In this document: one piece after another, positions 1 to 64,000 of the stretch | How the letters are laid out: every line of letters starts with the position of its first letter | How positions within the stretch are numbered: position 1 is the first letter of the stretch | Notes under the pieces: model-generated | What the model was told of the DNA's origin: nothing | Database searches by the model: none | Seen by the model: only the letters and a program-made list of their open reading frames with translations | From: an uncultured Nitrososphaerota archaeon | Lineage (GTDB): Archaea; Thermoproteota; Nitrososphaeria; Nitrososphaerales; Gagatemarchaeaceae | Length of the DNA: 64,000 bases | Direction: 5' to 3' | Assembly: GCA_963718895.1 (NCBI GenBank) | Contig: CAVRAG010000007.1 | Span: forward strand, 544,001-608,000 | Translations under genes and position numbers: made by a program

Positions 1-213
1 GCTAATCAGGTCGAGGCCCAGCCCCCCGTACTCCACAGGTGCGTTTATCCCTAGCAGCCCGTACTCGCCCATCTTCCTAAGGAGCTCCCTGGGATACTGG
101 TCGTTCCTGTCCATCCCTTCAGCGAGCGGCGCAATCTCTCGGGCAGCGAAATCCCTGGCCCACTTCCTCAGCTCCTCATGCTCCGGCTTGAGGAGAATCT
201 CCAGAGAAGTCAT
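1..213 (-). CDS. acyl-CoA dehydrogenase, N-terminal part (runs off the window start)
   Basis: Manual translation from ATG at 213: MTSLEILLKPEHEELRKWARDFAAREIAPLAEGMDRNDQYPRELLRKMGEYGLLGINAPVEYGGLGLD, a typical ACAD N-terminal helical domain; adjacent to beta-oxidation genes. Confidence 0.9.
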   Translation of the reverse strand, partial: MTSLEILLKPEHEELRKWARDFAAREIAPLAEGMDRNDQYPRELLRKMGEYGLLGINAPVEYGGLGLDLIS

Positions 214-301
214 GTTTCGAAAAAACCCGCGAATGAGTCTATTTATCAGTTAGGTTCTCGACGAGGGAGTTCGACAGCCCGGTCGAGGGCAGGAAACCCC
301 T

Positions 302-2290
302 TCACTCGCCCTTGAACTCGGGCTCTTTCTTGGACAGGAAGGAGGCGATCCCCTCGGAGGCGTCCTCCGTGGAGAGCAGCATCGCGAACCCTCCGGCCTC
401 GAAGGACTGGCCGACGTCAGGGGGAGACTGCGTCGCGACGTTCAACGCGTGCTTGGAGAACTTGAGCGAAAGCGGCGCCCGCTTCGCAAGACGGCTCGCA
501 AACTCCTCGACGCCTGAGCGAAACTCTGCGTTTGCGAAGACTCTGTCCACAAGCCCGGCCCCGAGCGCCTCGCCCGAAGAGAGCCTGCTCCCGAAGTAGA
601 TCATCTCTCTCGCCTTGGCCAACCCGACGAGCTTCAGGAGCCTCTGCGTCCCCCCGGCGCCGGGGATTATGCCGAGGTCCGTCTCGGTCAGGCCAATCTG
701 ACTCGAGTCGGACGCGAGCCTGAAGTCACAGGCGAGGGCAAGCTCGCACCCCCCGCCGAAGGCGAACCCGTTTATCGCCGCGATCACCGGCTTGGGCATC
801 CTCTCGAACGTGGTGAACACCTCGTACATCCTCCTCGAAGCATCGAACGCCTTCACAGGTGAGCTGAACCCGAAACTGGTAAGGTCTGCCCCGGCGCTGA
901 AGGCCCTCCCTCCCTCACCCGTCAGGATGACGACCCTTATCGACCTATCCGAGGCGACCTCCTTTGCAGCCGCTTCCAGCTCCTCTGTCATCTTTGGGGT
1001 TATGGTGTTGAGCCTGTGCGGCCTGTTCAGCGAAATCCAGGCAAGAGGGGGAACCTTCCTGAGGATGAGCTCCTCCAGCGTCCTCGTGCTGGAGGAGTAC
1101 TCGTAGAACCCCTTGCCTGAAGCCACGCCCAGGGACCCATTCTTGACCATCTCTTCCAGGAGGGGATCAGGCGTATACTCGGACCCGTAGCGGGTCTGCT
1201 TCTCCTTCAGGACCGCCACAATCCTGTCGAGTCCCCACCTGTCCGCCATCTGGAGCAATCCGTCGGGGAAGCCCAGCCCGAGCTTGACCGAGACGTCAAG
1301 GTCCTCCTTTGAGCAGACCTGGTTCCTGAGCAGCCAGGCCGCAGCGTTCACGGCCGCACTGAAGAATAGGAGCGGGTCAGTGCTCTCCCCCGTCTCCTTG
1401 CTTAACCGAGGCCTGTCGCCCGCGGCCCCATAGACGTAGAAGCCCTCGCCTGACTTCTTCCCAAGCTTCCCTTGCTTGAACTTCTCGCTGAAGAGGGGAG
1501 CTGTGTCAAGTGCCGAAGGCTCCCGAGACTTCACTGCCACTGCAGCTTTGCAGATCACATCGATGCCTGTGTAGTCGGCCAGCTCGAAGAGGCCCATTGG
1601 AAGGCCGACCTTATGGACGGTTGCCGAGTCCACCTGCTCGATCGAGGCCTGACCCCGGTCAACCATCCATGCAGCTTCATTCAGCAGGGGCCCCAGAATC
1701 CTATTGACGATAAAACCCGGGACGTCCTTCTTGCACAGGACGACCTGTTTCCCCAGAGCCTTCGAGAACGAGATTGCGGCATCGACTGTCTTCTCGTCGG
1801 TCAGGTCCCCCCGGATCACCTCGACCAGGGGCATCAAGACGGGCGGATTGAAGAAGTGCATCCCTACGACACTCTCCGGCCTCGAGGTCGCCGCGGCTAT
1901 TTCGGTGATCGGTATCGTGCTCGTGTTCGACGCGAATATGGCGCGCTTGTTCTCTCGGTCGATTTCCTGGAAGACCTTGGTCTTGACCGAGAGCTCCTCG
2001 GGGACGGCCTCAATGATCAGGTCGAGGGGAGCCATGGAGCGCAGGTCGAGCGTTGTGTGGATCCGACCGAGCACCTCTTGGCTCTTTCCCGGGGCGAGCA
2101 CGCCCTTCTCCTCCAGCTTCGAGACGCTCCAACGGATCTTGTCGAGCCCTGCGTCCAAGAAGTCCTGCTGGACGTCAAAGATGGTGACCTCGAAACCTGC
2201 GAGAGCCGCGGCCTCGGATATCCCGTGGCCCATGGTGCCAGCGCCCAGCACTCCGACACTCCGAATCTGAGTTACCAATGTCCTTTCCAA
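302..2290 (-). CDS. bifunctional 3-hydroxyacyl-CoA dehydrogenase / enoyl-CoA hydratase (archaeal HAD-ECH order)
   Basis: GxGxMG Rossmann motif, ASNTS, GMHFFNP and KDVPGFIVNR, followed by crotonase motifs AFSAGAD, GGGCELALACD and PGAGGTQRL. Confidence 0.93.
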   Translation of the reverse strand: MERTLVTQIRSVGVLGAGTMGHGISEAAALAGFEVTIFDVQQDFLDAGLDKIRWSVSKLEEKGVLAPGKSQEVLGRIHTTLDLRSMAPLDLIIEAVPEELSVKTKVFQEIDRENKRAIFASNTSTIPITEIAAATSRPESVVGMHFFNPPVLMPLVEVIRGDLTDEKTVDAAISFSKALGKQVVLCKKDVPGFIVNRILGPLLNEAAWMVDRGQASIEQVDSATVHKVGLPMGLFELADYTGIDVICKAAVAVKSREPSALDTAPLFSEKFKQGKLGKKSGEGFYVYGAAGDRPRLSKETGESTDPLLFFSAAVNAAAWLLRNQVCSKEDLDVSVKLGLGFPDGLLQMADRWGLDRIVAVLKEKQTRYGSEYTPDPLLEEMVKNGSLGVASGKGFYEYSSSTRTLEELILRKVPPLAWISLNRPHRLNTITPKMTEELEAAAKEVASDRSIRVVILTGEGGRAFSAGADLTSFGFSSPVKAFDASRRMYEVFTTFERMPKPVIAAINGFAFGGGCELALACDFRLASDSSQIGLTETDLGIIPGAGGTQRLLKLVGLAKAREMIYFGSRLSSGEALGAGLVDRVFANAEFRSGVEEFASRLAKRAPLSLKFSKHALNVATQSPPDVGQSFEAGGFAMLLSTEDASEGIASFLSKKEPEFKGE

Positions 2291-2400
2291 CGGGTTCCCT
2301 GTCCGCGGGGTTTGTAAACATGATGCGCCCTCACTGACTGGTGACCGGTCCCCGGCGATGAGCAGGTGATCAGAGCTTCAATGCCGACCGGGTGCCCCCG

Positions 2401-3540
2401 TCACGCCACGGCGCCGGCCCTGCGTAGACGCTCTATCTGTTGAGGTCCGTAGCCGAGCCGGCGCAGGACAGGATTCGTGTGCTCCCCTAGCGAAGGCGAG
2501 CCTCTCTCGGTCCCTGCGGAGGCGAAGCGGAGAGGCTGGTTCACCACCGGCGTGCCGCCCAGCTTCGTCACGGCCCCGGTCTCCCTAGCCCACTCCGAGT
2601 CCAGCGCCTCGCCGATGTTCAGAACGGGCGTGACGCAGGTCTCCACCCCCATCAGGAGTTCCGACCAGACCTCCTGGGTCCTGGAAGCAAAGACCCTCCT
2701 CATCTCCCTTGCCAGCCTAGACCGGTCGCGCTCTGTCCCGTCTCGCAGGTGTGCGAGGCGAGAGAGACCGAGAGCGCGCATCAGGTTCTCCCAGAAGCGG
2801 GGCTCGACGGCAGCGACCGCCAGATACTTCCGGTCGGCCGTCTGATAGATTCTGTAGTAGGGCTCGGAGCCGAAGACCATTCCCTTCCCGCGCAGAGCGG
2901 ACTCCCCCGTCGCGAAGTACGACGAGGCAGGGAGGATGAGCAGCGACATCAGCGACTGGACCATGGGCACGTCGATGTACTCCGCCCTCCTGTCCCTACC
3001 CTTCTGGAGGACCGCCAGAATCCCCAGCGCCGCGTACATCCCCGAAACATAGTCCCCAAGTTGAACGAACGGGACCTCGGGCCTTCTCGCCGAGCCCAGC
3101 AGTCCGCTCATGGCCTCGATGTTCAGGTCGTGGGCGGGCATGGAGCTCAGAGGGGACGTGTGGCCGAAGGACGAGATGGAACAGTAGACGATCCTCCTAT
3201 TGAGCTTCCTCACCTCTTCAAAGGAGAAGCCCAGCCTCTCCGCGGCCCCGGGCCGAAAGCCCTCCAAGAAGACGTCGGAGCGCCTGATGAGCCTCCGGAG
3301 GACCTCCTTGCCTTCCTTCTTCTTCAGGTCGATCCCGACGCTCAGTTTACCACTGTTCACCACGGTGTTGGCGAGACTGGAGCCGTCGACGAGGGGTGGT
3401 AGGTCGCGCATGTAGTCACCGAGTCCGGGCTCTTCGACTTTCACGACCTCGGCTCCGTAGGAAGAGAGCAGATGAGTGCAGAATCCGCCCGGAAGGAGCC
3501 GGGTTATGTCGAGGACTTTGATTCCCTTCAGGGGAAGCAT
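2401..3540 (-). CDS. family III CoA-transferase (CaiB/BaiF, AMACR-like)
   Basis: LKGIKVLD, GAEVVKVE, FRPG, HDLN and C-terminal PSLGEHT motifs. Confidence 0.92.
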   Translation of the reverse strand: MLPLKGIKVLDITRLLPGGFCTHLLSSYGAEVVKVEEPGLGDYMRDLPPLVDGSSLANTVVNSGKLSVGIDLKKKEGKEVLRRLIRRSDVFLEGFRPGAAERLGFSFEEVRKLNRRIVYCSISSFGHTSPLSSMPAHDLNIEAMSGLLGSARRPEVPFVQLGDYVSGMYAALGILAVLQKGRDRRAEYIDVPMVQSLMSLLILPASSYFATGESALRGKGMVFGSEPYYRIYQTADRKYLAVAAVEPRFWENLMRALGLSRLAHLRDGTERDRSRLAREMRRVFASRTQEVWSELLMGVETCVTPVLNIGEALDSEWARETGAVTKLGGTPVVNQPLRFASAGTERGSPSLGEHTNPVLRRLGYGPQQIERLRRAGAVA

Positions 3541-3660
3541 GGCGGGGGGGCCGCTGCGCCGCGCATAAAACCTAAAAGAAGCGAATAAGCGGTCTCAGAA
3601 GACGATGAGGTTTACGCCGTCCCAGTCTGATCCCGGGATAGCTCCATGGGAAAATGATGA

Positions 3661-3680
3661 ACTCGCGACGATACTGAGTC
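3661..3680. repeat. direct repeat copy 1: ACTCGC-GA-CGATACTGAGTC
   Basis: 12-bp exact core at 3669-3680 is identical to 5139-5150, plus a shared ACTCGC. Confidence 0.85.
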
Positions 3681-3840
3681 GTTCTGATAACTCCGGAGGG
3701 AGGCTCGTGTCTCCCTCCGAGTTAGCTTCGAGGCATCGACTCTAAGGATTAGGGGCTCTCCCACACTAGCCACATTCCCCTTCATTGCTTCAACTGCCCC
3801 GCCTTTCGCCTCCTCAGGCAGGGAACGGTCGAACGTCAAC
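3661..3840 (-). ncRNA. predicted TnpB omegaRNA (scaffold overlapping the tnpB 3' end, plus guide at about 3661-3680)
   Basis: Long hairpin TAACTC-GGAGGGAG..CTCCCTCC-G-GAGTTA at 3688-3724, followed by TCAGAAC; omegaRNAs are known to overlap tnpB 3' ends. The 5' boundary is a guess. Confidence 0.55.
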
Positions 3841-5128
3841 CGCCCCCTCCGAGCTTGATTCACTGCCGCCACCACATCTCGGTCCCTCCATCTCTTGCAT
3901 CCAGGACACCACAGCCGTCTGTGTCTCTCTCTGCTATCTTGGAGTCTCTCCCCGCATCGATAGCAAGTTGTTGACGTACCCCTTGTCTCCCCCTTGGTCA
4001 GGTGGATAATGGGCACTCCATCCCATGCAGCCTTGTATTCTATCTGCCTCTGCGCTTCGCGAAAGGTCCATGAATTCATTCTGCGCCTGTGTGTCACCCC
4101 TTGCCGATTGCCACGTCTGTACAGCGCCCGAATACCGGTGATATTTTCCAGAACGATGGCCTCTCCATTGGCATGTGCCTCATTGACTATGAATCTGGTC
4201 GCACAATGGAGGAGGTGGTTGATTCTGTTCCTTCTGCGAGTACCGTACTTGGAGGCAATTGCCTTCAACACTCGCGGTCGTTCCGCTTGAACGATCCGAC
4301 TACTTCCCCAGTTGTTTCTGCTATCTCCACCGCCTTTCCAAGATCAAGATGGACAACCCTCTCTCCATTGCCGTAGGTTAGGTTGCGCAGATTTCTATCC
4401 AGGCCTGATGTGGTCTTGAAGTCCATCGGTTCCACAACTTTCGAGAAAGTTATGCTTACTGCGTGCTCCGTAAGCGTGAAAGATCGAATCCTCGAATCTA
4501 GGCTTGACAGCATTTCTTGAGTGTGAGCATCGAGTTCGATGACATATCGTTCCCTTTTTCGAATCGGTATCTTCAGCATTCCATTCTCTACGGAGAAACC
4601 GTAACAAGACGTGACCATCAGCCTAAGAGCGTAAGGGTCTCTTGTCCTAATGCCTCTCCTAATCGACTTCTTCCTCGATGACAGTATTCCAGCAGCTCTT
4701 GATATCGCACAGAGCTTGTAATAGGATAGGCAGTCATATCGCCCAAGGGCTTTGTAGCTCAGCCTAGAGAGTCTCCTAAGGGTAGAAGCATCGTTAGCAA
4801 GTCCAATTCTGATGCAGTCGTTGGTCATGCACCTGAACGTCTCGAGCAAAGGAAGGAGTTCTTTCGGTAGATCGCATCGTTGTTTGACCGATTTCATTGC
4901 CACCAAAGGCAGAGAACACTTGACTTTCGAATCGGCGGGTGCAGATGAGGACCTGTGCTCTCCTCTAATCGGTGGGTCGCACGAGCCGCCTGCAAGAGTT
5001 GGAAAGGAGGTAGGCTCTGGGAGTCGCTTGCCCGTTTCGGAGCACCGAGTCCTTGGCTCGCGGGCGTCGTTCATGGATAGTGATAATTGCAATCAATAAA
5101 AGGACAGCGGAGTCGATTTTGATCTGCG

Positions 5129-5150
5129 ACTCGCTTTTCGATACTGAGTC
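5129..5150. repeat. direct repeat copy 2: ACTCGC-TTTT-CGATACTGAGTC (candidate TnpB target)
   Basis: 12-bp exact match to 3669-3680; abuts AATAAA at 5151-5156. Confidence 0.85.
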
Positions 5151-5187
5151 AATAAAGTATTCAAGAGGCCCCTGGGAAACACCAGGG

Positions 5188-5376
5188 ATGCTCGTAATCA
5201 AAAGTGTGAAGGTCCACGGCGATACCCACAAGGTCCTCAAGCTGATCAAGGAACAGAGGCGGGCCAAGAGCATGGACGAGGTCGTCAGGGACCTGGTCAG
5301 GGGTGCCACGGGCAAGAGCGTCGAGCAGTTCGCGTCGCAGAAGAAGAACTCGAAGCTCACGTCCTTCATAGAGTAG
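5188..5376 (+). CDS. small ribbon-helix-helix / VapB-like DNA-binding protein
   Basis: MLVIKSVKVHGDTHKVLKLIKEQRRAKSMDEVVRDLV has the beta-strand plus two-helix pattern (KSVKV...SMDEVV); codon usage is host-like from 5188. Confidence 0.65.
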   Translation: MLVIKSVKVHGDTHKVLKLIKEQRRAKSMDEVVRDLVRGATGKSVEQFASQKKNSKLTSFIE

Positions 5377-5419
5377 CGACGCAAGACAGAAATATCAAGT
5401 TGGGAGAGTGTCCAACTCG

Positions 5420-5566
5420 ATGGCCAAGTTCGACGGCATAGTCGAGAAGAGGCTCCTCACGGTGACGGAGAAGGAGAACGAGTTGACGCTGGTCTTTGAG
5501 GACAACAGGTACCTCTTCCTCTCACTGAAGGACGGAAAGCTTCACTCCGAGAGTGTCCCGGAGTAA
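5420..5566 (+). CDS. 48-aa hypothetical protein (below the ORF-track cutoff)
   Basis: MAKFDGIVEKRLLTVTEKENELTLVFEDNRYLFLSLKDGKLHSESVPE; host-like codon usage and an AT-rich box about 25 nt upstream. Confidence 0.7.
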   Translation: MAKFDGIVEKRLLTVTEKENELTLVFEDNRYLFLSLKDGKLHSESVPE

Positions 5567-5645
5567 GCCTCGCTGTCCGCGCGGCAGGGCTCCGCGAGAT
5601 GACTCTTAGGCACTGAGGTTCCTCTTGCAGGCGGGCGAGTCGGAC

Positions 5646-6245
5646 CTAGACTTCCGCTTCGTCTTCCTTGATCCCGGACTTGTCGATGGTGAGTATGTCG
5701 ATGCCGTTCCCGCTCATCGAGTCCCTTGCGATCGCCGCCCTAATCGAGGTGATCAGAAGCTCCTTTGCATCTTTGTAGGAGAGTGACGGAGCGAAGCCGC
5801 CCTCGATGACACCCACGGCCATCTCTGCGCCCGTCCCGACCGCTGCATAGTCGTCGGCGATTACGCTCCCGAGCGGGTCCAGGACCCAGACCTTGGGCTT
5901 TACGTCGATCCCGCCCAGGATGACCTGGGTGATGAACGGGGCGTACCGCTGCTCGAACATTATGACTGACATCAGCTTCGCCACCGCCCCCGGCCTCAGA
6001 GTCCTCTTGACCTCGAGCTCCTTCAGCTTTGTGTAGACTCCTACCTGACGTACGAGGTTCTGCATGTCGCCCACCATCCCGGCGCAGACGGCTCCCGTGC
6101 TGTCGGTGACCTTGAAGACCTTCCGTCCAGACTTGCTGAGCACGTAGTTGGCGAGCGTTATCCTCCTCTCCGCACCGAGCACTACCCCGTCCTTGTAGGT
6201 GATTCCAACCGCGGTGGCGCCGGGGATGTAAGCATCGAATGACAA
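5646..6245 (-). CDS. psmB: proteasome beta subunit (likely non-catalytic paralogue)
   Basis: PGATAVGITYKDGVVLGAERR, LDPLGS and RDSMSGNGID; Ala where the catalytic Thr1 is expected. Confidence 0.9.
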   Translation of the reverse strand: MSFDAYIPGATAVGITYKDGVVLGAERRITLANYVLSKSGRKVFKVTDSTGAVCAGMVGDMQNLVRQVGVYTKLKELEVKRTLRPGAVAKLMSVIMFEQRYAPFITQVILGGIDVKPKVWVLDPLGSVIADDYAAVGTGAEMAVGVIEGGFAPSLSYKDAKELLITSIRAAIARDSMSGNGIDILTIDKSGIKEDEAEV

Positions 6246-6280
6246 TTAAACGACCGAGATAAGCCGCCGTCGGCACCTTA

Positions 6281-7327
6281 TTAGCTATTTTGCTCGTTCG
6301 GCCTGATCGACAGAATCCAGGCGGGTCCTGAGGGCTCGACCGAGTAATCCACCTTCATGAACTGTTGCGCTACGTGGAGGCTCGTCCTGAGGTGTTCGGT
6401 GACCTCCGGCGTCACCAGCGAGGACGGGCCCTTGGCGAGGCAGAGGAGCGGGGCCAGCATGTCGGCTAGGTGTGGGTCGACGCAGGCACCGGTGGTGAAG
6501 AACTTTCCGAATCTCCACGCCGCCTCAGACCCCACTCTCAGAGCTGGTTTCCCCCGGGCCCCGATCGAGTCCGCTCCGACGAAGCACGAGTCGTCGACCG
6601 CGCTGACGAGAATCGAACTCCCCGGCGAGAGTGATTCCTCCAGACGGACGTCGACCGTATCCGCCGACAGGCCGAAGCGACCCAGCTCCGAGACCGCCGC
6701 AGACACCTGCTGCTCGGGCACCCGCTTCGGCAGCATGCCGGCTCTGCTGACCAGGGAGATGGGAGGGTCTTTCGTCCTTGTCGGCAGGTCCAGGGGCACG
6801 ACCCCGCGGCACGGTTCTATGCGAATCACCGCCCTGCCGCCTCCGCTCGGGTAGTACCCCCTCTTTGAGACCTCCAGCGAGAAGGTGATTCCGATCTGTC
6901 TCAGGCTCGGCGACAGCACGGTGCTGACGTAGTCCGAGGTCGGGCTCCAGGGAACATCCGTACCTCCGATGAGCTCGAGCTCGAGTCCGACCCCGGAGAG
7001 CGAGATGGCTGGGATCAGCGCCTGGAGTACGAGCGTGACGCTTGCCGCCGTCCCCATGTCGAGGGTGAGGGACCTGTTCTCGGGTCGGCCGGGTGTGAAG
7101 GTGAACTCGGTGGACCCTATCCCCCCGCCCTGGAGTGTCCCTCCGCAGACCTTGCGGAGTATCTCGAGTGTCGCGGCGTGCTGCGGCCTCAGGCCCGGCA
7201 CTCTTCGCCCGGCCCTGACCTTGGTCACCCGGATTGGTCTATCGAGGATTATCGAGAAGAACGTCGCCGTTCGAACAGTCTGTCCGCCGCCCTCGCCGAA
7301 CGAACCATCGATCTCAAGGACCGTCAA
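6281..7327 (-). CDS. rtcA: RNA 3'-terminal phosphate cyclase
   Basis: IDGSFGEGGGQ, GLRPQH, GGTDV, RGYYPSGGG and DPHLADM; likely TTG start at 7327. Confidence 0.93.
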   Translation of the reverse strand: MTVLEIDGSFGEGGGQTVRTATFFSIILDRPIRVTKVRAGRRVPGLRPQHAATLEILRKVCGGTLQGGGIGSTEFTFTPGRPENRSLTLDMGTAASVTLVLQALIPAISLSGVGLELELIGGTDVPWSPTSDYVSTVLSPSLRQIGITFSLEVSKRGYYPSGGGRAVIRIEPCRGVVPLDLPTRTKDPPISLVSRAGMLPKRVPEQQVSAAVSELGRFGLSADTVDVRLEESLSPGSSILVSAVDDSCFVGADSIGARGKPALRVGSEAAWRFGKFFTTGACVDPHLADMLAPLLCLAKGPSSLVTPEVTEHLRTSLHVAQQFMKVDYSVEPSGPAWILSIRPNEQNS

Positions 7328-7406
7328 CCCGCGCCTCCAAGAAAGACTGCCGGGTCCGGCCACCCCGAAAACCGCTTAAATAGTCAACGAAACTCGGTTT
7401 GAAGAG

Positions 7407-7943
7407 ATGCCCAAGACAGGGGTGGGGCTCTTCGTGGGGAGGTTTCAGCCCTTTCACAACGGACACCTCGCCGCGGTGAAGTACGCCCTCAAGCACGTCG
7501 ACTACTTGTACATAGTCGTGGGGAGCGCGCAGAGGAGTCACGAGCGCGACAACCCGTTCACCGCAGGCGAGAGGATAATGATGATCAAGGCGGCCCTAGA
7601 CGAGGCGGGGGTAGACGCTAGGAGGTGGATGCTGATACCAATCAACGACGCGCAGTCGCACTCGGTCTGGACGGCGACGCTGAAGTCCACGGTCCCGAAG
7701 TTCGACACCGTCTATTCCAACGACACACTCACCATACGCCTCCTGAAGGAGGAAGGCATCACGGTCACACCCATACCTTACCTCAACAGGAGCGAGTACT
7801 CAGCGACGAACATCAGGACCAGGATCCTGGAGAGGAAGGACTGGAAGACCCTCGTGCCTCCCGCGGTGGAGCGGATGGTGAAGGACCTTGACGGGGTCGG
7901 CAGGGTCCGGAGCATGATCACGAAGGACACGGAGGCGTCATAG
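7407..7943 (+). CDS. nadM: nicotinamide-nucleotide adenylyltransferase
   Basis: GRFQPFHNGH, GSAQRSH, NPFTAGER and SATNIR. Confidence 0.95.
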   Translation: MPKTGVGLFVGRFQPFHNGHLAAVKYALKHVDYLYIVVGSAQRSHERDNPFTAGERIMMIKAALDEAGVDARRWMLIPINDAQSHSVWTATLKSTVPKFDTVYSNDTLTIRLLKEEGITVTPIPYLNRSEYSATNIRTRILERKDWKTLVPPAVERMVKDLDGVGRVRSMITKDTEAS

Positions 7944-7944
7944 C

Positions 7945-9090
7945 ATGGAATTCCCGAAGAGGAAGCTGATAATGCTCCCCGGCCCCACGAACGTCCCCGA
8001 CAGGGTGATGGACGCTATGATCAAGCCTATGATCAACCACAGGGGCGAGACGTTCACGAATCTCCTGAAGGATGTGACCGAGAAATCGAAGCATCTCTTC
8101 CAGACGGCCGAGAGCCCCCTGATCCTGAGCGCCTCGGGTACGGGAGGTGTCGAGGCCGCGGTCTGGAACTTCGTCCGACCTGGCGACAAGGTCGTGGTCC
8201 CGGTCTACGGAGAGTTCGGCTCACGCCTCTCGGAGGCGGTAGAGCTGGCGGGCGGCGAGGCTATCAGGGTCACATCGGAGTTCGGGACGGTCCCGAGCCT
8301 GGACGCAGTCGAGGACGCCATCAGGAGGACGAGCAACCTCAAGGCGGTCTATCTGGTCCACAACGAGACGAGCACCGGATGCACCGCCCCCTACGTCCAG
8401 GAGCTGGGGGAGATCACGGCCGAGAAGGACGCCTTCTACGTCGTCGACGCGATCTCGAGCCTCGGTGGCTACGCGATTCCGGTTGACAGGTGGGGTGTCG
8501 ACGTCTGCGTGACGGGAAGCCAGAAGTGCCTTGCGGCGCCGCCCGGGCTCTCCCTTCTGTCACTGAGCAAGAAGGCCTCCGAGTACGTAAGGAAGGACCC
8601 TCCGAAGGTGAGGTACTTCGACCTTGCGCGCCAGCTAGACTTCCTGGCCCATGGCGAGACGCCTTTCACGCCGGCAATCCCGCTCTACTATGCGCTCGAC
8701 GTGGCGCTCGACATGCTTCTGGAGGAGGGGCTCGAGAAGAGGGTCGAGAGGCACGCTCGGCTCGCCGGCAGGTTCTATTCGGTCCTCGAGGCCCTGGGCC
8801 TGAAAGCGTTCGCCGACCCGAGGTACAGGTCGAACACCGTGATAGCGGGGCTCTACCCCGACGGCACCGACGATAAGCTGTTCAGGAAGAGGATGAACGA
8901 GGAGCACGACATCGTAATGGGCGCGGGGTTCGGGGCCATGAAGACCAAGATGTTCAGGATAGGCAACATGGGCGAGGTGAGCACGGCTCACATGAATAGG
9001 ACGTCCGCGGCGATGGCCCTGACGTTGACCAAGATGGGTCATCCGGTGGACATGCAGCGGCTCGCCGGAGTCCTCGAGGCTGGCAGTTAA
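7945..9090 (+). CDS. class V PLP aminotransferase (serine-pyruvate / alanine-glyoxylate type)
   Basis: PGPTNV, SGTGGVE, HNETSTG, DAISS, GSQKCLAAPPG and FRIGNMG. Confidence 0.92.
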   Translation: MEFPKRKLIMLPGPTNVPDRVMDAMIKPMINHRGETFTNLLKDVTEKSKHLFQTAESPLILSASGTGGVEAAVWNFVRPGDKVVVPVYGEFGSRLSEAVELAGGEAIRVTSEFGTVPSLDAVEDAIRRTSNLKAVYLVHNETSTGCTAPYVQELGEITAEKDAFYVVDAISSLGGYAIPVDRWGVDVCVTGSQKCLAAPPGLSLLSLSKKASEYVRKDPPKVRYFDLARQLDFLAHGETPFTPAIPLYYALDVALDMLLEEGLEKRVERHARLAGRFYSVLEALGLKAFADPRYRSNTVIAGLYPDGTDDKLFRKRMNEEHDIVMGAGFGAMKTKMFRIGNMGEVSTAHMNRTSAAMALTLTKMGHPVDMQRLAGVLEAGS

Positions 9091-9116
9091 AGGATTTAAA
9101 GCGAGCCAAAAGCACG

Positions 9117-9914
9117 GTGGTGCTTCAAACGAAAATGTCATTTGAGAAAGGCACCCTAATCTATGTGAATTACACGGCCAAGGTGAAGGACACCGGCGAG
9201 GCCATTGAGAGCACCGTAGAGGAGGAGGCCAAGAAGCTCAACATCTACGATTCTGAGAGGAGGTACGAGCCCAGATTGGTATCCATAGGCGAGGACTGGG
9301 TGCTCAAGGGGCTCGACGAGCAGATAAGCAAGATGGGTGTCGGGGAGCGCAAGACGGTCGAGCTCTCCCCCGAGAAGGCCTGGGGTGACAGGGACCCCTC
9401 GCTGCTCCGCATGATACCGATCAGGAAGTTCGGCGAGAAGGCGGGCGAGCTGACGGTGGGCGATGCCGTGGAGGTCGACAACAGGATGGGGGTCGTGAGG
9501 TTCATCGGGTCGGGCAGGGCGCAAGTGGACTTCAACCATCGCCTCGCAGGAAAGACCCTGATCTATGACGTTGAGGTAGTCAGGAAGGTAGAGACCGACG
9601 ACGAGAAGGTCCGCTCGCTCATCAAGCGGAGGTTCCCGGGCGAGCTCGGCGAGAAGATGGAGTTCACCCTGCAGCCGGACGACCTGACCATCGAGGTCCC
9701 GGAGCCGGCTTTCATGGCTGAGGGGCTCCAGATTACGAAGCGGGGGATAGCCAACGACGCCGTGCACTTCCTCCCCTCGGTCAAGAAGGTGACCTTCAAG
9801 GAGGTATACGCCAAGAAGGGGGAGCCCAAGTCAGAGAAGGCGGCGGAAGTGAACGAGACAGCGGCCCAGCCCGAAGAGAAGACGGAAGAAACCGCTGTGG
9901 AATCGAAGGCTTAG
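9117..9914 (+). CDS. long-type archaeal FKBP peptidyl-prolyl isomerase (SlyD-like)
   Basis: PEKAWGDRD and VDFNHRLAGKTL; start may be ATG 9135. Confidence 0.92.
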   Translation: MVLQTKMSFEKGTLIYVNYTAKVKDTGEAIESTVEEEAKKLNIYDSERRYEPRLVSIGEDWVLKGLDEQISKMGVGERKTVELSPEKAWGDRDPSLLRMIPIRKFGEKAGELTVGDAVEVDNRMGVVRFIGSGRAQVDFNHRLAGKTLIYDVEVVRKVETDDEKVRSLIKRRFPGELGEKMEFTLQPDDLTIEVPEPAFMAEGLQITKRGIANDAVHFLPSVKKVTFKEVYAKKGEPKSEKAAEVNETAAQPEEKTEETAVESKA

Positions 9915-10948
9915 ATAACGCCGGTGTCTTCCGCCAGGGCGCGCGCAGTACGACTCGTAAGCCCGACCCTTGAGAGTATGGTGTACCGGTCCGGGCGTAT
10001 CTCGGATGCCCTGACCAACGCCTCCACGACCTGATCGTCCGATACTGCTATCTCTTCGGCCGTCGTGGGAGCCTTGACGTCCTTCAGGGCGGAACGTATT
10101 GCGCGCCAGTCGAGACCCTGAAGCTTCGCGACCAGTATGGTCCCGATACCACACTTCTCGCCGTGCAATCCCTTCCCGGGGGAGATCACGTCCAGCGCGT
10201 GGCTGAAGAGGTGCTCTGAGCCGCTGCAGGGCCTGCTGCTCCCAGCGATGCCGGCGGCCACGCCCGTGCTGATGAGGGCCTCGACCAGCTCGCGGACGGC
10301 GGATCTGTCCCCTCTTCCCATCTTCTCCGAGTTGTCGATTATCAGACGTCCGCTCATCAGGGCCAGGTTCGCCGCGTACTCCCCGTAGTACTCCCCGGTC
10401 GCTTCGTGACCTAGCTGCCAGTCCTTGACCGCCGTCAGCTTCGCGACCAAATCCCCGCAACCCGCCGAGAAGAGCCTCGGGGGCGCGTCCGCAATGACTT
10501 CGACGTCGGCGAGTATCCCGAGTGGGGGTTTGGACTTTATCGAGTAGTGCTTCTCTGTCCCTCTAATCGAGGCGAAGGGGCTCGCGATGCCGTCGTGGGA
10601 GGCGCTCGTCGGGACAGAGAAGAACGGGAGCTTCAGCTTCGACGCCGCGAGTTTCCCGACGTCTACCGACTTGCCTCCTCCCAGGCCGATTATACATCTC
10701 GCCTCTCTCGAGGCCCTCATGACGGCGCGGACGTTCTTCATGTCCGAGAGCTGCACGTCGACCCAGTTCACCCTCCCCTCAAGGGAAGAGGCAACGACCT
10801 CCCGGACCTTCTGCTGGACGTTGAGCCCGGAGGCGACCACGATCCTTGCGCTCCGCGGCATCTCTATGAAGGTCCCCAGGAGCCTGAGGACGTCCTCCCC
10901 AATCAGAATCCTGTGTGGGAGCTCCATCAGGTGCAGGTGGGAACGCAC
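9911..10948 (-). CDS. egsA: sn-glycerol-1-phosphate dehydrogenase
   Basis: GGGKSVDVGK, PTSASHDGIASP, SSRPCSGSEHLFSHALD and LHGEKCG; likely GTG start at 10948 downstream of a TATA at about 10971-10977. Confidence 0.95.
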   Translation of the reverse strand: MRSHLHLMELPHRILIGEDVLRLLGTFIEMPRSARIVVASGLNVQQKVREVVASSLEGRVNWVDVQLSDMKNVRAVMRASREARCIIGLGGGKSVDVGKLAASKLKLPFFSVPTSASHDGIASPFASIRGTEKHYSIKSKPPLGILADVEVIADAPPRLFSAGCGDLVAKLTAVKDWQLGHEATGEYYGEYAANLALMSGRLIIDNSEKMGRGDRSAVRELVEALISTGVAAGIAGSSRPCSGSEHLFSHALDVISPGKGLHGEKCGIGTILVAKLQGLDWRAIRSALKDVKAPTTAEEIAVSDDQVVEALVRASEIRPDRYTILSRVGLTSRTARALAEDTGVI

Positions 10949-11243
10949 GAGGCCGCGCGGGGAAGACGAGATATAAGCTTCGTCAGAACGTTCCTTCAGA
11001 GATCTGGGCATCCTGGCGGACGAGTTCGGGTCGAGACGATCTATCGGATTGTTTGCCGGTGCTGAGAACGCCCGGGGTGGCCTGCGTCGATCAGGAGCCG
11101 CGAAGGTGAATCCCCGGTCGGGATCCATCACAGGCGTCCCGAAACCGATCCAAGGACGGCGTGGATTGGGACCGACGAAAATGGCCGCGAATCAGAAGCC
11201 CTGCCTCGAGCATTCTCGCGGCGTGCCCTTCTCGGGACCGCGC

Positions 11244-13247
11244 TCAACCCAAGGGGGTCATATTCTCGTCAGCCGAGACGGTCTCGGGCTCAGGGGCGAG
11301 GTACGGCTCTCTTCTGAGAACAAAGTAGAGGTTCACCAGGAGGGTGAGTGCCGCCCCAGCCCAGACGAGCCAGATGCCCGGTATGGTTTGGACCGTGATT
11401 CCGACGAGGATGGGGTTTGCCGAACCTCCGTTCTCGAAGACCTGGCTGGTCGCTTGGTCGACACTCGCCGAAGGGCTGGCCACCACATATACGTCCTGAG
11501 TCAAGGAGGAGTAGATGGACGGAATGGAGAAGAACACGTCTTGAACGGGGAAGAACTTGAGAAGGGTGCGGGATGCCCCCGTCTGCCCGTTTATGGAGTA
11601 GGTCACCAGCGTGTCTGTCGTCGCGCGGACAATCCCGTGTCCGGGCATGTCAACCGTGCCAGCCCCAGGCGTCGTCGTGATGCTGATAACCGTGAGCGTG
11701 GTCCCGCCGACGGTCACGCTGTCCCCGACCCCCATCTCGCCCGAGAAGGTGGTCCTCGTCGAAGCGCTGACGAACACGCCTATCAACATGATGCCGAGGC
11801 CTAGCACGGTCAGGTACCTGACCGTTGACGCGGTTGGCGCTCTCTTCGGAAGAGAAGAGAGAGTGCCTGCGACACCAATCCCGGCGCCGGCAGAGAGGGC
11901 AAGCAAGAATGGAAGTCCGACCGCGAGGTAGGGGCTCGCGGTCAGAACATTCGCGAACCAGAGCCCCGCGCCGACCGCCAGGAGGATTGGGCCCAGGATC
12001 ACGACGTACTTCATCGAGGGTCTCTCCATGCCGCCCTCCACGGAGAGCAGTGTCGAGAGGGCCAAAACGAACAGAAAGCTGACGTAGTTGTGCAGCGCCG
12101 GGCTGGTCGCGAACATTACTCCAAAGTCACTGGCGAAGACTTCGAGGAGCAACAGCACCAGGTTTGCGACTGAGAGGAGCACGAGACACCAGAACTCGAG
12201 GAGGTAGAACTCGCCTTTGACCGGTGCCGTCCTGAGGACAGGGGACGACCGGGACTTGAAGGCTGCCCCCAACGAGAAGATGACCGGGAAGAGGGCCAGG
12301 ACGATGAAGGGGAGCCCCGTCGCCAGGTCTCCGTAGGAGTGAAGCGATTCGACCGAGGAGCCCCTCGCGACGTACGAGATGAGGAGCAGCGTGGAGGTAG
12401 CCAGTGTCATCCCGAAGAGTTCGAGGTTCCCGCTGCCCAGCCGTCTCGCGAAGAGGACGGCGGACAGAGCGAGCCACGGAATGAGCGCGGAGGTCTCTAT
12501 CGGGTCCCACGACCAGTAACCGCCCCACCCGAGTGTCTGATAGGCCCAGACTCCCCCCAGAGCTATTCCTGCTCCCAGAAGGACCCAGGCCCCCGTGAGC
12601 AGTCTGCCATCCCCAAGGCGGGAGCCCTTGTTGGAGGAACGGTTGCTCAGGACGCTGCAGTATGCGAACAACACCACCACGTACGCGCCAAGAACCGTAG
12701 GAGGGTGGATGGCCGCCCAGTAGCTCTGAAGCGAGGGGGTCAGACCCAACCCGTTGGACGGAGAGGAACCGAGCTGCGTGAAAGGGCCGACCATGACAAC
12801 AGCGACTAGGAAGTAGAAGATGAGGAAGGAGACGACCATGCTCGTCACGCGGCCCTCGTCGCGGGTAGACAGCGCTTTCAGCTCGTGGATTAGCAGTCCG
12901 ACCCCCATCATCACGACGAGAAGGAGAATCGACCCACCCGCGGTCGTCCACGATGCCGTCAGCTTGTAGAGCTGCGGAAGACCCGACGAACTGCTCTTGT
13001 AGACATCCTCCAGGGAGAAGTTGTTGGTCAGAAACGCGTAGACATAATCGAGGAGAAGGGCAAGACTGGGGATCAAACCAATCGAGAGGAGGTAGCGTGC
13101 TGGCTTGACCCTCTTGGCGATGAGGAGGGCCAGCCCAGCCAGATAAATCGCCATTGCAGCGTAGACGACCGCGACTTCCCACAAGGTGAACTTTCCCACT
13201 TCCTCTCTCGTTGTGAAGGTATTAATCCACAGAGACGATTCCTGCAT
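11244..13247 (-). CDS. ccmF: cytochrome c biogenesis heme lyase CcmF-like
   Basis: IHPP, WGGYWSWDPIETSALIPW (WWD motif) and SLHSY; many transmembrane helices. Confidence 0.88.
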   Translation of the reverse strand: MQESSLWINTFTTREEVGKFTLWEVAVVYAAMAIYLAGLALLIAKRVKPARYLLSIGLIPSLALLLDYVYAFLTNNFSLEDVYKSSSSGLPQLYKLTASWTTAGGSILLLVVMMGVGLLIHELKALSTRDEGRVTSMVVSFLIFYFLVAVVMVGPFTQLGSSPSNGLGLTPSLQSYWAAIHPPTVLGAYVVVLFAYCSVLSNRSSNKGSRLGDGRLLTGAWVLLGAGIALGGVWAYQTLGWGGYWSWDPIETSALIPWLALSAVLFARRLGSGNLELFGMTLATSTLLLISYVARGSSVESLHSYGDLATGLPFIVLALFPVIFSLGAAFKSRSSPVLRTAPVKGEFYLLEFWCLVLLSVANLVLLLLEVFASDFGVMFATSPALHNYVSFLFVLALSTLLSVEGGMERPSMKYVVILGPILLAVGAGLWFANVLTASPYLAVGLPFLLALSAGAGIGVAGTLSSLPKRAPTASTVRYLTVLGLGIMLIGVFVSASTRTTFSGEMGVGDSVTVGGTTLTVISITTTPGAGTVDMPGHGIVRATTDTLVTYSINGQTGASRTLLKFFPVQDVFFSIPSIYSSLTQDVYVVASPSASVDQATSQVFENGGSANPILVGITVQTIPGIWLVWAGAALTLLVNLYFVLRREPYLAPEPETVSADENMTPLG

Positions 13248-13346
13248 TTGAGAATCAGGAGGGCGGAACCCTGGCTGGCGGAAGGTACACGCAGCCCACT
13301 GGCGTGCTAAGACTTAACAACCGAGCACGGGCGCGGATACAGCGCT

Positions 13347-13907
13347 TTGAGGGCCAACGTCAGGGGAGCGATCTTCTACGTCTTCCTTGTGGCGTTGATA
13401 GTTCTAGGTGCCGAACTCATACTCGACGACTCCTCAGCCGGCTCGCCGGTGTACGTCGTCGTTTCCGCGAGCATGACGCCGACGCTCCAAGTCGGGGACC
13501 TAGTGCTGGTCAGGCCCGTGCCCTTCAGCAGCATCCATGTTGGTGACGTGATTGTCTTCTCCAGACCCACAGCTGGCGGGACTTGCGCGGGGGAGATAAT
13601 TGTCCATAGAGTGGTGGGAATCGCGAGCGACGGCGGCCTCATCACACAGGGCGACAACAGGGGGTCGAACCCGATGCCCGATGAGCCTACGGAGTGGCCC
13701 TACGTTACGCCAGAGTGTGTGAAGGGGGAGGTCATATTGTCGCTCCCATACCTTGGGTCGGTTTCCACATCCTTCCCACCTCCCTACGACTATGCCCTGC
13801 TGGCTGCGATCCTAATCCTGATCTTCTTGGTGGAGCTTCTCGGCGGCAGGGATGACTCGAGTGAATCTGCTCCTCCACAGCGACCGGCGCGGTCTATCCG
13901 GTCATGA
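13347..13907 (+). CDS. signal peptidase I (archaeal S26B)
   Basis: SASMTPTLQVGDL, GDVIVF, IVHRVV and TQGDN. Confidence 0.9.
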   Translation: MRANVRGAIFYVFLVALIVLGAELILDDSSAGSPVYVVVSASMTPTLQVGDLVLVRPVPFSSIHVGDVIVFSRPTAGGTCAGEIIVHRVVGIASDGGLITQGDNRGSNPMPDEPTEWPYVTPECVKGEVILSLPYLGSVSTSFPPPYDYALLAAILILIFLVELLGGRDDSSESAPPQRPARSIRS

Positions 13908-13979
13908 CGCCAGGCGCTTGGGCCACTTCCAGCGTCGTCGACTCCGAATCTCGGCGGTGCGCGCCCGGAGAGGAACCAG

Positions 13980-14414
13980 CTACCTCGCGAAGAGTCTTGC
14001 GAGATCGGTCGTGGTCAGGATGCCCACGGGCTGTCCGCCGGCCATTACGACCAGCCTACCTATCCCGTTCTTCACCATGATCCTGGCGGCCTCGGAGACC
14101 GACTCTTCAGGCCCGATGGTGATCAACTCCTTCGTCATGACTCGCGAGACCTCGAGCGCATCGGGTGGGAGATTAGGTGCCAGAACCTTGTGAACTAGGT
14201 CCCATTGCGTGAGGATGCCGACGGGTCGCGCTCCCTCTACCACCAGGAGGCATCCCTTTTGGACTTCGCTCATCTTCGTGGCGGCCTCCGCGACAGTGGC
14301 ATGTGGTCCGATTGCTCGTATCACGCGCTTCGTCATCAAGTCCGAGACACGCGTCGACGACGCCTTTGTCGATGGAGGCCCGTAGTCATGGTCAAACTGA
14401 ACATGGGGCCGCAA
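13980..14414 (-). CDS. CBS-pair domain protein
   Basis: Two CBS repeats (VSDLMT..GILTQWDL; VMT..GILTTTDL); start uncertain. Confidence 0.88.
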   Translation of the reverse strand: MRPHVQFDHDYGPPSTKASSTRVSDLMTKRVIRAIGPHATVAEAATKMSEVQKGCLLVVEGARPVGILTQWDLVHKVLAPNLPPDALEVSRVMTKELITIGPEESVSEAARIMVKNGIGRLVVMAGGQPVGILTTTDLARLFAR

Positions 14415-14717
14415 ATCTCTTTTCCTTCAACGGATTGGAGAAGAGCAGGTACTTAACGAAGATGTAACGGACGCACCTAAGATGCTTGCACTTGACACCA
14501 CAGCGGATGGCGATACGGCCGTGCCCCTACCTGGTCCCACCTGCTCCCATCTGGCCCCGTTTTGCGATCGTGGTGATCCTACGGCTTGGACCGATGCCGC
14601 CCTATGATTCCCAAGATTGAGAAAGGTATTCCACGTTTATTACTCTGATTGAGGGGTCATTCAAACTACAGTGATAACCCTTGCAAAATAGGTGTTCACC
14701 AGAGGAGGACAAAGCTC

Positions 14718-15254
14718 GTGTTCGAGATAGAACATGACCAACCGAAGAGGACCGCCTCTGCAACCTTCAGGATCAGCGAGAAGGCGTATCACGCTCTCCA
14801 GAACGAGGCCAAGAAGCAGGACACCAGCCTCAACACGCTGGTGAATCAGGTCTTCGACACCCACATCAACGACCGAGTCTTCAGCGAGAAGCTGGACTTC
14901 ATGAGGGTCAACAAGCTCAGTTTCCGAAGAATACTAGAAGGGACGAGCGACGAGGCGCTCAGTGAGGCCGGCCGATCTTCAGGGACGGAGACCGTCAGGA
15001 CCGTAACGCTCGGAAGAAGCGGGGTGATAACTCTGGAGAGCGTATTGGAAACGATCTCTGAGCTCTCGGAGTTCAGTGACTTTGCACGGTACAGCGAGAT
15101 CGAGTCCACGGGCAGACGGGTCATCGTCCTGACGCACGAACTCGGTCCCAAGTGGTCGGTGTTCATCCGAAGCTTCGTGAACGCCGCCTTGAGGCTTGTC
15201 AATCGCGAAGCGAAAACGACCGTGGGCGATCGGTCTGTAGTCGTCGAGATCTAG
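14718..15254 (+). CDS. hypothetical regulator with an N-terminal RHH-like segment
   Basis: TASATFRISEKAYHALQNEAKKQDTSLNTLVNQVF, then HELGPKWSVF; GTG start at 14718 after AGGAGG. Confidence 0.65.
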   Translation: MFEIEHDQPKRTASATFRISEKAYHALQNEAKKQDTSLNTLVNQVFDTHINDRVFSEKLDFMRVNKLSFRRILEGTSDEALSEAGRSSGTETVRTVTLGRSGVITLESVLETISELSEFSDFARYSEIESTGRRVIVLTHELGPKWSVFIRSFVNAALRLVNREAKTTVGDRSVVVEI

Positions 15255-15544
15255 TCTCGCCCACGACCATAGAAATGGAGCCCCCCGAGGACCGCCAGAG
15301 TCATCTGGAAAGGCCTACCGTCACCTTCTGAATCTCGACAGGTTGATGGCACTCGTGCGCTCCAGAAGAGAGCGACCGCCGCCGAGTTTCTGTTGCAAGA
15401 GAACTCTCATTAATATACACTTTTCGGATTCTTACTTCATCTCGTGATTGACGGCGCGTTCTGGACACCAGAAAGTTAATTAAGCGACCTCGTTTCACGG
15501 TCTTCGTCCCTCCGGGGCGACCTGTCGGGTTATCGTGAAACAAG

Positions 15545-16204
15545 TTGAATAGATTGAGCCAGGAACAGCCAAACAACGCGACGTACCACGGGACGACGAC
15601 CGTGGGTCTCGTCTGCTCAGACGGAGTCATACTGGCCACCGATACGAGGGTCACCGCTGGCGGATTCATAGCGCACAAGAGGGGCAAGAAGCTCCTTCAG
15701 GTCTCCGACAACCTCGCAGTCACGATTTCTGGGGGGGTTGCGGACGCGCAGAACGTCATCGACACGCTGAAGTACTATTCGCGGAGCTACCAGATCGAGA
15801 AGGGAGTGCCACTCCCGGTCAAGTCGGCGGCGAGGATCGTCTCGAACATCCTCTTCTCCTCACGCTACTACCCCTACATCGCGTCGGTGATCGTCGGCGG
15901 GTACGACAAGGTCGGAGGGTCGATCTACAACCTGGACTTCTTCGGCTCTATTCTAAAGGAGAACGTGACCTCCACCGGGTCCGGCTCCCCCGTAGCGCTC
16001 GGGGTCCTTGAGGAGGGGTACCAACAGGGGATGACGGTTGCAAAGGCGTTGCCTGTGGCGGCGAACGCGATCATCGCAGCCATGCGGAGGAACGTCTTCA
16101 CGGGAGACCACTTCGACATCGCCATAATTGACAAGTCGGGTTTCAGGGAGGTCTCAGAGCAGGACAAGGACAAGCTCCTGGCTCAGTTCTCGGATCGCAG
16201 TTAG
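15545..16204 (+). CDS. psmB: proteasome beta subunit (catalytic)
   Basis: Propeptide then HG|TTTVG; GSGSPVA. Confidence 0.95.
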   Translation: MNRLSQEQPNNATYHGTTTVGLVCSDGVILATDTRVTAGGFIAHKRGKKLLQVSDNLAVTISGGVADAQNVIDTLKYYSRSYQIEKGVPLPVKSAARIVSNILFSSRYYPYIASVIVGGYDKVGGSIYNLDFFGSILKENVTSTGSGSPVALGVLEEGYQQGMTVAKALPVAANAIIAAMRRNVFTGDHFDIAIIDKSGFREVSEQDKDKLLAQFSDRS

Positions 16205-16207
16205 TCT

Positions 16208-18121
16208 TTGGCACAGAAGGCAAGTCAGGTCAGTCTCATGAGTACGATACTCAACAGTATCCCAGCGGAGGCTCAGATCACAAGGATCGAGTACGAGGGC
16301 CCGCGAATAGCACTCTACACGAAGAACCCCAGGTACCTCCACCAGAACAACTACATCATCTCAGAGATAGTGAACTCGGTCAAGAAGAGGGTAGTGACAA
16401 GGACCGAGAAGTCGATCAGGAAGCCGGAGCAGGACGTAAGGTCGATCCTCGACAAGGCCCTCCCAGTCGAGGCCGGCGCGACGAACTACTTCTTCGACGA
16501 CGCCACGGGCGAGATCACCGTGGAGGCCAACGCGCCGAGGCTGCTGGCCTCAGAGAACGGATACGACGTCGCTGGGCTGATGGAGCAGACGGGATGGAAG
16601 GTGAAGGTGAGGAAGTCGCCCCACGTGGCTTCCAGCGCGATCCAGACAATCTACTACGCCCTGAAGACCGGCGCCGACGAGAGGGAGAGGTTCTACAGGG
16701 ACCTGGGAGAGACGATCTTCAGGCCGCGGTTCACGACTTCCGAACAGATCACGATAAAGTGCCTGGGGGCGGGCCAGGAGGTGGGCCGATCCTGCTTCCT
16801 GGTGGAGACCTCCGAGTCCAAGATACTCCTGGACGCGGGCATCCACCCCGGCTCGAGGAACGCCTGGGACGCGTACCCGAGGCTCGACTGGGCCGATGTG
16901 CAGCTCAACGAGCTCGACGCAGTGATCATCAGCCACGCTCACCTCGACCACATGGGGTTCCTGCCCGCGCTCTTCAAGTTCGGGTACGCGGGGCCTGTCT
17001 ACTGCACGGAACCGACGCTCCCCCTGATGACGCTCCTCCAGACCGATTACATCAAAATCGCACAGATCGAGGGCGGAAGGATACTCTACGACCAGAAGGA
17101 CATCCGTGACATGATTCAGCACACGGTCACGCTGCAGTACGGGACGGTGACGGACGTCTCGCCCGACATCAAGCTGGTCTTCAACAACGCCGGGCACATC
17201 CTCGGCTCCGCGACGGTCCATCTCCACATCGGAGAGGGGGTCCACAACATAGTCTACACGGGAGACTACAAGTACGGCCGCACCCAGCTCTTCGATTCGG
17301 CCAGCTGGAACTACCCGAGGGTCGAGACGCTCATCACCGAAGGAACCTACGGGAACAAGGAGGACATCATGCCACCTCGGGAGGAGGTGGAGATGAACTT
17401 CGTGAACGCGATCAACCGCACACTCTCGGAGGGAGGCAAGGTCATTATCCCGATCCCTGCGGTCGGCAGGGCTCAGGAGATAATCCTCGTCCTCGACCAC
17501 TACATGAGGAACAAGGTACTGACCGAGGCGCCGGTCTTCCTCGAAGGAATGATCTCGGAGGCCACCGCGATCCACGTCTCGTACGCGGACTACCTCTCAA
17601 GGGAGCTCAGGACGAAGATGCTCGACCAGGGAATCAACCCCTTCGTCTCGGAGTACTTCACGTCGATAGAGCATCCGTCGGGAAGGGAGGAGGCGCTCAG
17701 GGAGGGACCGGCCGTCATAATGGCCACCTCCGGGATGCTCGAGGGCGGCCCCGTGCTCCAGTACTTCGAGCAGGTAGCGCCCTCGGAGAGGAACAAGATC
17801 CTCTTCGTGTCCTACCAGGTCCAGGGGACCCTGGGTAGGAGGGTGCTCGACGGCGCCCACCAGGCGAGCATGCTCGGAGACAACGGCAAAATCAAGATCG
17901 TCGACGTCAGGTGCCAGGTCCAGAAGGTCGAGGGCTTCAGCGGTCACAGCGACTACAACCAGATAATACGGTTCATCGGGAAGATGAGACCGAAGCTGCA
18001 GCAGGTCATCGTGAACCACGGGGAGAAGAGGAAGCTCGAGAATCTAGCCTACGTGATACAGAGGATCTACAGGGTCCCGACCCTGAGACCCGCCGTCCAA
18101 GAAGCGATCAGACTCTACTAG
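16208..18121 (+). CDS. fttA: beta-CASP ribonuclease aCPSF1 / transcription termination factor FttA
   Basis: N-terminal KH domains (IEYEGP), EVGRSC, SHAHLDH, AGHILGS and GFSGHSD; usual position after psmB. Confidence 0.95.
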   Translation: MAQKASQVSLMSTILNSIPAEAQITRIEYEGPRIALYTKNPRYLHQNNYIISEIVNSVKKRVVTRTEKSIRKPEQDVRSILDKALPVEAGATNYFFDDATGEITVEANAPRLLASENGYDVAGLMEQTGWKVKVRKSPHVASSAIQTIYYALKTGADERERFYRDLGETIFRPRFTTSEQITIKCLGAGQEVGRSCFLVETSESKILLDAGIHPGSRNAWDAYPRLDWADVQLNELDAVIISHAHLDHMGFLPALFKFGYAGPVYCTEPTLPLMTLLQTDYIKIAQIEGGRILYDQKDIRDMIQHTVTLQYGTVTDVSPDIKLVFNNAGHILGSATVHLHIGEGVHNIVYTGDYKYGRTQLFDSASWNYPRVETLITEGTYGNKEDIMPPREEVEMNFVNAINRTLSEGGKVIIPIPAVGRAQEIILVLDHYMRNKVLTEAPVFLEGMISEATAIHVSYADYLSRELRTKMLDQGINPFVSEYFTSIEHPSGREEALREGPAVIMATSGMLEGGPVLQYFEQVAPSERNKILFVSYQVQGTLGRRVLDGAHQASMLGDNGKIKIVDVRCQVQKVEGFSGHSDYNQIIRFIGKMRPKLQQVIVNHGEKRKLENLAYVIQRIYRVPTLRPAVQEAIRLY

Positions 18122-18420
18122 GAGAGAGAGCCTCTCCAGATGCGGACCCCGGGAGGGGTGATTACAATCCTCTCCTCGCCGAGCCTCGCCATGTCCCCGC
18201 CTATCGAGGTCGAGAACTCGTAGAGCTGCTCGACGGCGCCCTTTAGCTCCTCGATGTTCTTCTGGGCCAGCGGGGTCACCCTCAGGATCACGATGACCTT
18301 CTTCGCGACGTCCTCCTGGATCTTCGGAATATCGTCAAGGCTCTTGAGCTGTAGCGCCTTCAGTAGGATGTCGCCGCTCTTCTCCCGCGAGTCCGTCTCT
18401 TCACTCAAACCTGATTCCAA
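18118..18420 (-). CDS. sepF: SepF-family (DUF552) protein
   Basis: ILRVTPLAQK..ELKGAVEQL..GGDMARLGEERIVITPPGVRI. Confidence 0.85.
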   Translation of the reverse strand: MESGLSEETDSREKSGDILLKALQLKSLDDIPKIQEDVAKKVIVILRVTPLAQKNIEELKGAVEQLYEFSTSIGGDMARLGEERIVITPPGVRIWRGSLS

Positions 18421-18476
18421 CTACTGTTGTCACCGCTAAAGAACCCCGCCCCCTTTTTAAACCTAGACGAACCCGT

Positions 18477-18959
18477 TCATATCAGCTTGTAGGACTCCCA
18501 GAACCCGTCCCCCGCGTGGTGGAGGTTCTTTATGGAGACCCCCTTGCTAAGGCCGGCCATCTCTTCGCTCGGGACGCTCGTCCTGCCGACCGCCAGACCG
18601 CGGCCCTTCTTGTCGTCCCGTACGACGACGAGCGCGTCCTTCTCGCCCCACTGGTCGTATCTGACGATCCCCGGTCGCATCACGTCGGCCCCCTTCAGGA
18701 TGTACTTGATCGCCCCTTCATCGATGTAGGCCGACGGGAGGAGCGCGAGCGTCGGCTGGGACCCGACGAACGGGATGATCGAGCCGTCCTTCTCCACGAA
18801 GGTGTGCCTGCCGTCTATCACCAGGAACCTGAAGCCGGGCTGAGGCTCTACGATCTCGACCTGTGATGAGCGCGATACGTCGAGCTTCATCCCAGAGGAA
18901 CTCTGCACCCGTTCGATGTAATCGCGGGAGTCGTGCTTGGATGCGACCTGTCTCTTCAA
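18477..18959 (-). CDS. PUA-domain RNA-binding protein (MCT-1/Tma20-like)
   Basis: IDEGAIKYILKGADVMRPGI and KGVSIKNLHHAGD. Confidence 0.88.
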   Translation of the reverse strand: MKRQVASKHDSRDYIERVQSSSGMKLDVSRSSQVEIVEPQPGFRFLVIDGRHTFVEKDGSIIPFVGSQPTLALLPSAYIDEGAIKYILKGADVMRPGIVRYDQWGEKDALVVVRDDKKGRGLAVGRTSVPSEEMAGLSKGVSIKNLHHAGDGFWESYKLI

Positions 18960-19030
18960 GCTCGGCGCGCGTTACCCATCAGTTTAATAAAGCCACTCTC
19001 GAAAGCCACGAAGCAATCAGTGATACCCTA

Positions 19031-19261
19031 GTGTCCGTCGATATGGCAATCAAGGTGCTCGACCAGAGCCTCGGGAAGGTCGTACTGATCAAGCTGAAGG
19101 GCAGCAAGATCATCCGGGGTTCCCTCCAGGGATTCGATCAGCACATGAACCTCTCCCTCGAGAACGCGGAGGAGGTCTCGGAGGACGGCACCTCGACGAC
19201 CCTCGGCACGCTCATCGTCCGGGGGGACAACATAATCATGATCTCCCCTCCTCCCGGTTAG
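19031..19261 (+). CDS. Sm/Lsm-like archaeal protein
   Basis: VLIKLKG..IRGSLQGFDQHMNL..IVRGDNIIMISP; GTG start at 19031. Confidence 0.95.
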   Translation: MSVDMAIKVLDQSLGKVVLIKLKGSKIIRGSLQGFDQHMNLSLENAEEVSEDGTSTTLGTLIVRGDNIIMISPPPG

Positions 19262-19345
19262 CTCAAACTTAATATTCTCAGCAATGGCTCGTCGCGAGCG
19301 CATGATGCCATACCCATCTTTACTCATCGGAGCGGGGTTGGACTC

Positions 19346-20056
19346 TTGTCGCTAGACCCAGCCACGCTTGCGGTCGGCATCGCCGGCGGCGCGGCCGCCG
19401 GCCTCGTCGTCTCGTACTTCGTCTTCTACCGCAGGGGAGGCAGGACCAAGGTTCAGGTAATCCAGCGCGACGAGGCGGGCCAGATGAGGAGGAAGACCGT
19501 CACCGTCGACGAGCTCGATGGCTCGAAGAGGGAGATGCGGACGCTCATGCTCGAGAGGGACCTGCTCTCATCGGCCTTGACCAAGGTCTACGAGGCAGAG
19601 AGCGACGGTCAGATAACGAGAGAGGAGAGGGAGCTGATCGCGAGGAAGTACAGTTCCCAGATAAGGGATTTCGAGGCTAAGCTGAGAGACAAGGAGCTGA
19701 TCGTGGAGGTGGGAGAGCTCGAGAGGCTGAGGGACGAGCTCGTCTCCCTCTTCAGGGAGAAGATCCAGAACATCGAGTCGCGCCTGGACCAGGCCAAGGA
19801 GAGGCTGCAGCCGATGAGGCAGGAGCTCCGGGCAGAACTCAGGCCTGAACTCAGGCAGGAGCAGCCCAGGTCCGCGCGGGTCACCTCGTCGATCGCCCAG
19901 ACCGAGGACCTGGAGAGGGTCGTCGAGAGGAAGGCGCCGGTCAAGAAGGACGACACCGAGGGTGAGAAGAGGGTCAAGGCCCTCCGCGATGAAGTGATGG
20001 ATGCGCTCGCTGAACTAGAGCAGATCGACACGAGGAAAGAGAACGAGACCGCTTGA
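19346..20056 (+). CDS. membrane-anchored coiled-coil hypothetical protein
   Basis: N-terminal transmembrane helix, then charged heptads; host-like codon usage. Confidence 0.75.
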   Translation: MSLDPATLAVGIAGGAAAGLVVSYFVFYRRGGRTKVQVIQRDEAGQMRRKTVTVDELDGSKREMRTLMLERDLLSSALTKVYEAESDGQITREERELIARKYSSQIRDFEAKLRDKELIVEVGELERLRDELVSLFREKIQNIESRLDQAKERLQPMRQELRAELRPELRQEQPRSARVTSSIAQTEDLERVVERKAPVKKDDTEGEKRVKALRDEVMDALAELEQIDTRKENETA

Positions 20057-20748
20057 AGGACCGCAGGGCGGAGAGCCTGGAGAAGATAGGGAAGGCGATA
20101 TCCTCTGAGATTGCCCGTGGCGCGCTGGTGGGTCTGGGCAGCGGGTCCACGATGGCGAGCCTCGTCCCGGTCATAGTCACCGGGCTCAGGGAGAGAAGGG
20201 TGAGACCGCGCTGGGTTCCAACTTCACTGCAGATTCAACTGGTCGCCCAGGGGCTGGGCCAGGAGATAGCTGCGATCGATAGGCCTGTCCTGGACCTCGT
20301 CGTGGACGGCGCCGACCAGATAGACGCTGACCTTAACCTGGTCAAGGGGGGCGGAGGCGCGCTCTTCAGGGAGAAGGTCGTCATCGGGAGCTCTCGGAGG
20401 ACGATGATCGTCGCCGACGAGAGGAAGCTCGCTGAGAGGCTCTGCAGCGGAGGGGTGAAGATTCCGGTCGAGGCACACCCGTTCGCGAGGGTCCCCGTCG
20501 CCGAGAGGCTCCGCCTGCTCGGAGGCGATCCGAAGATTAGACTCGGGGAGAGGGGCTTCCCATTCTACACAGAGAACGGGAACATCTTGTTCGATGTGGG
20601 CTTCGAGCCCATCGAGAGGCCCTCGGTACTCGAGCGCGAGCTAAAGTCGATAGCGGGAGTCGTCGAGTCAGGGATCTTCACGCCGAACCCGGTCGAGGTC
20701 TACGTCATACAGCAGGACGGCGGGTACAGGGTCCTGAAGAAGGACTAG
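20053..20748 (+). CDS. rpiA: ribose-5-phosphate isomerase A
   Basis: GLGSGST, VDGADQID, KGGGGALFREK and GVVESGIF. Confidence 0.95.
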   Translation: MKDRRAESLEKIGKAISSEIARGALVGLGSGSTMASLVPVIVTGLRERRVRPRWVPTSLQIQLVAQGLGQEIAAIDRPVLDLVVDGADQIDADLNLVKGGGGALFREKVVIGSSRRTMIVADERKLAERLCSGGVKIPVEAHPFARVPVAERLRLLGGDPKIRLGERGFPFYTENGNILFDVGFEPIERPSVLERELKSIAGVVESGIFTPNPVEVYVIQQDGGYRVLKKD

Positions 20749-20831
20749 TCCCAGGACAGCCCGTCTTCCGCGTGAGACGCGCTGGGACAAATTTATAACT
20801 GGGCGGAGGCGACCGGCGCCAGACAACCGCA

Positions 20832-21260
20832 ATGGTTCATGAAGTCGATTATAAGACCAAGGCCATAGACCCGAACTTCCTCCAGAAGCCCGACGAGTTC
20901 CCCGTGACTGGTACGCACGCGGGCCACACGGTCAGGGCCGCGGGCAAGGCGCGGCCCGATGCCGACGGCAAGCCATACCCTACCACCAACGGCATCCACG
21001 GGACGGCCGTTGCGGTGGACTTCGAGGCCTGCATAGCCGACGGGGTGTGCATGGACGTCTGTCCCGTCTTCGTGTTCGAGTGGCTCCTCAACCCAGGCCA
21101 GTCAGGGACGGGCAAGGAGAAGATAGTCGACAAGGGGACTCCGGAGTGGGACACCCTCAGGACCGACAAGTCCGACCCTGCAAGAGAAGCAGACTGCATA
21201 TTTTGCATGGCCTGTGAGACTAGCTGCCCAACGCTCTCAATAAAAATCTCGCAACCTTAA
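20832..21260 (+). CDS. zfx: zinc-containing dicluster ferredoxin
   Basis: N-terminal His ligands (HAGH, GIHG), CIADGVCMDVCP and CIFCMACETSCP. Confidence 0.85.
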   Translation: MVHEVDYKTKAIDPNFLQKPDEFPVTGTHAGHTVRAAGKARPDADGKPYPTTNGIHGTAVAVDFEACIADGVCMDVCPVFVFEWLLNPGQSGTGKEKIVDKGTPEWDTLRTDKSDPAREADCIFCMACETSCPTLSIKISQP

Positions 21261-21369
21261 GATATTTTCATCTTTGCAGGGGCTATCGCAGGGTAGGGTC
21301 GACGCGCTCTCACTCTCGCCCAGACCAGAGCAATGTCGAACTAGGGAACTAGTTGGTCTGTGAAGTACG

Positions 21370-22922
21370 CTAGGTCGCCGCAGGTCCTGGCGGGGCCGGC
21401 GCCATCCGCCCGTTCTTCGGTCCTCTGAAGGTGTAGTTCTTGCTGACGGCAGCCAGCACGATCACTATCACAGTCAATGCGAGTCCCACCTCGAAGATCA
21501 GGTTGAACGCAGTAGCGGAAGGGAACACCACCCCTGGGACGGCGCGCCCGTTCACGAGCAGGGGAGTCGTGTAGGTCGTCATTATCACGGTCGCGACCAC
21601 AGGCCCGATGGCGCCTCCGAGGTTCCTGAGCATCGTGTTGATGCCGAGCCCAACCGCTATGGTATCGCGGGGCAGCGACACGGAGATCATGTTGACGATG
21701 GGGATTATTGTGCAGACGACGCCTATGAGCGAGAAGACGATGTCGACCGTGAGGTCCATGGTGGTCCCCCTGTGCAAGATGAACAGCACCAGGCCCACTA
21801 TCATCGCGCCGGCGCTCACGAAGAGTATGGGCTTGGGCCCCTGCCTGGCCACCATCCTTCCCGCGAACGGGCCCACGACGAGCATCGCCAGCGTCGCAGG
21901 GGCCATCGTCAGCCCTGTCGCGATTATCCCGAGGCCGAACCCGAACGGCTTCGGAAGCTCGGCGTAGTAGACGACGGCGAAGAAGACGAGGAACATGACG
22001 AACCCCCGAGACGATGCCGATTAGGTTCGCCACCAGGACGTTCCTTATCCGGAGGAGGTCCAGGCGGATGAGCGGTTCTGGTCTGCTCCTCTCGAAGACG
22101 AAGAAGAGGGCAGTCAGGGCGGCACCGGGAAGCAGGAAGGCGAGTTCCTCAGCGGCCAGCCAGCCCAGCGTGGGTCCCTCGGTCGCGTAGATGAGGAGGA
22201 GCGTGACTCCGGACATGAGGATCAGGGCCCCGAGATAGTCGATCTTCCCTTTCGGTCCGGGCGTATCGCGCTTTATGACCCTCCAGACGAGAACGAAGAG
22301 GACGATGCTCAGGACGAACGCGCTGTGGAATGCGTACTGCCAGCCCAGGTCCTGGACGACGTAGGAGCCAATTATCAGTCCGGCGGCCGCGCCTATCGCA
22401 AACGTCCCGCTTATGACTCCCTGCGCGCGGTGCGATCTTCTCGCGCGGGAAGGTGTCGGTGATGATGGCGATGGATAGCGGGACTATGGCGAACCCTACC
22501 CCCTGGACCGCCCTCGAGAATAGCAGGAAGTATATCGAGGGCGAGAAGCCCGCGATTCCGACCCCGAACGTGTAGAACGTGAGGGAGACCAGGACCATCC
22601 TCTTCTTCCCGTAGGCATCCCCCAGCTTCCCGAAGAGAGGCGCGACTGCGCTCCCGACGATTAGGAAGGCCGAGGTTATCCAGGAGGCTATGGTGGATGT
22701 GGTCGCGAAGTCCTTCTGGATGACTGGCACGCCTGGGATGACCATCGTCTCGACGTAGTTGACGAGCAGAGCGACCGCAGTGACCGTGACGAGGACCTTC
22801 GTGGCGTATCGTGAGTCCCGGACGGGCGCATCACCGGTCCTCTCTGCCCCGGATTCCGTCAGCGGAGATACGGAGCCCGAGGGACTCGACATGCCCGACG
22901 GTCTGGCGCTGGCGCTTGCCAT
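21370..22922 (-). CDS. MFS transporter (DHA2-like), two single-base frameshifts at about 22425 and 22005
   Basis: GKLGDAYGKKR and SRAVQGVG; three ORF pieces join into one 14-TM-type permease. Confidence 0.85.
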
Positions 22923-23011
22923 TTAACTCAGGCGGTGCCTTCTCCTCGTAGGGTGGGCATCGTCACTCCCGCCAGCTTGATTAACGGTGCGACACCGCTT
23001 GCCGGGCGGCC

Positions 23012-23320
23012 GTGGCCGCGAGAGGAACCAGGAAGGGGTCGGAGACCGTGGAGGGCAACTGCGTGGTGTGCAACACGAGGACACGCCACGTCATCCGGTC
23101 CGCGGGCGAGCGGAACGAATACTTCGAGTGCATGGAATGCGGGAACAGGGTGGACGTCAAGGCCTTCGTGTATGACAATCTGGACGCCCTATCTTCGCCT
23201 GACCGGGATAGTCCCATCACTGCCCCCACGACGACTCCCCACTCGAGGAGTACCCGCCCGGGAACCTCGACCCACCCTCCGCGGGCTCGATCCCGCACTC
23301 GGGGCAGACGGACTTTTTGA
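23012..23320 (+). CDS. small zinc-ribbon protein; true end probably near 23203
   Basis: CVVC..H..CMEC; the tail after YDNLDA is low-complexity and overlaps the opposite-strand ORF. Confidence 0.5.
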   Translation: MAARGTRKGSETVEGNCVVCNTRTRHVIRSAGERNEYFECMECGNRVDVKAFVYDNLDALSSPDRDSPITAPTTTPHSRSTRPGTSTHPPRARSRTRGRRTF

Positions 23321-23458
23321 ATATCCAGCCCACCCTCTTCTGGCAGCAGCTGTCACAGTAGAGGTTCCTGCACCTGTGGCACTGCCACGGCGTGGGGTGT
23401 CTGAAACCCCGACCCCCTTCTTGCACCTGACGCAGTAACCGCGAAGAATCGCACCAAG
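23217..23458 (-). pseudogene. small 8-Cys zinc-finger protein, frameshifted
   Basis: CVRC in one frame, then CHRC, CDSC and CPEC in another. Confidence 0.5.
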
Positions 23459-23583
23459 AGCAATGGATGGCGTGTAAGCCCCAATGACCGGAGGAGAGCG
23501 ACGGCGATTCTGCGAGCAGGAACTGCGGACCTGCGGCCGCGAGAAAGGGATTTAACTGAAGCTTGGTCGGTCCTACGACTGCC

Positions 23584-23976
23584 TTGGAAGAAGACGCCGA
23601 GCTCCGGAGGATCAACGCGAAGAAGATGGCCCAGCTGAAGAGGAGGGTCGAGATAGCTACCGCTCCGAAGCCGCAGGAGAAGTCGAACAGGGAGGCAGTG
23701 ATGGAGAGCCTCTACGACAGGGGAGACGAGGTGCTCCAGACGGCTTACTCTTACTACCCAAAGGAGACCCCCATCGTCGTTGACTACCTGGCGAAGTACA
23801 TCAAGGAGCACAAAGAGACCGAGAAAATAAGCGGAGGCGAACTGCTGGCAATCTTCAGGTCCCTCGGCCTCAGGTTCAGCCTGAAGACGTCGATAAAGGT
23901 CCAGGAGAAGGGCAAGTTCGTCGACCTCAAGGACAAATTCAAATTCAACAGGGAAGCTGAGCAAGTTGGAGAATGA
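23584..23976 (+). CDS. PDCD5-like / double-stranded DNA-binding family protein
   Basis: EEDAELRRINAKKMAQL, LYDRGDEVL and ISGGELLAIFRSLGL; TTG at 23584 about 26 nt after a TATA. Confidence 0.7.
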   Translation: MEEDAELRRINAKKMAQLKRRVEIATAPKPQEKSNREAVMESLYDRGDEVLQTAYSYYPKETPIVVDYLAKYIKEHKETEKISGGELLAIFRSLGLRFSLKTSIKVQEKGKFVDLKDKFKFNREAEQVGE

Positions 23977-24739
23977 GCAGGGAGAGGTAGCCCTGCGTAC
24001 CCTCTACGAGCCCAAGGTGAAGAGCCCCATCCTGGTCTGCGGGCTACCCGGGAGCGGCTACGTCGGGAAGCTTGCTGTCGACCAGCTGATAGAGTCCTTC
24101 AAGGGCGAGCTCTTCGAGGAGTTCTACTCCGGAAGCTTCCCGCCTCACGCGAACGTGGACGACCAAGGCGTGGGCCGGTCGATTAGGGGCGAGCTCTACC
24201 ACTGCGAGACAGGGCAGCGCAACGACCTACTGATCTTCACCGCCGATGCCCAGCCGACCACGTCCGAGGGAGAGTACGAACTCTCAGAGGTCGTCCTCAG
24301 GGCCGCGATGAGGCGGGGAGCGACGGCGGTCTTCTCGTTGGCGGCGTACATCACGGGGGCGTTTACCGCGGAGCAGCGCGTCTTCGGCGCGGCGACCTCG
24401 CAGGAGCTGCTATCGGAACTTACGGAGAACGGGGTGAGGGCGATGAGGGAGGGAGGGATAAGCGGGATGAACGGGATAATCATAGCGACGGCCGGACTGC
24501 TGGGACTGGACGGCGCTTGCCTGCTTGGGGAGACCTCAGGGTACCTTGTCGACCCCGTCGCATCGCAGGTGGTTCTGGAGGCGCTCTCACGGGTTCTGAA
24601 GCTCAACATCGACCTCCGCGCCCTCAAGGACAGGGCCGTAGAAGCCAAGGAGCTGATGGGCCAGATACAGAGCATGACCGAGAAAGGCGGTGACCCGCGC
24701 GGCGCCATCCGCTCGGGACAGCCTGGCTACATCGGCTAG
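23966..24739 (+). CDS. PAC2-family proteasome assembly chaperone
   Basis: GLPGSGYVGKL, ISGMNG and CLLGETSGYLVDP. Confidence 0.9.
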   Translation: MENEQGEVALRTLYEPKVKSPILVCGLPGSGYVGKLAVDQLIESFKGELFEEFYSGSFPPHANVDDQGVGRSIRGELYHCETGQRNDLLIFTADAQPTTSEGEYELSEVVLRAAMRRGATAVFSLAAYITGAFTAEQRVFGAATSQELLSELTENGVRAMREGGISGMNGIIIATAGLLGLDGACLLGETSGYLVDPVASQVVLEALSRVLKLNIDLRALKDRAVEAKELMGQIQSMTEKGGDPRGAIRSGQPGYIG

Positions 24740-24741
24740 TC

Positions 24742-24876
24742 TCAAGAAGACCCGCTCTTTGACAAGAGAAAGGCTCGGCCGGGCGGCGGGGTCCGGTTCC
24801 AAAGGCGAACATGAGACCCAAGCCACCATATCGCCGAGACGATGTGAAGCCAGGCGAGGACACCTGTTACCAGCAA
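24742..24876 (-). pseudogene. remnant of a membrane protein (WLHIVSAIWWLG, CopD/DUF2269-like first helix)
   Basis: LLVTGVLAWLHIVSAIWWLG continues as LMFAFGTGP only after a frame change, then decays. Confidence 0.4.
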
Positions 24877-24912
24877 ACTCTAACGCAACAAGGTTCAGAT
24901 CAGATAGAAATT

Positions 24913-25015
24913 GGCGGGGGTGTAGCCGTCGGACAGAGCTTCCGCCTCGGGGAACAGGTTCCACGCGCCCTGCGGTAGCCGTCAATCCTGGATGGCCTGC
25001 ACACCTTCGCGGCTC
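24913..25015 (+). ncRNA. candidate structured RNA of about 100 nt, convergent with rtcB
   Basis: Closing helix GCGGGGGTGT/ACACCTTCGC, then GCCGTC/GATGGC; G-U pairs favour the + strand. Confidence 0.3.
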
Positions 25016-25018
25016 GCC

Positions 25019-26476
25019 CTAACCCTTGATGTTCCCGATCGGCCTCAGGGCAGCGACCTTCAGCGAGATACCTGCCGAGTCCATGGTCTCGACGACTTCC
25101 GAGATGTCCTTGTAGGCCAGGCCCGCCTCCTCGGCGAGCCCGTCGTAGGTAGCTGCCTTCACGTAGATGCCCTTCTTCTCCATGCTCTTCTGGAGGGCCT
25201 CGCCGTTGACCTCCCTCCTCGCCGCGGTCCTGGACATCGTCCTCCCCGAGCCGTGCGCCGTAGACCCGAAGGTGTCGGTCATCGCCTTTGCCGTGCCGAG
25301 CAGCAGGTACGAGCCAGTCTCCATCGAGCCGCCTATGATGACGGGCTGGCCGATCTGACGGTAGGGAGCGGGGATGTCCTGGTGGCCGGGGCCGAAGCTC
25401 CTCGTCGCCCCCTTCCTGTGGACCACGAGCTCCCTGGTTGCCCCGTCGAGTGCGTGCTTCTCCACCTTGGCGATGTTGTGACAGACGTCGTAGATGATGT
25501 GCATGTCGAGCGCCTCGGGGTCTCGATGGAAGACCTTCTGGAACGCCTCCCTGACACGGTGGACTATGACCTGGCGGTTCGCGAAGGCCATGTTCGCCGC
25601 GCAGGCCATCGCGCCGTAGTAGTCCTGCCCCTCGTTCGATGAGAACGGCGCGCACGCCAGCTCCCTGTCCCTCACCTCAATGCCGTATCGCTTCATCGCG
25701 CCGTCGAAGACCCTGAGATAATCAGACCCAATCTGGTGTCCGAATCCTCTGGACCCGCAGTGGATCATGACGACGACCTGATCGTCGTGGACCAGCCCGA
25801 AGTTCTTCCCCATCTTTGCGTCGAAGAACCGGACCGGGTCGACGACCTGTATCTCCAGGTAGTGGTTGCCTGAGCCGAGCGTCCCGAGCTGCTGGATCCC
25901 ACGGCTCGATGCCTGCCTGCTGACCTTCGCGGGGTTCGAGCCCTTGATGAAGCCGCCCTCCTCCACCATCTTCGCGTCCTCTTCCCAGCCGTATCCGTTC
26001 TCGCCGCACCACTTGACCCCCCAGCGCATGACGTCCTCGAAGCTGGACTGGTTGACCTTCACGAAGCCCTTGACACCCACTCCGGTCGGGACGAGCTGGA
26101 AAAGGAGGTCTACAAGCTCCTTGACCTTAGGCTTGACCTCCTTTAGCCGTAGATTCGTCCTAATGAGCCGCATACCGCAATTTATGTCAAATCCGATTCC
26201 GCCAGGCGAAATAACTCCCATTTCGGGGTCGAAAGCCGCAACGCCGCCTATCGGGAACCCGTATCCCCAGTGGGCGTCAGCCATGGCGTAGGAGTACCGC
26301 TGGATCCCCGGAAGCGACGCTACGTTCGTGACCTGCTCGATTACTCCCTGGTCCATCCCCTCGAGCAGCTTCTTGGTCGCATAGATGCGCGCGGGCACCC
26401 TCATCCCTTCCTTGAAGCTCGTCGGGATCTCCCAGACGACCTCTGAGACCTGCTTGGTTTGTGGGGGCACTGGCAT
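25019..26476 (-). CDS. rtcB: tRNA-splicing ligase RtcB (intein-free)
   Basis: DAHWGYGFPIG, GFDINCG, GSGNHYLE, HCGSRG, HRKGAT and HGSGR. Confidence 0.97.
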   Translation of the reverse strand: MPVPPQTKQVSEVVWEIPTSFKEGMRVPARIYATKKLLEGMDQGVIEQVTNVASLPGIQRYSYAMADAHWGYGFPIGGVAAFDPEMGVISPGGIGFDINCGMRLIRTNLRLKEVKPKVKELVDLLFQLVPTGVGVKGFVKVNQSSFEDVMRWGVKWCGENGYGWEEDAKMVEEGGFIKGSNPAKVSRQASSRGIQQLGTLGSGNHYLEIQVVDPVRFFDAKMGKNFGLVHDDQVVVMIHCGSRGFGHQIGSDYLRVFDGAMKRYGIEVRDRELACAPFSSNEGQDYYGAMACAANMAFANRQVIVHRVREAFQKVFHRDPEALDMHIIYDVCHNIAKVEKHALDGATRELVVHRKGATRSFGPGHQDIPAPYRQIGQPVIIGGSMETGSYLLLGTAKAMTDTFGSTAHGSGRTMSRTAARREVNGEALQKSMEKKGIYVKAATYDGLAEEAGLAYKDISEVVETMDSAGISLKVAALRPIGNIKG

Positions 26477-26536
26477 CTGGATCGACTGGACTTGGTCTCG
26501 ACGCCTCCGGAGGGACTTTAAGTCTTTGTCGGGCGA

Positions 26537-26968
26537 TCAGATGTCCAGCACGACGGTGGCCTTCCACCAGTCATCCTGATGCTTCACTCCGAACATGTAC
26601 ATCGTCACGGCCTTGACGTCGTTCCTTAGCCGATGGCGCTCTCTGTCGATGGTCTCTCCTCTCATCTTGCAGACCAGGCTGCGCCCGTTCTGCGAGAGAT
26701 GCAGCTCGAAGGTCTTGAAGAGGAGCGAGTCCACGTCCTTGAGGACGATCAGTTCGGTAAGAAAGTCATAGAGGAGCCCGTCGATGTCACCGGTCTCAAT
26801 CTTCACCTCTCTCTGAATCGCAGGTCGCAGACTCCTCCGGTCCACCATCACGTCGGTGAGGGCCCTGGCGCAGGACTCGAAGAGCTCCTCCCTAGAGTCA
26901 CCCCTAGCGGCGAAGGCGACGTCTGCGAGTGCGACGTTCGGGAGGAAGCGGTAGGAGGGTCTCTTCAA
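26537..26968 (-). CDS. archease
   Basis: ADVAF..LFE..DVKAVTMY..VVLDI; directly upstream of rtcB. Confidence 0.92.
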   Translation of the reverse strand: MKRPSYRFLPNVALADVAFAARGDSREELFESCARALTDVMVDRRSLRPAIQREVKIETGDIDGLLYDFLTELIVLKDVDSLLFKTFELHLSQNGRSLVCKMRGETIDRERHRLRNDVKAVTMYMFGVKHQDDWWKATVVLDI

Positions 26969-26994
26969 GAACGGAAGAGGGCGCGTCCACTCCC

Positions 26995-27000
26995 TTTAAA
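26995..27000. promoter_or_regulatory. palindromic TTTAAA TATA box shared by the divergent archease and lplA genes
   Basis: Only TATA-like box in the 55-bp spacer; 26 nt from the archease TTG and 23 nt from the lplA TTG. Confidence 0.6.
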
Positions 27001-27023
27001 GATGCGGCGGGTGAGAAATTCTT

Positions 27024-27812
27024 TTGAGGATGTTTACCTCGGAGACGAGCCCCTTGGTGTCGAGGCTCATCATTGACGGAGCCGAAGGAGCCCCCGCGAA
27101 CCTTGCGCTCGAGGAGGCGTTGCTGCGGGAGAACAGTGGGCTGGTGCTCCGGCTCTGGAACAACGAGAGGTCGGTCATAATCGGGAGGGCGCAGCTCGCG
27201 CGCTTCGAGACCGACGTCGACAGGTGCACGGCAGGTGGGATTCCCGTAGTTAGGAGGGTGACTGCGGGCGGGGCGATATACAACGGCCCCGGGAACATCA
27301 ACTGGTCACTCTTCGTGGGCAGGGAGTTCGGCGAAGGGAGCATCAGATACCTCTGGGGCGTCCGCGAGGTATTCAGGATGGCGGCCGACCTGGTCGTGAG
27401 GGCCGCTGGCTCCTGCGGGGTCAGAGTCTGGCTGGACGAGCCCAACAGGATCCTCTCAGCCGAGGGGAAGGTCAGCGGCATGGCAGCTTACCTCTCCAGG
27501 GGAGGGTTGCTCTGCCACGGCACGCTGCTCCTCGGGGCGGACCTTGACGAGGCTGATTCGCTGACCAGGCCGTCAGAGGCGCTGCTCGAAAGGAGATACA
27601 CGAGGTCCAAGGCGATGAAGGTGGCGAACACCGGGATCACGTCAGATGCATTTATCGCCTCGATGCAGAGTGTGGTTGAGGAGGAGATTAAGGGGGGGAT
27701 TGAGCCCGAGCAGCCCAGCGAATCGGAACGCCGGACGGCGGAGTCACTGCTACCGAAGTACAAGGACCCGGCCTGGAACCTCGGTGATCCGTTCGAGTGG
27801 AGATCAGGTTGA
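27024..27812 (+). CDS. lplA: lipoate-protein ligase A, catalytic domain
   Basis: NLALEEAL, VRRVTAGGAIY, GKVSG and HGTLL. Confidence 0.88.
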   Translation: MRMFTSETSPLVSRLIIDGAEGAPANLALEEALLRENSGLVLRLWNNERSVIIGRAQLARFETDVDRCTAGGIPVVRRVTAGGAIYNGPGNINWSLFVGREFGEGSIRYLWGVREVFRMAADLVVRAAGSCGVRVWLDEPNRILSAEGKVSGMAAYLSRGGLLCHGTLLLGADLDEADSLTRPSEALLERRYTRSKAMKVANTGITSDAFIASMQSVVEEEIKGGIEPEQPSESERRTAESLLPKYKDPAWNLGDPFEWRSG

Positions 27813-29029
27813 GTGAGCAGGACGTCACGCTGAAGGACGTCGAGGAGGCCGCGAAGGTCCTCGAAGGCGTGACGAGGAGGACCCCTCTGGACACATCGCG
27901 GACGCTGAGCGAACTGTCTGGGATGGACCTCTACCTGAAGATGGAGAACCTGCAGAGGACCGGGTCTTTCAAGCTCAGGGGGGCGTACAACAAGATCTAC
28001 TCGCTCTCGGACTCTGAGCGGAGGAAGGGCGTCGTCGCCTCATCGGCGGGAAACCACGCCCAGGGGGTGGCCCACGCCGCGACGCTCCTCGACACGAGGT
28101 CCACGATCGTCATGCCCGAGAGCGCGTCACCGGCGAAGATCGACGCGACCAAGGGATACGGGGCGAAGGTGGTTCTGTACGGGTCCTCCTTCGACGAGAC
28201 TCTCGAGATGGCCAGGCGGATATCCTCGAAGGAGGGGAGCACCTTCGTACACCCCTTCGACGACCCGAAGGTGATAGCGGGACAGGGTACCGTCGGACTG
28301 GAGATGCTGGACACCCAGCCGGATCTGGGCACGCTGATCGTCCCGGTCGGGGGCGGGGGCCTGGTGGCAGGCGTCTCGGTCGCCGCCAAGGCGGTCAACC
28401 CGAAGGTGAGGGTCGTCGGTGTCCAGTCTCAGGCGTTCCCAGGGATGTACATGGCGTTCAAGACGGCCCGCCTGGTCCCTTTCAGGGGACAGGAGACCAT
28501 CGCGGACGGGATAGCCGTGAAGCACCCGGGGAAGCTGGACTACAAGCTCATAAGACGGCTGGTCGACGATGTCGTCCTCGTCAGCGACAGCGAGATTGCA
28601 GAAGCCGAGTTTCTGATGCTCGAGAGGATGAAGACCGTCGCGGAGCCGGCGGGGGCGGTCGGGGTCGCGGCTTGTCTCGCGGGTCTGGTGAAGGCCAAGG
28701 GAGAGAGGTGCGGGGTGGTGGTCAGCGGTGGTAACATCGACATGTACATCCTCGACCAGATAGTCGCGAAGGGGCTCGAGAGGGCCCACAGGCTCCTCAA
28801 GGTCAGGATCACACTGTCTGACAAGCCTGGTGCGCTGAGCGACCTGCTGGCGGTCGTCGCCCAGGCGAGGGCGAACGTCGTCAGCGTCGTGCACGAGAGG
28901 GTGGGGCGCGACGTCCCCATAGGCAGGGCCGAGGTCACGCTTAACCTCGAGACCCAGAACATCGAGCACACCCGGTCCCTGGTCTCGGCGCTGGCGAAGG
29001 CGCGCCTGAAGTACAAGCTCATCAACTGA
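27797..29029 (+). CDS. ilvA: threonine ammonia-lyase with one C-terminal ACT domain
   Basis: KMENLQRTGSFKLRGA, SAGNHAQG, VGGGGL and DKPGAL; likely TTG start at 27809. Confidence 0.93.
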   Translation: MEIRLSEQDVTLKDVEEAAKVLEGVTRRTPLDTSRTLSELSGMDLYLKMENLQRTGSFKLRGAYNKIYSLSDSERRKGVVASSAGNHAQGVAHAATLLDTRSTIVMPESASPAKIDATKGYGAKVVLYGSSFDETLEMARRISSKEGSTFVHPFDDPKVIAGQGTVGLEMLDTQPDLGTLIVPVGGGGLVAGVSVAAKAVNPKVRVVGVQSQAFPGMYMAFKTARLVPFRGQETIADGIAVKHPGKLDYKLIRRLVDDVVLVSDSEIAEAEFLMLERMKTVAEPAGAVGVAACLAGLVKAKGERCGVVVSGGNIDMYILDQIVAKGLERAHRLLKVRITLSDKPGALSDLLAVVAQARANVVSVVHERVGRDVPIGRAEVTLNLETQNIEHTRSLVSALAKARLKYKLIN

Positions 29030-29030
29030 T

Positions 29031-30374
29031 TCAAGCTAGAGAGGTCGGCTCGGGGTCCTTCGAGTGGCGTTTAGTGTACCCGAAGCTCTTGAGAGACGCC
29101 TCCAGCACGAAGAAGGAGACCAACATCACAGCAGCCGCGGTCGTGAACGTGGTCGAGTATCCCTGATAGTACGAGATGTAGCCCGTGAAGAGGGAGCCCA
29201 CGACAGTGCCGAGGGCGCCTAGAGCGGCGTAGCCGCCCAGCACGTTGCCCTGCCTCGCCTGGCCGAGGTTCGACATGAGGGTGACCGACGTGGCCGAGTT
29301 CCAGAACGCGTATACAATCCCGATCATCCCGTAGAATATGGCGGCCACCAAGAAGAGCGGGGTCCCCCGGAACACGAGCGCCGAAGCCGCGAACACCATG
29401 TAGAGCGCGGCGCGGACGAGCACGGCGTAGGAGCCGAGCCTTACACCGCCGAACCTGTTGATGATGTCGCCTACCCACCTGTATATCCCGGTCTGGATCA
29501 CGATGTTGATCAGCGAGACTGCGAAGATCTCGTTGTCCACGACCCCAGATTCCGAAAGGAAGGGCGTGAACGAGGTGTTCAGCAGAGCGCTAGAGGTGGT
29601 GAAGAGGAACATCGAGAGGAAGAGAAGGGCCCGGCCGGTCATGGCTCCGGCTCGCGTGGCACGGATAGCCCGAAGGATGCCCTTTGTCGAGGGCGGGGAG
29701 AGGACGAGGTGCCCCAGGACGAAGGTCATGCTCTGGTAGACTCTGGAGAAATATCCTGACGGGTGGAAGGAGAGCTGGGTCGTCTCGAGGGGGATCGCCG
29801 GCTCTGGGATGCGGTAGTATGACAGCAGGATCCCGACCGCCGTCGCGCCGGCGCAGAAGAGCAGGAACGCCTCGAGCGGGAGCGCGCTCGTCCAGACGAA
29901 GCCTACTGCGAGGCCGATTATCGATCCGGCGCTCGCCACCAGGTTCACCCTCGAGAATGACGAGATCCATTTCTTCTTCTCCGAAGTCTCCATCACGAGG
30001 AGGTTCGTCGAAGCAGAGTTCGCGCTTATCACGAACCCCAGCGCAGCGTAGAGTACGGTCAGGGCCCTCAGGTCCGGGACCAGGAACATCAGGATGAAGA
30101 TGGCCGTGCACCCCGAGCAGGTCACTACGAAGAAGAATCGTCTCCTGGCCAGACGGTCGGTCATCCGTCCCCAGAAGATTGAGGATGGAATCAGCACGAA
30201 GTTGTAAAGTGTGGTCATCAGCGCGACATCGACGACGGTTCCGCCGAGGCTCAGGATGTAGAGGGGGACCATGGTGCTGAAGCCCTGGACGCCCGCGTTC
30301 AGCGGCAGGAGCGTCAGGGTCCAACCGCCTCTGCTCGGTCTATTCTCGGGGATCACGGGTTCGGGGCTGCTCAT
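29031..30374 (-). CDS. MFS transporter
   Basis: WGRMTDRLARRR motif A; 12 transmembrane helices. Confidence 0.88.
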   Translation of the reverse strand: MSSPEPVIPENRPSRGGWTLTLLPLNAGVQGFSTMVPLYILSLGGTVVDVALMTTLYNFVLIPSSIFWGRMTDRLARRRFFFVVTCSGCTAIFILMFLVPDLRALTVLYAALGFVISANSASTNLLVMETSEKKKWISSFSRVNLVASAGSIIGLAVGFVWTSALPLEAFLLFCAGATAVGILLSYYRIPEPAIPLETTQLSFHPSGYFSRVYQSMTFVLGHLVLSPPSTKGILRAIRATRAGAMTGRALLFLSMFLFTTSSALLNTSFTPFLSESGVVDNEIFAVSLINIVIQTGIYRWVGDIINRFGGVRLGSYAVLVRAALYMVFAASALVFRGTPLFLVAAIFYGMIGIVYAFWNSATSVTLMSNLGQARQGNVLGGYAALGALGTVVGSLFTGYISYYQGYSTTFTTAAAVMLVSFFVLEASLKSFGYTKRHSKDPEPTSLA

Positions 30375-30451
30375 CTGGGTGGGGCTCGGGGGGTGATTGT
30401 GGGCACGGCCGGGACGTCTATCTCCTTTTCTGTGTTCGATGAGGCCGCCGT

Positions 30452-31540
30452 CTATCCCAAAGAGCCGAACTCGTGAATCACGCCTTTCAGTACCTTGATG
30501 GAGCTGAGGTAGTCGGACGCTTCGACGTACTCCCCTTCCGTGTGCTCGAGCTTCGAGTCTCCCGGACCGTACGTGACGCAGGGAATCCCCATGAGCTGAG
30601 CTAGGGTGTTCATGTCCCCGGTGCCAGTCTTGTGGGTCAGCACGGGCCTGGCAGCAAGGTTCTTGATTATCGAACGCTGGAACGCCCTGACTATCAGCGA
30701 GTCCTTGGGCGCCTCGTACGCCTCCGTGGCTTCGTCGAAGCGGAGCTGAAATCGTGCGCCGGATCTGGTCAGGGCGTGGTCCTCGAGCAGCCTTGCGAGT
30801 TCCGCCTCGACGGCGGACGAGGTCGATCCGGGAGGTATCCTCACGTCGAGCGTGACGGTGCAGGACTTCGGGATGACGTTTGAGTACGAGCCTCCGCGGA
30901 TCATCGTTACCGAGACGTTCACAGAGCGGTAGTGGTCGTCCCCTGCTGCGCGCGCTTTCTCGTAGTCTCTCATCTTGAGGACAGCCCCCATCGCCTCGTC
31001 AACTGCGCTGACGTGGGCCCAGGAGGAGGACGCATGCCCTCCGCTGGTCCTGGCGGTCAGCACACCCTCCACCCTGCCACGGTAACCGACCGCGACGCGA
31101 TGCGCCCCTCCGGGCTCTCCGAAGACCGCAGCCTCATAGTCACCGCCGTCTTCTATGATCGTCTTGACGCCGAGGCTGTCCCCCTCCTCCCTGGTCACGC
31201 AGGCCATAGTCACGCGGATCGAGGGGTCCGCCGAGGCCGCGGCCGCAGTTATCATCGCACACATGGGGGCCTTGGCGTCCGCGGCGCCTCGGCCGTAGAT
31301 CCTGTCCCCATCCCTCCGGACCCTTATCACACCGGGGACGGTGTCCATGTGGCCACAGAGGAGCAGGTGCCTCTTCCCCGTCCCTCTCTCGCCTATGGCG
31401 TTCCCGGCCCTGTCGGTGCGGACGTTCTTGAATCCCAGGTCCCGCATCCTGGACTGAATCAGCCGCGACAGCCGGGACTCCTTGTTGGAGGGGGAGTAGA
31501 CCCGGAGCGCGTCTAGGAGGAGCCGGACCTCATCTTCCAC
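30452..31540 (-). CDS. lysK: [LysW]-lysine/ornithine hydrolase
   Basis: [25 protein letters not shown] and [10 protein letters not shown]. Confidence 0.92.
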
Positions 31541-31544
31541 TGGC

Positions 31545-32394
31545 TCATCTCTTCTCCAGCGAGGCGAGGTACTCGACGATGAGCCCCGGGATGTCCACCC
31601 CGGTCGCGGGGACGGTGTTCTTGAACTCGGTCGTGTTGTTGACCTCGTGGACCACGAGGCCGTCGGGGGACTCCATGAGATCGACGCCGACTATCTCTCC
31701 ATCCACCGCCCTGCGCGGACCTGAGCGAGAGCTCGTTGAGCTCCGGAGTTATCGGGCAGGCCTCGGCCTTGCCACCTCTCGCTGTGTTCGTCCTCCAGTC
31801 GGATGCCGATGACCGGTAGATTGCGGCCACGGTCTGGTCTCCCACGACGAAGGACCTGATGTCCCTCGGGGGGCGCTTGACGAACTCCTGGAGATAGTAC
31901 ACCTGGTACATCGGGTACATGTACTCCCTGTCCTCCAAGATGGCCGTGGCAAAGTCGCTGTCTTTCAGGAGAGCGGAGAGCCGACCCCAGCTCCCGACCA
32001 CCGGCTTGATGACCGCCGGGTAGCCCAGCGCTTCGAGGGACCTGAGTGCCGCCTCCTCGGTGAACGCGACGAACGTCCTGGGCGTCGGGATGCCTGCGCG
32101 GGCGAGCGCGAGGCTGCCGAAGAGTTTGTCGCTGGAGATGTTGGCTGACTGGAAGCTGTTCACGACGCGGTGTCCCAAGGACTCTAGGGTCGCCGTGGCG
32201 TGGATGTTCCTGTAGTGGCTGACGCACCTCTCGAGGACCAGGTGGTCGGCGATTCCGCTTTTCCTCCCGGTCGCCTCGAGCGCGAGCTCCCTGGCGTCAA
32301 TCAGGTTGACTTGGACGCCCTTCTTCTTGGCCGCGTCCACGATGGCCTTCTCCTCCCAGCGTATCAGGTCGTAGAGGAGGGTGAACGAAGCCAT
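31545..32394 (-). CDS. lysX: LysX ATP-grasp ligase, frameshift near 31712
   Basis: [10 protein letters not shown] and WRTNTARGG; after removing one base, [26 protein letters not shown]. Confidence 0.9.
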
Positions 32395-32396
32395 CG

Positions 32397-32567
32397 CTAC
32401 TCTCCCCAGTCCTCTTCCTCGAGCTCGGCAGGACGGACGGAGAGCTGCCCGGACTCCTTGTCCTTGACCACTTCGTAGGAGGCTCCGCAGTCCTTGCAGG
32501 AGACGACCTCTCCCTGGATTGCGTCCGGCGGAATCGGCAGCGCGGCGTCACACTCTGGACAGTTCAT
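32397..32567 (-). CDS. lysW: amino-group carrier protein LysW, copy 2 (56 aa, missed by the ORF track)
   Basis: MNCPECDAALPIPPDAIQGEVVSCKDCGASYEV..AELEEEDWGE*. Confidence 0.95.
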   Translation of the reverse strand: MNCPECDAALPIPPDAIQGEVVSCKDCGASYEVVKDKESGQLSVRPAELEEEDWGE

Positions 32568-32630
32568 GGGTTCACCTTCAAACTTCGGCCTGTCGACGTT
32601 CCACGTTATTTAATGGTATTCGTCCGAAAA

Positions 32631-33044
32631 TCAGCGCAGCGTTCGCAGGATTATCGTCGTGTTTGTGTTGAGGACGCCGCTTATCCTGCGAATCTCCTCC
32701 ACCGACTTGTTCACCTCTGCGATATCGGAACCGCTGATGATCGCCGCGATGTCGAAGGCACCGGTCGTCTCGTAGATCGTCTCGACGCCCTTGACCGTCC
32801 CGATCCTCCTGCTGACCTCGGAGGTCGGGTTGGCGGGGCTGACCGAGACGTAGGTTATGGCGCTCGTCAGCTGGGGCTCGCTGACCTCGATTGTGAACCT
32901 CTTGATCGTCCCCCCCTTCACGAGGTTGGAGACCCTTCGTCTGACGGCGGCTTCCGAGAGCCCGACCTTGCCGGCTATCTCGACGAACGAGACCCGCGAG
33001 TCCCTCCGCAGGTGCTCCAGTATCCTCTCGTCGATCTTATCCAG
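32631..33044 (-). CDS. lysM: Lrp/AsnC regulator LysM
   Basis: LDKIDERILEHLRRDSRVSFVEIAGKVGLSEAAVRRRV helix-turn-helix lies upstream of the ORF-track start; the frame opens at CTG 33044. Confidence 0.88.
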   Translation of the reverse strand: MDKIDERILEHLRRDSRVSFVEIAGKVGLSEAAVRRRVSNLVKGGTIKRFTIEVSEPQLTSAITYVSVSPANPTSEVSRRIGTVKGVETIYETTGAFDIAAIISGSDIAEVNKSVEEIRRISGVLNTNTTIILRTLR

Positions 33045-34228
33045 GCGCCTTCATCTCCTCGGAGGAGAGGACGCTGTCGAGGACCTCCACAGACCGCCGG
33101 ATCTGGTGCTCTGAGATGACGAGCGGCGGCAGCAGCCTCACGACCGTCCGTCCGGAGTAGGTGAACAGGACGCGTTCCTTGAGCGCGTTCAGGAGGATGT
33201 TCTGGATGTCGACCCTCATCTCGAGGGCGAGCATCAGCCCCAGGCCCCTCGCCTCCCTCGCCATCTTGTGCTTTGCGACCAGCGCGTTCAGCTGTTCGAG
33301 GAAGAGCGTCCCCCGGGAGACCGCCTGTCCAGGCAGGTCGTTCTTGATGATGTAGTCCAGTGTGGCCGTGCCCGCGGCGCAGGAGAGGGGGTTCCCTCCA
33401 AAGGTCGAGGTCTGCTCACCCTTCTTCAGAGAGTGAAGGACTTCCTTCCTCGCAATGGTCGCTCCGATCGGCACCCCACCCGCGAGCCCCTTTGCTGAGA
33501 CTAGGACGTCGGGCACGACTCCCCAGTTCTCGACGGCCCAGAGCTTTCCGGTGCGTCCCAGCCCCGTCTGGACCTCGTCGGCGATCATGAGGATACCTCG
33601 TCTGTCGCAGAGCTCCCTGACACTCTTCAGGTAGTCCGGGGGCGGGAGTATGATTCCGCCTTCCCCCTGGATTGGCTCCAGCATCACCCCCGCCGTGTCG
33701 GAGTCAATCGCAGCCCTCTAGCTCGGCGAGGTTCCCGAACTCGACGTGCTTGAAGGAGGGGAGGAGCGGCTCGAAGGGGTCCTTGTACTTCTTGCTCCAA
33801 GTGGCCGAGAGCGCGCCCGCTGTCTTCCCGTGGAAGGCCCCCTTCATCGCTATCAGTCCCTTCTTTCCTGTGAACTTCTTGGCGAGCTTGATCGCGACCT
33901 CGTTGGCCTCGGCTCCGCTGTTGGAGAGGAATGCGGCGTCGAGACCCTTCGGGGTGCACGAGGTGAGCTTCTCGAGGAAGGTCGCGCGGACGTCGTTGTA
34001 GAGAGAGCTGTGGCAGGTTATCAGCCTCTCCGCCTGGCTCTTGACCGCCGCCACTACCTCAGGGTTGCAATGGCCGACGATCGCGACGCCGTACCCTCCC
34101 ATGCAGTCGATGTACAGGTTGCCGTGGTCGTCCCAGACCTCCGCCCCCGAGCCCCGCACTATCACGACCGGGAACTTCTGGTAGGTCTGAGGCCCGTGGA
34201 GTTCCTCCGCTTCCATTGTGTTCATCAT
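33037..34228 (-). CDS. lysJ: [LysW]-aminoadipate/glutamate semialdehyde transaminase, frameshift near 33715
   Basis: YIDCMGGYG, NSGAEANE, FHGKT, EPIQGEGG, DEVQTG and STFGGNP. Confidence 0.92.
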
Positions 34229-35041
34229 GAGCGGATCACAGTGCAACCTTCGTGAGCCATCGCGGCGGAGAGCGGTGACGGCCCGAAACCCGAGGCGATT
34301 ATCACCTCCCTGACCCCGCCCTCCATCGCCTCGATCCCCGCGAGGACCTTCTTCTGCATCCCGAACCCTATCTTTGGCAGGGAGGACCTCGCCTGCTCGA
34401 CGGTCAGGCTCTCCACCACCTTCCCGTCCAGCTTTAGACCCTTCACGTCGGTGAGGAAGAGGACGGCGTCCGCCCGCGCCCCGACGGCGAGGTACGCCGC
34501 CGCCCTGTCGGAGTCGACGTTGAGGGGCTCTGCCTCGTCGCCCATGGCGACGGGGGAGACCACGGGGATGAATCCCCCGATCCAGGAGCGCGTCGATGAC
34601 TGTCCCGTCGGCTGACTGCATCTTCCCCGTGTAGCCGCCGTCTATCACGACCTTCCTGCTGCGCTCGTCGACTATCAGGAGCTTCTTCTTCCGGGAGGCC
34701 CTGAGGACGCCTCCGTCCAGCCCGGAGAGCGAGACGGCCCTGATCCCGCTTCTGGCGAGCGTCTCCAGGAGCTTCTTGGCTATCATCCCGCACATGACCA
34801 TCGTGTAGATGTCCATCGTCTCCCTGTCGGTGTATCGGCTCTTGATCCCGTCCGGGGAGACCACGAACCGCTGTTCTTTGCCGAGTTTCGTGGCGATCTG
34901 CGTCACGGTGTCGCCCCCTCCGTGCACGAGGATGAGCTGGTTTGAGGAGCTCGTCTCCTTGATGTCGGCCAAGAGCGCGGCGGGGAACTCAGCCCCAACT
35001 ATGTCGCCGCCCAGCTTGATGACGATCCTCAATTCGCTCAC
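34225..35041 (-). CDS. lysZ: [LysW]-aminoadipate/glutamate kinase, frameshift near 34577
   Basis: IVIKLGG, LVHGGG, SRYTD, LNVDSDRAA and GFGMQKK. Confidence 0.92.
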
Positions 35042-36099
35042 ACCGGATGCAGCGGGGCGTCGTAGATTCCCTGCTTCTCGTCCAGGCCCAGCATGATGTT
35101 CATTACCTGGACCGCGTTGCCGGCCGCCCCCTTCAGGAGGTTGTCGATCGCGCCGATGGCCACTATCCTGTGGCCCCGCTCGTCGAGCTCGAATCCGACG
35201 TCGCAGAAGTTGGAGCCTATCACGACCTTCGGGTCCGGGAGCCTGAACGGGCCCTTCCTGTCCTTGACCATCCGGACGAACGGCTTGTCGCCGTACTGCG
35301 CCCTGTAGAGCTTCCAGAGTGTCGAGTTCTGTAGATCTCCTTCGTAGAAGACGTGGCACGTCGAGAGTATCCCCCTCACCATGTTCACCGCGTGGGCCGA
35401 CATCGATACGGTCACCCTGCTCTCGCCCAGCCAGGAGAGCTGCTGCTCTATCTCGCCCGTGTGCCTGTGTCCCGCTGGCTTGTACGGTCGGATGACGCCG
35501 TACCTCTCCGAAAAGTGGGTCGATAGAGAGGGCTTGCCGCCCGCGCCAGAGGAAGCGATCTTGGCGTCTACGACTACGTGGTCCCCGTCCACTCGGAAGT
35601 CCCTCTGCTTGAAGAGTGGGGCCATCGCCAGGATCGAGGTTATCGCCATGCACCCGGGCGAGGCAGCGAGGCTCGTCTTCGAGATCTCGTCCCTGTTGAG
35701 TTCGGGGATCGCGTAGACGAACTTGGCGAGCAGCTCGGGGTTGGGGTGCTTGAATCCGTACCACACCTCGTAGTCGGCCGCGTTCTTGAGTCTGAAGTCG
35801 GCACTGAGGTCGACAATCTTCAGGCCCGATGCAGCTAGCTGCGAGATCAGGGAGAGAGACTGGCCGTGGGGCAACGCCGTCAGCACCACGTCGGCCATTC
35901 CCGTGATCTTCGAGACGTCGTTGTCGATGAACTGCATCTCAGTCATCCCCCTCAGGTTCGGGTGGACCCTGAACAGGTACTCGCCTGCGTTCTTCCTGGA
36001 GGTCGCGAAGGCGAGGTCGACCTTCCCGTGCTTCAGGAGTAGTCTGACGAGCTCGCCCCCGGCGTATCCGGAGGCGCCCACAACTCCAACGCGCACCAT
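35038..36099 (-). CDS. lysY: [LysW]-aminoadipyl/glutamyl-phosphate reductase
   Basis: GASGYAGGEL, DLSADFRL, PGC, SSGAG and DNLLKGAAG. Confidence 0.95.
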   Translation of the reverse strand: MVRVGVVGASGYAGGELVRLLLKHGKVDLAFATSRKNAGEYLFRVHPNLRGMTEMQFIDNDVSKITGMADVVLTALPHGQSLSLISQLAASGLKIVDLSADFRLKNAADYEVWYGFKHPNPELLAKFVYAIPELNRDEISKTSLAASPGCMAITSILAMAPLFKQRDFRVDGDHVVVDAKIASSGAGGKPSLSTHFSERYGVIRPYKPAGHRHTGEIEQQLSWLGESRVTVSMSAHAVNMVRGILSTCHVFYEGDLQNSTLWKLYRAQYGDKPFVRMVKDRKGPFRLPDPKVVIGSNFCDVGFELDERGHRIVAIGAIDNLLKGAAGNAVQVMNIMLGLDEKQGIYDAPLHPV

Positions 36100-36954
36100 C
36101 TATCGCTTCGCGCTCCGGATCACAAAGTCTATCATCTTCTTGGCGATCTTAGTCTTGGAAGCCGCCTGCGCCCCCTTGAACTCGACGGTGTTATTCACCT
36201 CGTGGACCACGTACCCGTTCTTCGACTCCATGACGTCGACGCCGAGTATGCCTCCCCCGACTGCGTGCGCCGCCTTGTGGATGATCTCTGTGAGCTCCTT
36301 GTCGGCCTTGAAGGAGGTGGTGGTCGCGCCCCGAGCTACGTTTGTCCTCCACTCGTTATCCGAGGCGTTCCTGTAGACCGTCGCGATTATCTCTTCCCCG
36401 GCGACTATGGCGCGTATGTCGCGCGGAGGTCGTTCCACGTACTCCTGGAGGTAGTACATGTGCTCTATGGGGTTCGGTATCGACTCCCTCAGCTCGACTA
36501 TGGTGTCGAGGATCTGGGGGTCCCTGGCGATACTGATCATCCTCCCCCAGCTCCCGACGAAAGGCTTCATCACGACCGGATAGCCGACGAGGTTCGCGGT
36601 CTGGTCGACCGACTCGGACGAGAGCGCGACGAAGGTCCTCGGAGTCGGGACCCCTGCCTTGGCCAGCACCATCGAGCTGATCAGTTTGTTCCCGCAGACG
36701 TCCGAGACGTTGGAGTTGTTTATCACGTAGGCGCCGAAGTTCTCCATGATTCTGGTCAGGAAGAGCGACCGGTAGTAGCTTATGCACCGCTGGAGCACGA
36801 CGTCCCCGAACCGGTTCTTTGCGTCCCGGTCGGTCAGCTCGAATGAGAGCAGTCTGCCGTCGACCAGCTCGGTGGTGTGGCCCGACTTCTTGGCTTCATG
36901 CGCCAGCCACTTCTCCTCGCCTCGTATCCTGTCGAAGACTATTGTGATCTTCAA
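36100..36954 (-). CDS. argX: second LysX/ArgX ATP-grasp ligase (probably ArgX by position)
   Basis: KPFVGSWGRM, WRTNVARG and EVNNTVEFKG; follows argG-argH-lysW. Confidence 0.75.
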   Translation of the reverse strand: MKITIVFDRIRGEEKWLAHEAKKSGHTTELVDGRLLSFELTDRDAKNRFGDVVLQRCISYYRSLFLTRIMENFGAYVINNSNVSDVCGNKLISSMVLAKAGVPTPRTFVALSSESVDQTANLVGYPVVMKPFVGSWGRMISIARDPQILDTIVELRESIPNPIEHMYYLQEYVERPPRDIRAIVAGEEIIATVYRNASDNEWRTNVARGATTTSFKADKELTEIIHKAAHAVGGGILGVDVMESKNGYVVHEVNNTVEFKGAQAASKTKIAKKMIDFVIRSAKR

Positions 36955-36955
36955 G

Positions 36956-37129
36956 CTACTCGCCCCAGTCCTCTTCGGCGACCTCGGCAGGCTTTAGCGT
37001 GACCTTGCCGCTCCCGAGCGAGGCGACCTCGTACTCGGCGCTGCACTCCTTGCACTGGACTATCTCGCCGACGATGGCGTCCTCTGGTATGGTTATGTCC
37101 GCGTCGCATTCTTCGCACTTTGCTATCAT
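36956..37129 (-). CDS. lysW: amino-group carrier protein LysW/ArgW, copy 1 (57 aa, missed by the ORF track)
   Basis: MIAKCEECDADITIPEDAIVGEIVQCKECSAEYEV..AEVAEEDWGE*. Confidence 0.95.
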   Translation of the reverse strand: MIAKCEECDADITIPEDAIVGEIVQCKECSAEYEVASLGSGKVTLKPAEVAEEDWGE

Positions 37130-38613
37130 CTTATCACCTCACCTTCGATCTTGCCTACCTGGGCTCTGAGTCGGCCGTCGGCCTCCTTCAGCGAACTCCG
37201 CGCGCGGGATATCCACGAAAGATTCTGCCTGAGGAAGCGGGAGTCCTTGAGGAGGAGACGTGGCACTGAGTGTGGGTTGGCCCCACCCGCTGTGCGCGTC
37301 AATTCAAGGGTTTTGAGTGCATCGAGCACGTTTCGAAGCTGGTCTTTATCAATCTTTAGCGGCCTCCCGGTCACGCGGGAGGAGATAGGGGACATCTCCT
37401 TCAGCGCAGCCTCCGCGAGGGTCGAGCCGCGCTCCAGGGCGGTCCTGACAAGCTCCCCGACGATCGCGTGGGCTTGGCGGAACGGGACGCCGTGCATCCT
37501 GACGAGGTGGTTTGCGAGCTCTGTCGCGGTCGACATGTCCCCGCTGACCGCGCTACGCAGCCTTTCGGGGTCGAATTTCAACGAAGAGAGCATCTCGGCC
37601 GTGAGCCGGGCCGAGGAGATCGTATCGTCTGTGGCCCTCCAGAGGTGGGGCGTGACCTCCTGCAGGTCCAGGTTGTAGGAGTTCGGCAGAGCCTTTGTGA
37701 TGGCGAAGGAGGCAGTCAGTTCACCCAGGACTGACCCGCACTTGGCCCTGACCGTCTCCGCGACTACTGGATTCTTCTTCTGAGGCATGATGCTGCTGGT
37801 CGCGCTGAACTCGTCGGCGACCTCCGCGAAGCCGAACTCCGAGGTGCTCCAGAGGATAACCTCCTCGGCCATCCGGCTCAGGTTCACCATCGCCATGGCT
37901 GCGACGGAGACGCTCTCAAGCGCGAAATCCCGGGAAGAGACCGCGTCCATGGCGTTCTCCGCCAGTCCCCCGAACCCCAGGAGCGAGGAGACGTATGCTC
38001 TGTCAATCCGGATCGACGTGCCCGCTAGGGCCGCGGCGCCCATGGGCGAGAGGTTCACCCGACCGTACGCCTCCTCGACCCGCTCAACGTCGCGCTGGAC
38101 CGCTTCGAAGTACCCTTGGAGGTGATGAGCGACCGTTACGGGCTGGGCGTGCTGGAGGTGAGTGTATCCCGGCATAAGAAGCCTGCCGTATATGCGGATG
38201 AGGTGGATGAGCGACCCCTGGACTCTGCAGAGGGCGGACAGAAGATCGAGGAGGCGATCCCGCGTCTCCATCCTGAGCGCCGTGGCCACCTGGTCGTTCC
38301 TGCTCTTGCCGAGGTTTAGGTAGCCCGCCTTATCCATCCCTATCGTCTTGATAGCTTCCTGTTCTATCATGTGATGTACATCCTCAGTGGTCTTGTCAAG
38401 TTCGAGATGGGATGGGAGTCCGCTGAGGAACCTCAATGACGCCGAGGCGACCACTGGGCTGACTTCCTTCGACCTGTACAGAGCGAGCATATGAGCCATG
38501 TTTATCGACGCGACGTGCTTCGTGAGGGGGGTGTCGAAGCCTATCGAGGAGATGAAGTCATTCGCTCTCTTGCTCGATCGCCTAACTCGACTTCCTCTCA
38601 GTATGTTTGGCAT
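37126..38613 (-). CDS. argH: argininosuccinate lyase
   Basis: GKSRNDQV, PGYTHLQHAQP and SSIMPQKKNP. Confidence 0.96.
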   Translation of the reverse strand: MPNILRGSRVRRSSKRANDFISSIGFDTPLTKHVASINMAHMLALYRSKEVSPVVASASLRFLSGLPSHLELDKTTEDVHHMIEQEAIKTIGMDKAGYLNLGKSRNDQVATALRMETRDRLLDLLSALCRVQGSLIHLIRIYGRLLMPGYTHLQHAQPVTVAHHLQGYFEAVQRDVERVEEAYGRVNLSPMGAAALAGTSIRIDRAYVSSLLGFGGLAENAMDAVSSRDFALESVSVAAMAMVNLSRMAEEVILWSTSEFGFAEVADEFSATSSIMPQKKNPVVAETVRAKCGSVLGELTASFAITKALPNSYNLDLQEVTPHLWRATDDTISSARLTAEMLSSLKFDPERLRSAVSGDMSTATELANHLVRMHGVPFRQAHAIVGELVRTALERGSTLAEAALKEMSPISSRVTGRPLKIDKDQLRNVLDALKTLELTRTAGGANPHSVPRLLLKDSRFLRQNLSWISRARSSLKEADGRLRAQVGKIEGEVIR

Positions 38614-39817
38614 TTCTTCCTCTTTTGACTCCGGAAGACATCTTCGCGGCAATCCTAGATTGCAGACCCCAGAGCTCGATGAATCCGACAGCGGACGATT
38701 GGTCGAACGTGGACCCCTTCTGGTACGTTGCTTGACGGACCTTGTAGAGCGAGTAGGGTGAGGTCCGGCCTACTACGCGCAGTCCTCCCTTGTAGAGCTT
38801 CAGACGCACGCTCCCGGTGACTCTCCTCTGCGTTGTGTCTACGAAGCTGTCCAGCGCGGAACGAAGGGGGTCCATCCACAGGCCGGAGTAGACCAGCCAG
38901 GACCACTCCCTCTCGACGCCGACCTTGAACGCCAGCTCGTGCCTAGTGAGAACCAACTGCTCGAGGTCCCGGTGCGCCTCTATTATCGATACGGCGGCGG
39001 GCGCCTCGTAGACCTCGCGAGACTTTATCCCTACGAGCCGGTCCTCGATGTGGTCAATGATGCCGACTCCGTGCTTCCCCGCGAATGCGTTCACTTGACG
39101 AATCAGCGATAGACCGTCCTTTTCCACGCCGTTCAGCGAACGCGGTACGCCCTCGGCGAAGCCTATCTCTAGGTAGCCCGGAGTGTCCGGAGCGTCCTTC
39201 GGTAGCGTGACCCATTCGAACGCGCTTGCCGGAGGCTCGGCGTCCGGATCCTCCAGCGGCCCGCTCTCTATCGCCCGCCCCCAGAGGTTCTGGTCAATGC
39301 TGAAGATGGAGTTGGAGGGCTTCACCAATATGTTGTGCTTCTTCGCGTAGACCAGCTCTTGGTCCCTGCTCATGTTCCACTCCCTCACTGGCGCGATGAC
39401 ACGCAGAGATGGGTTGAGAGCCCGCACCGTGACGTCGAGCCTCACCTGGTCGTTGCCCTTCCCGGTGCATCCGTGCGACACGGCCGTGGCGCCCTCCTTC
39501 TCCGCGACCTCGACGAGCTTTGTCGCGATTAGCGGCCGTCCAAGGGCGGTAGCCAGGGGGTACTTCCCCTCGTACATCCCATTGGCACGGACCGAAGGCA
39601 GGACGTAGTTCTTGATGAACTCCTCCTTGACATCGATTTCGTAGTGCTTTACCGCGCCGACCGCCCTGGACCTCGCAGCGATTTCCTTGAAGTCCTCCTT
39701 CTGACCCAAGTCGAGCGTTAGCGTGATGACCTCGGCTCCGTACTTCTCTTGGAGCCAGCTGATGATTACGGAGGTGTCCAGGCCACCCGAGTAGGCGAGC
39801 ACTATCTTTTCTTTCAA
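38582..39817 (-). CDS. argG: argininosuccinate synthase
   Basis: LAYSGGLDTS, HGCTGKGNDQVR and GIKSREVYE; TTG start at 39817. Confidence 0.97.
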   Translation of the reverse strand: MKEKIVLAYSGGLDTSVIISWLQEKYGAEVITLTLDLGQKEDFKEIAARSRAVGAVKHYEIDVKEEFIKNYVLPSVRANGMYEGKYPLATALGRPLIATKLVEVAEKEGATAVSHGCTGKGNDQVRLDVTVRALNPSLRVIAPVREWNMSRDQELVYAKKHNILVKPSNSIFSIDQNLWGRAIESGPLEDPDAEPPASAFEWVTLPKDAPDTPGYLEIGFAEGVPRSLNGVEKDGLSLIRQVNAFAGKHGVGIIDHIEDRLVGIKSREVYEAPAAVSIIEAHRDLEQLVLTRHELAFKVGVEREWSWLVYSGLWMDPLRSALDSFVDTTQRRVTGSVRLKLYKGGLRVVGRTSPYSLYKVRQATYQKGSTFDQSSAVGFIELWGLQSRIAAKMSSGVKRGRNAKHTERKSS

Positions 39818-39890
39818 GCTTTTTTTGACCCTCGGTGAAATGTTTTTATAGATTTTGGCCATAAAGGACCCAAAATAGGGTGCTCTTGTT

Positions 39891-40616
39891 ACGAAATCGG
39901 TCACGCCGGGCGGGATAATCGCGGCTGTTAGAGACGAGATTGACTACGACCTCTCGCTGCAGGACGCTCTGGCAAGGGACTATGCAAACATCAGTGCGGT
40001 CTCCAGGATGATGCAGCCCCGGATTTCGGAGAAGCTGGGAAGAGAAGTGAACATCGAGAGCATCATCACCTCGATGAAACGCCTTCGGGGCGTCTACACG
40101 TTCGCGTCGGAGGAGATCAGGGAGGTGATAGGAGAGAGCGTGGTCAACGTGAGAACGAACGTCTCCAAGATCTCGGTCGAGAAGACGCGGAAGACCCTCG
40201 AGGCCGTGAGCGGCATGCTGGCCAGCCATCAGCACGATTTCCTGCATGTCTCCGAGAGCATCTCGTCGATTACGCTGATCTTCGACCAGAAGCTCCACAA
40301 GCGGATTAGGGACAGGCTCCCCGAATCGGTCATCCTGGAGGAGGGGGACGACTACGCGGCCATCATCGTCCAGAGCCCCATCAAGATCAGGACGACGCCC
40401 GGATGCCTGATCAACTTCTACAACCAGATAGCACGGAGGCACGTCAATATCGAGGACACGGTCAGCTGCCACACCGACACCATCATAGTCGTGAAGATGA
40501 AGGAGGTCGGAAAGGCCTTCACCGCGCTGACAGACCTGATATCGGAGGAGAGGAAGTGGCTCGAGTCGGGCGAGGCGGCGCGCCGCCAAGAGGCGCGAAT
40601 TCGTCAAAGTGTTTAA
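39891..40616 (+). CDS. ACT-domain regulator of amino-acid metabolism (archaeal)
   Basis: AVRDEIDYDLSLQDALARDYANISAVSR precedes the first ATG (40008); C-terminal TPGC..NIEDTVSCHTD; sits between the arg operon and carAB; start codon unclear. Confidence 0.75.
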   Translation, partial: TKSVTPGGIIAAVRDEIDYDLSLQDALARDYANISAVSRMMQPRISEKLGREVNIESIITSMKRLRGVYTFASEEIREVIGESVVNVRTNVSKISVEKTRKTLEAVSGMLASHQHDFLHVSESISSITLIFDQKLHKRIRDRLPESVILEEGDDYAAIIVQSPIKIRTTPGCLINFYNQIARRHVNIEDTVSCHTDTIIVVKMKEVGKAFTALTDLISEERKWLESGEAARRQEARIRQSV

Positions 40617-40655
40617 AAACACACCGCCCTGAGCATATCTTCTTTAAGAGACCTA

Positions 40656-41825
40656 ATGGAAAAAACTGAGGGGAGCAACCCGGCCGTCCTTCTTCTGGAG
40701 GATGGTTCGCTCTTCCTCGGAAAGGGCTTTGGTGCGGAGACGACGGCAGTCGCCGAGGTCGTGTTCACGACGGGTATGGTGGGTTATCCCGAATCAATGA
40801 CGGACCCGTCCTATGCTGGCCAGGTTCTGACGTTCACGTTCCCCCTCATAGGGAACTATGGGGTCGCGAGCATGCAGGACCTTGATGTGATGGGGCTGCC
40901 GAGGCAGTTTGAATCGGAGTCCATCAAGGTTAGCGGAATCGTGGTGCAGGAGAACTGCGAGCGCCCGAGCCACTGGGACTCCAGGAGCACGCTGTCGGAC
41001 TGGATGCGCCGCGAAGGCGTGCCTGGCATCAGCGGGGTGGACACGAGGGCGCTGGTCACGAAGCTCAGGGAGAGGGGAGTTATGATGGGCATCCTGGCCA
41101 ACGGGGTGGAACTCTCGTCCAAGAGCGAGCTGCTGAAGCTTCTCAAGCGGTCCACTAAGTACGGTTCTATCGACTTCGTGAGGAGGGTCTCCCCGAAGAA
41201 GGCGAAGGTCTACGGAGACTCCGAGAAGTCCGTGGTGCTACTCGACTGCGGGACGAAGCTCAGCATAATACGCAACCTTCTCACCAGGGGCTACAGCGTC
41301 GTGAGGGCGCCTTTCGACTACTCCTACTCTGACGTCATGAGCCACGATCCGGTCGGGGTCGTCGTTAGCAACGGTCCCGGAGATCCCGTGCTCTGCGGGG
41401 CGACGGTCGCGACGACGGCGAGACTCATCGAGTCCGACGTGCCCACCCTTGGTATCTGTCTCGGGCAGCAGCTCGTCGCCATCTCGCAGGGAGCGACCAC
41501 CTTCAAGCTGAAGTATGGTCACAGAGGGCAGAACAAGCCTATCGTCGACCTGACGTCGGGCAGAGGATTCGTCGCGAGCGAGAACCACGGGTACTCGGTC
41601 GACGGCGCGAGTCTCGGGGGAACCGACCTGAAGCCGTGGTTCGTCAACGCGGACGATAAGAGCATCGAGGGGCTCATCCACTCGAAGAGGTCCTGCATCT
41701 CGGTCCAGTTCCATCCCGAGGCATCACCGGGGCCCTACGACGCCCAGTTCGTCTTCGACAGGTTTGCCTCGCTCATAGAGGGCAGGAAGATGGTAGGTGA
41801 GAAAGTTCGAACCATGAGAACGTGA
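40656..41825 (+). CDS. carA: carbamoyl-phosphate synthase small subunit
   Basis: FTTGMVGYPE, SNGPGDP, GICLG, GHRGQN and QFHPE. Confidence 0.97.
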   Translation: MEKTEGSNPAVLLLEDGSLFLGKGFGAETTAVAEVVFTTGMVGYPESMTDPSYAGQVLTFTFPLIGNYGVASMQDLDVMGLPRQFESESIKVSGIVVQENCERPSHWDSRSTLSDWMRREGVPGISGVDTRALVTKLRERGVMMGILANGVELSSKSELLKLLKRSTKYGSIDFVRRVSPKKAKVYGDSEKSVVLLDCGTKLSIIRNLLTRGYSVVRAPFDYSYSDVMSHDPVGVVVSNGPGDPVLCGATVATTARLIESDVPTLGICLGQQLVAISQGATTFKLKYGHRGQNKPIVDLTSGRGFVASENHGYSVDGASLGGTDLKPWFVNADDKSIEGLIHSKRSCISVQFHPEASPGPYDAQFVFDRFASLIEGRKMVGEKVRTMRT

Positions 41826-44800
41826 AGAAAGCGATAGTCCTGGGAAGCGGGGCAATAAAGATCGGAGAAGCCGGCGAGAGCCGCTAAAGCGGCCGCCAAT
41901 TCGACTACTCCGGAAGTCAGTGCCTCAAGGCCCTGCGGGAAGAAGGCGTCAGTTCCCTTCTGGTCAACCCGAACATCGCTACCATCCAGACCGACTCGAG
42001 GATGGCCGACAAGATCTACTTCCTCCCTGTGAACCCGGACTTCGTCTCGGCGGTGATCGAGAAGGAGCGGCCCGACGCTATCATGCTCGGGTTCGGAGGT
42101 CAGACCGCCCTGAACTGCGGGGTGGGCCTGGCGAGGAGGGGGACGCTCGAGAAGTATGGTCTGAAGGTCCTCGGTACTCCGATCATCGGAATCGAGATAA
42201 CCGAAGACAGGGAGCTATTCAAGGAGGCAATGCAGGACGTCGGAATCTCCGTCCCCAGAAGCAAGCCGGCGTACTCTCTCGAGGACGCTCGGCGGATAGT
42301 CAAGGAGATAGGATACCCCGTCATCCTTAGGGTCGCGTACACCCTGGGAGGAAGAGGCGGTGGCGTCGCGCGGAACGACAGGGAGCTCTCGGAGATCGTC
42401 CAGAGGGGGCTCAACCTCAGCATCGCGCACCAGGTCCTGATCGAGGAGTACATCGGGCACTGGAAGCAGATCGAGTACGAGGTAATGCGTGACAGGAAGG
42501 AGAACAGCATGGTCGTCTGCAACATGGAGAACGTCCTGAGCATGAGGGTCCACACCGGCGACAACATCGTGGTCGCGCCCTCGCAGACGATAACCAACAG
42601 GGAGTACCACATGCTTCGCTCCCTCTCGCTCAAGGCCGCGGCGAGGTGCGGCATCCTGGGCGAGTGCAACATGCAGTTCGCTCTCGAGCCCGGCTCGGAG
42701 CGGTACAACGCGATCGAGATCAACGCCCGGCTCTCGAGGTCCTCGGCGCTCGCGTCAAAGGCCACAGGTTATCCCATTGCGTACATAGCAGCGAAGCTCT
42801 GTCTCGGATACTCACTGGAGGAGCTGAAGAACAAGGTCACCGGAGTGACCACCGCGCTCTTCGAGCCCTCGCTCGACTACGTCGTCGTGAAGATGCCGCG
42901 GTGGGACACCAAGAAGTTCGAGGGAGCCTCGAGGAACATCGGGACGGCGATGAAGTCCATCGGGGAGGTGATGGCGATAGGGAGGAACTTCGAGGAGGCC
43001 CTCCAGAAGGCCGCCAGGATGCTCAACATCAGGTACGACGGCGCCATAAGGAGGTTCGTGGAGACGGACGACCTCGCGGTCCTCAGGGAGAGGCTGAAGA
43101 ATCCCACCGACCAGATAATCTTCGACGTCGTGGAGGCGCTGATGGTGGGCCTCCCCGAAGACGAGGTGAGCAGGCTCAGCGTGATCGACCCCTGGTTCGT
43201 GAGCAAGCTCAAGAACATCGTCGAGATGTACGGTCGCATCACCAAGAGCGGGAAGGAGGGGATTGAGAGGGACCCGACGCTCGTCCGGGAGGCGAAGACC
43301 CTCGGCTTCTCCGACAAACAGATAGCCGCCGCCGTCGGGATGGACGAGGACCACGCGAGGTCGCTGAGGGAGAGGATGGAGATTAGGCCCTGCACGAAGG
43401 TGATAGACACGCTCGCCGCAGAGTGGCCGGCCCGCACCAACTACCTATACATGACGTTCAACGGGACCGAGGACGAGGCCAAGCCGACCAGCGCCAGGAA
43501 GGTCGTGGTCCTGGGGGCAGGCCCCTACAGGATCGGGAGCTCCGTCGAGTTCGACTGGGGTACCATGAACATGGCGTGGGCGCTGAAGGCCAACGGGGTC
43601 GAGGAGGTCGTGGTCGTCAACTGCAACCCCGAGACCGTCTCGACCGACTTCGACATGAGCGACAGGCTCTACTTCGAGGAACTGACCGTCGAGAGGCTGC
43701 TCACGATATACGCCAGGGAGAAGCCGATGGGCCTCGTCCTCTGCGTCGGGGGGCAGATACCGAACGACCTGGCCCTGGAGCTCGACCAGAACGGGGTCAG
43801 CATCCTGGGGACTACCGCGGAGTCCATCGAGCGGGCGGAGGACAGGGAGAGATTCAGCTTCCTGCTCGACAAGCTCGAGATCCCCCAGCCCAAGTGGGGG
43901 AGCTTCAGGTCGACCAAGCAGGCCAGAGACTTCTGCGACGAGGTCGGATACCCCGTGATAGTCCGGCCCTCGCACGTCCTGAGCGGGTCGGCAATGAGGG
44001 TGATCTGGGACAGCAGCGAGCTCGACACGTTCCTCGCGAAGGCCGTCGAGGTCAACCCCAACTATCCGGTCACGATAAGCAAGTTCATCGAGGATGCCAA
44101 GGAGGTCGAGGTGGACGGGATCTCGGACGGGGAGACGACCGTAATAGGCGCCATAATGGAACACGTGGAGAAGGCAGGGGTCCATTCCGGGGACGCCATA
44201 ATGACTATCCCGACCATAACCGTGAGCCCGGTCGCCAAGCAGAAGATGCGTGACTACAGCCGCTCCATCGCTCGAGAGCTCGGGGCGAAGGGGCCGTTCA
44301 ACATCCAGTACCTCGTCATAGGGGACGACGTGCAGGTCATCGAGTGCAACCTGAGGGCCTCCCGCTCGATGCCCTTCGTCTCGAAGGCCACCGGGATGAA
44401 CCTGATCGAGCTCGTCGCCCCGGTCCTCCTTGGAGGCAAGCTCACAGGCATTCAGGACGCGCCGGAGCCGAAGGGGTTCGCCGTGAAGGCGCCCCAGTTC
44501 TCTTTCATGCAGATGGAGGGTGCCGAGCCTACGGTCGGTGTCGAGATGCGGTCGACGGGCGAGGTCGCGTGCTTCGGTGACACTCTGCCCGAGGCCATGA
44601 GCAGGGCCTTGATCGCGTCGGGCCTCAGGATACCACAGAAGGGGGAGATCGGTATCGTGCTCGCGGACGAGAAGTCGGACATGAAGAGGATGAGGTCGCT
44701 CGTGGCGGGGTTCAGGGCGGCGGGCATAGACCTCGTGGCGACTCAGTCGCTCGCCAACGCCCTCGGACAGAGCCTCGCCAGGGCATCGACTACCGACGAG

Positions 44801-44992
44801 ATGGCAGAGATGCTGACGAGCGGCAAGGCGTCGTTCGTCATCTCGCTGAGCACAAATCTCAACAGGATGAGGAAGGACCTGTTCAAGGTCAGGAGGAAGG
44901 CCGTCGAGCTCCAGGTCCCGTTCCTGACGACGCTGGAGGAGGGCGAGGCGATCCTCATGTGCGTACGGTCCCCCCTGAAGAGCCTCATCTAG
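41822..44992 (+). CDS. carB: carbamoyl-phosphate synthase large subunit, interrupted by a 21-nt insertion
   Basis: GTG at 41822 overlaps the carA stop (GTGA). KKAIVLGSGAIKIGEAGE-[insert]-FDYSGSQCLKAL..NPNIATIQTD is in frame with ORF 42002-44992. Confidence 0.95.
41879..41899 (+). other. candidate bulge-helix-bulge/loop mRNA intron (AGCCGCTAAAGCGGCCGCCAA)
   Basis: GGCG/CGCC 4-bp helix, AGA 3-nt bulge and GCCGC-TAAA-GCGGC inner hairpin; removal restores GEAGEFDYSG and deletes the in-frame TAA. Confidence 0.8.
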
Positions 44993-46254
44993 GACGGACG
45001 TGCGATAGGAAGTCCTTCTTCGGGACGAGCGTCTCAGTCCCGTCCTCGAGGTCCTTGAGCAGGAAGTTCCCCGAGTCGAGTTCCTTCCGTCCGACGAGGA
45101 GCACCCACCTGAAGCCAGTGGAGCTTGCGTCCTCCATCTGCTTCCTCAGGCTCTTGCCGCGGGGACCAACCTCGCTCCTCATTCCCTCTGCCCTAAGTCT
45201 GGCCAGGGCCTCGAGCGCGGTCTCCATCAGCGCAGGCTCAGTGTAGGCCACGTACACAGACACCGTCGGCCTGGCCTGCGGGGCCAGCGAGAGGGCTATC
45301 CTCTCGACACCCCCGGCCGCGCCGGTGGCCGAGAGCTCAGGTCTTCCGAAGAGCTTCGGCAGGACGTCGTAGCGCCCTCCTCCGCACAGGGACCCGAGGT
45401 CCGGGCGTGCCCCGTCCTTGACCTCGAACACTATCGCTGTGTAGTAGTCCAGGCCTCGGACGATGCTCAGGTTGTACTGGACGTTCGAGACTCCCCTCTG
45501 CCTGAGCGCGTCCCTGAGCTCGCCGAGACCCGTCGCGGACTCCAGTCCAGCCTCTTCCAGCCTGGTGAGGACCTTGATCGGGATGGCCCACGGTCCTCCC
45601 GAACTCGAGGAGGTCTTTCATCTCTCCCCGCCCGACCCCTTTGGCCTCGTACTCCCTGACGAGCTCCTCCTCGGTCTTCTTTCCGACCTTGTCGAGGGCC
45701 CTCATCATCTCGCTGGCCTTCTCCTCCGAGGTCACCTTGAGCGTCTTCCTGATGTACTCTTCGACGACCCTCCGGTCGCCCACGTGGAGGATGACCTCGC
45801 TCAGGCCCAACCTCTTGAAGAGGTTGTAGGAGAGGTCCATCACCTCGGCGTCGGAGTCTATCCTGGGATCTCCGAATATCTCGACGTCCCACTGGTAGAA
45901 CCAGCGGTATCTTGCGTGCTGCGGCTCGTCGTACCTCCAGACCCCGCCGTAGGAGGCGAGCTTGATCGGGGGCCTGAGCTCCTTCTTCCCAGCCACATAC
46001 CGGGTCATCCCGACTGTCAGGTCGAACCTGAGCCCGATGTCCCTCTCGCCCTTGTCCTTGAAGTGGTAGATCTGCTCATCGACCTGGGACCCGCTCTTGG
46101 CCCTCAGGACAGAGAGCGTCTCGAGGGGGGCCGGCTCCATCGACCTGAAGTTGTAGGCCCTGACGAGCTCGTCGAAGGCCGTCCTTATCCGGGTGTGGAG
46201 ATCGTACTCGTCCGGATCGATGTCCCGGATGCCCCGCGGCAGGGAGAGGTCCAT
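44985..46254 (-). CDS. hisS: histidyl-tRNA synthetase, frameshift near 45578
   Basis: LPRGIRD, LRFDLT, WRYDEPQ, RGLDYY and CGGGRYD; C-terminal anticodon-binding domain. Confidence 0.95.
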
Positions 46255-46258
46255 GTCG

Positions 46259-47227
46259 TCACTTGCCCTTCAGGGCCGAGAGCTCCGCCAGCATCGCGGT
46301 GAGCTGTATCTCCGGGTTCGCGCCCAGGACCAGCCGGTAGTCGTACTCGGCGAGAATCTTGATCGCCTCGGCCATGTGCGGTGTCCCCGCGGTGATGGTC
46401 TCGTTGGAGTAGCGAAGGAAGTCCGACTCCGGGATCCCGTAGACCTTCGTGAGCTCGATGAGCTTCTGGCGTGCCCCGACGAAGTCGCCGTCGAGGGCGA
46501 GGCTTACTATCTCAGCGGCCCTCCCGCGCACGAGTGCCCCCGTCACCGCGTCCACCCTCTCCATGGTCACTTCCCCGTCCGTCGCTGCGGCCTGGAGGAG
46601 GTTGATCGCCTGCCTCAGGTCGCCGTTGGTTGCCTCGTAGACTGACTCCAGGACCTTCTCGGTCGTCTTCAGCTTCTCGTTCTTGGCTATCTTCTTCAGG
46701 TAGCCCACGACCTCGTCCGAGCCGACCCGCTGGAACCTGAAGATCGCGCACCTGCTCTGAATCGGTTCGATGATGTTGGATGAGTAGTTGCAGACGAGGA
46801 TGAACCTGGTGAACCTCGAGCTCTCCTCCATTATGCGCCTCAGCGCTGTCTGCGCATCCCGCGTCATCTCGTCCGCTTCGTCGAGTATCACCAACCGGAA
46901 CGGGACTCCCTCCCTCCGGTCGGAGTAGCTCGCGAAGACCTTCACGCGCTCCCTCACGGTGTTGATCCCCCTCTCGTCGCTGGCGTTGAGCGAGAGCGTG
47001 TAGTCGGACTTTAGTTCCCCGAGTATCTTCTCGGCCACTATCTGAGCCACCGTAGTCTTGCCGGTGCCCGGAGGACCTGCGAAGAGGAGGTGGGGCATCT
47101 GCTGCTGCTTCTCCAGGAGAGGCCTCAGCCTCTCCTTCACCTCTGTCTGGTTGATGACGTCGTCTAGGTTGTGGGGCCTGTACTTCTCGACCCACATCAG
47201 GTCCTCTATCGGCATGCGGACAAACAC
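46259..47227 (-). CDS. rfcS: replication factor C small subunit
   Basis: WVEKYRP, GPPGTGKT, LNASDERG, LDEAD and IQSRC. Confidence 0.96.
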   Translation of the reverse strand: MFVRMPIEDLMWVEKYRPHNLDDVINQTEVKERLRPLLEKQQQMPHLLFAGPPGTGKTTVAQIVAEKILGELKSDYTLSLNASDERGINTVRERVKVFASYSDRREGVPFRLVILDEADEMTRDAQTALRRIMEESSRFTRFILVCNYSSNIIEPIQSRCAIFRFQRVGSDEVVGYLKKIAKNEKLKTTEKVLESVYEATNGDLRQAINLLQAAATDGEVTMERVDAVTGALVRGRAAEIVSLALDGDFVGARQKLIELTKVYGIPESDFLRYSNETITAGTPHMAEAIKILAEYDYRLVLGANPEIQLTAMLAELSALKGK

Positions 47228-47293
47228 CCCGCCCGGAGCATTATATCACCACGCCCCAAGTCCGGATATAATAATGTCAGCCTCGGGCCGACC

Positions 47294-48016
47294 CTAGGCG
47301 CGCTGGAGTCCGAGGTAGAGCCGCCCGAGCTCCTTGTGGTCGAGGAGCTCCCTGCAGGTTCCGCTGAAGACCGTCTTGCCGCTGACCAACAGAAACGCAG
47401 CGTCCCCCATCTCCAGGGCTCGCTTTGCGTTCTGCTCCACCAAGACGGTCGTGAGGTTCATGTCCCTCGTGATTGACGAGATGGTGTCCAGGACCTGGGT
47501 GGCAACCTTCGGCGCCAGGTTGGCGGTCGGCTCGTCGAAGAGCACGACCGTTGGCTTGCGCATCAGCGCCATCGCCATCGCGACCATCTGCCTCTCGCCG
47601 CCGCTCAGATTCGCCGACTTGGTCGCGAGATACTTTGAGAGCTGCGGGAAGAGGTCCATTGCCACCTTGGCTCTTTGAGGGTAGTCCCGCTCGTGGACAG
47701 TGTATCCAGCGAGACGAAGGTTCTCCCTGACCGTAAGATTGGTGAAGACGTTCTCGGTCTGCGGCAGGTAGGCCACACCGGACCTGGCGACCTCTGTCGG
47801 GGACTTGTGCGTGATGACCAGATCGTCGACCGCAATGGCGCCCCTGAAGACGGTGGCTATGCCCGAGATAGACTTCAGGAGAGTGCTCTTTCCGGATCCG
47901 TTTGGGCCCACGACGACCGTAATCTTCCCAGGAACGGCCTGCAAGGAGACACCGTCGAGTATCTGCAGGTTCCCGTAGCCTGCGGCCACGTCGGTGACTT
48001 TCAGCAAGCTAGGCAC
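47294..48016 (-). CDS. branched-chain amino-acid ABC transporter ATPase (LivF-like)
   Basis: GPNGSGKST, LSGGERQ, DEP and VEQNA. Confidence 0.92.
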   Translation of the reverse strand: MPSLLKVTDVAAGYGNLQILDGVSLQAVPGKITVVVGPNGSGKSTLLKSISGIATVFRGAIAVDDLVITHKSPTEVARSGVAYLPQTENVFTNLTVRENLRLAGYTVHERDYPQRAKVAMDLFPQLSKYLATKSANLSGGERQMVAMAMALMRKPTVVLFDEPTANLAPKVATQVLDTISSITRDMNLTTVLVEQNAKRALEMGDAAFLLVSGKTVFSGTCRELLDHKELGRLYLGLQRA

Positions 48017-48776
48017 CCAGGTAGGCTTCTATCACGTGCGGGTCGCTGATTACCTTGTCTGGCGGACCGGTAGAGATGATTTTCCCGTAGGCCATCGCGA
48101 TCACGTGATCGACGTAGCCTAGCGCAATGTCGAGCCTGTGCTCGATTATCAGGAAGGTCACGCCGAACTCGGCGCTCAGCTTCTCAATCGTGCCAAAGAT
48201 CTCGTGGGCGAGGGTTGGGTTAACGCCGGATATGGGCTCGTCGAGCAGGAGTAGATCTGCGCCGCTCATCAGGGCCCTCCCGATCTCGAGGAGCTTCATC
48301 TGGCCGCCACTAAGCTTGCTCGCCTGCTTGTCCCAGATGTTGGCGAGACCGAGAAACTCGAGCAGCTTCGCGGCACGCTCGGTGGACCTCTCCTCCGGTT
48401 TCTCCCAGAGCGTGTGTATCGGCGCCCTCAAGAACCCCTCTCCCGGGTTCTTCTTCTCGGCCACGAGCATGTTCTCCAGAACGTTCAGCCGGGTGAAGAG
48501 AGCCGGGACCTGGAAGGTCCTCGCTATCCCAGCGCGAAATATCCTATGCGGTGCCCAGCCCGTTATCCGCTGCGACCTGTAGAACACGTCCCCGCTGTCG
48601 GGCTTGTAGAAGCCGGAAATCACGTTGACGAGGGTGGTCTTGCCAGAACCGTTCGGGCCGATGAGAATTGTGATCTTGTTGGCTTCAAGGTCGAGCGAAA
48701 TCCCATCGATGGCCTGAAGCTTGCCGAAGGATTTCTGAAGTTGCTTTACCTGCAAAATATTCGCAGGAGCGGACAT
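48009..48776 (-). CDS. branched-chain amino-acid ABC transporter ATPase (LivG-like)
   Basis: GPNGSGKTT, GIARTFQ, IEH and VIEAYLG. Confidence 0.92.
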   Translation of the reverse strand: MSAPANILQVKQLQKSFGKLQAIDGISLDLEANKITILIGPNGSGKTTLVNVISGFYKPDSGDVFYRSQRITGWAPHRIFRAGIARTFQVPALFTRLNVLENMLVAEKKNPGEGFLRAPIHTLWEKPEERSTERAAKLLEFLGLANIWDKQASKLSGGQMKLLEIGRALMSGADLLLLDEPISGVNPTLAHEIFGTIEKLSAEFGVTFLIIEHRLDIALGYVDHVIAMAYGKIISTGPPDKVISDPHVIEAYLGA

Positions 48777-48807
48777 ATCGCAAAAAGATTGAGGAAACCA
48801 GGACCCT

Positions 48808-50192
48808 TTAAGGGTATCCTGGTTGCCAGGTTACTGTGTCCGATCCCGAGGAATAGGTACCCGCTAGGACCCACTGCGTGGTGGTTCCCTTGGTTTGCAC
48901 TTCGTAGATGTCGTAGCCGACCGGGGCTTCGTCTCCTGATGCCTGGAGGGAGGTCCACCCTGATGCACCGAAGTAGTGGTCGGCGATGTTCGCGAAGACC
49001 TTCTGGATCGCCTGCCCGTTGTTCTGGCCAGCCGCCAGAACTGAGAGCGCGATCACCCACGCCGCGTCGTATGCATTGATTGCGTATGAGACGGGTGATT
49101 CGTGTGCGGTGGCGTTGAACTCTTGGGTGAAGGCGTTGGTCGCTGCCGTCGCTGCCGGAGATTCGCCGATGGTGCTCACCAGCTTCACCTGGGCGGCGAT
49201 TGGCGCGGCCGCGCTTGTGGAGTTGGAGAAGTCGGTGTTCTGTGACTCACCGTCCGACCCGTACCAGGTAGCAGACAGCAGGCCCGGGAAGCAGGCTCTT
49301 CGCCTGAACGAGCATGTTGCCGACCTCCTGGAAGCCGATCGCGACGATGGCTACGCTGCTTGCGCCGTACTTGCCCACCGCAGACTGATACTCGCTCTGC
49401 ATGGTGGTCAAGGTAGGTGTGAAGTCAGTAGCGATGGTGCTGTACTGGACCTCTGCTTCCGCGTGCCCGCCAAGTGCAGCGAACCTGACGATCGTTGCGT
49501 TCGCCAGGCCGGTGCCGTACACGCTCTGCTGGTTGACGACGACTATGTCCTTGATGTTCTGGCTCACGAGTGCGCGGGCGATTGCGAAGCTCTGTGCGGC
49601 GTCGTTGGGCACGAACCTGAAGAGGTAGTCGTTGGGGATGGCGAGGCTGATCGCCGTCGAAGACGGGCTAATCAGCACGATGTGGTCGGTGTCAGCAGTA
49701 CTGAAGGACGTTGCTTGCTTCGGAGCTGGATAGAGGCCCGACCACGGCCTGTACCCCGTCCGAGGACAGGGTCTGGAGGTCGGTGAGGGCGGTCGCAGGG
49801 CTGCTGCCGGTGTCCTCATAGATTGCCGCGAACTTCAGGTTCGTGTAACCGGTGTTCTGCAGGTAGGTGTTGACGTCGTTCACGGCCAAGCCCACCGCTA
49901 TCTTGATCGGGAGACCGATTCCGGAGAGCGGGCCCGAGAGGTCCGTTAGGACCCCTATGTTGACAGTTCCGGAGAGGGCCGAACCTCCGCTTCCCGTGAC
50001 CGTGTTCGTCACGGTGTTGGTTACGGTCGCTCCCGCCCCGACTGTGGTGGTCGAGTAGGAGGTGGTTGTGAACGTGCTGGTGGTACCTGATGGGGTGATT
50101 GCGTAGGTGACTCCTGCGCCTACGATTAGTCCTACAACGAGGAGTGCGATTGCTATTCCTGTAGATACAGCTTTCCGTCTATTGGTTTTCGT
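48808..50192 (-). CDS. ABC substrate-binding protein (LivJ/K-like), frameshifts at about 49698 and 49292
   Basis: RRKAVSTGIAIALLVVGLIVGAG signal, Thr-rich linker, IGVLTDLSG, VGPLSS, SPSSTA, LFRFVPND and AYDA. Confidence 0.85.
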
Positions 50193-50239
50193 GAGCTTTC
50201 GACAAGACTCGCAAACTATTTAAATCTTGGCTCTAAATT

Positions 50240-51193
50240 ATGCATGTTAGGTGCAACCGGATTCCTGCTCTGCCTCCATTTGCTATCAGCGCAGTAGTCT
50301 ACGGCTCCATATTTGCGCTGATGAGCGTAAGCCTGACCCTGACGTACATCACAACAAAAGTTCCGAACTTCGCGCAGGGCGCGCTGGTCACCGCCGGGCT
50401 CTACACGGGCTTCGCGCTCTTGCGGGTCAACAAAATCAACCCCTACGATTCGCTCCCCCTCTCGTTCCTGGTCGGAGGGGCCATCGCAGTCGGAATATAC
50501 CTGCTCGTTCTCAACCCGTTGGCGAAGCGGGGCGCTTCTGTCATCTCACTGATGATCGCCACGCTCGCGGTCGACATCGTATTCATAGGGATCTTCGGGA
50601 TCTATTCAGACTATCTCTTCGAGGTGAAGGAAGTCTATGACGCGAAGCTCTTCTACGCCCTGACATCGGTGGACTTCAGCCTCCGGGGCGTCGACGGGGT
50701 GGTCTTCGTCGCCCCCATTGCGCTCGCGGTGATCACTGTTGGACTATACCTGATGCTCACGAGGACGCGGTTCGGGCTCGCCATGAGGGCGACCGTCGAA
50801 AATCCCGACCTCGCCAGAGTCGTCGGTATCAACACGCGGACGGTCTACCTCGTGTCATGGTTCCTTGCCGGAGGACTTGCGGGCATATCGGGTGTCTTCT
50901 ACTCCCTCTGGCAAGGCGGTGAGCCAGACATAGGGTCCATCCTGCTCATTTCGATGTTCGCGGGGAGCATCCTCGGAGGGCTGAAGAGCATCTACGGAGC
51001 GGTCGTGGGAGGTCTTATCGTGGGCGGAAGCGAGATCGTCGTGACGACTCTTGGCTCCCAGTACATAGGATCATGGGTCACGTCATACGAGCCGGGAATA
51101 CCCCTCCTCATCATGGTCGGCACTCTCCTCATAATCCCCGGAGGGATTACCTCCTTGGATTGGAAGAGGCTCATCTCTTGGAGGAGAAAGTAG
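50240..51193 (+). CDS. branched-chain amino-acid ABC permease (LivH-like)
   Basis: PNFAQG, RTRFGLAMRA..GIN and ILGGLKS; start uncertain. Confidence 0.9.
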   Translation: MHVRCNRIPALPPFAISAVVYGSIFALMSVSLTLTYITTKVPNFAQGALVTAGLYTGFALLRVNKINPYDSLPLSFLVGGAIAVGIYLLVLNPLAKRGASVISLMIATLAVDIVFIGIFGIYSDYLFEVKEVYDAKLFYALTSVDFSLRGVDGVVFVAPIALAVITVGLYLMLTRTRFGLAMRATVENPDLARVVGINTRTVYLVSWFLAGGLAGISGVFYSLWQGGEPDIGSILLISMFAGSILGGLKSIYGAVVGGLIVGGSEIVVTTLGSQYIGSWVTSYEPGIPLLIMVGTLLIIPGGITSLDWKRLISWRRK

Positions 51194-51208
51194 CTGCTCC
51201 CGCCCCTT

Positions 51209-52306
51209 ATGTTGCTCGGGGTAACGAACTGGCCCAACTTCCTAACCTCTCTGCTCGCCTTCTTCTCGCTCTACCTGATAATCACCATTAGCCTGAACCT
51301 CGAGATGGGCTACGCCGGTATTCCAAACTTCGGGAAGGTGCTGTACTTCATGGGAGGGGCGGCATTCTCAGGTACCTTCGCGATACGTGCGGCTGCGTGG
51401 CTCCTGAACGTGAAGGGCGACCCTGTCGGGTTCGACAATTTCCTCATTGCGGGCAAGCTGACCACCCTGCTCCAGACCAACATTCCGGCCTCTGCCCTCC
51501 TCATAGCGATGACGGTGGCGATAGGAGCACTGGTCGGCGGTGTACTCGGCTATATCTCCATCTTTCCTGCGATAAGGCTCCGCGAGGACTATCTCGCAAT
51601 GCTCCTGCTGGGGGCTGCCGCCTTCTTCCAGATCTTTCTGGCCAACTACACGCCATTGATAGACGGGCCATTCGGCATCGGGATACCGAATTTCTTCGCC
51701 TGGGCGGGACAGTACAGTGCGCTCGCTGCGACGTTGCTGATCGCCGCGGTTGCGCTGGCCGTCTACATCTACGCCGAGAGGATGGTGCGCTCGCCTCTTG
51801 GCAGGACTCTCAGAGCGATGCGGGACAACGAAGCCGCGTCGGAGGCGCTGGGGAAGGATACTGTAGTGATCAGAAGGAACGTCCTCATCATCGCCTCGGT
51901 CATCACCGGGATAGCCGGCGCGCTCTACACGATCTACACAGGCGACACAAACCCCGCCATCTACGACAGGGTCACCTGGACGTTCTGGCCGTGGCTCATG
52001 GTCATACTCGGCGGCGTCGCAAGCAACTCAGGGACGGCGCTCGGGACATTTGTGTTCGTCTTCCTTCTTCAGTACATCAACACGACCAAGTATCTGCTGC
52101 AGAACGTGATTCCTTTCGATGTGACCTGGCTCGAGTATCTCCTGTTCGGTTCGCTGCTGATAGTGATACTGATGGTGAGGCCCCAAGGGATACTCAAAGA
52201 GAGGCCCAGCGCGACCCTGAAGCCCTCGGTGATCTCTGGCATAATAGAGCGGCTCGAAGGTAAGCCGACTCCCAAGCCGCCCGAGGAGAGCCCGGCCGGG
52301 GGCTAG
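51209..52306 (+). CDS. branched-chain amino-acid ABC permease (LivM-like)
   Basis: SLNLEMGYAG, RLREDYLA and SPLGRTLRAMRDNE. Confidence 0.9.
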   Translation: MLLGVTNWPNFLTSLLAFFSLYLIITISLNLEMGYAGIPNFGKVLYFMGGAAFSGTFAIRAAAWLLNVKGDPVGFDNFLIAGKLTTLLQTNIPASALLIAMTVAIGALVGGVLGYISIFPAIRLREDYLAMLLLGAAAFFQIFLANYTPLIDGPFGIGIPNFFAWAGQYSALAATLLIAAVALAVYIYAERMVRSPLGRTLRAMRDNEAASEALGKDTVVIRRNVLIIASVITGIAGALYTIYTGDTNPAIYDRVTWTFWPWLMVILGGVASNSGTALGTFVFVFLLQYINTTKYLLQNVIPFDVTWLEYLLFGSLLIVILMVRPQGILKERPSATLKPSVISGIIERLEGKPTPKPPEESPAGG

Positions 52307-52367
52307 GCGTTGCCTGTGGGCCGCATAAATAGGCAGCCGGACCGATAACGGGGCCCACGGGCCAACC

Positions 52368-53348
52368 TTGAGAATCCTCACACTCACAGACGAGCAGGTG
52401 CTTTCCCTGGCAGATATCCGCGGAGCGGTCGACGAGCTGGAGAAGGTCTTCCTGCTCGTGCCCGGTGGCGGCGTCGAATCACCGATCCGGACGAGGTTCA
52501 GGATGACAGATGTGAGAAATGTGCTCCTAATGCCGTCCCTGATCAGGGAGAAGCGGGACACCCTAAGCCTCAAGCTGGTCAGCGTCTATCCGGACCTCGG
52601 CGGTGGCCTGCCCTCGACGCGGGCGGTGGTGCTGCTGGTGGACGGCAAGAACGGTGAACTCAAGTGCGTGATGGGAGGGACGAGCCTGACAGGCCTCAGG
52701 ACGGGGGCGGTCTCAGGTCTCTCCTGCAGGTACCTCGCGAGGAAGGACTCCGAGAGCCTTGCGATGCTCGGCGCAGGCGGGCAGGGGTTCTACCAGATCA
52801 GCGGGGTCGCGTCCCAGCTCGGCATCCGGAGAGTATCGGTCTTCGACATCGACAGGGGAAGGCAGAAGAGGCTGATCGAGAGGTGCCGGAACGAGCTGCA
52901 TCTCGAGACCGAAGCCAGCGAGACAGTCAGGGCCGCGACGAGCGGGGCGGACGTCATCGTCACAGCGACGACGGCCAAGGTTCCATTCCTTGATGCGGAC
53001 GACGTTCGCCCAGGGACTCACGTCGTAGCCATAGGGGCGTACACTCCGGAGTCGAGGGAGCTGGCTACGGGCCTCGTCTCGAGAGCCTCGCTCTACGTCG
53101 ACTCGGTCGATGCCGCGATGGAGGAGGCGGGGGACGTCTTGATACCTATGAGGGAGGGGGCGATCACGCAGGCTAGCATAAGGGGGGACCTTGCGGGGCT
53201 CGTCTCCGGCAGGGTGAAGGGGAGGTCGAGCGACTCCGAGATCACGGTATTCAAGGCGGTCGGGCTGGCCTTCGAGGACAACGCAGTCGGGTGGATGGTC
53301 TTCTCGCGGGCGATAAAGTCGGGAACTGGCGGATGGATCGAGATCTAG
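52368..53348 (+). CDS. ornithine cyclodeaminase / mu-crystallin family protein
   Basis: LKLVSVYP, LTGLRTGA, GAGGQG and FKAVGLAFED. Confidence 0.9.
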   Translation: MRILTLTDEQVLSLADIRGAVDELEKVFLLVPGGGVESPIRTRFRMTDVRNVLLMPSLIREKRDTLSLKLVSVYPDLGGGLPSTRAVVLLVDGKNGELKCVMGGTSLTGLRTGAVSGLSCRYLARKDSESLAMLGAGGQGFYQISGVASQLGIRRVSVFDIDRGRQKRLIERCRNELHLETEASETVRAATSGADVIVTATTAKVPFLDADDVRPGTHVVAIGAYTPESRELATGLVSRASLYVDSVDAAMEEAGDVLIPMREGAITQASIRGDLAGLVSGRVKGRSSDSEITVFKAVGLAFEDNAVGWMVFSRAIKSGTGGWIEI

Positions 53349-53517
53349 GTTGCCCGAATCACGGATCCGCTGAAGCCCCCCCCGCCCACCCATTCGCTCT
53401 GTCCGTGAGAGAGGAGCGACCCTTCGACCGGACGCCGGGGCGCGACGCCGGAATAGACTTAATTAATCCCGTGGAACGTTTAACCAGTCCCCTCCTAGGA
53501 GATTGAGTGGATCGTAG

Positions 53518-54075
53518 TTGGAGACAGCGGGAAAGGTCATCACCGAGCTCTTCATGCAGCGTGAGCGAGAGTTCCTGCTCTCTCCGGTCAGGGTACTGGC
53601 CAAGTCCTCGTTCGATGCGATGGACGTGGGTGACGTGGAGATTCCAAAGATGAAGTTGGGAGAAGCGGCCGAGATCCCCAGGTGGGTCGCCGAGGAGCTG
53701 GCCGAGCTGAGCATCGCGGAGATCCAGGAGGAACCTTTCGAGGGAGAGATCTTCAAGGCCCTGACGCGGGAGAAGATGCTCGGCTCTCCCCAGCTCTCGC
53801 CCCTCCACGCAAACTTCTACCTTAGGATGCGGAGAAGGCTCGCGACGATAAAGGCCGGGTCCGAGACCGGGAGGTACAGGAGGGAGGACTACGAGAAGCT
53901 GAAGGGCACCTGCTACGATCTCATCGGGCGAAGGCTAAGCAAGCTGCTCTCGATGAGCTCATCCTCGAGCCTGCAGACCATCGGGGACAAGATCACCCCG
54001 GAGGAGAGGGTCTTCTTCACAAAGTCCCGGTCCTTCTCAGACGAGTGGAAGGGCGCCCTTCTGGGGGAATCCTAG
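53518..54075 (+). CDS. GINS23 subunit
   Basis: EIPRWVAEEL, LHANFY, RRLSKL and ITPEE; immediately upstream of MCM. Confidence 0.85.
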   Translation: METAGKVITELFMQREREFLLSPVRVLAKSSFDAMDVGDVEIPKMKLGEAAEIPRWVAEELAELSIAEIQEEPFEGEIFKALTREKMLGSPQLSPLHANFYLRMRRRLATIKAGSETGRYRREDYEKLKGTCYDLIGRRLSKLLSMSSSSSLQTIGDKITPEERVFFTKSRSFSDEWKGALLGES

Positions 54076-57000
54076 TTGGCCGTAATCACCCGCAAGCTCT
54101 CGGAGCTCTTTGAGGAGTTCCTCAGGACGTGGCAGGACAAGAGCGGGTCCTACAAGTACAGGGAGAGGATCGCCCAGCTAGCGGCTACCGGAGACAAGTC
54201 GGTCGTGGTCGACTACGAGGACATCATCCAGTTCAACACTGACCTTGGGGAGAGGCTGCTGTCGCAGCCCGACGAATCGCTCAAGGAGTTCAAGATGGCG
54301 GCGTTCGAGGTCCTCAGCACCGAGAACTCCTCGTACGCCGGTCAGGTGAAGAACGCGCTCACGGTCAGGATAAGGGGTATAACCGACAAGGTCTCCCTGC
54401 GCAAGGTGAACACCTCCCACCTCGACAAGATGATCGCGGTCGCAGGGATGGTCGTCAGGTCCTCCGAGCTCAGGCCTCTGCTGACGGACGGGGCCTTCGT
54501 CTGTCCCAACGGGCACGTCACGAAGGTGATTCAGGAGGGCGTCGTCATCAAGAGGCCGCTGAAGTGCGAGGGGTGCGAGGAGGTGAGGAACCTGGAGCTC
54601 GACGAGAAGAGGAGCACCTTCATCGACAGCCAGATCCTGAGGGTCCAGGAGCTCCCCGAGGAGCTGCCTCCGGGCCAGCTGCCGCGGTTCTTCGACGTGG
54701 ACGTCGTGGGAGACATCGTAAACACCGCGAGGCCGGGCGACAGGATCGTCCTCAGCGGGGTCGTCAGGGCGGAGATCGACATCACACCGGGGCAGGCCAG
54801 GACGAGGGTCTTCCACTCGAAGATCGACAGCAACCTGATAGAGGTCGCGGGCAAGGACCCGGGCCAGATACAGATCACGAAGGAGGACGAGTTCCTGATC
54901 AGGTCCGTCGCCGCGAACCCGGACGCCTACCAGAAGCTCATCAAGTCGGTCGCGCCGGCAATCCTCGGCCATGAGGCGGTTAAGGAGGCGATCCTCCTGC
55001 TCCTCGTAGGCGGCCCGCAGACAATACTCCCGGACGGGACGAAGCTGAGGGGGGACATCAACGTCTTCGTGGTCGGGGACCCGGGCGTCGCCAAGTCGGA
55101 GATGCTGAAGTTCGCAGCCCAGGTCGCCCCGAGAGGCATGTTCGCCTCGGGGAAGGGATCAACAGCCGCGGGGCTCTCGGCCGCAGTCATCCGGGAGAAG
55201 AACACGTTCATGCTGGAAGCAGGGGTGGTGGTTTTAGCTGATCAGGGGATAGCGTGTGTGACGGAGGATATGGAATTCTACACGGGACAGGAGCTCCTGT
55301 CTGCGGGAGAGCTATGGAAGCGTTGCGGAGGCAAGACATATCTCACAAAGTCCGGGCGTGAAGGCAAGGGGGGATACATCCCCGTGACCGCCTATGATAG
55401 CGCGAACCGGATTGACACGCCTTCGCTGGCCTTCTCAATGCTCCGGAAGAGACACCGCGGCCAGATCGTCAAGCTGACCCTCGCCTCTGGCCTCACTCTC
55501 GAGGTCACACCAGAGCACCTTCTGAGAAGGACCACGGCGTACAAGAACAAGTGGGTGCAAGCCGAATCGGTCAGGCCTGGGGACGAACTAAGGGCGCCCG
55601 TCAAGCTCTTCAGACCGGCGGCGACCCTGAACATATCTGCTGCAGAGAGCTACTCGATAGGGTGTGTCTACGGAGACGGCTGGTTGTCGAGAAATGCGAT
55701 AACCATCTCGCAGTCCAAAGTCGATGGAGACGTTATTCAGGCTGTGCAGCGAAACCTTCCCGACACATTTGCCTTTTATGACAAGGGCGAGAGACCCAGG
55801 GAAATCGGACGATACAAACTGATAGAGAGGTCAGTCCAACTGTACACTGCAAACCGCGATTTCGTCAGGCGTACGCATCTGCTCCTTCGTAGCCCATCCA
55901 CCGACAACACCCTGATGCTCGACGACTCGGCACTGTGGGCCTTTCTCGCCGGCGTCTTCGACACCGATGGAGATTTCAACAAGTCAAAGGGTAAGATTAC
56001 AGCCGCCAGAATCTACCCGACCAAATCCGAGCACGAACTAGCCGTCCTTCTCTACTGCCTGAGGCGACTGGGAGTATACGGGAGAATACATGGGATGCGC
56101 GATTCCATCCCTGTCATTCAGATTTCAGGTGGCGACATCACAAGGTTTATCGCCGGAATCAAGAGTTTCAGCGTCAAGGTGGCAAGGGAGGGGCCAGACT
56201 CGCTCCTGCTCGACCACAAGGGAATCAGGAGCCTTCGGAGGGGAGCCGAAAAAGTCGTGCACATCGAAAGAGAATCATATGACGGCTACGTCTACGACCT
56301 CAGTGTCGGCCGCTACCACAACTATGAATCCAGTCTGGTTTACATTCACAACTGCATAGACGAGTTCGATAAAATGAAGGAAGACGACCGCAGCGCCCTG
56401 CACGAGCAGATGGAACAGCAATCCTATCATCCCTCAACCGAAATTCTGCTGGCGGACGGAAGGAAAGTCAAGATCGGAGAGTTCGTCGAGGGCGCGTTCA
56501 GGGCGACCGGTGCAAGGACGGTCCAGGGCAGGGATTGTGAGGTCGCCGTTCTCGGGCGACCCGCCGACGTCTACTCAGCAGACCTGAACAACGGGAAGAT
56601 CTCAAGAGTGTCTATCGGCCGGGTCAGTCGCCATCGAGCTCCCTCCTCCTTCGTTAGGATAAGCTACTCCAACGGGAGGTCGGTTCTGGTGACCCCCGAG
56701 CACCCAGTCTTCGTCTACCGCGGAGACGGTCTAGCTACTTCGAGGGCGGATGCGCTGGAAGTCGGAGACTTCGCTCCAGCGCCTAGGCTCATTCCGAACT
56801 CTTCGGTCCCCGTGGTGCTTTCGAATCACGTAGGAACCAGGCTAAGCAAGGAGATAACGCAGCCTGCGACGCTCTCGCTCAAGACGGCTAGGATCCTCGG
56901 GTACCTGATTACCGAGGGGAATTTCTACGAAGGCTCCTCGGTCGAGGTTGACTTCACCAATCTGGACCCAAGGCTAATCGACGAGATGCGCGGCCTGATG

Positions 57001-58792
57001 CGCGACGAGTTCCAGATTTCTCCGACCCTCAGAAGATCAGAGGGCAGGGATCCGGGCCTCCGGTACGTCTCGAAGACCCTCCACGCTTGGCTCCGGTTGA
57101 ACTTCCCCGAGATGGTCCAGAAGGCCCGGCAGAAGAGGGCCCCGGCGAAGATCCTCGGAGCTTCGGTCGAGCACATCAACGCGTTCCTTGGCTCGGCTTT
57201 CCTCGGAGATGGTAGTGTCGAGTCTGAGGCCGTCTGCTATCGCACCGCCTCGGCTGGGCTGGCGGAAGACTACCAGGACCTCCTCCTAAAGCTCAGGGTG
57301 GCTTCGAGGATAAACTTCGATAGTTTCAACGACTCCTTCAAAGTCTACATTACGGGGGATTCGCTCGAGAGGTTCTTCACGATCATCGTGCACCCTCTCG
57401 ACCCGAGATTCACCACAATCAGGAAACTAGTCGAGAGGAGCAAGAGGAACAACAGGAAGCACGACGTGTTACCCACTGGCGTTGCAAGACTCTACATCTC
57501 TCTCCTCAAGCGGTTCGGCCTGAGATACAGCGGCGGGTTCCAGAGGCATCTCTCACTTGGGCACGGGATTACCGTCTCCGTGATGAGCAAGAACCTTGAA
57601 TCGATTGAAGAGCAGCGCGAGAACGTTCTTCGCGCGCTCGACGACAGCGCCTGTACCCTCCGCGAATTCCGCACCCGATCAGGATGGTCTCAGCAGCGGA
57701 TTGCAGACCTTGCAGGCATTCCACGTGGCGTCATCGACTATGCGGAGAGAGGCGGCTATCCTGAAGAGGAAAGGAGGAAGATTGTGGAGAATGCTCGAAT
57801 AGCACTCCGGCGCGAGTTTGCATCTGATGAGGCGATCTCCTACCTCAAGAACCTCATGGGACTGAGATTCCTCAGGGTCACAGGTGCCGAGCGCGTCGAC
57901 AACACAGGGCCTGACAAGGTCAATTGGGTATACGACGTCACCGTCGAGCCAAGCCACAACTTCGTCTCGGCAGCAACAATTCTCCACAACACGATAACGA
58001 TTGCCAAGGGGGGAATCTACGCGACGCTCAACGCCCGGACCTCCATCCTTGCGGCTGCCAACCCGATATTCGGCAAGTACGACCCGTACAAGAACCTGAC
58101 CGATAACATCACGCTCCCCATCCCCCTCCTAACTAGGTTCGATCTGATATTCGTGGTCAAGGACACCCCGACGCCCGCTCAGGACGAGAAGCTCGCCACC
58201 CACATCCTTGACGTGCACAGGAAGAGGGGGTACACGGACCCGCCTCCCGTCCAGTTCGACCTGCTGAAGAAGTACCTCACCTACGCCAAGAAAATCTCCC
58301 CGACCCTCACCATGGAGGCCCAGAACCGCCTGAAGGAGTACTACCTCCAGCTCAGGAGGTCCGTGGCCGAGGGGCAGATAGGGGCGACCCCGAGGACGCT
58401 CGAGTCGCTGATCCGGCTCGCCAGCGCCAAGGCCAGGCTCATGCTCAGGGACATCGTCCTCGAGGAGGACGCGCTCGACGGCCATCTCGCTCATGAACAG
58501 GATGGTCGAGGACGTCCTCACAGACACGGAGACCAAGACCAAGGCGGACTTCGGCATACTCCTCGGGCAGCCCGCCGGCGAGAGGGGGAAGCTCTCGACC
58601 TCGATGGAGATCTTCAGGACCATGGAAGGTCAGGACAAAAAGCCCGTCGAGCTCAAGCTCTTCAGGGACGAGCTCGTCAAGAGCGGAAGGTTCAAGGGAG
58701 ACGACGAGATCGACAAGATGATCCAGAAGCTCATCAAGGAGGGGATAATCTGGGAGAACAAGCCCGGGTTCTACAGGCGCGTCCAGGCCTAG
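54076..58792 (+). CDS. mcm: MCM replicative helicase with two inteins; frameshift near 58475
   Basis: GDPGVAKS, SGKGSTAAGL, CIDEFDKM, AAANP and LLTRFD; the winged-helix C-terminus is in ORF 58493-58792. Confidence 0.95.
55255..56352 (+). mobile_element. MCM intein 1 (366 aa) with LAGLIDADG endonuclease
   Basis: ADQGIA|CVTED...TPEH...GCVYGDG...FLAGVFDTDG...VYDLSV..HNY..IHN|CIDEFDKM. Confidence 0.93.
56422..57990 (+). mobile_element. MCM intein 2 (523 aa) with LAGLIDADG endonuclease and an XRE-like helix-turn-helix
   Basis: MEQQ|SYHP...TPEHP...LGYLITEG...FLGSAFLGDG...VYDVTV..HNF..LHN|TITIAKGG. Confidence 0.93.
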
Positions 58793-58806
58793 AGTAGGCG
58801 AGCCCC

Positions 58807-60945
58807 ATGAAGTTCGAAGAACTGGCCCTCCCCAGCGAGTTCTCGGTCTTTCTAGCCGAAGAGGGGTTCGTCGAGCTCTATCCGCCCCAGGAGGCCGCGG
58901 TCAAGGCTGGACTGCTGGAGGGGAAGAGCCTCGTCATATCCTCTCCGACCGCGAGCGGGAAGACGCTCATCGCGATGATGGCCGCCTACAAGAAGCTCAA
59001 GGAGGGGAGGAAGGTGGTCTACCTCAGTCCTCTGCGAGCCCTGGCCTCGGAGAAGTACGCCGAATTCAGGAAGCTCGAGCGGTTCGGGATTCGCTGCGCC
59101 ATAGCGACGGGAGACTTCGACGGGAGCGGCGAGGTCCTCGGGAAGTTCGACTTCCTCATCCTCACGAACGAGAAGTTCGACTCGATACTCCGGCACGGAG
59201 TGAGCTGGCTCCGCTCCGTCGGGCTCTTCATCTCCGACGAGGTCCACCTCGCGGGCAGCGGGGACCGGGGCCCGACCCTCGAGATGATCCTGACCAAGGT
59301 AATCCACCTCGGCCTGGACGCGCAGCTCATCTCGCTCTCCGCCACGATAAGCAACGCCGACGAGATCGCCGCGTGGCTCAGGTCGGACCTGGTCGCCGTC
59401 GACTGGAGGCCGGTGCCGCTGAGAGAGGGCGTCTACGACTACGGGAGGATCGTCTTCCATCCAGAGGGCGAGGTCGCGCTGTTGAGGTCGAACCAAGGGG
59501 CGCCAGTAGATGTGGCCATCGACTCGGTCAAGGGCGGAGGCCAATCCCTAATCTTCGCCGGGACGAGGCGGCGCGCGGTCAGCCTAGCCACAAAGGGGTC
59601 TGAGCTGACGCTGAGGTTTCTCAGCGAGGCGGAGAAGAGCCTCTGCCGAGAGGCCGCTTCAAGGATCCGCGAGAGCGGGGAGGAGACCGGGCTAAGCAGG
59701 CTGCTCGCGGAGATAGTCGAGAGGGGCTCTGCCTTCCATCATGCGGGCCTGTCCTACGAACACAGGAAGATAATCGAGGATTACTACCGCATGAGGGCCA
59801 TAAAGATTCTCTCGAGCACGCCCACGCTGGCGGCAGGGGTCAATCTACCCGCGAGGAGGGTGGTCGTCGCGGACCTGAGCAGGTACGACGGCGAGACCGG
59901 CATGAACGCCATGATCTCGGTCCTGGACTACAGGCAGATGGCGGGTCGGGCAGGGAGGCCGCAGTATGACGACCACGGCGAGACCGTCATCGTCCCTCCG
60001 TCCACCTACGTCCCGGAGGACGTCCTCAAGCACTTCACGGAGACCGAGCCGGAGCCGATCGAGTCGAGGCTGGGAGGCGAGAGGGGGATGCGGGTCCACC
60101 TGCTCGCGGCGATAGCCAGCAGCTTCGGGTCGTCGAGGGTGGACATCGAGGCGCTCTTCTCCAAGACCCTGCTCGCAGCCCAGATCGGGAGCGAGAGGGT
60201 GAGCAGGCACATCGACACCGCGCTCGGGTACCTCCTGAGCGAGCAGCTCGTCGTCGAGAAGGGAGGCCTCTTCCAGGCCACTGGCTTCGGGAAGAGGGTC
60301 TCGACGCTCTACATCGACCCGATGACAGGGGTCCTCTTCAAGAAGAACATGGCCGCCGTGGGGAGGTCGGAGGACCACACCCTGGCTCTCCTACATCTGG
60401 TCACGAGGAGCCCGGACTTTGAGCCGAAGTTCCCCCTCCGCGAGAAGCAGTACGACCAGGCCTACGAGTTCCTCGACTCCCATCGCGGGGCATTCGTGAC
60501 CGGAGGCGAGCCAGGATCGAGGCTCGACCTAGACGACCTCCTCCAGGAGATGCGGACGATAATGGTCATCGACTCCTGGATTCAAGAGTGGAGGGACGAC
60601 GCGATACTCGAGAAGCTCGGAGTCGAGCCGGGAGACCTTCACAGGGCGGTCGAGAACGCGGACTGGCTCCTGTACTGCCTGTCGGAACTGGCCCGCCTCT
60701 ACAGCAAGTTCGAGCTCATCAAGGAGGCGGAATTCCTACGCAGGAGGGTCCAGAGCGGGATAAGGGCCGAGCTCGTCGAGCTCACGAGGCTCGACGGGAT
60801 CGGGAGGGCGCGGGCCCGCTCTCTCTACTCCGCCGGCTTCACGACACTGAAGTCCATCCGGGATGCGAGCGAGGAGAAGCTCGCCAGGGTCGAGAAGATC
60901 GGACCGACGGTGGCCAGGAAGATAAAGGAACAGGCCGTGAGATGA
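58807..60945 (+). CDS. hel308: Hel308/Hjm Ski2-like helicase
   Basis: PTASGKT, DEVH, SAT, FHHAGL, TLAAGVNLPA and QMAGRAGRP; C-terminal HhH. Confidence 0.95.
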   Translation: MKFEELALPSEFSVFLAEEGFVELYPPQEAAVKAGLLEGKSLVISSPTASGKTLIAMMAAYKKLKEGRKVVYLSPLRALASEKYAEFRKLERFGIRCAIATGDFDGSGEVLGKFDFLILTNEKFDSILRHGVSWLRSVGLFISDEVHLAGSGDRGPTLEMILTKVIHLGLDAQLISLSATISNADEIAAWLRSDLVAVDWRPVPLREGVYDYGRIVFHPEGEVALLRSNQGAPVDVAIDSVKGGGQSLIFAGTRRRAVSLATKGSELTLRFLSEAEKSLCREAASRIRESGEETGLSRLLAEIVERGSAFHHAGLSYEHRKIIEDYYRMRAIKILSSTPTLAAGVNLPARRVVVADLSRYDGETGMNAMISVLDYRQMAGRAGRPQYDDHGETVIVPPSTYVPEDVLKHFTETEPEPIESRLGGERGMRVHLLAAIASSFGSSRVDIEALFSKTLLAAQIGSERVSRHIDTALGYLLSEQLVVEKGGLFQATGFGKRVSTLYIDPMTGVLFKKNMAAVGRSEDHTLALLHLVTRSPDFEPKFPLREKQYDQAYEFLDSHRGAFVTGGEPGSRLDLDDLLQEMRTIMVIDSWIQEWRDDAILEKLGVEPGDLHRAVENADWLLYCLSELARLYSKFELIKEAEFLRRRVQSGIRAELVELTRLDGIGRARARSLYSAGFTTLKSIRDASEEKLARVEKIGPTVARKIKEQAVR

Positions 60946-62153
60946 GGACCAACGGGTTCGCGCTCTTCAGGGGACCCGGCGCAGGGGCGAGGGCCGAGCG
61001 CGCCGCGGCCCGGGTCGACAGGTACAACAGAGCCATCGTGACGAGTCCGGACCACACCTTCGGGACGACCGACGCACGCGGAAGGGAGGTGGAGGCCTGC
61101 TTTGTGGCGTACTCCCTCGAGGAGGGGGAAGGCCTCCCGCTCGTTCATGGCTTCGCCGAGAACCCGGGGGCCCTCTGGCGGGGAGAAGCGGTGGGCGAGT
61201 TCGCCTACGTGACAGAGGAGGAGGGGCGCGTCCTCGCAGGCAGGGACTCGATGGGAACGAGGGCGCTCTACTCCGACGCGGGCTTCACCTGCGTGGCGAG
61301 CGACCATCGCTTCTTCCCCCTGACACCGGTCCTGTTCCCTCGCGGCGCCAGGATAGACGTTGGTTCGGGGGAACAGGCCCTGCCGCCCCGCGCCCTGCAG
61401 GCACCGGCTGTACAAGAGATGGAGGAGGCCGTGAAGACCCTCTGCGGCCTGCTGGAGCGGTCGGTCGCACGCAGAGTGAAGGGCTGGAGGAAGGTCGCCG
61501 TCTCCTTCTCGGGAGGGCTGGACAGCTCTCTCATCGCTCTGCTCGCCGCGAAGAGCGCCGAGGTCGTCCTCTGCAGCGCATACACAGAGAGGTCGAGCGA
61601 CCAGGTGTACACCGTCAAGGCGGCCGAGAGGCTCGGGCTGGAGCACCTCGGAACCGTGATCGGGCCAGACGACGCGGCGCGGGAGGTCCGTGCAATGGAT
61701 CTCCCCTTTGAGCCGGGACCGATGGACAAGGCTCTCTGGTGCCTCTATTCCACCACCAGCCGGATGGGGGCCGAGAACGGGGCCCCTGTCATCCTTCTCG
61801 GGCAGCTGGCCGACGAACTCTTCGGCGGCTACATGAAGTACGCCCTGCGGGCCCGTGAGAGCGAGGCGTCCGCGGTTCGGATGATGGAAAGTGACGTCGC
61901 CGCGTCGGCAGAGAGAGCGTTCGTCAGGGACGAGCTGGCGTGCGCCAGGTTCGCCGAAGTCAGGCTCCCCTTCGCCGACCAGGACGTCGCGGACTTCGCT
62001 CTGGCGGCCCCTCTCTCCTACAAAATCAAAGGGACGGAGAGGAAGGCTGTGCTCAGGGCGGCCGCGTCGATGCTCGGACTCCCTGAGGAGCTCGTCAGGG
62101 CTCCGAAGAAGGCGGCCCAGTACAGCACCGGCCTCACCAAGCTCTTCAGCTGA
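60942..62153 (+). CDS. asparagine synthetase-like PP-loop protein with a degenerate amidotransferase domain
   Basis: RDSMGTRALY, SFSGGLDSS, GQLADELFGGY and PKKAAQYS; no N-terminal Cys; ATG 60942 overlaps the hel308 stop. Confidence 0.8.
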   Translation: MRTNGFALFRGPGAGARAERAAARVDRYNRAIVTSPDHTFGTTDARGREVEACFVAYSLEEGEGLPLVHGFAENPGALWRGEAVGEFAYVTEEEGRVLAGRDSMGTRALYSDAGFTCVASDHRFFPLTPVLFPRGARIDVGSGEQALPPRALQAPAVQEMEEAVKTLCGLLERSVARRVKGWRKVAVSFSGGLDSSLIALLAAKSAEVVLCSAYTERSSDQVYTVKAAERLGLEHLGTVIGPDDAAREVRAMDLPFEPGPMDKALWCLYSTTSRMGAENGAPVILLGQLADELFGGYMKYALRARESEASAVRMMESDVAASAERAFVRDELACARFAEVRLPFADQDVADFALAAPLSYKIKGTERKAVLRAAASMLGLPEELVRAPKKAAQYSTGLTKLFS

Positions 62154-62203
62154 GGCGGTCGCAAGAGTTTTACTCGGGAACGACCGACTGTCGCCAGCTG
62201 CCC

Positions 62204-62746
62204 TTGGACCCTGGATCTTCCGGGACGTACATCCCCTCCGACGACACCACGCTACTGATTCGGGCCCTTTCAGCGATCAGGGGTGCGAAGTTCCTCGAGA
62301 TAGGCTTCGGGAGCGGCGCCGTGCTCCAGACCCTGCCTCCCAGGTTCTCCATGGTGGTCGGGACGGATGTCACCACCCTGGACCAGGCCCGGGCCGCCAG
62401 GGGCTCGGCCGAGGTCGTTCTGGCCGACAGGGCGAGCTGCTTCAGGGACGGGACCTTCGATGTGGTGGCGTTCAATCCTCCCTACCTGCCCTCCGGACCT
62501 GTCTGGGACCCGACGGTGGACGGTGGACGGGGAGGGGTGGAGGTCCCGATTCGGTTCCTCGACGACGCGCTCAGGGTCGTGACGGCCGAAGGCAAAATCC
62601 TCGTCCTCCTCTCCGACCACGGAGACCTTGAGGGGTTCGTCTCCCACTGCCACGGCATGGGCCTCTCGGTCCGCGAAGCAGAGAGAACAAGGCTGTTCTA
62701 CGAGTCGCTGGTCGTCTACGAGATCAGGAGAAGAGTGGAGGGCTAG
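62204..62746 (+). CDS. HemK2/PrmC-like SAM methyltransferase
   Basis: YIPSDDT, LEIGFGSG, FNPPY and DGGRGG. Confidence 0.9.
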   Translation: MDPGSSGTYIPSDDTTLLIRALSAIRGAKFLEIGFGSGAVLQTLPPRFSMVVGTDVTTLDQARAARGSAEVVLADRASCFRDGTFDVVAFNPPYLPSGPVWDPTVDGGRGGVEVPIRFLDDALRVVTAEGKILVLLSDHGDLEGFVSHCHGMGLSVREAERTRLFYESLVVYEIRRRVEG

Positions 62747-63792
62747 CCGAGACCCATCACATTGACAGGCGCGCCCGTGTTCGCATCGAGGATCAAGACG
62801 ATGTCCTGTCCCTTGTGGGTGTACTTGGCGAACCAGATCGGTGCGTGCAGAAGCTCTGCGTCCCCAATATCCAGGTCTGTGTTCAGCTGTTGAATCATGT
62901 GGTACTGGGAGTGAGCCTTCTCAGACTGCACCTGAGAGACGAAGGTCCTCGCCTGGTTCTTGGCGTCGTCCTCTCCGATGTCGCCGTTGAGGACGGGTAT
63001 CCCCTTGGGGACCTTGGTCAGGTCGAACAGCGTCCTCTCGGCGAGGTTGAACGAGTAGTTCCTAGGCTGGTATTCGCTGAGGGCCTTTAGGGCGACGACA
63101 GGGAATTCATAGTTGTTGTCAAGCTCTGCGGTCTTACGGTCGCCACCTCCGCCGCCCATCATGCCGAACCCGCCAAACATCATCCCCAGGCGGCCCGCGC
63201 CGCCCAATCCAAGGTTGAACACCAACCCGGACCACAGGGACGGTGCCAAGGGGAACGACCTCCGGAAACCGCCGGTCATGACTGCGAAGAGTGCCGCGGT
63301 CGTCGCGACGTTGGCTGCCTCCATCCCCATGCTTGTGGCCACAATCGAGGTCCGGGCCGAGACCGGGACGATCCAGTAAGGGACGAGGGAGAGGTTCATG
63401 TCGACCAGGGTCGAGCTCTCCTGCAGGTGCCGGTGCATCAGCCCCTGGTCCATGAGCTGATGTATTCGCGCGGTCATCTGGTCCTTGTCTGTGTACTTCG
63501 CGGGGAGCATGGTCTGCTTTTGAATGCTCGACCATCCGTCGTTGCCGAGGGTAATCCCGCTACCGCAGTATTCGCACGTTATGACCATCTCACCGAACTT
63601 CGGGGAGATCGGGGCTCCGCAGTTTGGGCACTTCATCGAAGTAGCACCCATGGGCGCGATAACGGGGGCCTTGGGAGCAGCCTGAGCCTGCGTCTGGCCT
63701 GCCGACCCGGCGGGGTTGACGGTCGCGCCGCACTTGATGCAGTACACCGCGTCATCGGGGAGTTGGGTCCCGCACCTAGGACAGTATACCAT
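62743..63792 (-). CDS. multi-zinc-ribbon membrane-associated protein
   Basis: CPRC..CIKC and CPNC..CEYC, LVPYW, a Gly-rich hydrophobic segment and LDANTG. Confidence 0.75.
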   Translation of the reverse strand: MVYCPRCGTQLPDDAVYCIKCGATVNPAGSAGQTQAQAAPKAPVIAPMGATSMKCPNCGAPISPKFGEMVITCEYCGSGITLGNDGWSSIQKQTMLPAKYTDKDQMTARIHQLMDQGLMHRHLQESSTLVDMNLSLVPYWIVPVSARTSIVATSMGMEAANVATTAALFAVMTGGFRRSFPLAPSLWSGLVFNLGLGGAGRLGMMFGGFGMMGGGGGDRKTAELDNNYEFPVVALKALSEYQPRNYSFNLAERTLFDLTKVPKGIPVLNGDIGEDDAKNQARTFVSQVQSEKAHSQYHMIQQLNTDLDIGDAELLHAPIWFAKYTHKGQDIVLILDANTGAPVNVMGLG

Positions 63793-63807
63793 CTCTCAGC
63801 AACGACC

Positions 63808-64000
63808 CTACATGGGTTTTCCGCACTGCGGGCAGAACTTGGGGCTGCCGGAGACGCTGGCACCGCAACTCGGACAGGTCTTCGTCTGCGCAGGCGCGGC
63901 GGCCTGCGCTGGTTGTGCCACCGCCGCACCGCAGTTCGGACAGAACTTGGCGCCGGCCTGCAGTGGCGAGCCGCACTGCGCGCACGTCTGCGCTTTCGCC
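63808..64000 (-). CDS. C-terminal tandem double zinc ribbons of a gene that starts beyond the window
   Basis: CAQCGSPLQAGAKFCPNCG..CPSCGASVSGSPKFCPQCGKPM*. Confidence 0.8.
   Translation of the reverse strand, partial: AKAQTCAQCGSPLQAGAKFCPNCGAAVAQPAQAAAPAQTKTCPSCGASVSGSPKFCPQCGKPM

Follow-up and report, generated by a model that had tools for sequence, protein, structure and literature searches.

TldR, the Streptococcus pyogenes tracr-L and the Francisella scaRNA are RNA-guided repressors, and short seed matches, such as those of tracr-L and scaRNA, can be bound without being cut. Among the closest described systems for a tnpB gene with an omega-RNA are the IS200/IS605 elements, whose definition excludes terminal inverted repeats and target duplication (PMC13565253, PMC3119063). 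TAM or target motifs given in a review are TTAC, TTTAA, and TTGAT (PMC13565253). In prokaryotes, TnpB is also reported inside the DDE transposons ISL2, IS630, and IS1031, with the transposase in the same element; the passage on these in that review does not name IS6 (PMC13565253). A full-text literature search, with many subscription journals outside its reach, found no paper that links TnpB to IS6-family ends.

The window analyzed here is a stretch of 64,000 nucleotides from an uncultured archaeon of the Nitrososphaerota, in which the omega-RNA guide region of a tnpB gene matches DNA upstream of the same gene. The right copy of the 12-mer GACTCAGTATCG lies on the minus strand at 3680-3669, directly after the omega-RNA end TCAGAAC (3687-3681), and is followed by TC (3668-3667) and GCGAGT (3666-3661). 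The left copy, on the same strand at 5150-5139, is preceded by TTTATT (5156-5151) and followed by AAAA (5138-5135) and GCGAGT (5134-5129), beyond which the left side reads CGCAG and the right side TCATC. The repeat on the right-end (RE) side, GACTCAGTATCG-TC-GCGAGT (3661-3680, minus strand), is target DNA that serves as the omega-RNA guide region and runs on into a small RNA (sRNA) gene; its counterpart on the left-end (LE) side is GACTCAGTATCG-AAAA-GCGAGT (5129-5150, minus strand). The repeat comprises 12 perfect nucleotides, or about 20 with the indel, which is roughly guide length, and GACTCAGTATCGTCGCGAGT would be the guide of the window TnpB-omega-RNA. On both strands of the 3,127,762-base assembly GACTCAGTATCG occurs only twice, both times at this locus; according to our own arithmetic, a same-strand 12-mer match within 1.5 kb has a chance of about 1e-4. 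The Logan contigs of one sequencing run (X1), which may be the source sample, span both insertion junctions with 0 differences, and no contig joining across the whole insert was found among the sequencing-run contigs. No RNA data set was listed among the runs. The original prediction had read these features from the letters alone, and the minus strand indeed contains the perfect 12-nt match between guide and upstream DNA, the TTTATT 5′ flank, the further GCGAGT after the indel, and a second box, TTTTATTG, at 5102-5095.

The tnpB gene lies on the minus strand in two frames: a C-terminal frame (3612-4271) with RuvC-II, the zinc ribbon, and RuvC-III, and an N-terminal frame (4265-4897, or 5092) with RuvC-I (GLDRN), separated by a frameshift near 4277. 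The C-terminal frame matches Pfam PF07282 (52.5 bits vs. a cut-off of 26.3) and TnpB structures in the PDB, among them ISDra2 TnpB (8bf8/8exa; E 2.6e-6). Its DRDVVAAVN corresponds to the DRD..NAA.N stretch of TnpB-type nucleases with solved structures, in an alignment that spans the third RuvC motif only and not GLDRN or LENITG; for the N-terminal part no PDB match was obtained. The three RuvC-type motifs (GLDRN, LENITG, and DRDVVAAVN), whose acidic residues had been predicted, are all present and are conserved in two paralogues. An uninterrupted tnpB frame is not found in the window, while a contig of another run (X3; depth 2.6) carries a single additional base after 4276, which unites both frames; the frameshift may be an assembly error or a polymorphism. 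The contigs of run X1 stop short of this site. In place of the TGA stop that normally lies within the right end, the window has TAT, and the tnpB frame continues for 23 codons in the flanking DNA. No close relative of this tnpB was found in the genome contigs searched, and the best relative among the metagenome contigs is 54% identical in the N-terminal part. Since the exact element is a singleton, its left end cannot be defined from copies.

The right end and the omega-RNA scaffold occupy 3681-3852 on the minus strand and overlap the 3′ end of tnpB. An nhmmer profile made from 31 other copies matches 3852-3681 (E 2.3e-28) and stops at CAGAAC, the scaffold has a fold z-score of -3.29, and the terminal hairpin, at about 3724-3689, is followed by TCAGAAC. 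In an alignment of 32 related omega-RNA 3′ ends, in which CAGAAC is invariant because the search pattern demanded it, position +1 is C in 29 and conservation is lost from +2 onward; the window right end lacks this terminal C present in 29 of the 32 relatives. The alignment supports a guide that would start at the element boundary, i.e., at 3680, as had been proposed.

Seven congeners, among 61 genomes searched, have empty alleles, in which the 1,458-bp insert is absent from the same locus and the 12-mer is single. In all seven the left-flank match stops at 5139, finishing in that 12-mer, and the right-flank match begins at 3680, with an overlap of exactly 12 nt. The T-rich 5′ flank of the target (5151-5156; TTTATT on the minus strand, AATAAA on the plus strand) is present in the empty alleles and is therefore ancestral. 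A single-copy sequence, ...TT-GACTCAGTATCGTCGCGAGTTCATCAT..., was seen in 11 of the 19 loci scanned and in two more loci in a further search.

The 12-mer forms the 3′ terminus of a conserved C/D-box-like sRNA gene (about 3604-3680, plus strand) defined by an alignment of 14 genomes. The gene is composed of a terminal stem (GAC/GTC), a box C-like CGATGAGG with one departure from RUGAUGA, a variable D′, an internal hairpin, a box C′ (ATGATGA), a 13-nt guide (ACTCGCGACGATA), and a box D (CTGA). In the 14 genomes the boxes and guides are conserved, the internal hairpin shows compensatory changes, and conservation stops exactly after GTC, i.e., at the insertion point; read in reverse complement, the last 20 nt of the sRNA are the tnpB guide region. 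Rfam gave nothing at gathering score over the window, its match on the sRNA being SNORD31 (22 bits vs. the 40 needed), with weak snoRNA-like matches at 3591-3650 on the plus strand. Matches to the sRNA guides in this genome are scattered and carry one mismatch; none falls in identified rRNA, and no rRNA or tRNA target was found.

Related tnpB/omega-RNA elements in the genus have ends of a distinct kind. They carry terminal inverted repeats of 18-26 nt, and the right repeat doubles as the last omega-RNA segment, ending in ...GACAGAACC. A search of 23 genomes of the genus with the omega-RNA-end pattern gave 42 matches, 35 of which were judged to be omega-RNA ends; the seven dropped matches lack NNNAAG after GTCGATGCC and all vanish under a stricter pattern. 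The pattern is present in 15 of the 23 genomes, or in 10 after removal of these seven. Two ends at contig starts were excluded, and the 33 analyzed comprise 17 with an inverted repeat, 14 without one by a strict criterion, and two that are too short. When the 8-nt flanks of the 17 inverted-repeat elements are compared, 8/8 positions agree in seven, 7/8 in three, 6/8 in three, and at most 3/8 in four. Target duplications of at least 6/8 are thus found in 13 of the 17 elements with recognizable ends, and in 0 of 272 non-cognate control pairings. The repeated stretch is typically 8 nt and different at each site, and 14 of 20 insertions have a TT no more than 4 nt 5′ of it, vs. 10.4% in the genome background. 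Flank repeats also occur in copies without a strict inverted repeat (8 nt in L047, L060, and L061, 7 nt in L053, 10 nt in L065, and 19 nt in L050), and short derivatives of about 250 nt possess both ends and no gene. An intact family member in this genome has a 504-aa open frame (C7:139670-140700). Outside the genus, two of 11 ends (L117 and L120) show an inverted repeat with a duplication of 8/8 or 7/8, and in a metagenomic relative (L037) an inverted repeat is accompanied by the 8/8 duplication CTTGTGAC.

These ends resemble those of the IS6 family. One IS6-family DDE transposase (221 aa; contig C1, locus L069 1279-1944) is found in this genome. A 794-bp element of the genome has perfect 18-nt inverted repeats (GGCGCTGTCAAGTTAAGG) and an 8-bp duplication (GTCGCTCA), and its transposase matches DDE_Tnp_IS240 at 29 bits, barely above the cut-off of 27. 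A homologue in a congener has the ends GGCTCTGTCAAGTTAAGG and the duplication GCGCGGGC. The left-end consensus of the tnpB family, GGCTCTGTCAAGTCTTCG, is identical to the repeat of this congener in the first 13 nt (14/18 overall), and to the copy of the present genome in 12 of the first 13 (13/18 overall). The inverted-repeat match and the 8-bp duplication of IS6 type are thus features of the tnpB family, whereas the window copy shows no such match and has a 12-nt repeat. A clear IS6-type transposase (E < 1e-10) is present in six of the 23 genus genomes (assemblies 54-96% complete); G021 and G003 gave no match despite several tnpB copies, their assemblies being incomplete. With a regular expression, inverted repeats and duplication of IS6 ends were recovered in two of seven loci of other genomes. 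On these grounds, i.e., the similarity of the ends and the length of the duplication, an IS6-family DDE transposase may move the tnpB elements in trans. The hallmarks of IS200/IS605 mobility (a Y1 HUH TnpA, and ends with neither inverted repeats nor duplication) were not encountered: as the original prediction had stated, no tnpA is adjacent, and Y1_Tnp (PF01797) was not found in the whole assembly, which is 80.5% complete. Judging from its sequences, the tnpB family of this archaeal lineage appears not to have IS200/IS605-type ends.

We are fairly confident, then, that the two 12-mers are a direct repeat flanking a 1,458-bp insertion (5138-3681) at the 3′ end of the sRNA gene, and that the insertion belongs to a tnpB family with IS6-like ends. 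An omega-RNA guide is whatever DNA adjoins the right end, so that an insertion that duplicates its target puts the first guide bases upstream of the left end too; as family members make 8-bp target duplications, their first guide bases recur there. The match between guide and upstream DNA is a structural by-product of target duplication and not an evolved operator. The alternative held in reserve by the original prediction, a 1.46-kb module with a target-site-like duplication foreign to IS200/IS605, is in this way borne out by the empty alleles, the IS6-like ends, and the duplications of the family.

The window copy itself is an atypical, decayed member of this family, since it has no left tip, no terminal C at the right end, a frameshifted tnpB, and a repeat of 12 instead of 8 nt, with no family-type inverted repeat adjoining it. 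A segment at 4956-5000 (minus strand) resembles, in reverse complement, the hairpin region of the right end (alignment score 34 vs. a shuffle mean of 23.8, sd 3.7; 15 of 1000 shuffles reach 34). The distance from this match to the right end is 1,320 nt, and near-full-length family elements measure 1,305-1,378 nt. The segment is probably the inner remnant of the original left-end inverted repeat, the outermost 9 nt or so of the family-type tip being unrecognizable. Between it and the repeat lies a stretch of 129 nt (5010-5138, minus strand) that contains the TTTTATTG box and an in-frame ATG at 5074. The insert consists of this stretch plus the tnpB/omega-RNA element, and landed exactly at the sRNA 3′ end beside the AATAAA box. 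No DNA similar to 5010-5138 was found at E <= 0.1 in 96 other family genomes, where only chance-level matches of 17-40 nt appeared, and no exact 25-mer of it was matched in the genome contigs searched. Two candidate origins were rejected: a right-end remnant, as the sole profile match is the real right end, and a decayed sRNA copy, as 588 of 1000 shuffles score equally well. The nearest DNA relative (L115; 66% identity over tnpB) has in common with the window the motif CTCCGCTG...TTTTAT; shuffled sequences align with as high a score in 44 of 500 cases, and a search of L112-L114 did not recover the motif.

It is important to note that several observations weigh against the insertion of a family with IS6-like ends as we describe it. 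The inner left-end match, reached by 15 of 1000 shuffles, is of modest significance; 14 of the 33 ends are without an inverted repeat and four of the 17 inverted-repeat elements without a duplication; the pattern is seen in only two of 11 ends of other genera and is absent from the three ends closest to the window copy (L112-L114, which end in ATCAGAAC), where neither an inverted repeat nor a flanking repeat exists; and a clear IS6-type transposase is present in fewer of the 23 genus genomes (six) than the omega-RNA-end pattern (15, or 10). The window copy might have arrived by break-repair or short-homology recombination rather than by canonical transposase cutting at both tips.

One such route, doubtful but worth weighing, would explain the long repeat by a single crossover. 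A circular or junction-bearing intermediate, with the right end joined to the 129-nt stretch and to a sequence of about 20 nt similar to the sRNA end, would recombine within 12 identical bases, in the manner of IS26-type translocatable units that re-enter by homology. The repeat does begin at the first base past the right end, with extra DNA between it and the left end, and the two copies differ 3′ of the 12-mer exactly as a crossover of similar, non-identical sequences would leave them. The same architecture is found in L050, where a 19-nt repeat in a tRNA-Val gene abuts the right end, the 80 nt separating the left end from the upstream repeat comprise the remainder of an intron-less tRNA and another 47 nt, and a native intron-containing tRNA lies 3′ of the right end; no empty allele was found for L050, and G021 has a different insert of about 710 nt in the same tRNA-Val gene. 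However, a donor of the 129-nt stretch was not found (96 other family genomes; exact 25-mers, genome contigs), no circle was seen, the stretch does not resemble the sRNA outside the 20 nt, and homologous recombination would have had a very short identity, 12 nt, to act on. A de novo duplication of about 20 bp, with a single later indel in its dispensable copy, would account for the repeat just as well.

Quite unlikely, in our opinion, is an RNA-guided, transposase-independent spread of an IS6-type element into RNA genes, in which a TnpB cut at TAM plus target in an unoccupied allele, or a guide read from an element junction, would start a repair or recombination that copies the element in. Imperfect resolution of such an event would leave a repeat of guide length (12-20 nt) from target position 1, and the upstream copy, at first a full target, would have to gain an escape indel, here TC to AAAA at positions 13-14. 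Insertions in RNA genes were seen twice: in the sRNA gene of the window locus and in the tRNA-Val gene of L050.

We consider very unlikely the central proposal of the original prediction, RNA-guided autoregulation, in which the TnpB-omega-RNA would bind TTTATT plus the 12-nt seed (5156-5139) without cutting and repress tnpB, with its TTTTATTG box, or the divergent ORF. The T-rich 5′ flank at 5156-5151, which most family insertions also have (14/20), and the unbroken run of 12 matches at the seed-proximal end, with an indel after it, are as this proposal would expect; the RuvC motifs are present, and a population variant may carry an intact tnpB frame. The site also overlaps AATAAA, the likely TATA box of the divergent ORF to judge from its position 29-34 nt before the ATG. 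This ORF (5185-5376, plus strand; 63 aa) is conserved and syntenic in relatives, but belongs to no supported family: it had been called an RHH gene, and Pfam gave nothing at E <= 0.01, the best match being DUF7889 (E 0.072). Against autoregulation, the upstream 12-mer and TTTATT are ancestral DNA of the empty alleles, which hold one 12-mer, and not element-borne; tnpB is frameshifted in the window; and target duplication accounts for the whole match. Pairing with a promoter conserved across homologues, as in TldR, was not found. The suggested comparison with empty alleles and other tnpB copies did show recurrence, with guide and flank co-varying, although its source is the 8-bp target duplications, different at each site, and not a conserved promoter target.

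Hardly credible, finally, is a canonical IS200/IS605 peel-and-paste insertion 3′ of TTTATT, with a Y1 TnpA in trans and a left end resembling the target by chance: elements that carry tnpB alone (IS1341 type) are as a rule assigned to this family and the T-rich 5′ flank is similar to known TAM/target motifs, but Y1_Tnp was not found in the assembly, a chance identity of 12 + 6 nt has by our own arithmetic a probability of about 1e-4 or less, and the relatives show inverted, not direct, similarity of their ends together with 8-bp duplications.

A guide-to-promoter match such as this one should not be read as regulation, since any TnpB insertion that duplicates its target yields it, and scans for self-targeting omega-RNA guides should subtract flanking duplications first. 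The ends of this archaeal TnpB/omega-RNA family appear to be of IS6 type, and in them one sequence would be both a putative transposase-binding inverted repeat and the 3′ end of a guide-RNA scaffold. The movement of the IS26 family is described as being of the copy-in type and leaves no excised, empty donor site. If an IS6-type transposase moves the tnpB family, it would do so by copy-in, and the customary explanation for TnpB, that it cuts the donor site again after excision, would then not apply. A natural role for TnpB would in that case be non-restorative homing into the empty alleles of polyploid archaea: the nuclease would cut unoccupied alleles (T-rich flank, duplicated 8 nt, and downstream flank), and repair would copy the element in. 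Which transposon types gain from an OMEGA nuclease is a question raised in a recent review (PMC13565253), and an IS6-ended TnpB family would make it directly testable.

With RNA-guided repressors, the locus shares a short, promoter-proximal seed match that adjoins a PAM/TAM-like flank; it differs from them in that its nuclease motifs are not degraded, homologues do not share the target, and a duplication explains the match. As in integrative elements of tRNA genes with att repeats, the insert lies between direct repeats of an RNA-gene end, with the gene preserved on one side (the sRNA; tRNA-Val in L050), but the insert is 1.46 kb long without an integrase and the repeat is only 12-20 nt. The IS200/IS605 TnpB/omega-RNA elements (ISDra2, IS608, and the IS1341 group) have in common with this family a TNB/zinc-ribbon TnpB with RuvC motifs, a scaffold that overlaps the tnpB 3′ end and the right end, a guide taken from the right-end flank, and a T-rich 5′ flank; in contrast, this family has inverted-repeat ends and 8-bp duplications, and a Y1 TnpA was not found. 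The IS6/IS26 insertion sequences and their non-autonomous derivatives also have inverted repeats that begin with GG, 8-bp duplications, and short derivatives without genes. Unlike them, this family carries tnpB and an omega-RNA as cargo without a transposase, its right repeat is a guide-RNA end, and the window copy is without both tips and has a 12-nt repeat. As to TnpB in DDE transposons and eukaryotic Fanzor in TIR transposons, the element here differs from the former in having no transposase of its own, and resembles both in the presence of an RNA-guided nuclease within inverted-repeat, target-duplicating elements and in a duplication located at the TAM/guide boundary.

On the minus strand of the window, the region 3' of tnpB comprises a GC-rich hairpin (approximately 3724-3689) and the motif TCAGAAC (3687-3681), after which the sequence reads GACTCAGTATCG (3680-3669), TC, and GCGAGT (3666-3661). 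The same 12-mer recurs upstream of tnpB, where positions 5156-5129 read TTTATT-GACTCAGTATCG-AAAA-GCGAGT. This recurrence of a guide-like sequence, which the original prediction had pointed out, was confirmed by the minus-strand reading and by a count over both strands of the 3,127,762-base assembly; the 12-mer is confined to these two sites, so the match is not due to chance. The guide start assumed in that prediction is sound at the level of sequence comparison. The same genome contains two tnpB paralogues (about 50% identity) and six more scaffold-like remnants, all of which terminate in (A/C)CAGAAC and diverge beyond it, and a profile built from 31 other copies matches the window at 3852-3681, ending at CAGAAC. 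In an alignment of 32 omega-RNA ends at CAGAAC, a motif whose invariance was imposed by the search pattern, position +1 is C in 29 of the 32 and there is no conservation from +2.

The origin of the repeat is given by empty alleles. When 61 related genomes were searched with positions 2900-6300 of the window, seven congeners aligned with the left flank as far as 5139 and with the right flank starting at 3680, the two matches overlapping by exactly 12 nt. The single-copy form ...TT-GACTCAGTATCGTCGCGAGTTCATCAT... was present in 11 of the 19 loci scanned and, in rearranged contexts, at two further loci in the genomes G005 and G002. Since the relatives carry one copy and the flanks overlap by 12 nt, the window holds an insertion of 1,458 bp (5138-3681), bordered on both sides by a 12-nt direct repeat of its target. 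Both junctions are spanned with 0 differences by Logan contigs of sequencing run X1, a run that possibly represents the source sample and is not independent.

The insertion duplicated the 3' end of a conserved plus-strand RNA gene (approximately 3604-3680). Features kept in the 14 genomes of the sRNA alignment are a GAC...GTC terminal stem, a CGATGAGG resembling box C, the segments ACGCCGTCCCAG and ACTCGCGACGATA, a box C' ATGATGA, a box D CTGA, and an internal hairpin whose changes are compensatory. Conservation stops at the final C of GTC, the point at which the right end of the element starts. Rfam returned only a sub-threshold snoRNA match, so the term C/D-box sRNA is a motif-level call. 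The D'-C' spacer is unusually long and folds as the hairpin with compensatory changes. As read from the sequence, antisense overlap with this sRNA is predicted over at least its last 20 nt, both for the tnpB guide and for any omega-RNA transcript that reads through. On the other side of the insertion, the TTTATT located 5' of the repeat corresponds to a plus-strand AATAAA lying 29-34 nt ahead of the ATG that starts a conserved small ORF (5185-5376, plus strand) divergent from tnpB. This box, probably the TATA box of the small ORF, is already found in the empty alleles. A Pfam search of the ORF gave no supported family, so the RHH label given to it is tentative. The spacer that separates the small ORF from the sRNA gene is a hot spot of rearrangement: its two sides lie on separate contigs beside unrelated DNA in G005 (L042/L044), and it contains 119 extra nt in G002 (L043).

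Target duplication is a property of the family. Across 23 genomes of the genus, 42 sequences matched an omega-RNA end pattern. Seven of them were discarded as coding look-alikes (all seven are lost under a stricter pattern); 33 of the 35 remaining ends were analysed, two at contig starts being omitted. Two of the 33 were too short, 14 lacked an inverted repeat under a strict criterion, and in 17 an 18-26-nt stretch of the left end is the reverse complement of the right end of the same element. When the 8 nt preceding the left end are compared with the 8 that follow the right end (counted past the terminal C), they agree at 8/8 in seven of these 17 elements, 7/8 in three, 6/8 in three, and 3/8 or fewer in four, while none of 272 non-cognate flank pairings reached 6/8. 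Six loci without a strict inverted repeat also have flank repeats, 7-19 nt long and spaced as expected. Outside the genus, inverted repeat and duplication occur together in 2 of 11 ends, and the metagenomic relative L037 has the same pattern with the duplication CTTGTGAC. Of 20 insertions, 14 have a TT within 4 nt on the 5' side of the repeat, compared with a background of 10.4%. The same genome has four elements, each about 250 nt long (C4:191799-192054, C8:385684-385939, C8:574167-574415, and C8:877640-877894), that consist only of the left and right ends of the family; three of them have target duplications of 8/8 or 7/8. These short elements include the omega-RNA 3' scaffold and are orphan guide-RNA modules without tnpB. 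The co-variation of guide and upstream flank, originally proposed as a test, does occur in the tnpB family, and it is accounted for by the target duplications that the elements make.

Of the two readings first put forward, the target-site-like duplication is supported by the empty alleles and explained by the target duplications of the family. TnpB could conceivably bind TTTATT plus the 12 nt incidentally. RNA-guided autoregulation of the tnpB or RHH promoter is not supported, as the single copy in the empty alleles accounts for the match by duplication of the target.

The window copy is an atypical member of the family. Its repeat is perfect over 12 nt and resumes with GCGAGT after an indel (TC vs AAAA), forming an imperfect repeat of about 20 nt, roughly the length of a guide. 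The terminal C is absent from its right end; the sole inverted match to this end (5000-4956), 1,320 nt away as in the relatives, is modest (15 of 1000 shuffles were as good) and lacks the tip. The 129 nt between this match and the repeat have no relative in any sequence set searched. These features suggest that the copy was inserted via a non-canonical event of the repair or recombination type. On the minus strand, 5020-5150 contains GACTC/GAGTC five times within about 130 nt and a short hairpin from GCGAGTCG...CGACTCCGC, and the adjacent CCAGAGCC (5019-5012) matches GGCTCTGG, the tip of the family, in reverse complement. A second copy with the same layout (L050, G003:C106) is located at a tRNA-Val gene: a full intron-less tRNA and 47 nt precede its left end, a 19-nt repeat adjoins its right end, and the native intron-bearing tRNA follows the right end from position 26 onward. 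Following its anticodon stem, the tRNA-Val(CAC) of the genus carries a 24-nt insert, interpreted as intron-like or as a long variable region, and in G021 the same gene carries a different insert of about 710 nt with a 44-nt 5' repeat (L082, C1:211400-212900).

The product of tnpB (3612-4897) is identified as a TnpB by its matches to PF07282 at 52.5 bits and to ISDra2 TnpB at E 2.6e-6, and contains RuvC-type motifs. The gene is broken into two frames near 4277. A contig of run X3 (depth 2.6) has one additional base after 4276, which would unite both frames, and the same low-depth contig has a 1-base deletion at 3989, elsewhere in tnpB; contigs of run X1 leave the frameshift site uncovered. The split may reflect a genuine frameshift, a polymorphism, or a mistake in the assembly. 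One paralogue (C8:545288-546456, minus strand) is likewise split into two frames, at about residue 113, and the other (C7:139670-140700) has a 504-aa open frame. In most family copies the TGA stop falls within the terminal inverted repeat (TTGACAGAACC), so that a single short sequence ends the reading frame, forms the 3' end of the omega-RNA, and presumably also serves as the transposase site. The right end of the window copy reads TAT for this TGA and the frame thus continues into the sRNA gene.

IS200/IS605 elements, the usual home of tnpB, have neither inverted repeats nor target duplications according to the relevant passages of two sources (PMC13565253, PMC3119063), and Y1 TnpA was not found in the genome, which is 80.5% complete. 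A complete IS6-family element of 794 bp in this genome (C1:30554-31347; L069 1210-2003) has perfect 18-nt inverted repeats GGCGCTGTCAAGTTAAGG and an 8-bp duplication GTCGCTCA, and encodes a DDE_Tnp_IS240 transposase scoring just over the cut-off; its homologue in G002 has repeats GGCTCTGTCAAGTTAAGG and the duplication GCGCGGGC. The left-end consensus of the tnpB family, GGCTCTGTCAAGTCTTCG, is identical to the G002 repeat in the first 13 nt and in 14 of 18 overall. An IS6-family transposase probably moves the tnpB-family elements in trans, although clear homologues in only 6 of the 23 genomes of the genus, whose assemblies are incomplete, count against it. A literature search found no paper on TnpB combined with IS6. 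The DDE transposases associated with prokaryotic TnpB in the review passage, which does not name IS6, are ISL2, IS630, and IS1031 (PMC13565253). Two features are worth following up: the IS6-type architecture of the present TnpB elements, and the occurrence at RNA genes of repeats as long as a guide.

Follow-up and report, generated by a model that had tools for sequence, protein, structure and literature searches.

A candidate relaxed bulge-helix-bulge intron inside the carB coding sequence of Nitrososphaerota archaea

How can an archaeon make the large subunit of carbamoyl-phosphate synthase from a gene whose reading frame closes almost as soon as it has opened? In the window (the whole stretch of DNA analysed here, 64,000 nt), the TGA stop of carA (41823-25) shares bases with the GTG start of carB in a GTGA overlap, and translation of carB from GTG 41822 to the stop at 44992 gives a single frame with one internal stop, broken only by a 21-nt insert (Table 1). 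Across the insert the frame reads ...IKIGEAGE-SR*SGRQ-FDYSGSQ... (asterisk, stop), and the unspliced carB frame ends after 21 codons. The sequence beyond the insert matches Pfam CPSase_L_D2 (2.7e-104) and E. coli CarB (1bxr_A, 3.9e-115). Aligned with human CPS1 (5dot_A, E 9.8e-119), the insert appears as seven extra codons between GQAGE and FDYSGSQ, a position at which solved CPS structures have no residues. Translation and the CPS1 alignment thus confirm what the initial annotation had described, namely that a 21-nt, TAA-bearing insert interrupts the GEAGE-FDYSG motif. The remainder of carB is intact, and the protein is 49-95% identical across the loci of the best 80 of 533 relatives.

The initial annotation had proposed that the insert folds into a motif of the kind cut by the tRNA-splicing endonuclease. 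Every coordinate it gave is correct: GTG 41822, GGAG 41864-67, GGCG 41873-76, AGA 41877-79, the hairpin at 41880-93, TAA 41885-87, CGCC 41894-97, AAT 41898-41900 and CTCC 41908-11. An unconstrained MFE fold of 41855-41920 yields the proposed helices at -22 kcal/mol, with the second splice site lying within a 5-nt bulge, AAUUC, closed by C41872:G41903. Taken alone, the fold of the window sequence is modestly unusual (z = -1.96; equally good folds in 7 of 200 shuffles), and the generic pattern of bulge, 4-bp helix and hairpin is frequent by chance, with 1301 matches on the + strand compared with 996-1082 in five shuffles. The same scan gave 1257 raw matches on the - strand; after a coding-context filter 70 (+) and 101 (-) matches were left, and the carB site was recovered. 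Because this pattern scan is unspecific, it provides no evidence for or against further introns in the window. What makes the carB site significant is not any single sequence but the exact position of the insert in a conserved motif, the precise way in which its removal restores the frame, and the fact that 63 other genomes conserve the structure with covariation.

Table 1. Positions in the window of the putative carB intron, its predicted structural elements, the carB exons and neighbouring genes.
Feature	Coordinates	Strand	Remarks
Putative intron	41879..41899	+	21 nt, in-frame TAA at 41885-87; covariance model 89.2 bits
Outer (exon) helix, 5' strand	41863..41870	+	CGGAG plus AG; MFE fold
Outer (exon) helix, 3' strand	41905..41912	+	CU plus CUCCG; MFE fold, RNAalifold
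Central helix, 5' strand	41873..41876	+	GGCG, in exon 1
Central helix, 3' strand	41894..41897	+	CGCC, in intron
5' splice-site bulge	41877..41879	+	AGA; predicted cut 41878/41879
Inner hairpin	41880..41893	+	GCCGC, loop TAAA, GCGGC
3' splice-site bulge/loop	41898..41902	+	AAUUC; AAU in canonical reading; predicted cut 41899/41900
carB exon 1	41822..41878	+	19 codons, GTG start to Glu codon GAG
carB exon 2	41900..44992	+	1030 codons plus stop; begins at Phe of FDYSGSQ
carA (carbamoyl-phosphate synthase small chain)	40656..41825	+	Pfam CPSase_sm_chain 1.4e-49, GATase 2.8e-41
rtcB (RtcB RNA ligase, presumed exon joiner)	25019..26476	-	Pfam RtcB 4.1e-169, profile 1-426 of 426
Archease (RtcB activator) gene	26537..26968	-	Pfam Archease 2.1e-37; directly upstream of rtcB, same strand

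We surveyed the site in 81 sources, comprising the window and the best 80 of 533 carB relatives (Nitrososphaerota-type loci). The site is covered in 73 of these; 64 have an insert, 20-31 nt long, at precisely this position, and nine have none. The carriers span Gagatemarchaeaceae-like, Nitrosotenuis-type and Nitrososphaera-type genomes, and, besides the window, 63 independent assemblies have the insert at the same bond, with 46 distinct sequences overall. It lies exactly between a GAR (Glu) and a TTY (Phe) codon in all 64 carriers and blocks translation in every one, by a frameshift in 29 and by an in-frame stop in 35. Insert length leaves a remainder of 0, 1 or 2 on division by three in 35, 13 and 16 carriers, respectively, so that all 35 in-frame inserts contain a stop. 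The initial annotation had suggested looking in related genomes for variable inserts at this position that keep the helix, and this is what the survey found, with the helices kept by compensatory or wobble changes.

EndA cuts after the second nucleotide of each bulge in such motifs. Applied here, this rule gives an exactly frame-restoring junction: cleavage two nucleotides beyond each central-helix strand yields a Glu-Phe junction in 64 of 64 carriers, identical to that in the nine intron-less genes and in solved CPS sequences. In those nine sources, again from the best 80 of 533 relatives, GAG is followed directly by TTY, so that intron-less relatives carry the very junction that the rule predicts and the initially proposed product, GGC GAG TTC GAC, is borne out. 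Two intron-less lineages have the precisely joined junction, and one of them is nested among carriers: L041 and L052 sit within intron-bearing Nitrososphaera, and their sister L025 has a 30-nt intron. The intron is old, its history being most simply explained by one gain and at least two precise losses; the two natural losses show that it is dispensable.

Pairing was assessed over 54 distinct sequences from the intron carriers. Overall, 95.9% of cells are paired, compared with a shuffle mean of 90.0, and 0 of 500 shuffles attain the observed value (these controls ignore relatedness); sliding the partners reduces pairing to 18-53%. The inner helix (95.6% of cells paired) shows compensatory double changes in four of its five pairs, amounting to 75 cells where 26 are expected. 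All seven pairs of the exon helix are paired in 100% of sequences, the only changes being wobble-preserving ones. Within the central helix, the GCG/CGC core of three G-C pairs is near-invariant, and the fourth pair is GC in 20 sequences, GU in 18 and G.A in 16, giving a 4-bp helix in 38 of 54 and a 3-bp helix plus mismatch in the other 16. RNAalifold recovers the helices independently; it favours a central helix of 3 bp and a bulge of 5 nt, because it lets the first G on the 5' strand of the central helix pair with the exon pyrimidine, which it does in 64 of 64. Unconstrained MFE folds of the 54 sequences contain the whole motif in 43 cases and its parts more often: the central core (50), the inner helix (53) and the exon helix (54). 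The 5' bulge is A-R-A (A-A-U in two sequences) and is unpaired in 51 of 54 MFE folds. At the 3' site, a 3-nt bulge is closed by an A:U or G:U pair in 44 of the 54; this closing pair is absent in ten, the window included, and is a C.U mismatch in the window's own clade. The strong exon helix begins farther out by a few bases. The 3' site therefore seems closer to relaxed hBH or BHL forms than to strict hBHBh'. Comparative pairing accordingly agrees with the structure first drawn for this site, including its 3' element described as a bulge or loop, relaxed rather than a strict BHB.

The exon side of the motif is made of codons, and RNA and protein constraints overlap there. Of the 64 intron-bearing sources, 63 retain the exon-1 tail LGSGA(I/L)K(I/V)GEAGE, and variable exon-1 sites number 8, 7 and 15 at codon positions 1, 2 and 3; on this spectrum of variation, exon 1 is under coding selection. 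The exon pairs could partly be conserved for coding alone, but a contrast in codon freezing argues otherwise. In the 55 distinct exon-1 tails, both Gly codons within the motif are frozen, one as GGA (55/55) and the other as GGC (54/55), whereas a Gly codon seven codons upstream varies freely among GGC, GGT, GGA and GGG (17, 11, 18 and 8 tails, plus one GCA in the frameshifted L018). Intron-less genes have GGA at the first motif Gly site in zero of nine cases.

The insert at 41879-41899 is very probably a relaxed bulge-helix-bulge (BHB) intron of the carB pre-mRNA, with EndA as the cutting enzyme and RtcB as the ligase. We infer splicing itself from these comparisons, and likewise EndA cutting, RtcB joining and any regulatory use. 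In the mechanism we propose, GGCG of exon 1 and CGCC of the intron would form a G/C-rich 4-bp helix. Next to it would lie, on the 5' strand, a 3-nt bulge and the stable hairpin of the intron and, on the 3' strand, a 3- to 5-nt bulge followed by the exon-exon helix. EndA would cut both bulges, after G41878 and after A41899, and RtcB, aided by archease, would join the exons. The Glu codon would then meet the Phe codon, and the large subunit would regain its conserved GEAGE-FDYSG motif; as long as the insert stays in place, no start codon could yield the conserved N-terminus of exon 2. Genes for both RtcB and archease are encoded in the window (Table 1), and the role of archease with RtcB is described in the available sections of PMC4090602. 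No EndA gene was found among the ORFs of the 64-kb window scanned by Pfam; according to the accessible part of PMC5829648, Thaumarchaeota conserve an (alpha-beta)2 EndA able to process relaxed BHB and BHL motifs. With 20-31 nt, the inserts fall within the 11-129 nt given for archaeal tRNA introns in excerpts of PMC4090602. ARAGORN found no tRNA in 56 of 80 loci, and its sole match in the window is doubtful; hence these loci offered no tRNA intron of the same lineage for comparison.

Could the insert instead stay in the message, ribosomes bypassing it or reading through it, with the hairpin as a bypass signal? Phage T4 gene 60 offers a precedent, being an essential gene interrupted by a short stretch that is left untranslated and contains both a stop codon and a hairpin, and in carB the stop codon comes soon after the Gly-Glu take-off region, within a stable hairpin. 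However, the likeness to the gene 60 gap is superficial. Take-off would occur at GAR, yet the triplet before Phe is CAA, TAA, AAA, CAG, TAT, AAG, CAT or TAG and in 0 of 64 carriers GAR, so that matched take-off and landing codons are missing; moreover, gap length ranges from 20 to 31 nt and takes every residue mod 3. The 29 frame-shifting inserts cannot be read through, and bypass leaves the central helix, the bulges at fixed distance and the frozen exon codons unexplained. We regard translational recoding of this sort as very improbable.

It is just as improbable that the insert is never removed, CarB starting internally and the hairpin serving as a terminator, attenuator or protein-binding element after a leader peptide. 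Such an arrangement would fit the short, 21-codon frame that is coupled to carA and precedes the insert's stop, and also the output of ORF callers, which place the first start codon after that stop at ATG 42002 and return a 996-aa frame. Against it, the stretch right after the insert (FDYSGSQCLKAL...) is conserved at the protein level in all sources, with no start codon between it and the insert. In 58 of 64 carriers, translation could first begin 11-61 codons into exon 2, at a place that is not conserved, and the segment that would be lost belongs to the fold in solved CPS structures. Coding selection on exon 1, with its peptide kept, likewise speaks against a mere leader. These late starts fit the initial expectation that annotators would call a truncated carB.

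Slightly less probable again is excision from the RNA by some other endonuclease/ligase pair, or by an unknown ribozyme-like activity, in place of EndA and RtcB. The departure of the 3' site from a strict BHB would be in keeping with this, as would the absence of EndA among the window ORFs scanned. Yet a 20-31 nt insert consisting only of a hairpin falls far short of the size needed for group I or II chemistry; Rfam detected no family at gathering thresholds anywhere in the window, and no known catalytic RNA architecture was seen. The geometry is the one that EndA recognises, relaxed forms being known (alpha-beta)2 substrates according to the accessible text of PMC5829648, and rtcB and archease are both at hand in the window. 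Finally, an assembly or sequencing error or a decayed carB, suggested by real-looking single-base frame breaks in the window (a class-III aminotransferase gene is broken near 33705-33715 by one extra G, with no intron) and by such errors in related long-read MAGs (L018 exon 1, for example), has a negligible chance of being right and is ruled out by the recurrence of the insert at one bond across independent assemblies, its sequence diversity and its covariation in an otherwise intact gene.

If the insert is a relaxed BHB intron, how does it compare with known systems? The nearest is the intron in cbf5 pre-mRNA of Desulfurococcales and Sulfolobales, which Watanabe (2002) and Yoshinari (2006) also reportedly described. 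Both introns are short, lie in a protein-coding gene and have an often relaxed, BHB-like structure formed by exon and intron. The cbf5 intron is cut by a hetero-oligomeric EndA and arose by one gain followed by secondary losses, according to the sections available of Yokobori (2009, PMC2738675), where the table lists none for Cenarchaeum or Nitrosopumilus. The two differ in that cbf5 encodes an RNA-modification enzyme (pseudouridine synthase) and carB a metabolic one, in lineage (Crenarchaeota versus Nitrososphaerota), and in that carB splicing is deduced here from sequence. The carB intron therefore lies outside the cbf5 intron family: its host gene is carB, and the mechanism class is common to the two, not the intron.

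Archaeal pre-tRNA introns, whether strict (hBHBh') or relaxed (hBH, HBh', BHL), share with the carB insert the 4-bp exon/intron helix, the 3-nt 5' bulge, the inner helix, the usual length range and presumably the same enzymes, as described in the accessible portions of PMC4090602 and PMC5829648. Unlike them, the carB intron sits within an open reading frame, with no tRNA body, and its outer helix consists of codons for a conserved peptide motif. The BHB intron of Haloferax volcanii HVO_1309, as set out in parts of Schwarz (2020, PMC7714728), is likewise an mRNA substrate of the splicing endonuclease, but lies in the 5' UTR; the carB intron breaks the coding frame, and its removal would be required for full-length protein. 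In the unconventional splicing of HAC1/XBP1 in eukaryotes (cut by IRE1 and joined by tRNA ligase or RtcB; excerpts of PMC4090602), too, protein enzymes remove a short mRNA intron that decides whether functional protein is made, and ligation is of the tRNA-splicing type. There, IRE1 acts on another motif in a proven stress switch, whereas for carB a switch is conjecture.

The idea of a regulatory gate, which the initial annotation had raised, is accordingly speculative. One form of it, which we think rather unlikely, is that the intron is more than tolerated baggage and acts as a kinetic gate, full-length carbamoyl-phosphate synthase being made only from transcripts that EndA and RtcB have processed first. 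The intron comes after the first 57 nt of carB, a gene with a start coupled to carA, and codons make up the intron's recognition helix; a ribosome entering carB would melt the motif and halt at the intron stop codon. If true, synthesis of arginine and pyrimidines would be linked to the cell's tRNA-processing capacity or growth state, and ammonia-oxidising archaea would share a conserved archaeal equivalent of HAC1/XBP1-type control.

The available text of a 2020 paper (PMC7714728) states that no intron of this type other than that of cbf5, discovered more than 20 years earlier, had been reported from an archaeal coding region, and the reference list of a 2025 endonuclease paper (PMC12397907), in the part accessible, cites only cbf5 papers for protein-coding introns. 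Our search found no earlier report of a carB intron in the literature covered, which consisted of main texts and took in few subscription journals. The carB intron is thus a candidate for the second protein-gene case of a known kind, after cbf5. With a second case, splicing of mRNA by the tRNA machinery would cease to be a crenarchaeal curiosity; here the host is a central metabolic gene, and the putative intron is conserved across the phylum, including globally abundant ammonia oxidisers. Standard gene callers will give an N-terminally truncated or broken carB in carriers, which can lead metabolic reconstructions to infer arginine or pyrimidine auxotrophy wrongly. With its many variants and two natural losses, the carB intron would provide a natural system for working out the substrate rules of a broad-specificity endonuclease, and one suited to the study of possible coupling between splicing and translation.

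The carB frame in the window (G+C about 61%) is open apart from a single internal stop (TAA, 41885-87, in translation of 41822-44992), which lies in the order ...IKIGEAGE / SR*SGRQ / FDYSGSQ.... When the protein was compared with solved structures, the stop being read through as X, its N-terminal 293 residues matched human CPS1 (5dot_A, E 9.8e-119) and E. coli CarB (1bxr_A, E 3.9e-115). In the alignment to 5dot_A, seven extra codons stand cleanly between GQAGE and FDYSGSQ, and this sets the bounds of the insert. Translation and alignment thus bear out the initial annotation, which had placed a stop-containing 21-nt insert within this conserved motif. A NotI site (GCGGCCGC, 41889-41896) lies inside it and could point to an engineered linker; we rejected this and regard the site as natural, since in independent MAGs the same bases build both the central helix and the hairpin.

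Coordinates of the carAB locus, its insert and RNA-processing genes in the window
Feature	Position	Strand	Remarks
carA	40656-41825	+	precedes carB; stop overlaps carB start as GTGA
carB	41822-44992	+	GTG start at 41822; one continuous frame, 1057 positions
Insert (putative intron)	41879-41899	+	21 nt; from alignment to 5dot_A
RtcB ligase gene	25019-26476	-	intact; Pfam 4.1e-169
Archease gene	26537-26968	-	directly upstream of rtcB; Pfam 2.1e-37
RNA 3'-terminal phosphate cyclase (RtcA) gene	6281-7363	-	Pfam; apart from archease-rtcB pair

Scanning genome contigs with the exon-2 protein gave 533 carB relatives, and we analyzed the best 80 loci (handles with prefix L). The closest is a Candidatus Gagatemarchaeum stordalenia MAG (95% identity); the others are Nitrososphaerota-type MAGs (Nitrososphaera, Nitrosotenuis, Nitrosocaldus and further) and one Nezhaarchaeales. 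Eight loci begin downstream of the site, leaving 73 sources (72 loci and the window) that cover it. An insert falls exactly between a GAR Glu and a TTY Phe codon in 64 of these 73, and nine loci lack it (L027, L030, L031, L034, L040, L041, L052, L058 and L061), so the variable same-site inserts that the initial annotation proposed to look for in relatives' carB 5' ends do exist. The inserts are 20-31 nt long (21 nt in 27 of the 64 carriers) and comprise 46 distinct sequences. Their length modulo 3 is 0, 1 or 2 in 35, 13 and 16 carriers, and an in-frame stop occurs in all 35 in-frame inserts; translation through the insert is therefore impossible in 64/64 carriers, which makes its removal obligatory. 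The longest introns (31 nt) belong to L033 and L074, Nitrososphaeraceae-type genes whose exon-2 frames, counted from the first start, run to 1146 and 1157 codons and so exceed the rest by about 130, through an insertion or an extension. Locus L018 (CAVXVM010000195.1; 2956-3020), labelled an Acidobacteriaceae MAG, carries a carB with 94% identity to the archaeal gene in the window, the same 21-nt intron and a one-base insertion in exon 1; its contig is probably mis-binned.

Unconstrained folding of 41855-41920 (MFE -22 kcal/mol) pairs GGCG 41873-76 with CGCC 41894-97 as the central helix, flanked by a 3-nt 5' bulge (AGA, 41877-79), the inner hairpin GCCGC-UAAA-GCGGC, a 5-nt 3' bulge (AAUUC, 41898-902) closed by C41872:G41903, and an outer helix joining exon segments CGGAG..AG and CU..CUCCG. 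This reproduces the helices drawn in the initial annotation, whose helix and bulge coordinates all agree with the window sequence. Taken singly, the fold is weak evidence for an intron, because its z-score is -1.96, 7/200 shuffles are equally stable, and the generic motif pattern is frequent by chance in this G+C-rich DNA (1301 matches on the + strand vs 996-1082 in five shuffles).

The family is more informative. With the insert and its flanks (24 nt of exon 1, 20 nt of exon 2) aligned in MAFFT (64 rows, 54 distinct, 75 columns) and scored against the structure first proposed, standard pairs fill 95.9% of cells with a 3-nt 3' bulge; the shuffle mean is 90.0, the observed value was reached by 0/500 shuffles (which ignore kinship), and sliding the partners drops pairing to 18-53%. 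Of the inner hairpin's cells 95.6% are paired, and four of its five pairs show compensatory double changes (75 cells vs about 26 expected). Three central-helix pairs are near-invariant G-C and the fourth is GC in 20, GU in 18 and G.A in 16 of the 54 distinct sequences, while all seven exon-helix pairs are paired in 100% of cells and vary only through transitions (C to U or A to G) that leave a wobble pair in place. RNAalifold, not supplied with the structure, recovers the exon helix, a GCG/CGC core, the 3-nt 5' bulge and the inner helix, and pairs the first central-helix G with an exon pyrimidine (64/64), which shortens the helix to 3 bp and widens the bulge to 5 nt. In the alternative where C:G closes a 5-nt bulge, 92.2% of cells are paired. 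The modelled 3' site is ambiguous between 3 and 5 nt. Folded individually without constraint, the distinct sequences form the full motif in 43/54 cases, the central core in 50/54, the inner helix in 53/54 and the exon helix in 54/54. A covariance model built from the alignment scores 68-89 bits at the 64 intron sites vs 12-29 bits at the nine intron-less sites, and it found no second copy in the window.

The exon-1 tail (last 16 codons) keeps the peptide LGSGA(I/L)K(I/V)GEAGE in 63/64 carriers, the exception being L018, whose one-base insertion is of the kind that long reads typically produce. Codon positions 1, 2 and 3 hold 8, 7 and 15 variable sites, and together with the kept peptide this shows that exon 1 is read as CarB coding sequence. 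Among 55 distinct tails, a Gly codon outside the motif is GGC in 17, GGT in 11, GGA in 18 and GGG in 8; the two inside it are GGA (55/55) and GGC (54/55), and GGA occupies the first of these positions in 0/9 intron-less genes. Codon choice thus points to overlapping RNA and coding constraints in exon 1.

Canonically, each strand of the central helix is followed by two nucleotides before the cut. In the window this rule gives cuts after G41878 and after A41899, joining the Glu codon to the Phe codon; the resulting G-E-F-D junction, anticipated by the initial annotation, has the same Glu-Phe arrangement as all nine intron-less genes among the 80 loci and the solved CPS proteins. A bulge-helix-bulge motif is described as a 4-bp helix with two flanking 3-nt bulges that provide the splice sites, an exon strand pairing with the intron (PMC4090602). 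We consider it very probable that the carB insert is a relaxed bulge-helix-bulge pre-mRNA intron: the tRNA-splicing endonuclease EndA would cut at these two positions and the RNA ligase RtcB would seal the exons, setting Glu beside Phe. A Pfam scan of 130 window ORFs placed the archease-rtcB pair, the ligation half of the tRNA-splicing pathway, and RtcA in the same 64 kb as carB, and detected no EndA gene there. Relaxed motifs (hBH, HBh', BHL) are described as cut only by (alpha-beta)2 and epsilon2 endonucleases, the former conserved in Thaumarchaeota (PMC5829648).

Bypass or recoding of the insert during translation is very improbable, given that take-off and landing codons do not match and the gap length varies among carriers. 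Marginally less credible still is excision by something other than EndA: a ribozyme would not fit into so small an insert, the window gave no Rfam match, and the geometry is one that suits EndA. An internal start downstream, with the hairpin as a regulatory element, is contradicted, since the stretch just past the insert (FDYSGSQCLKAL...) is conserved as protein in all sources with no start codon ahead of it, 58/64 carriers offer their first possible start 11-61 codons into exon 2, at no conserved place, and the exon-1 peptide is kept; a downstream-start protein cannot explain this conservation. Artefact and pseudogene are refuted, as untranslatable same-site inserts of conserved structure in 64 carriers exclude assembly error, simple read-through and a fixed frameshift, and decay is excluded by a carB that is intact elsewhere, with protein identities of 49-95% over the 80 loci.

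Upstream of carAB, on the opposite strand, an arginine/lysine (LysW-type) biosynthesis cluster (31513-39904, -) encodes two RimK/LysX-like ligases, a semialdehyde dehydrogenase, an amino-acid kinase, an aminotransferase, an M20 peptidase, argininosuccinate synthase and argininosuccinate lyase, placing carB in an arginine-pathway neighbourhood. A class-III aminotransferase gene (ArgD/LysJ type) is broken at about 33705-33715 (-), between ORFs 33040-33687 and 33707-35764; we rejected an intron here, as the break looks like a G run that has gained one G, an ordinary indel, and a one-base shift restores ...ELE-AAIDSDTAGVMLEPIQGEGG. Four genes (histidyl-tRNA synthetase, MFS transporter, TnpB/Cas12f-like gene and periplasmic binding protein) lie in pieces in different frames at 44985-46254, 21370-22922, 3612-5384 and 49247-49819 (all -) and could be long-read indel errors or pseudogenes. 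ARAGORN called a 92-nt tRNA-Ser(CGA) with an odd anticodon position at 30778-30869 (+), inside an M20 peptidase ORF (30452-31540, -) with a full Pfam match; Rfam reported no tRNA there, and the call is probably a false positive. An MCM helicase ORF (54076-58797, +; 1573 aa) contains two intein-splicing stretches and a LAGLIDADG domain, so that protein splicing and putative RNA splicing share the window.

Among known cases, the nearest is the mRNA intron in cbf5 of Desulfurococcales and Sulfolobales (PMC2738675), which shares its mechanism class with the predicted carB intron, and also its gain-and-loss pattern, but differs in gene and lineage. PMC7714728 gives the intron in cbf5 mRNA as the sole reported case apart from those in tRNA and rRNA, and adds a 5'-UTR intron in Haloferax. 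We found no mention of a carB intron in full-text literature (mostly outside subscription journals), and it is probably unreported; passages of a 2025 endonuclease paper, a 2026 review, a 2026 preprint and the Caldiarchaeum genome paper likewise do not mention it.

A FastTree phylogeny of 59 exon-2 proteins, each 900 aa or longer, rooted on the Nezhaarchaeales row, omits 12 rows with early stops or contig ends (L012, L014, L018, L019, L020, L036, L037, L046, L048, L049, L067 and L068), and the intron-less L027 and L061 are also absent. It requires at least three changes, most simply one gain and two losses, an order that is tentative because it comes from a gene tree with one outgroup. One loss would fall in a Nitrosocaldus-type clade (L030, L031, L034, L040), the other in L041 and L052, inside intron-bearing Nitrososphaera and beside L025, which has a 30-nt intron. 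Two precise natural losses would mean that the carB intron is not indispensable; where present, it may act as the regulatory gate suggested in the initial annotation.
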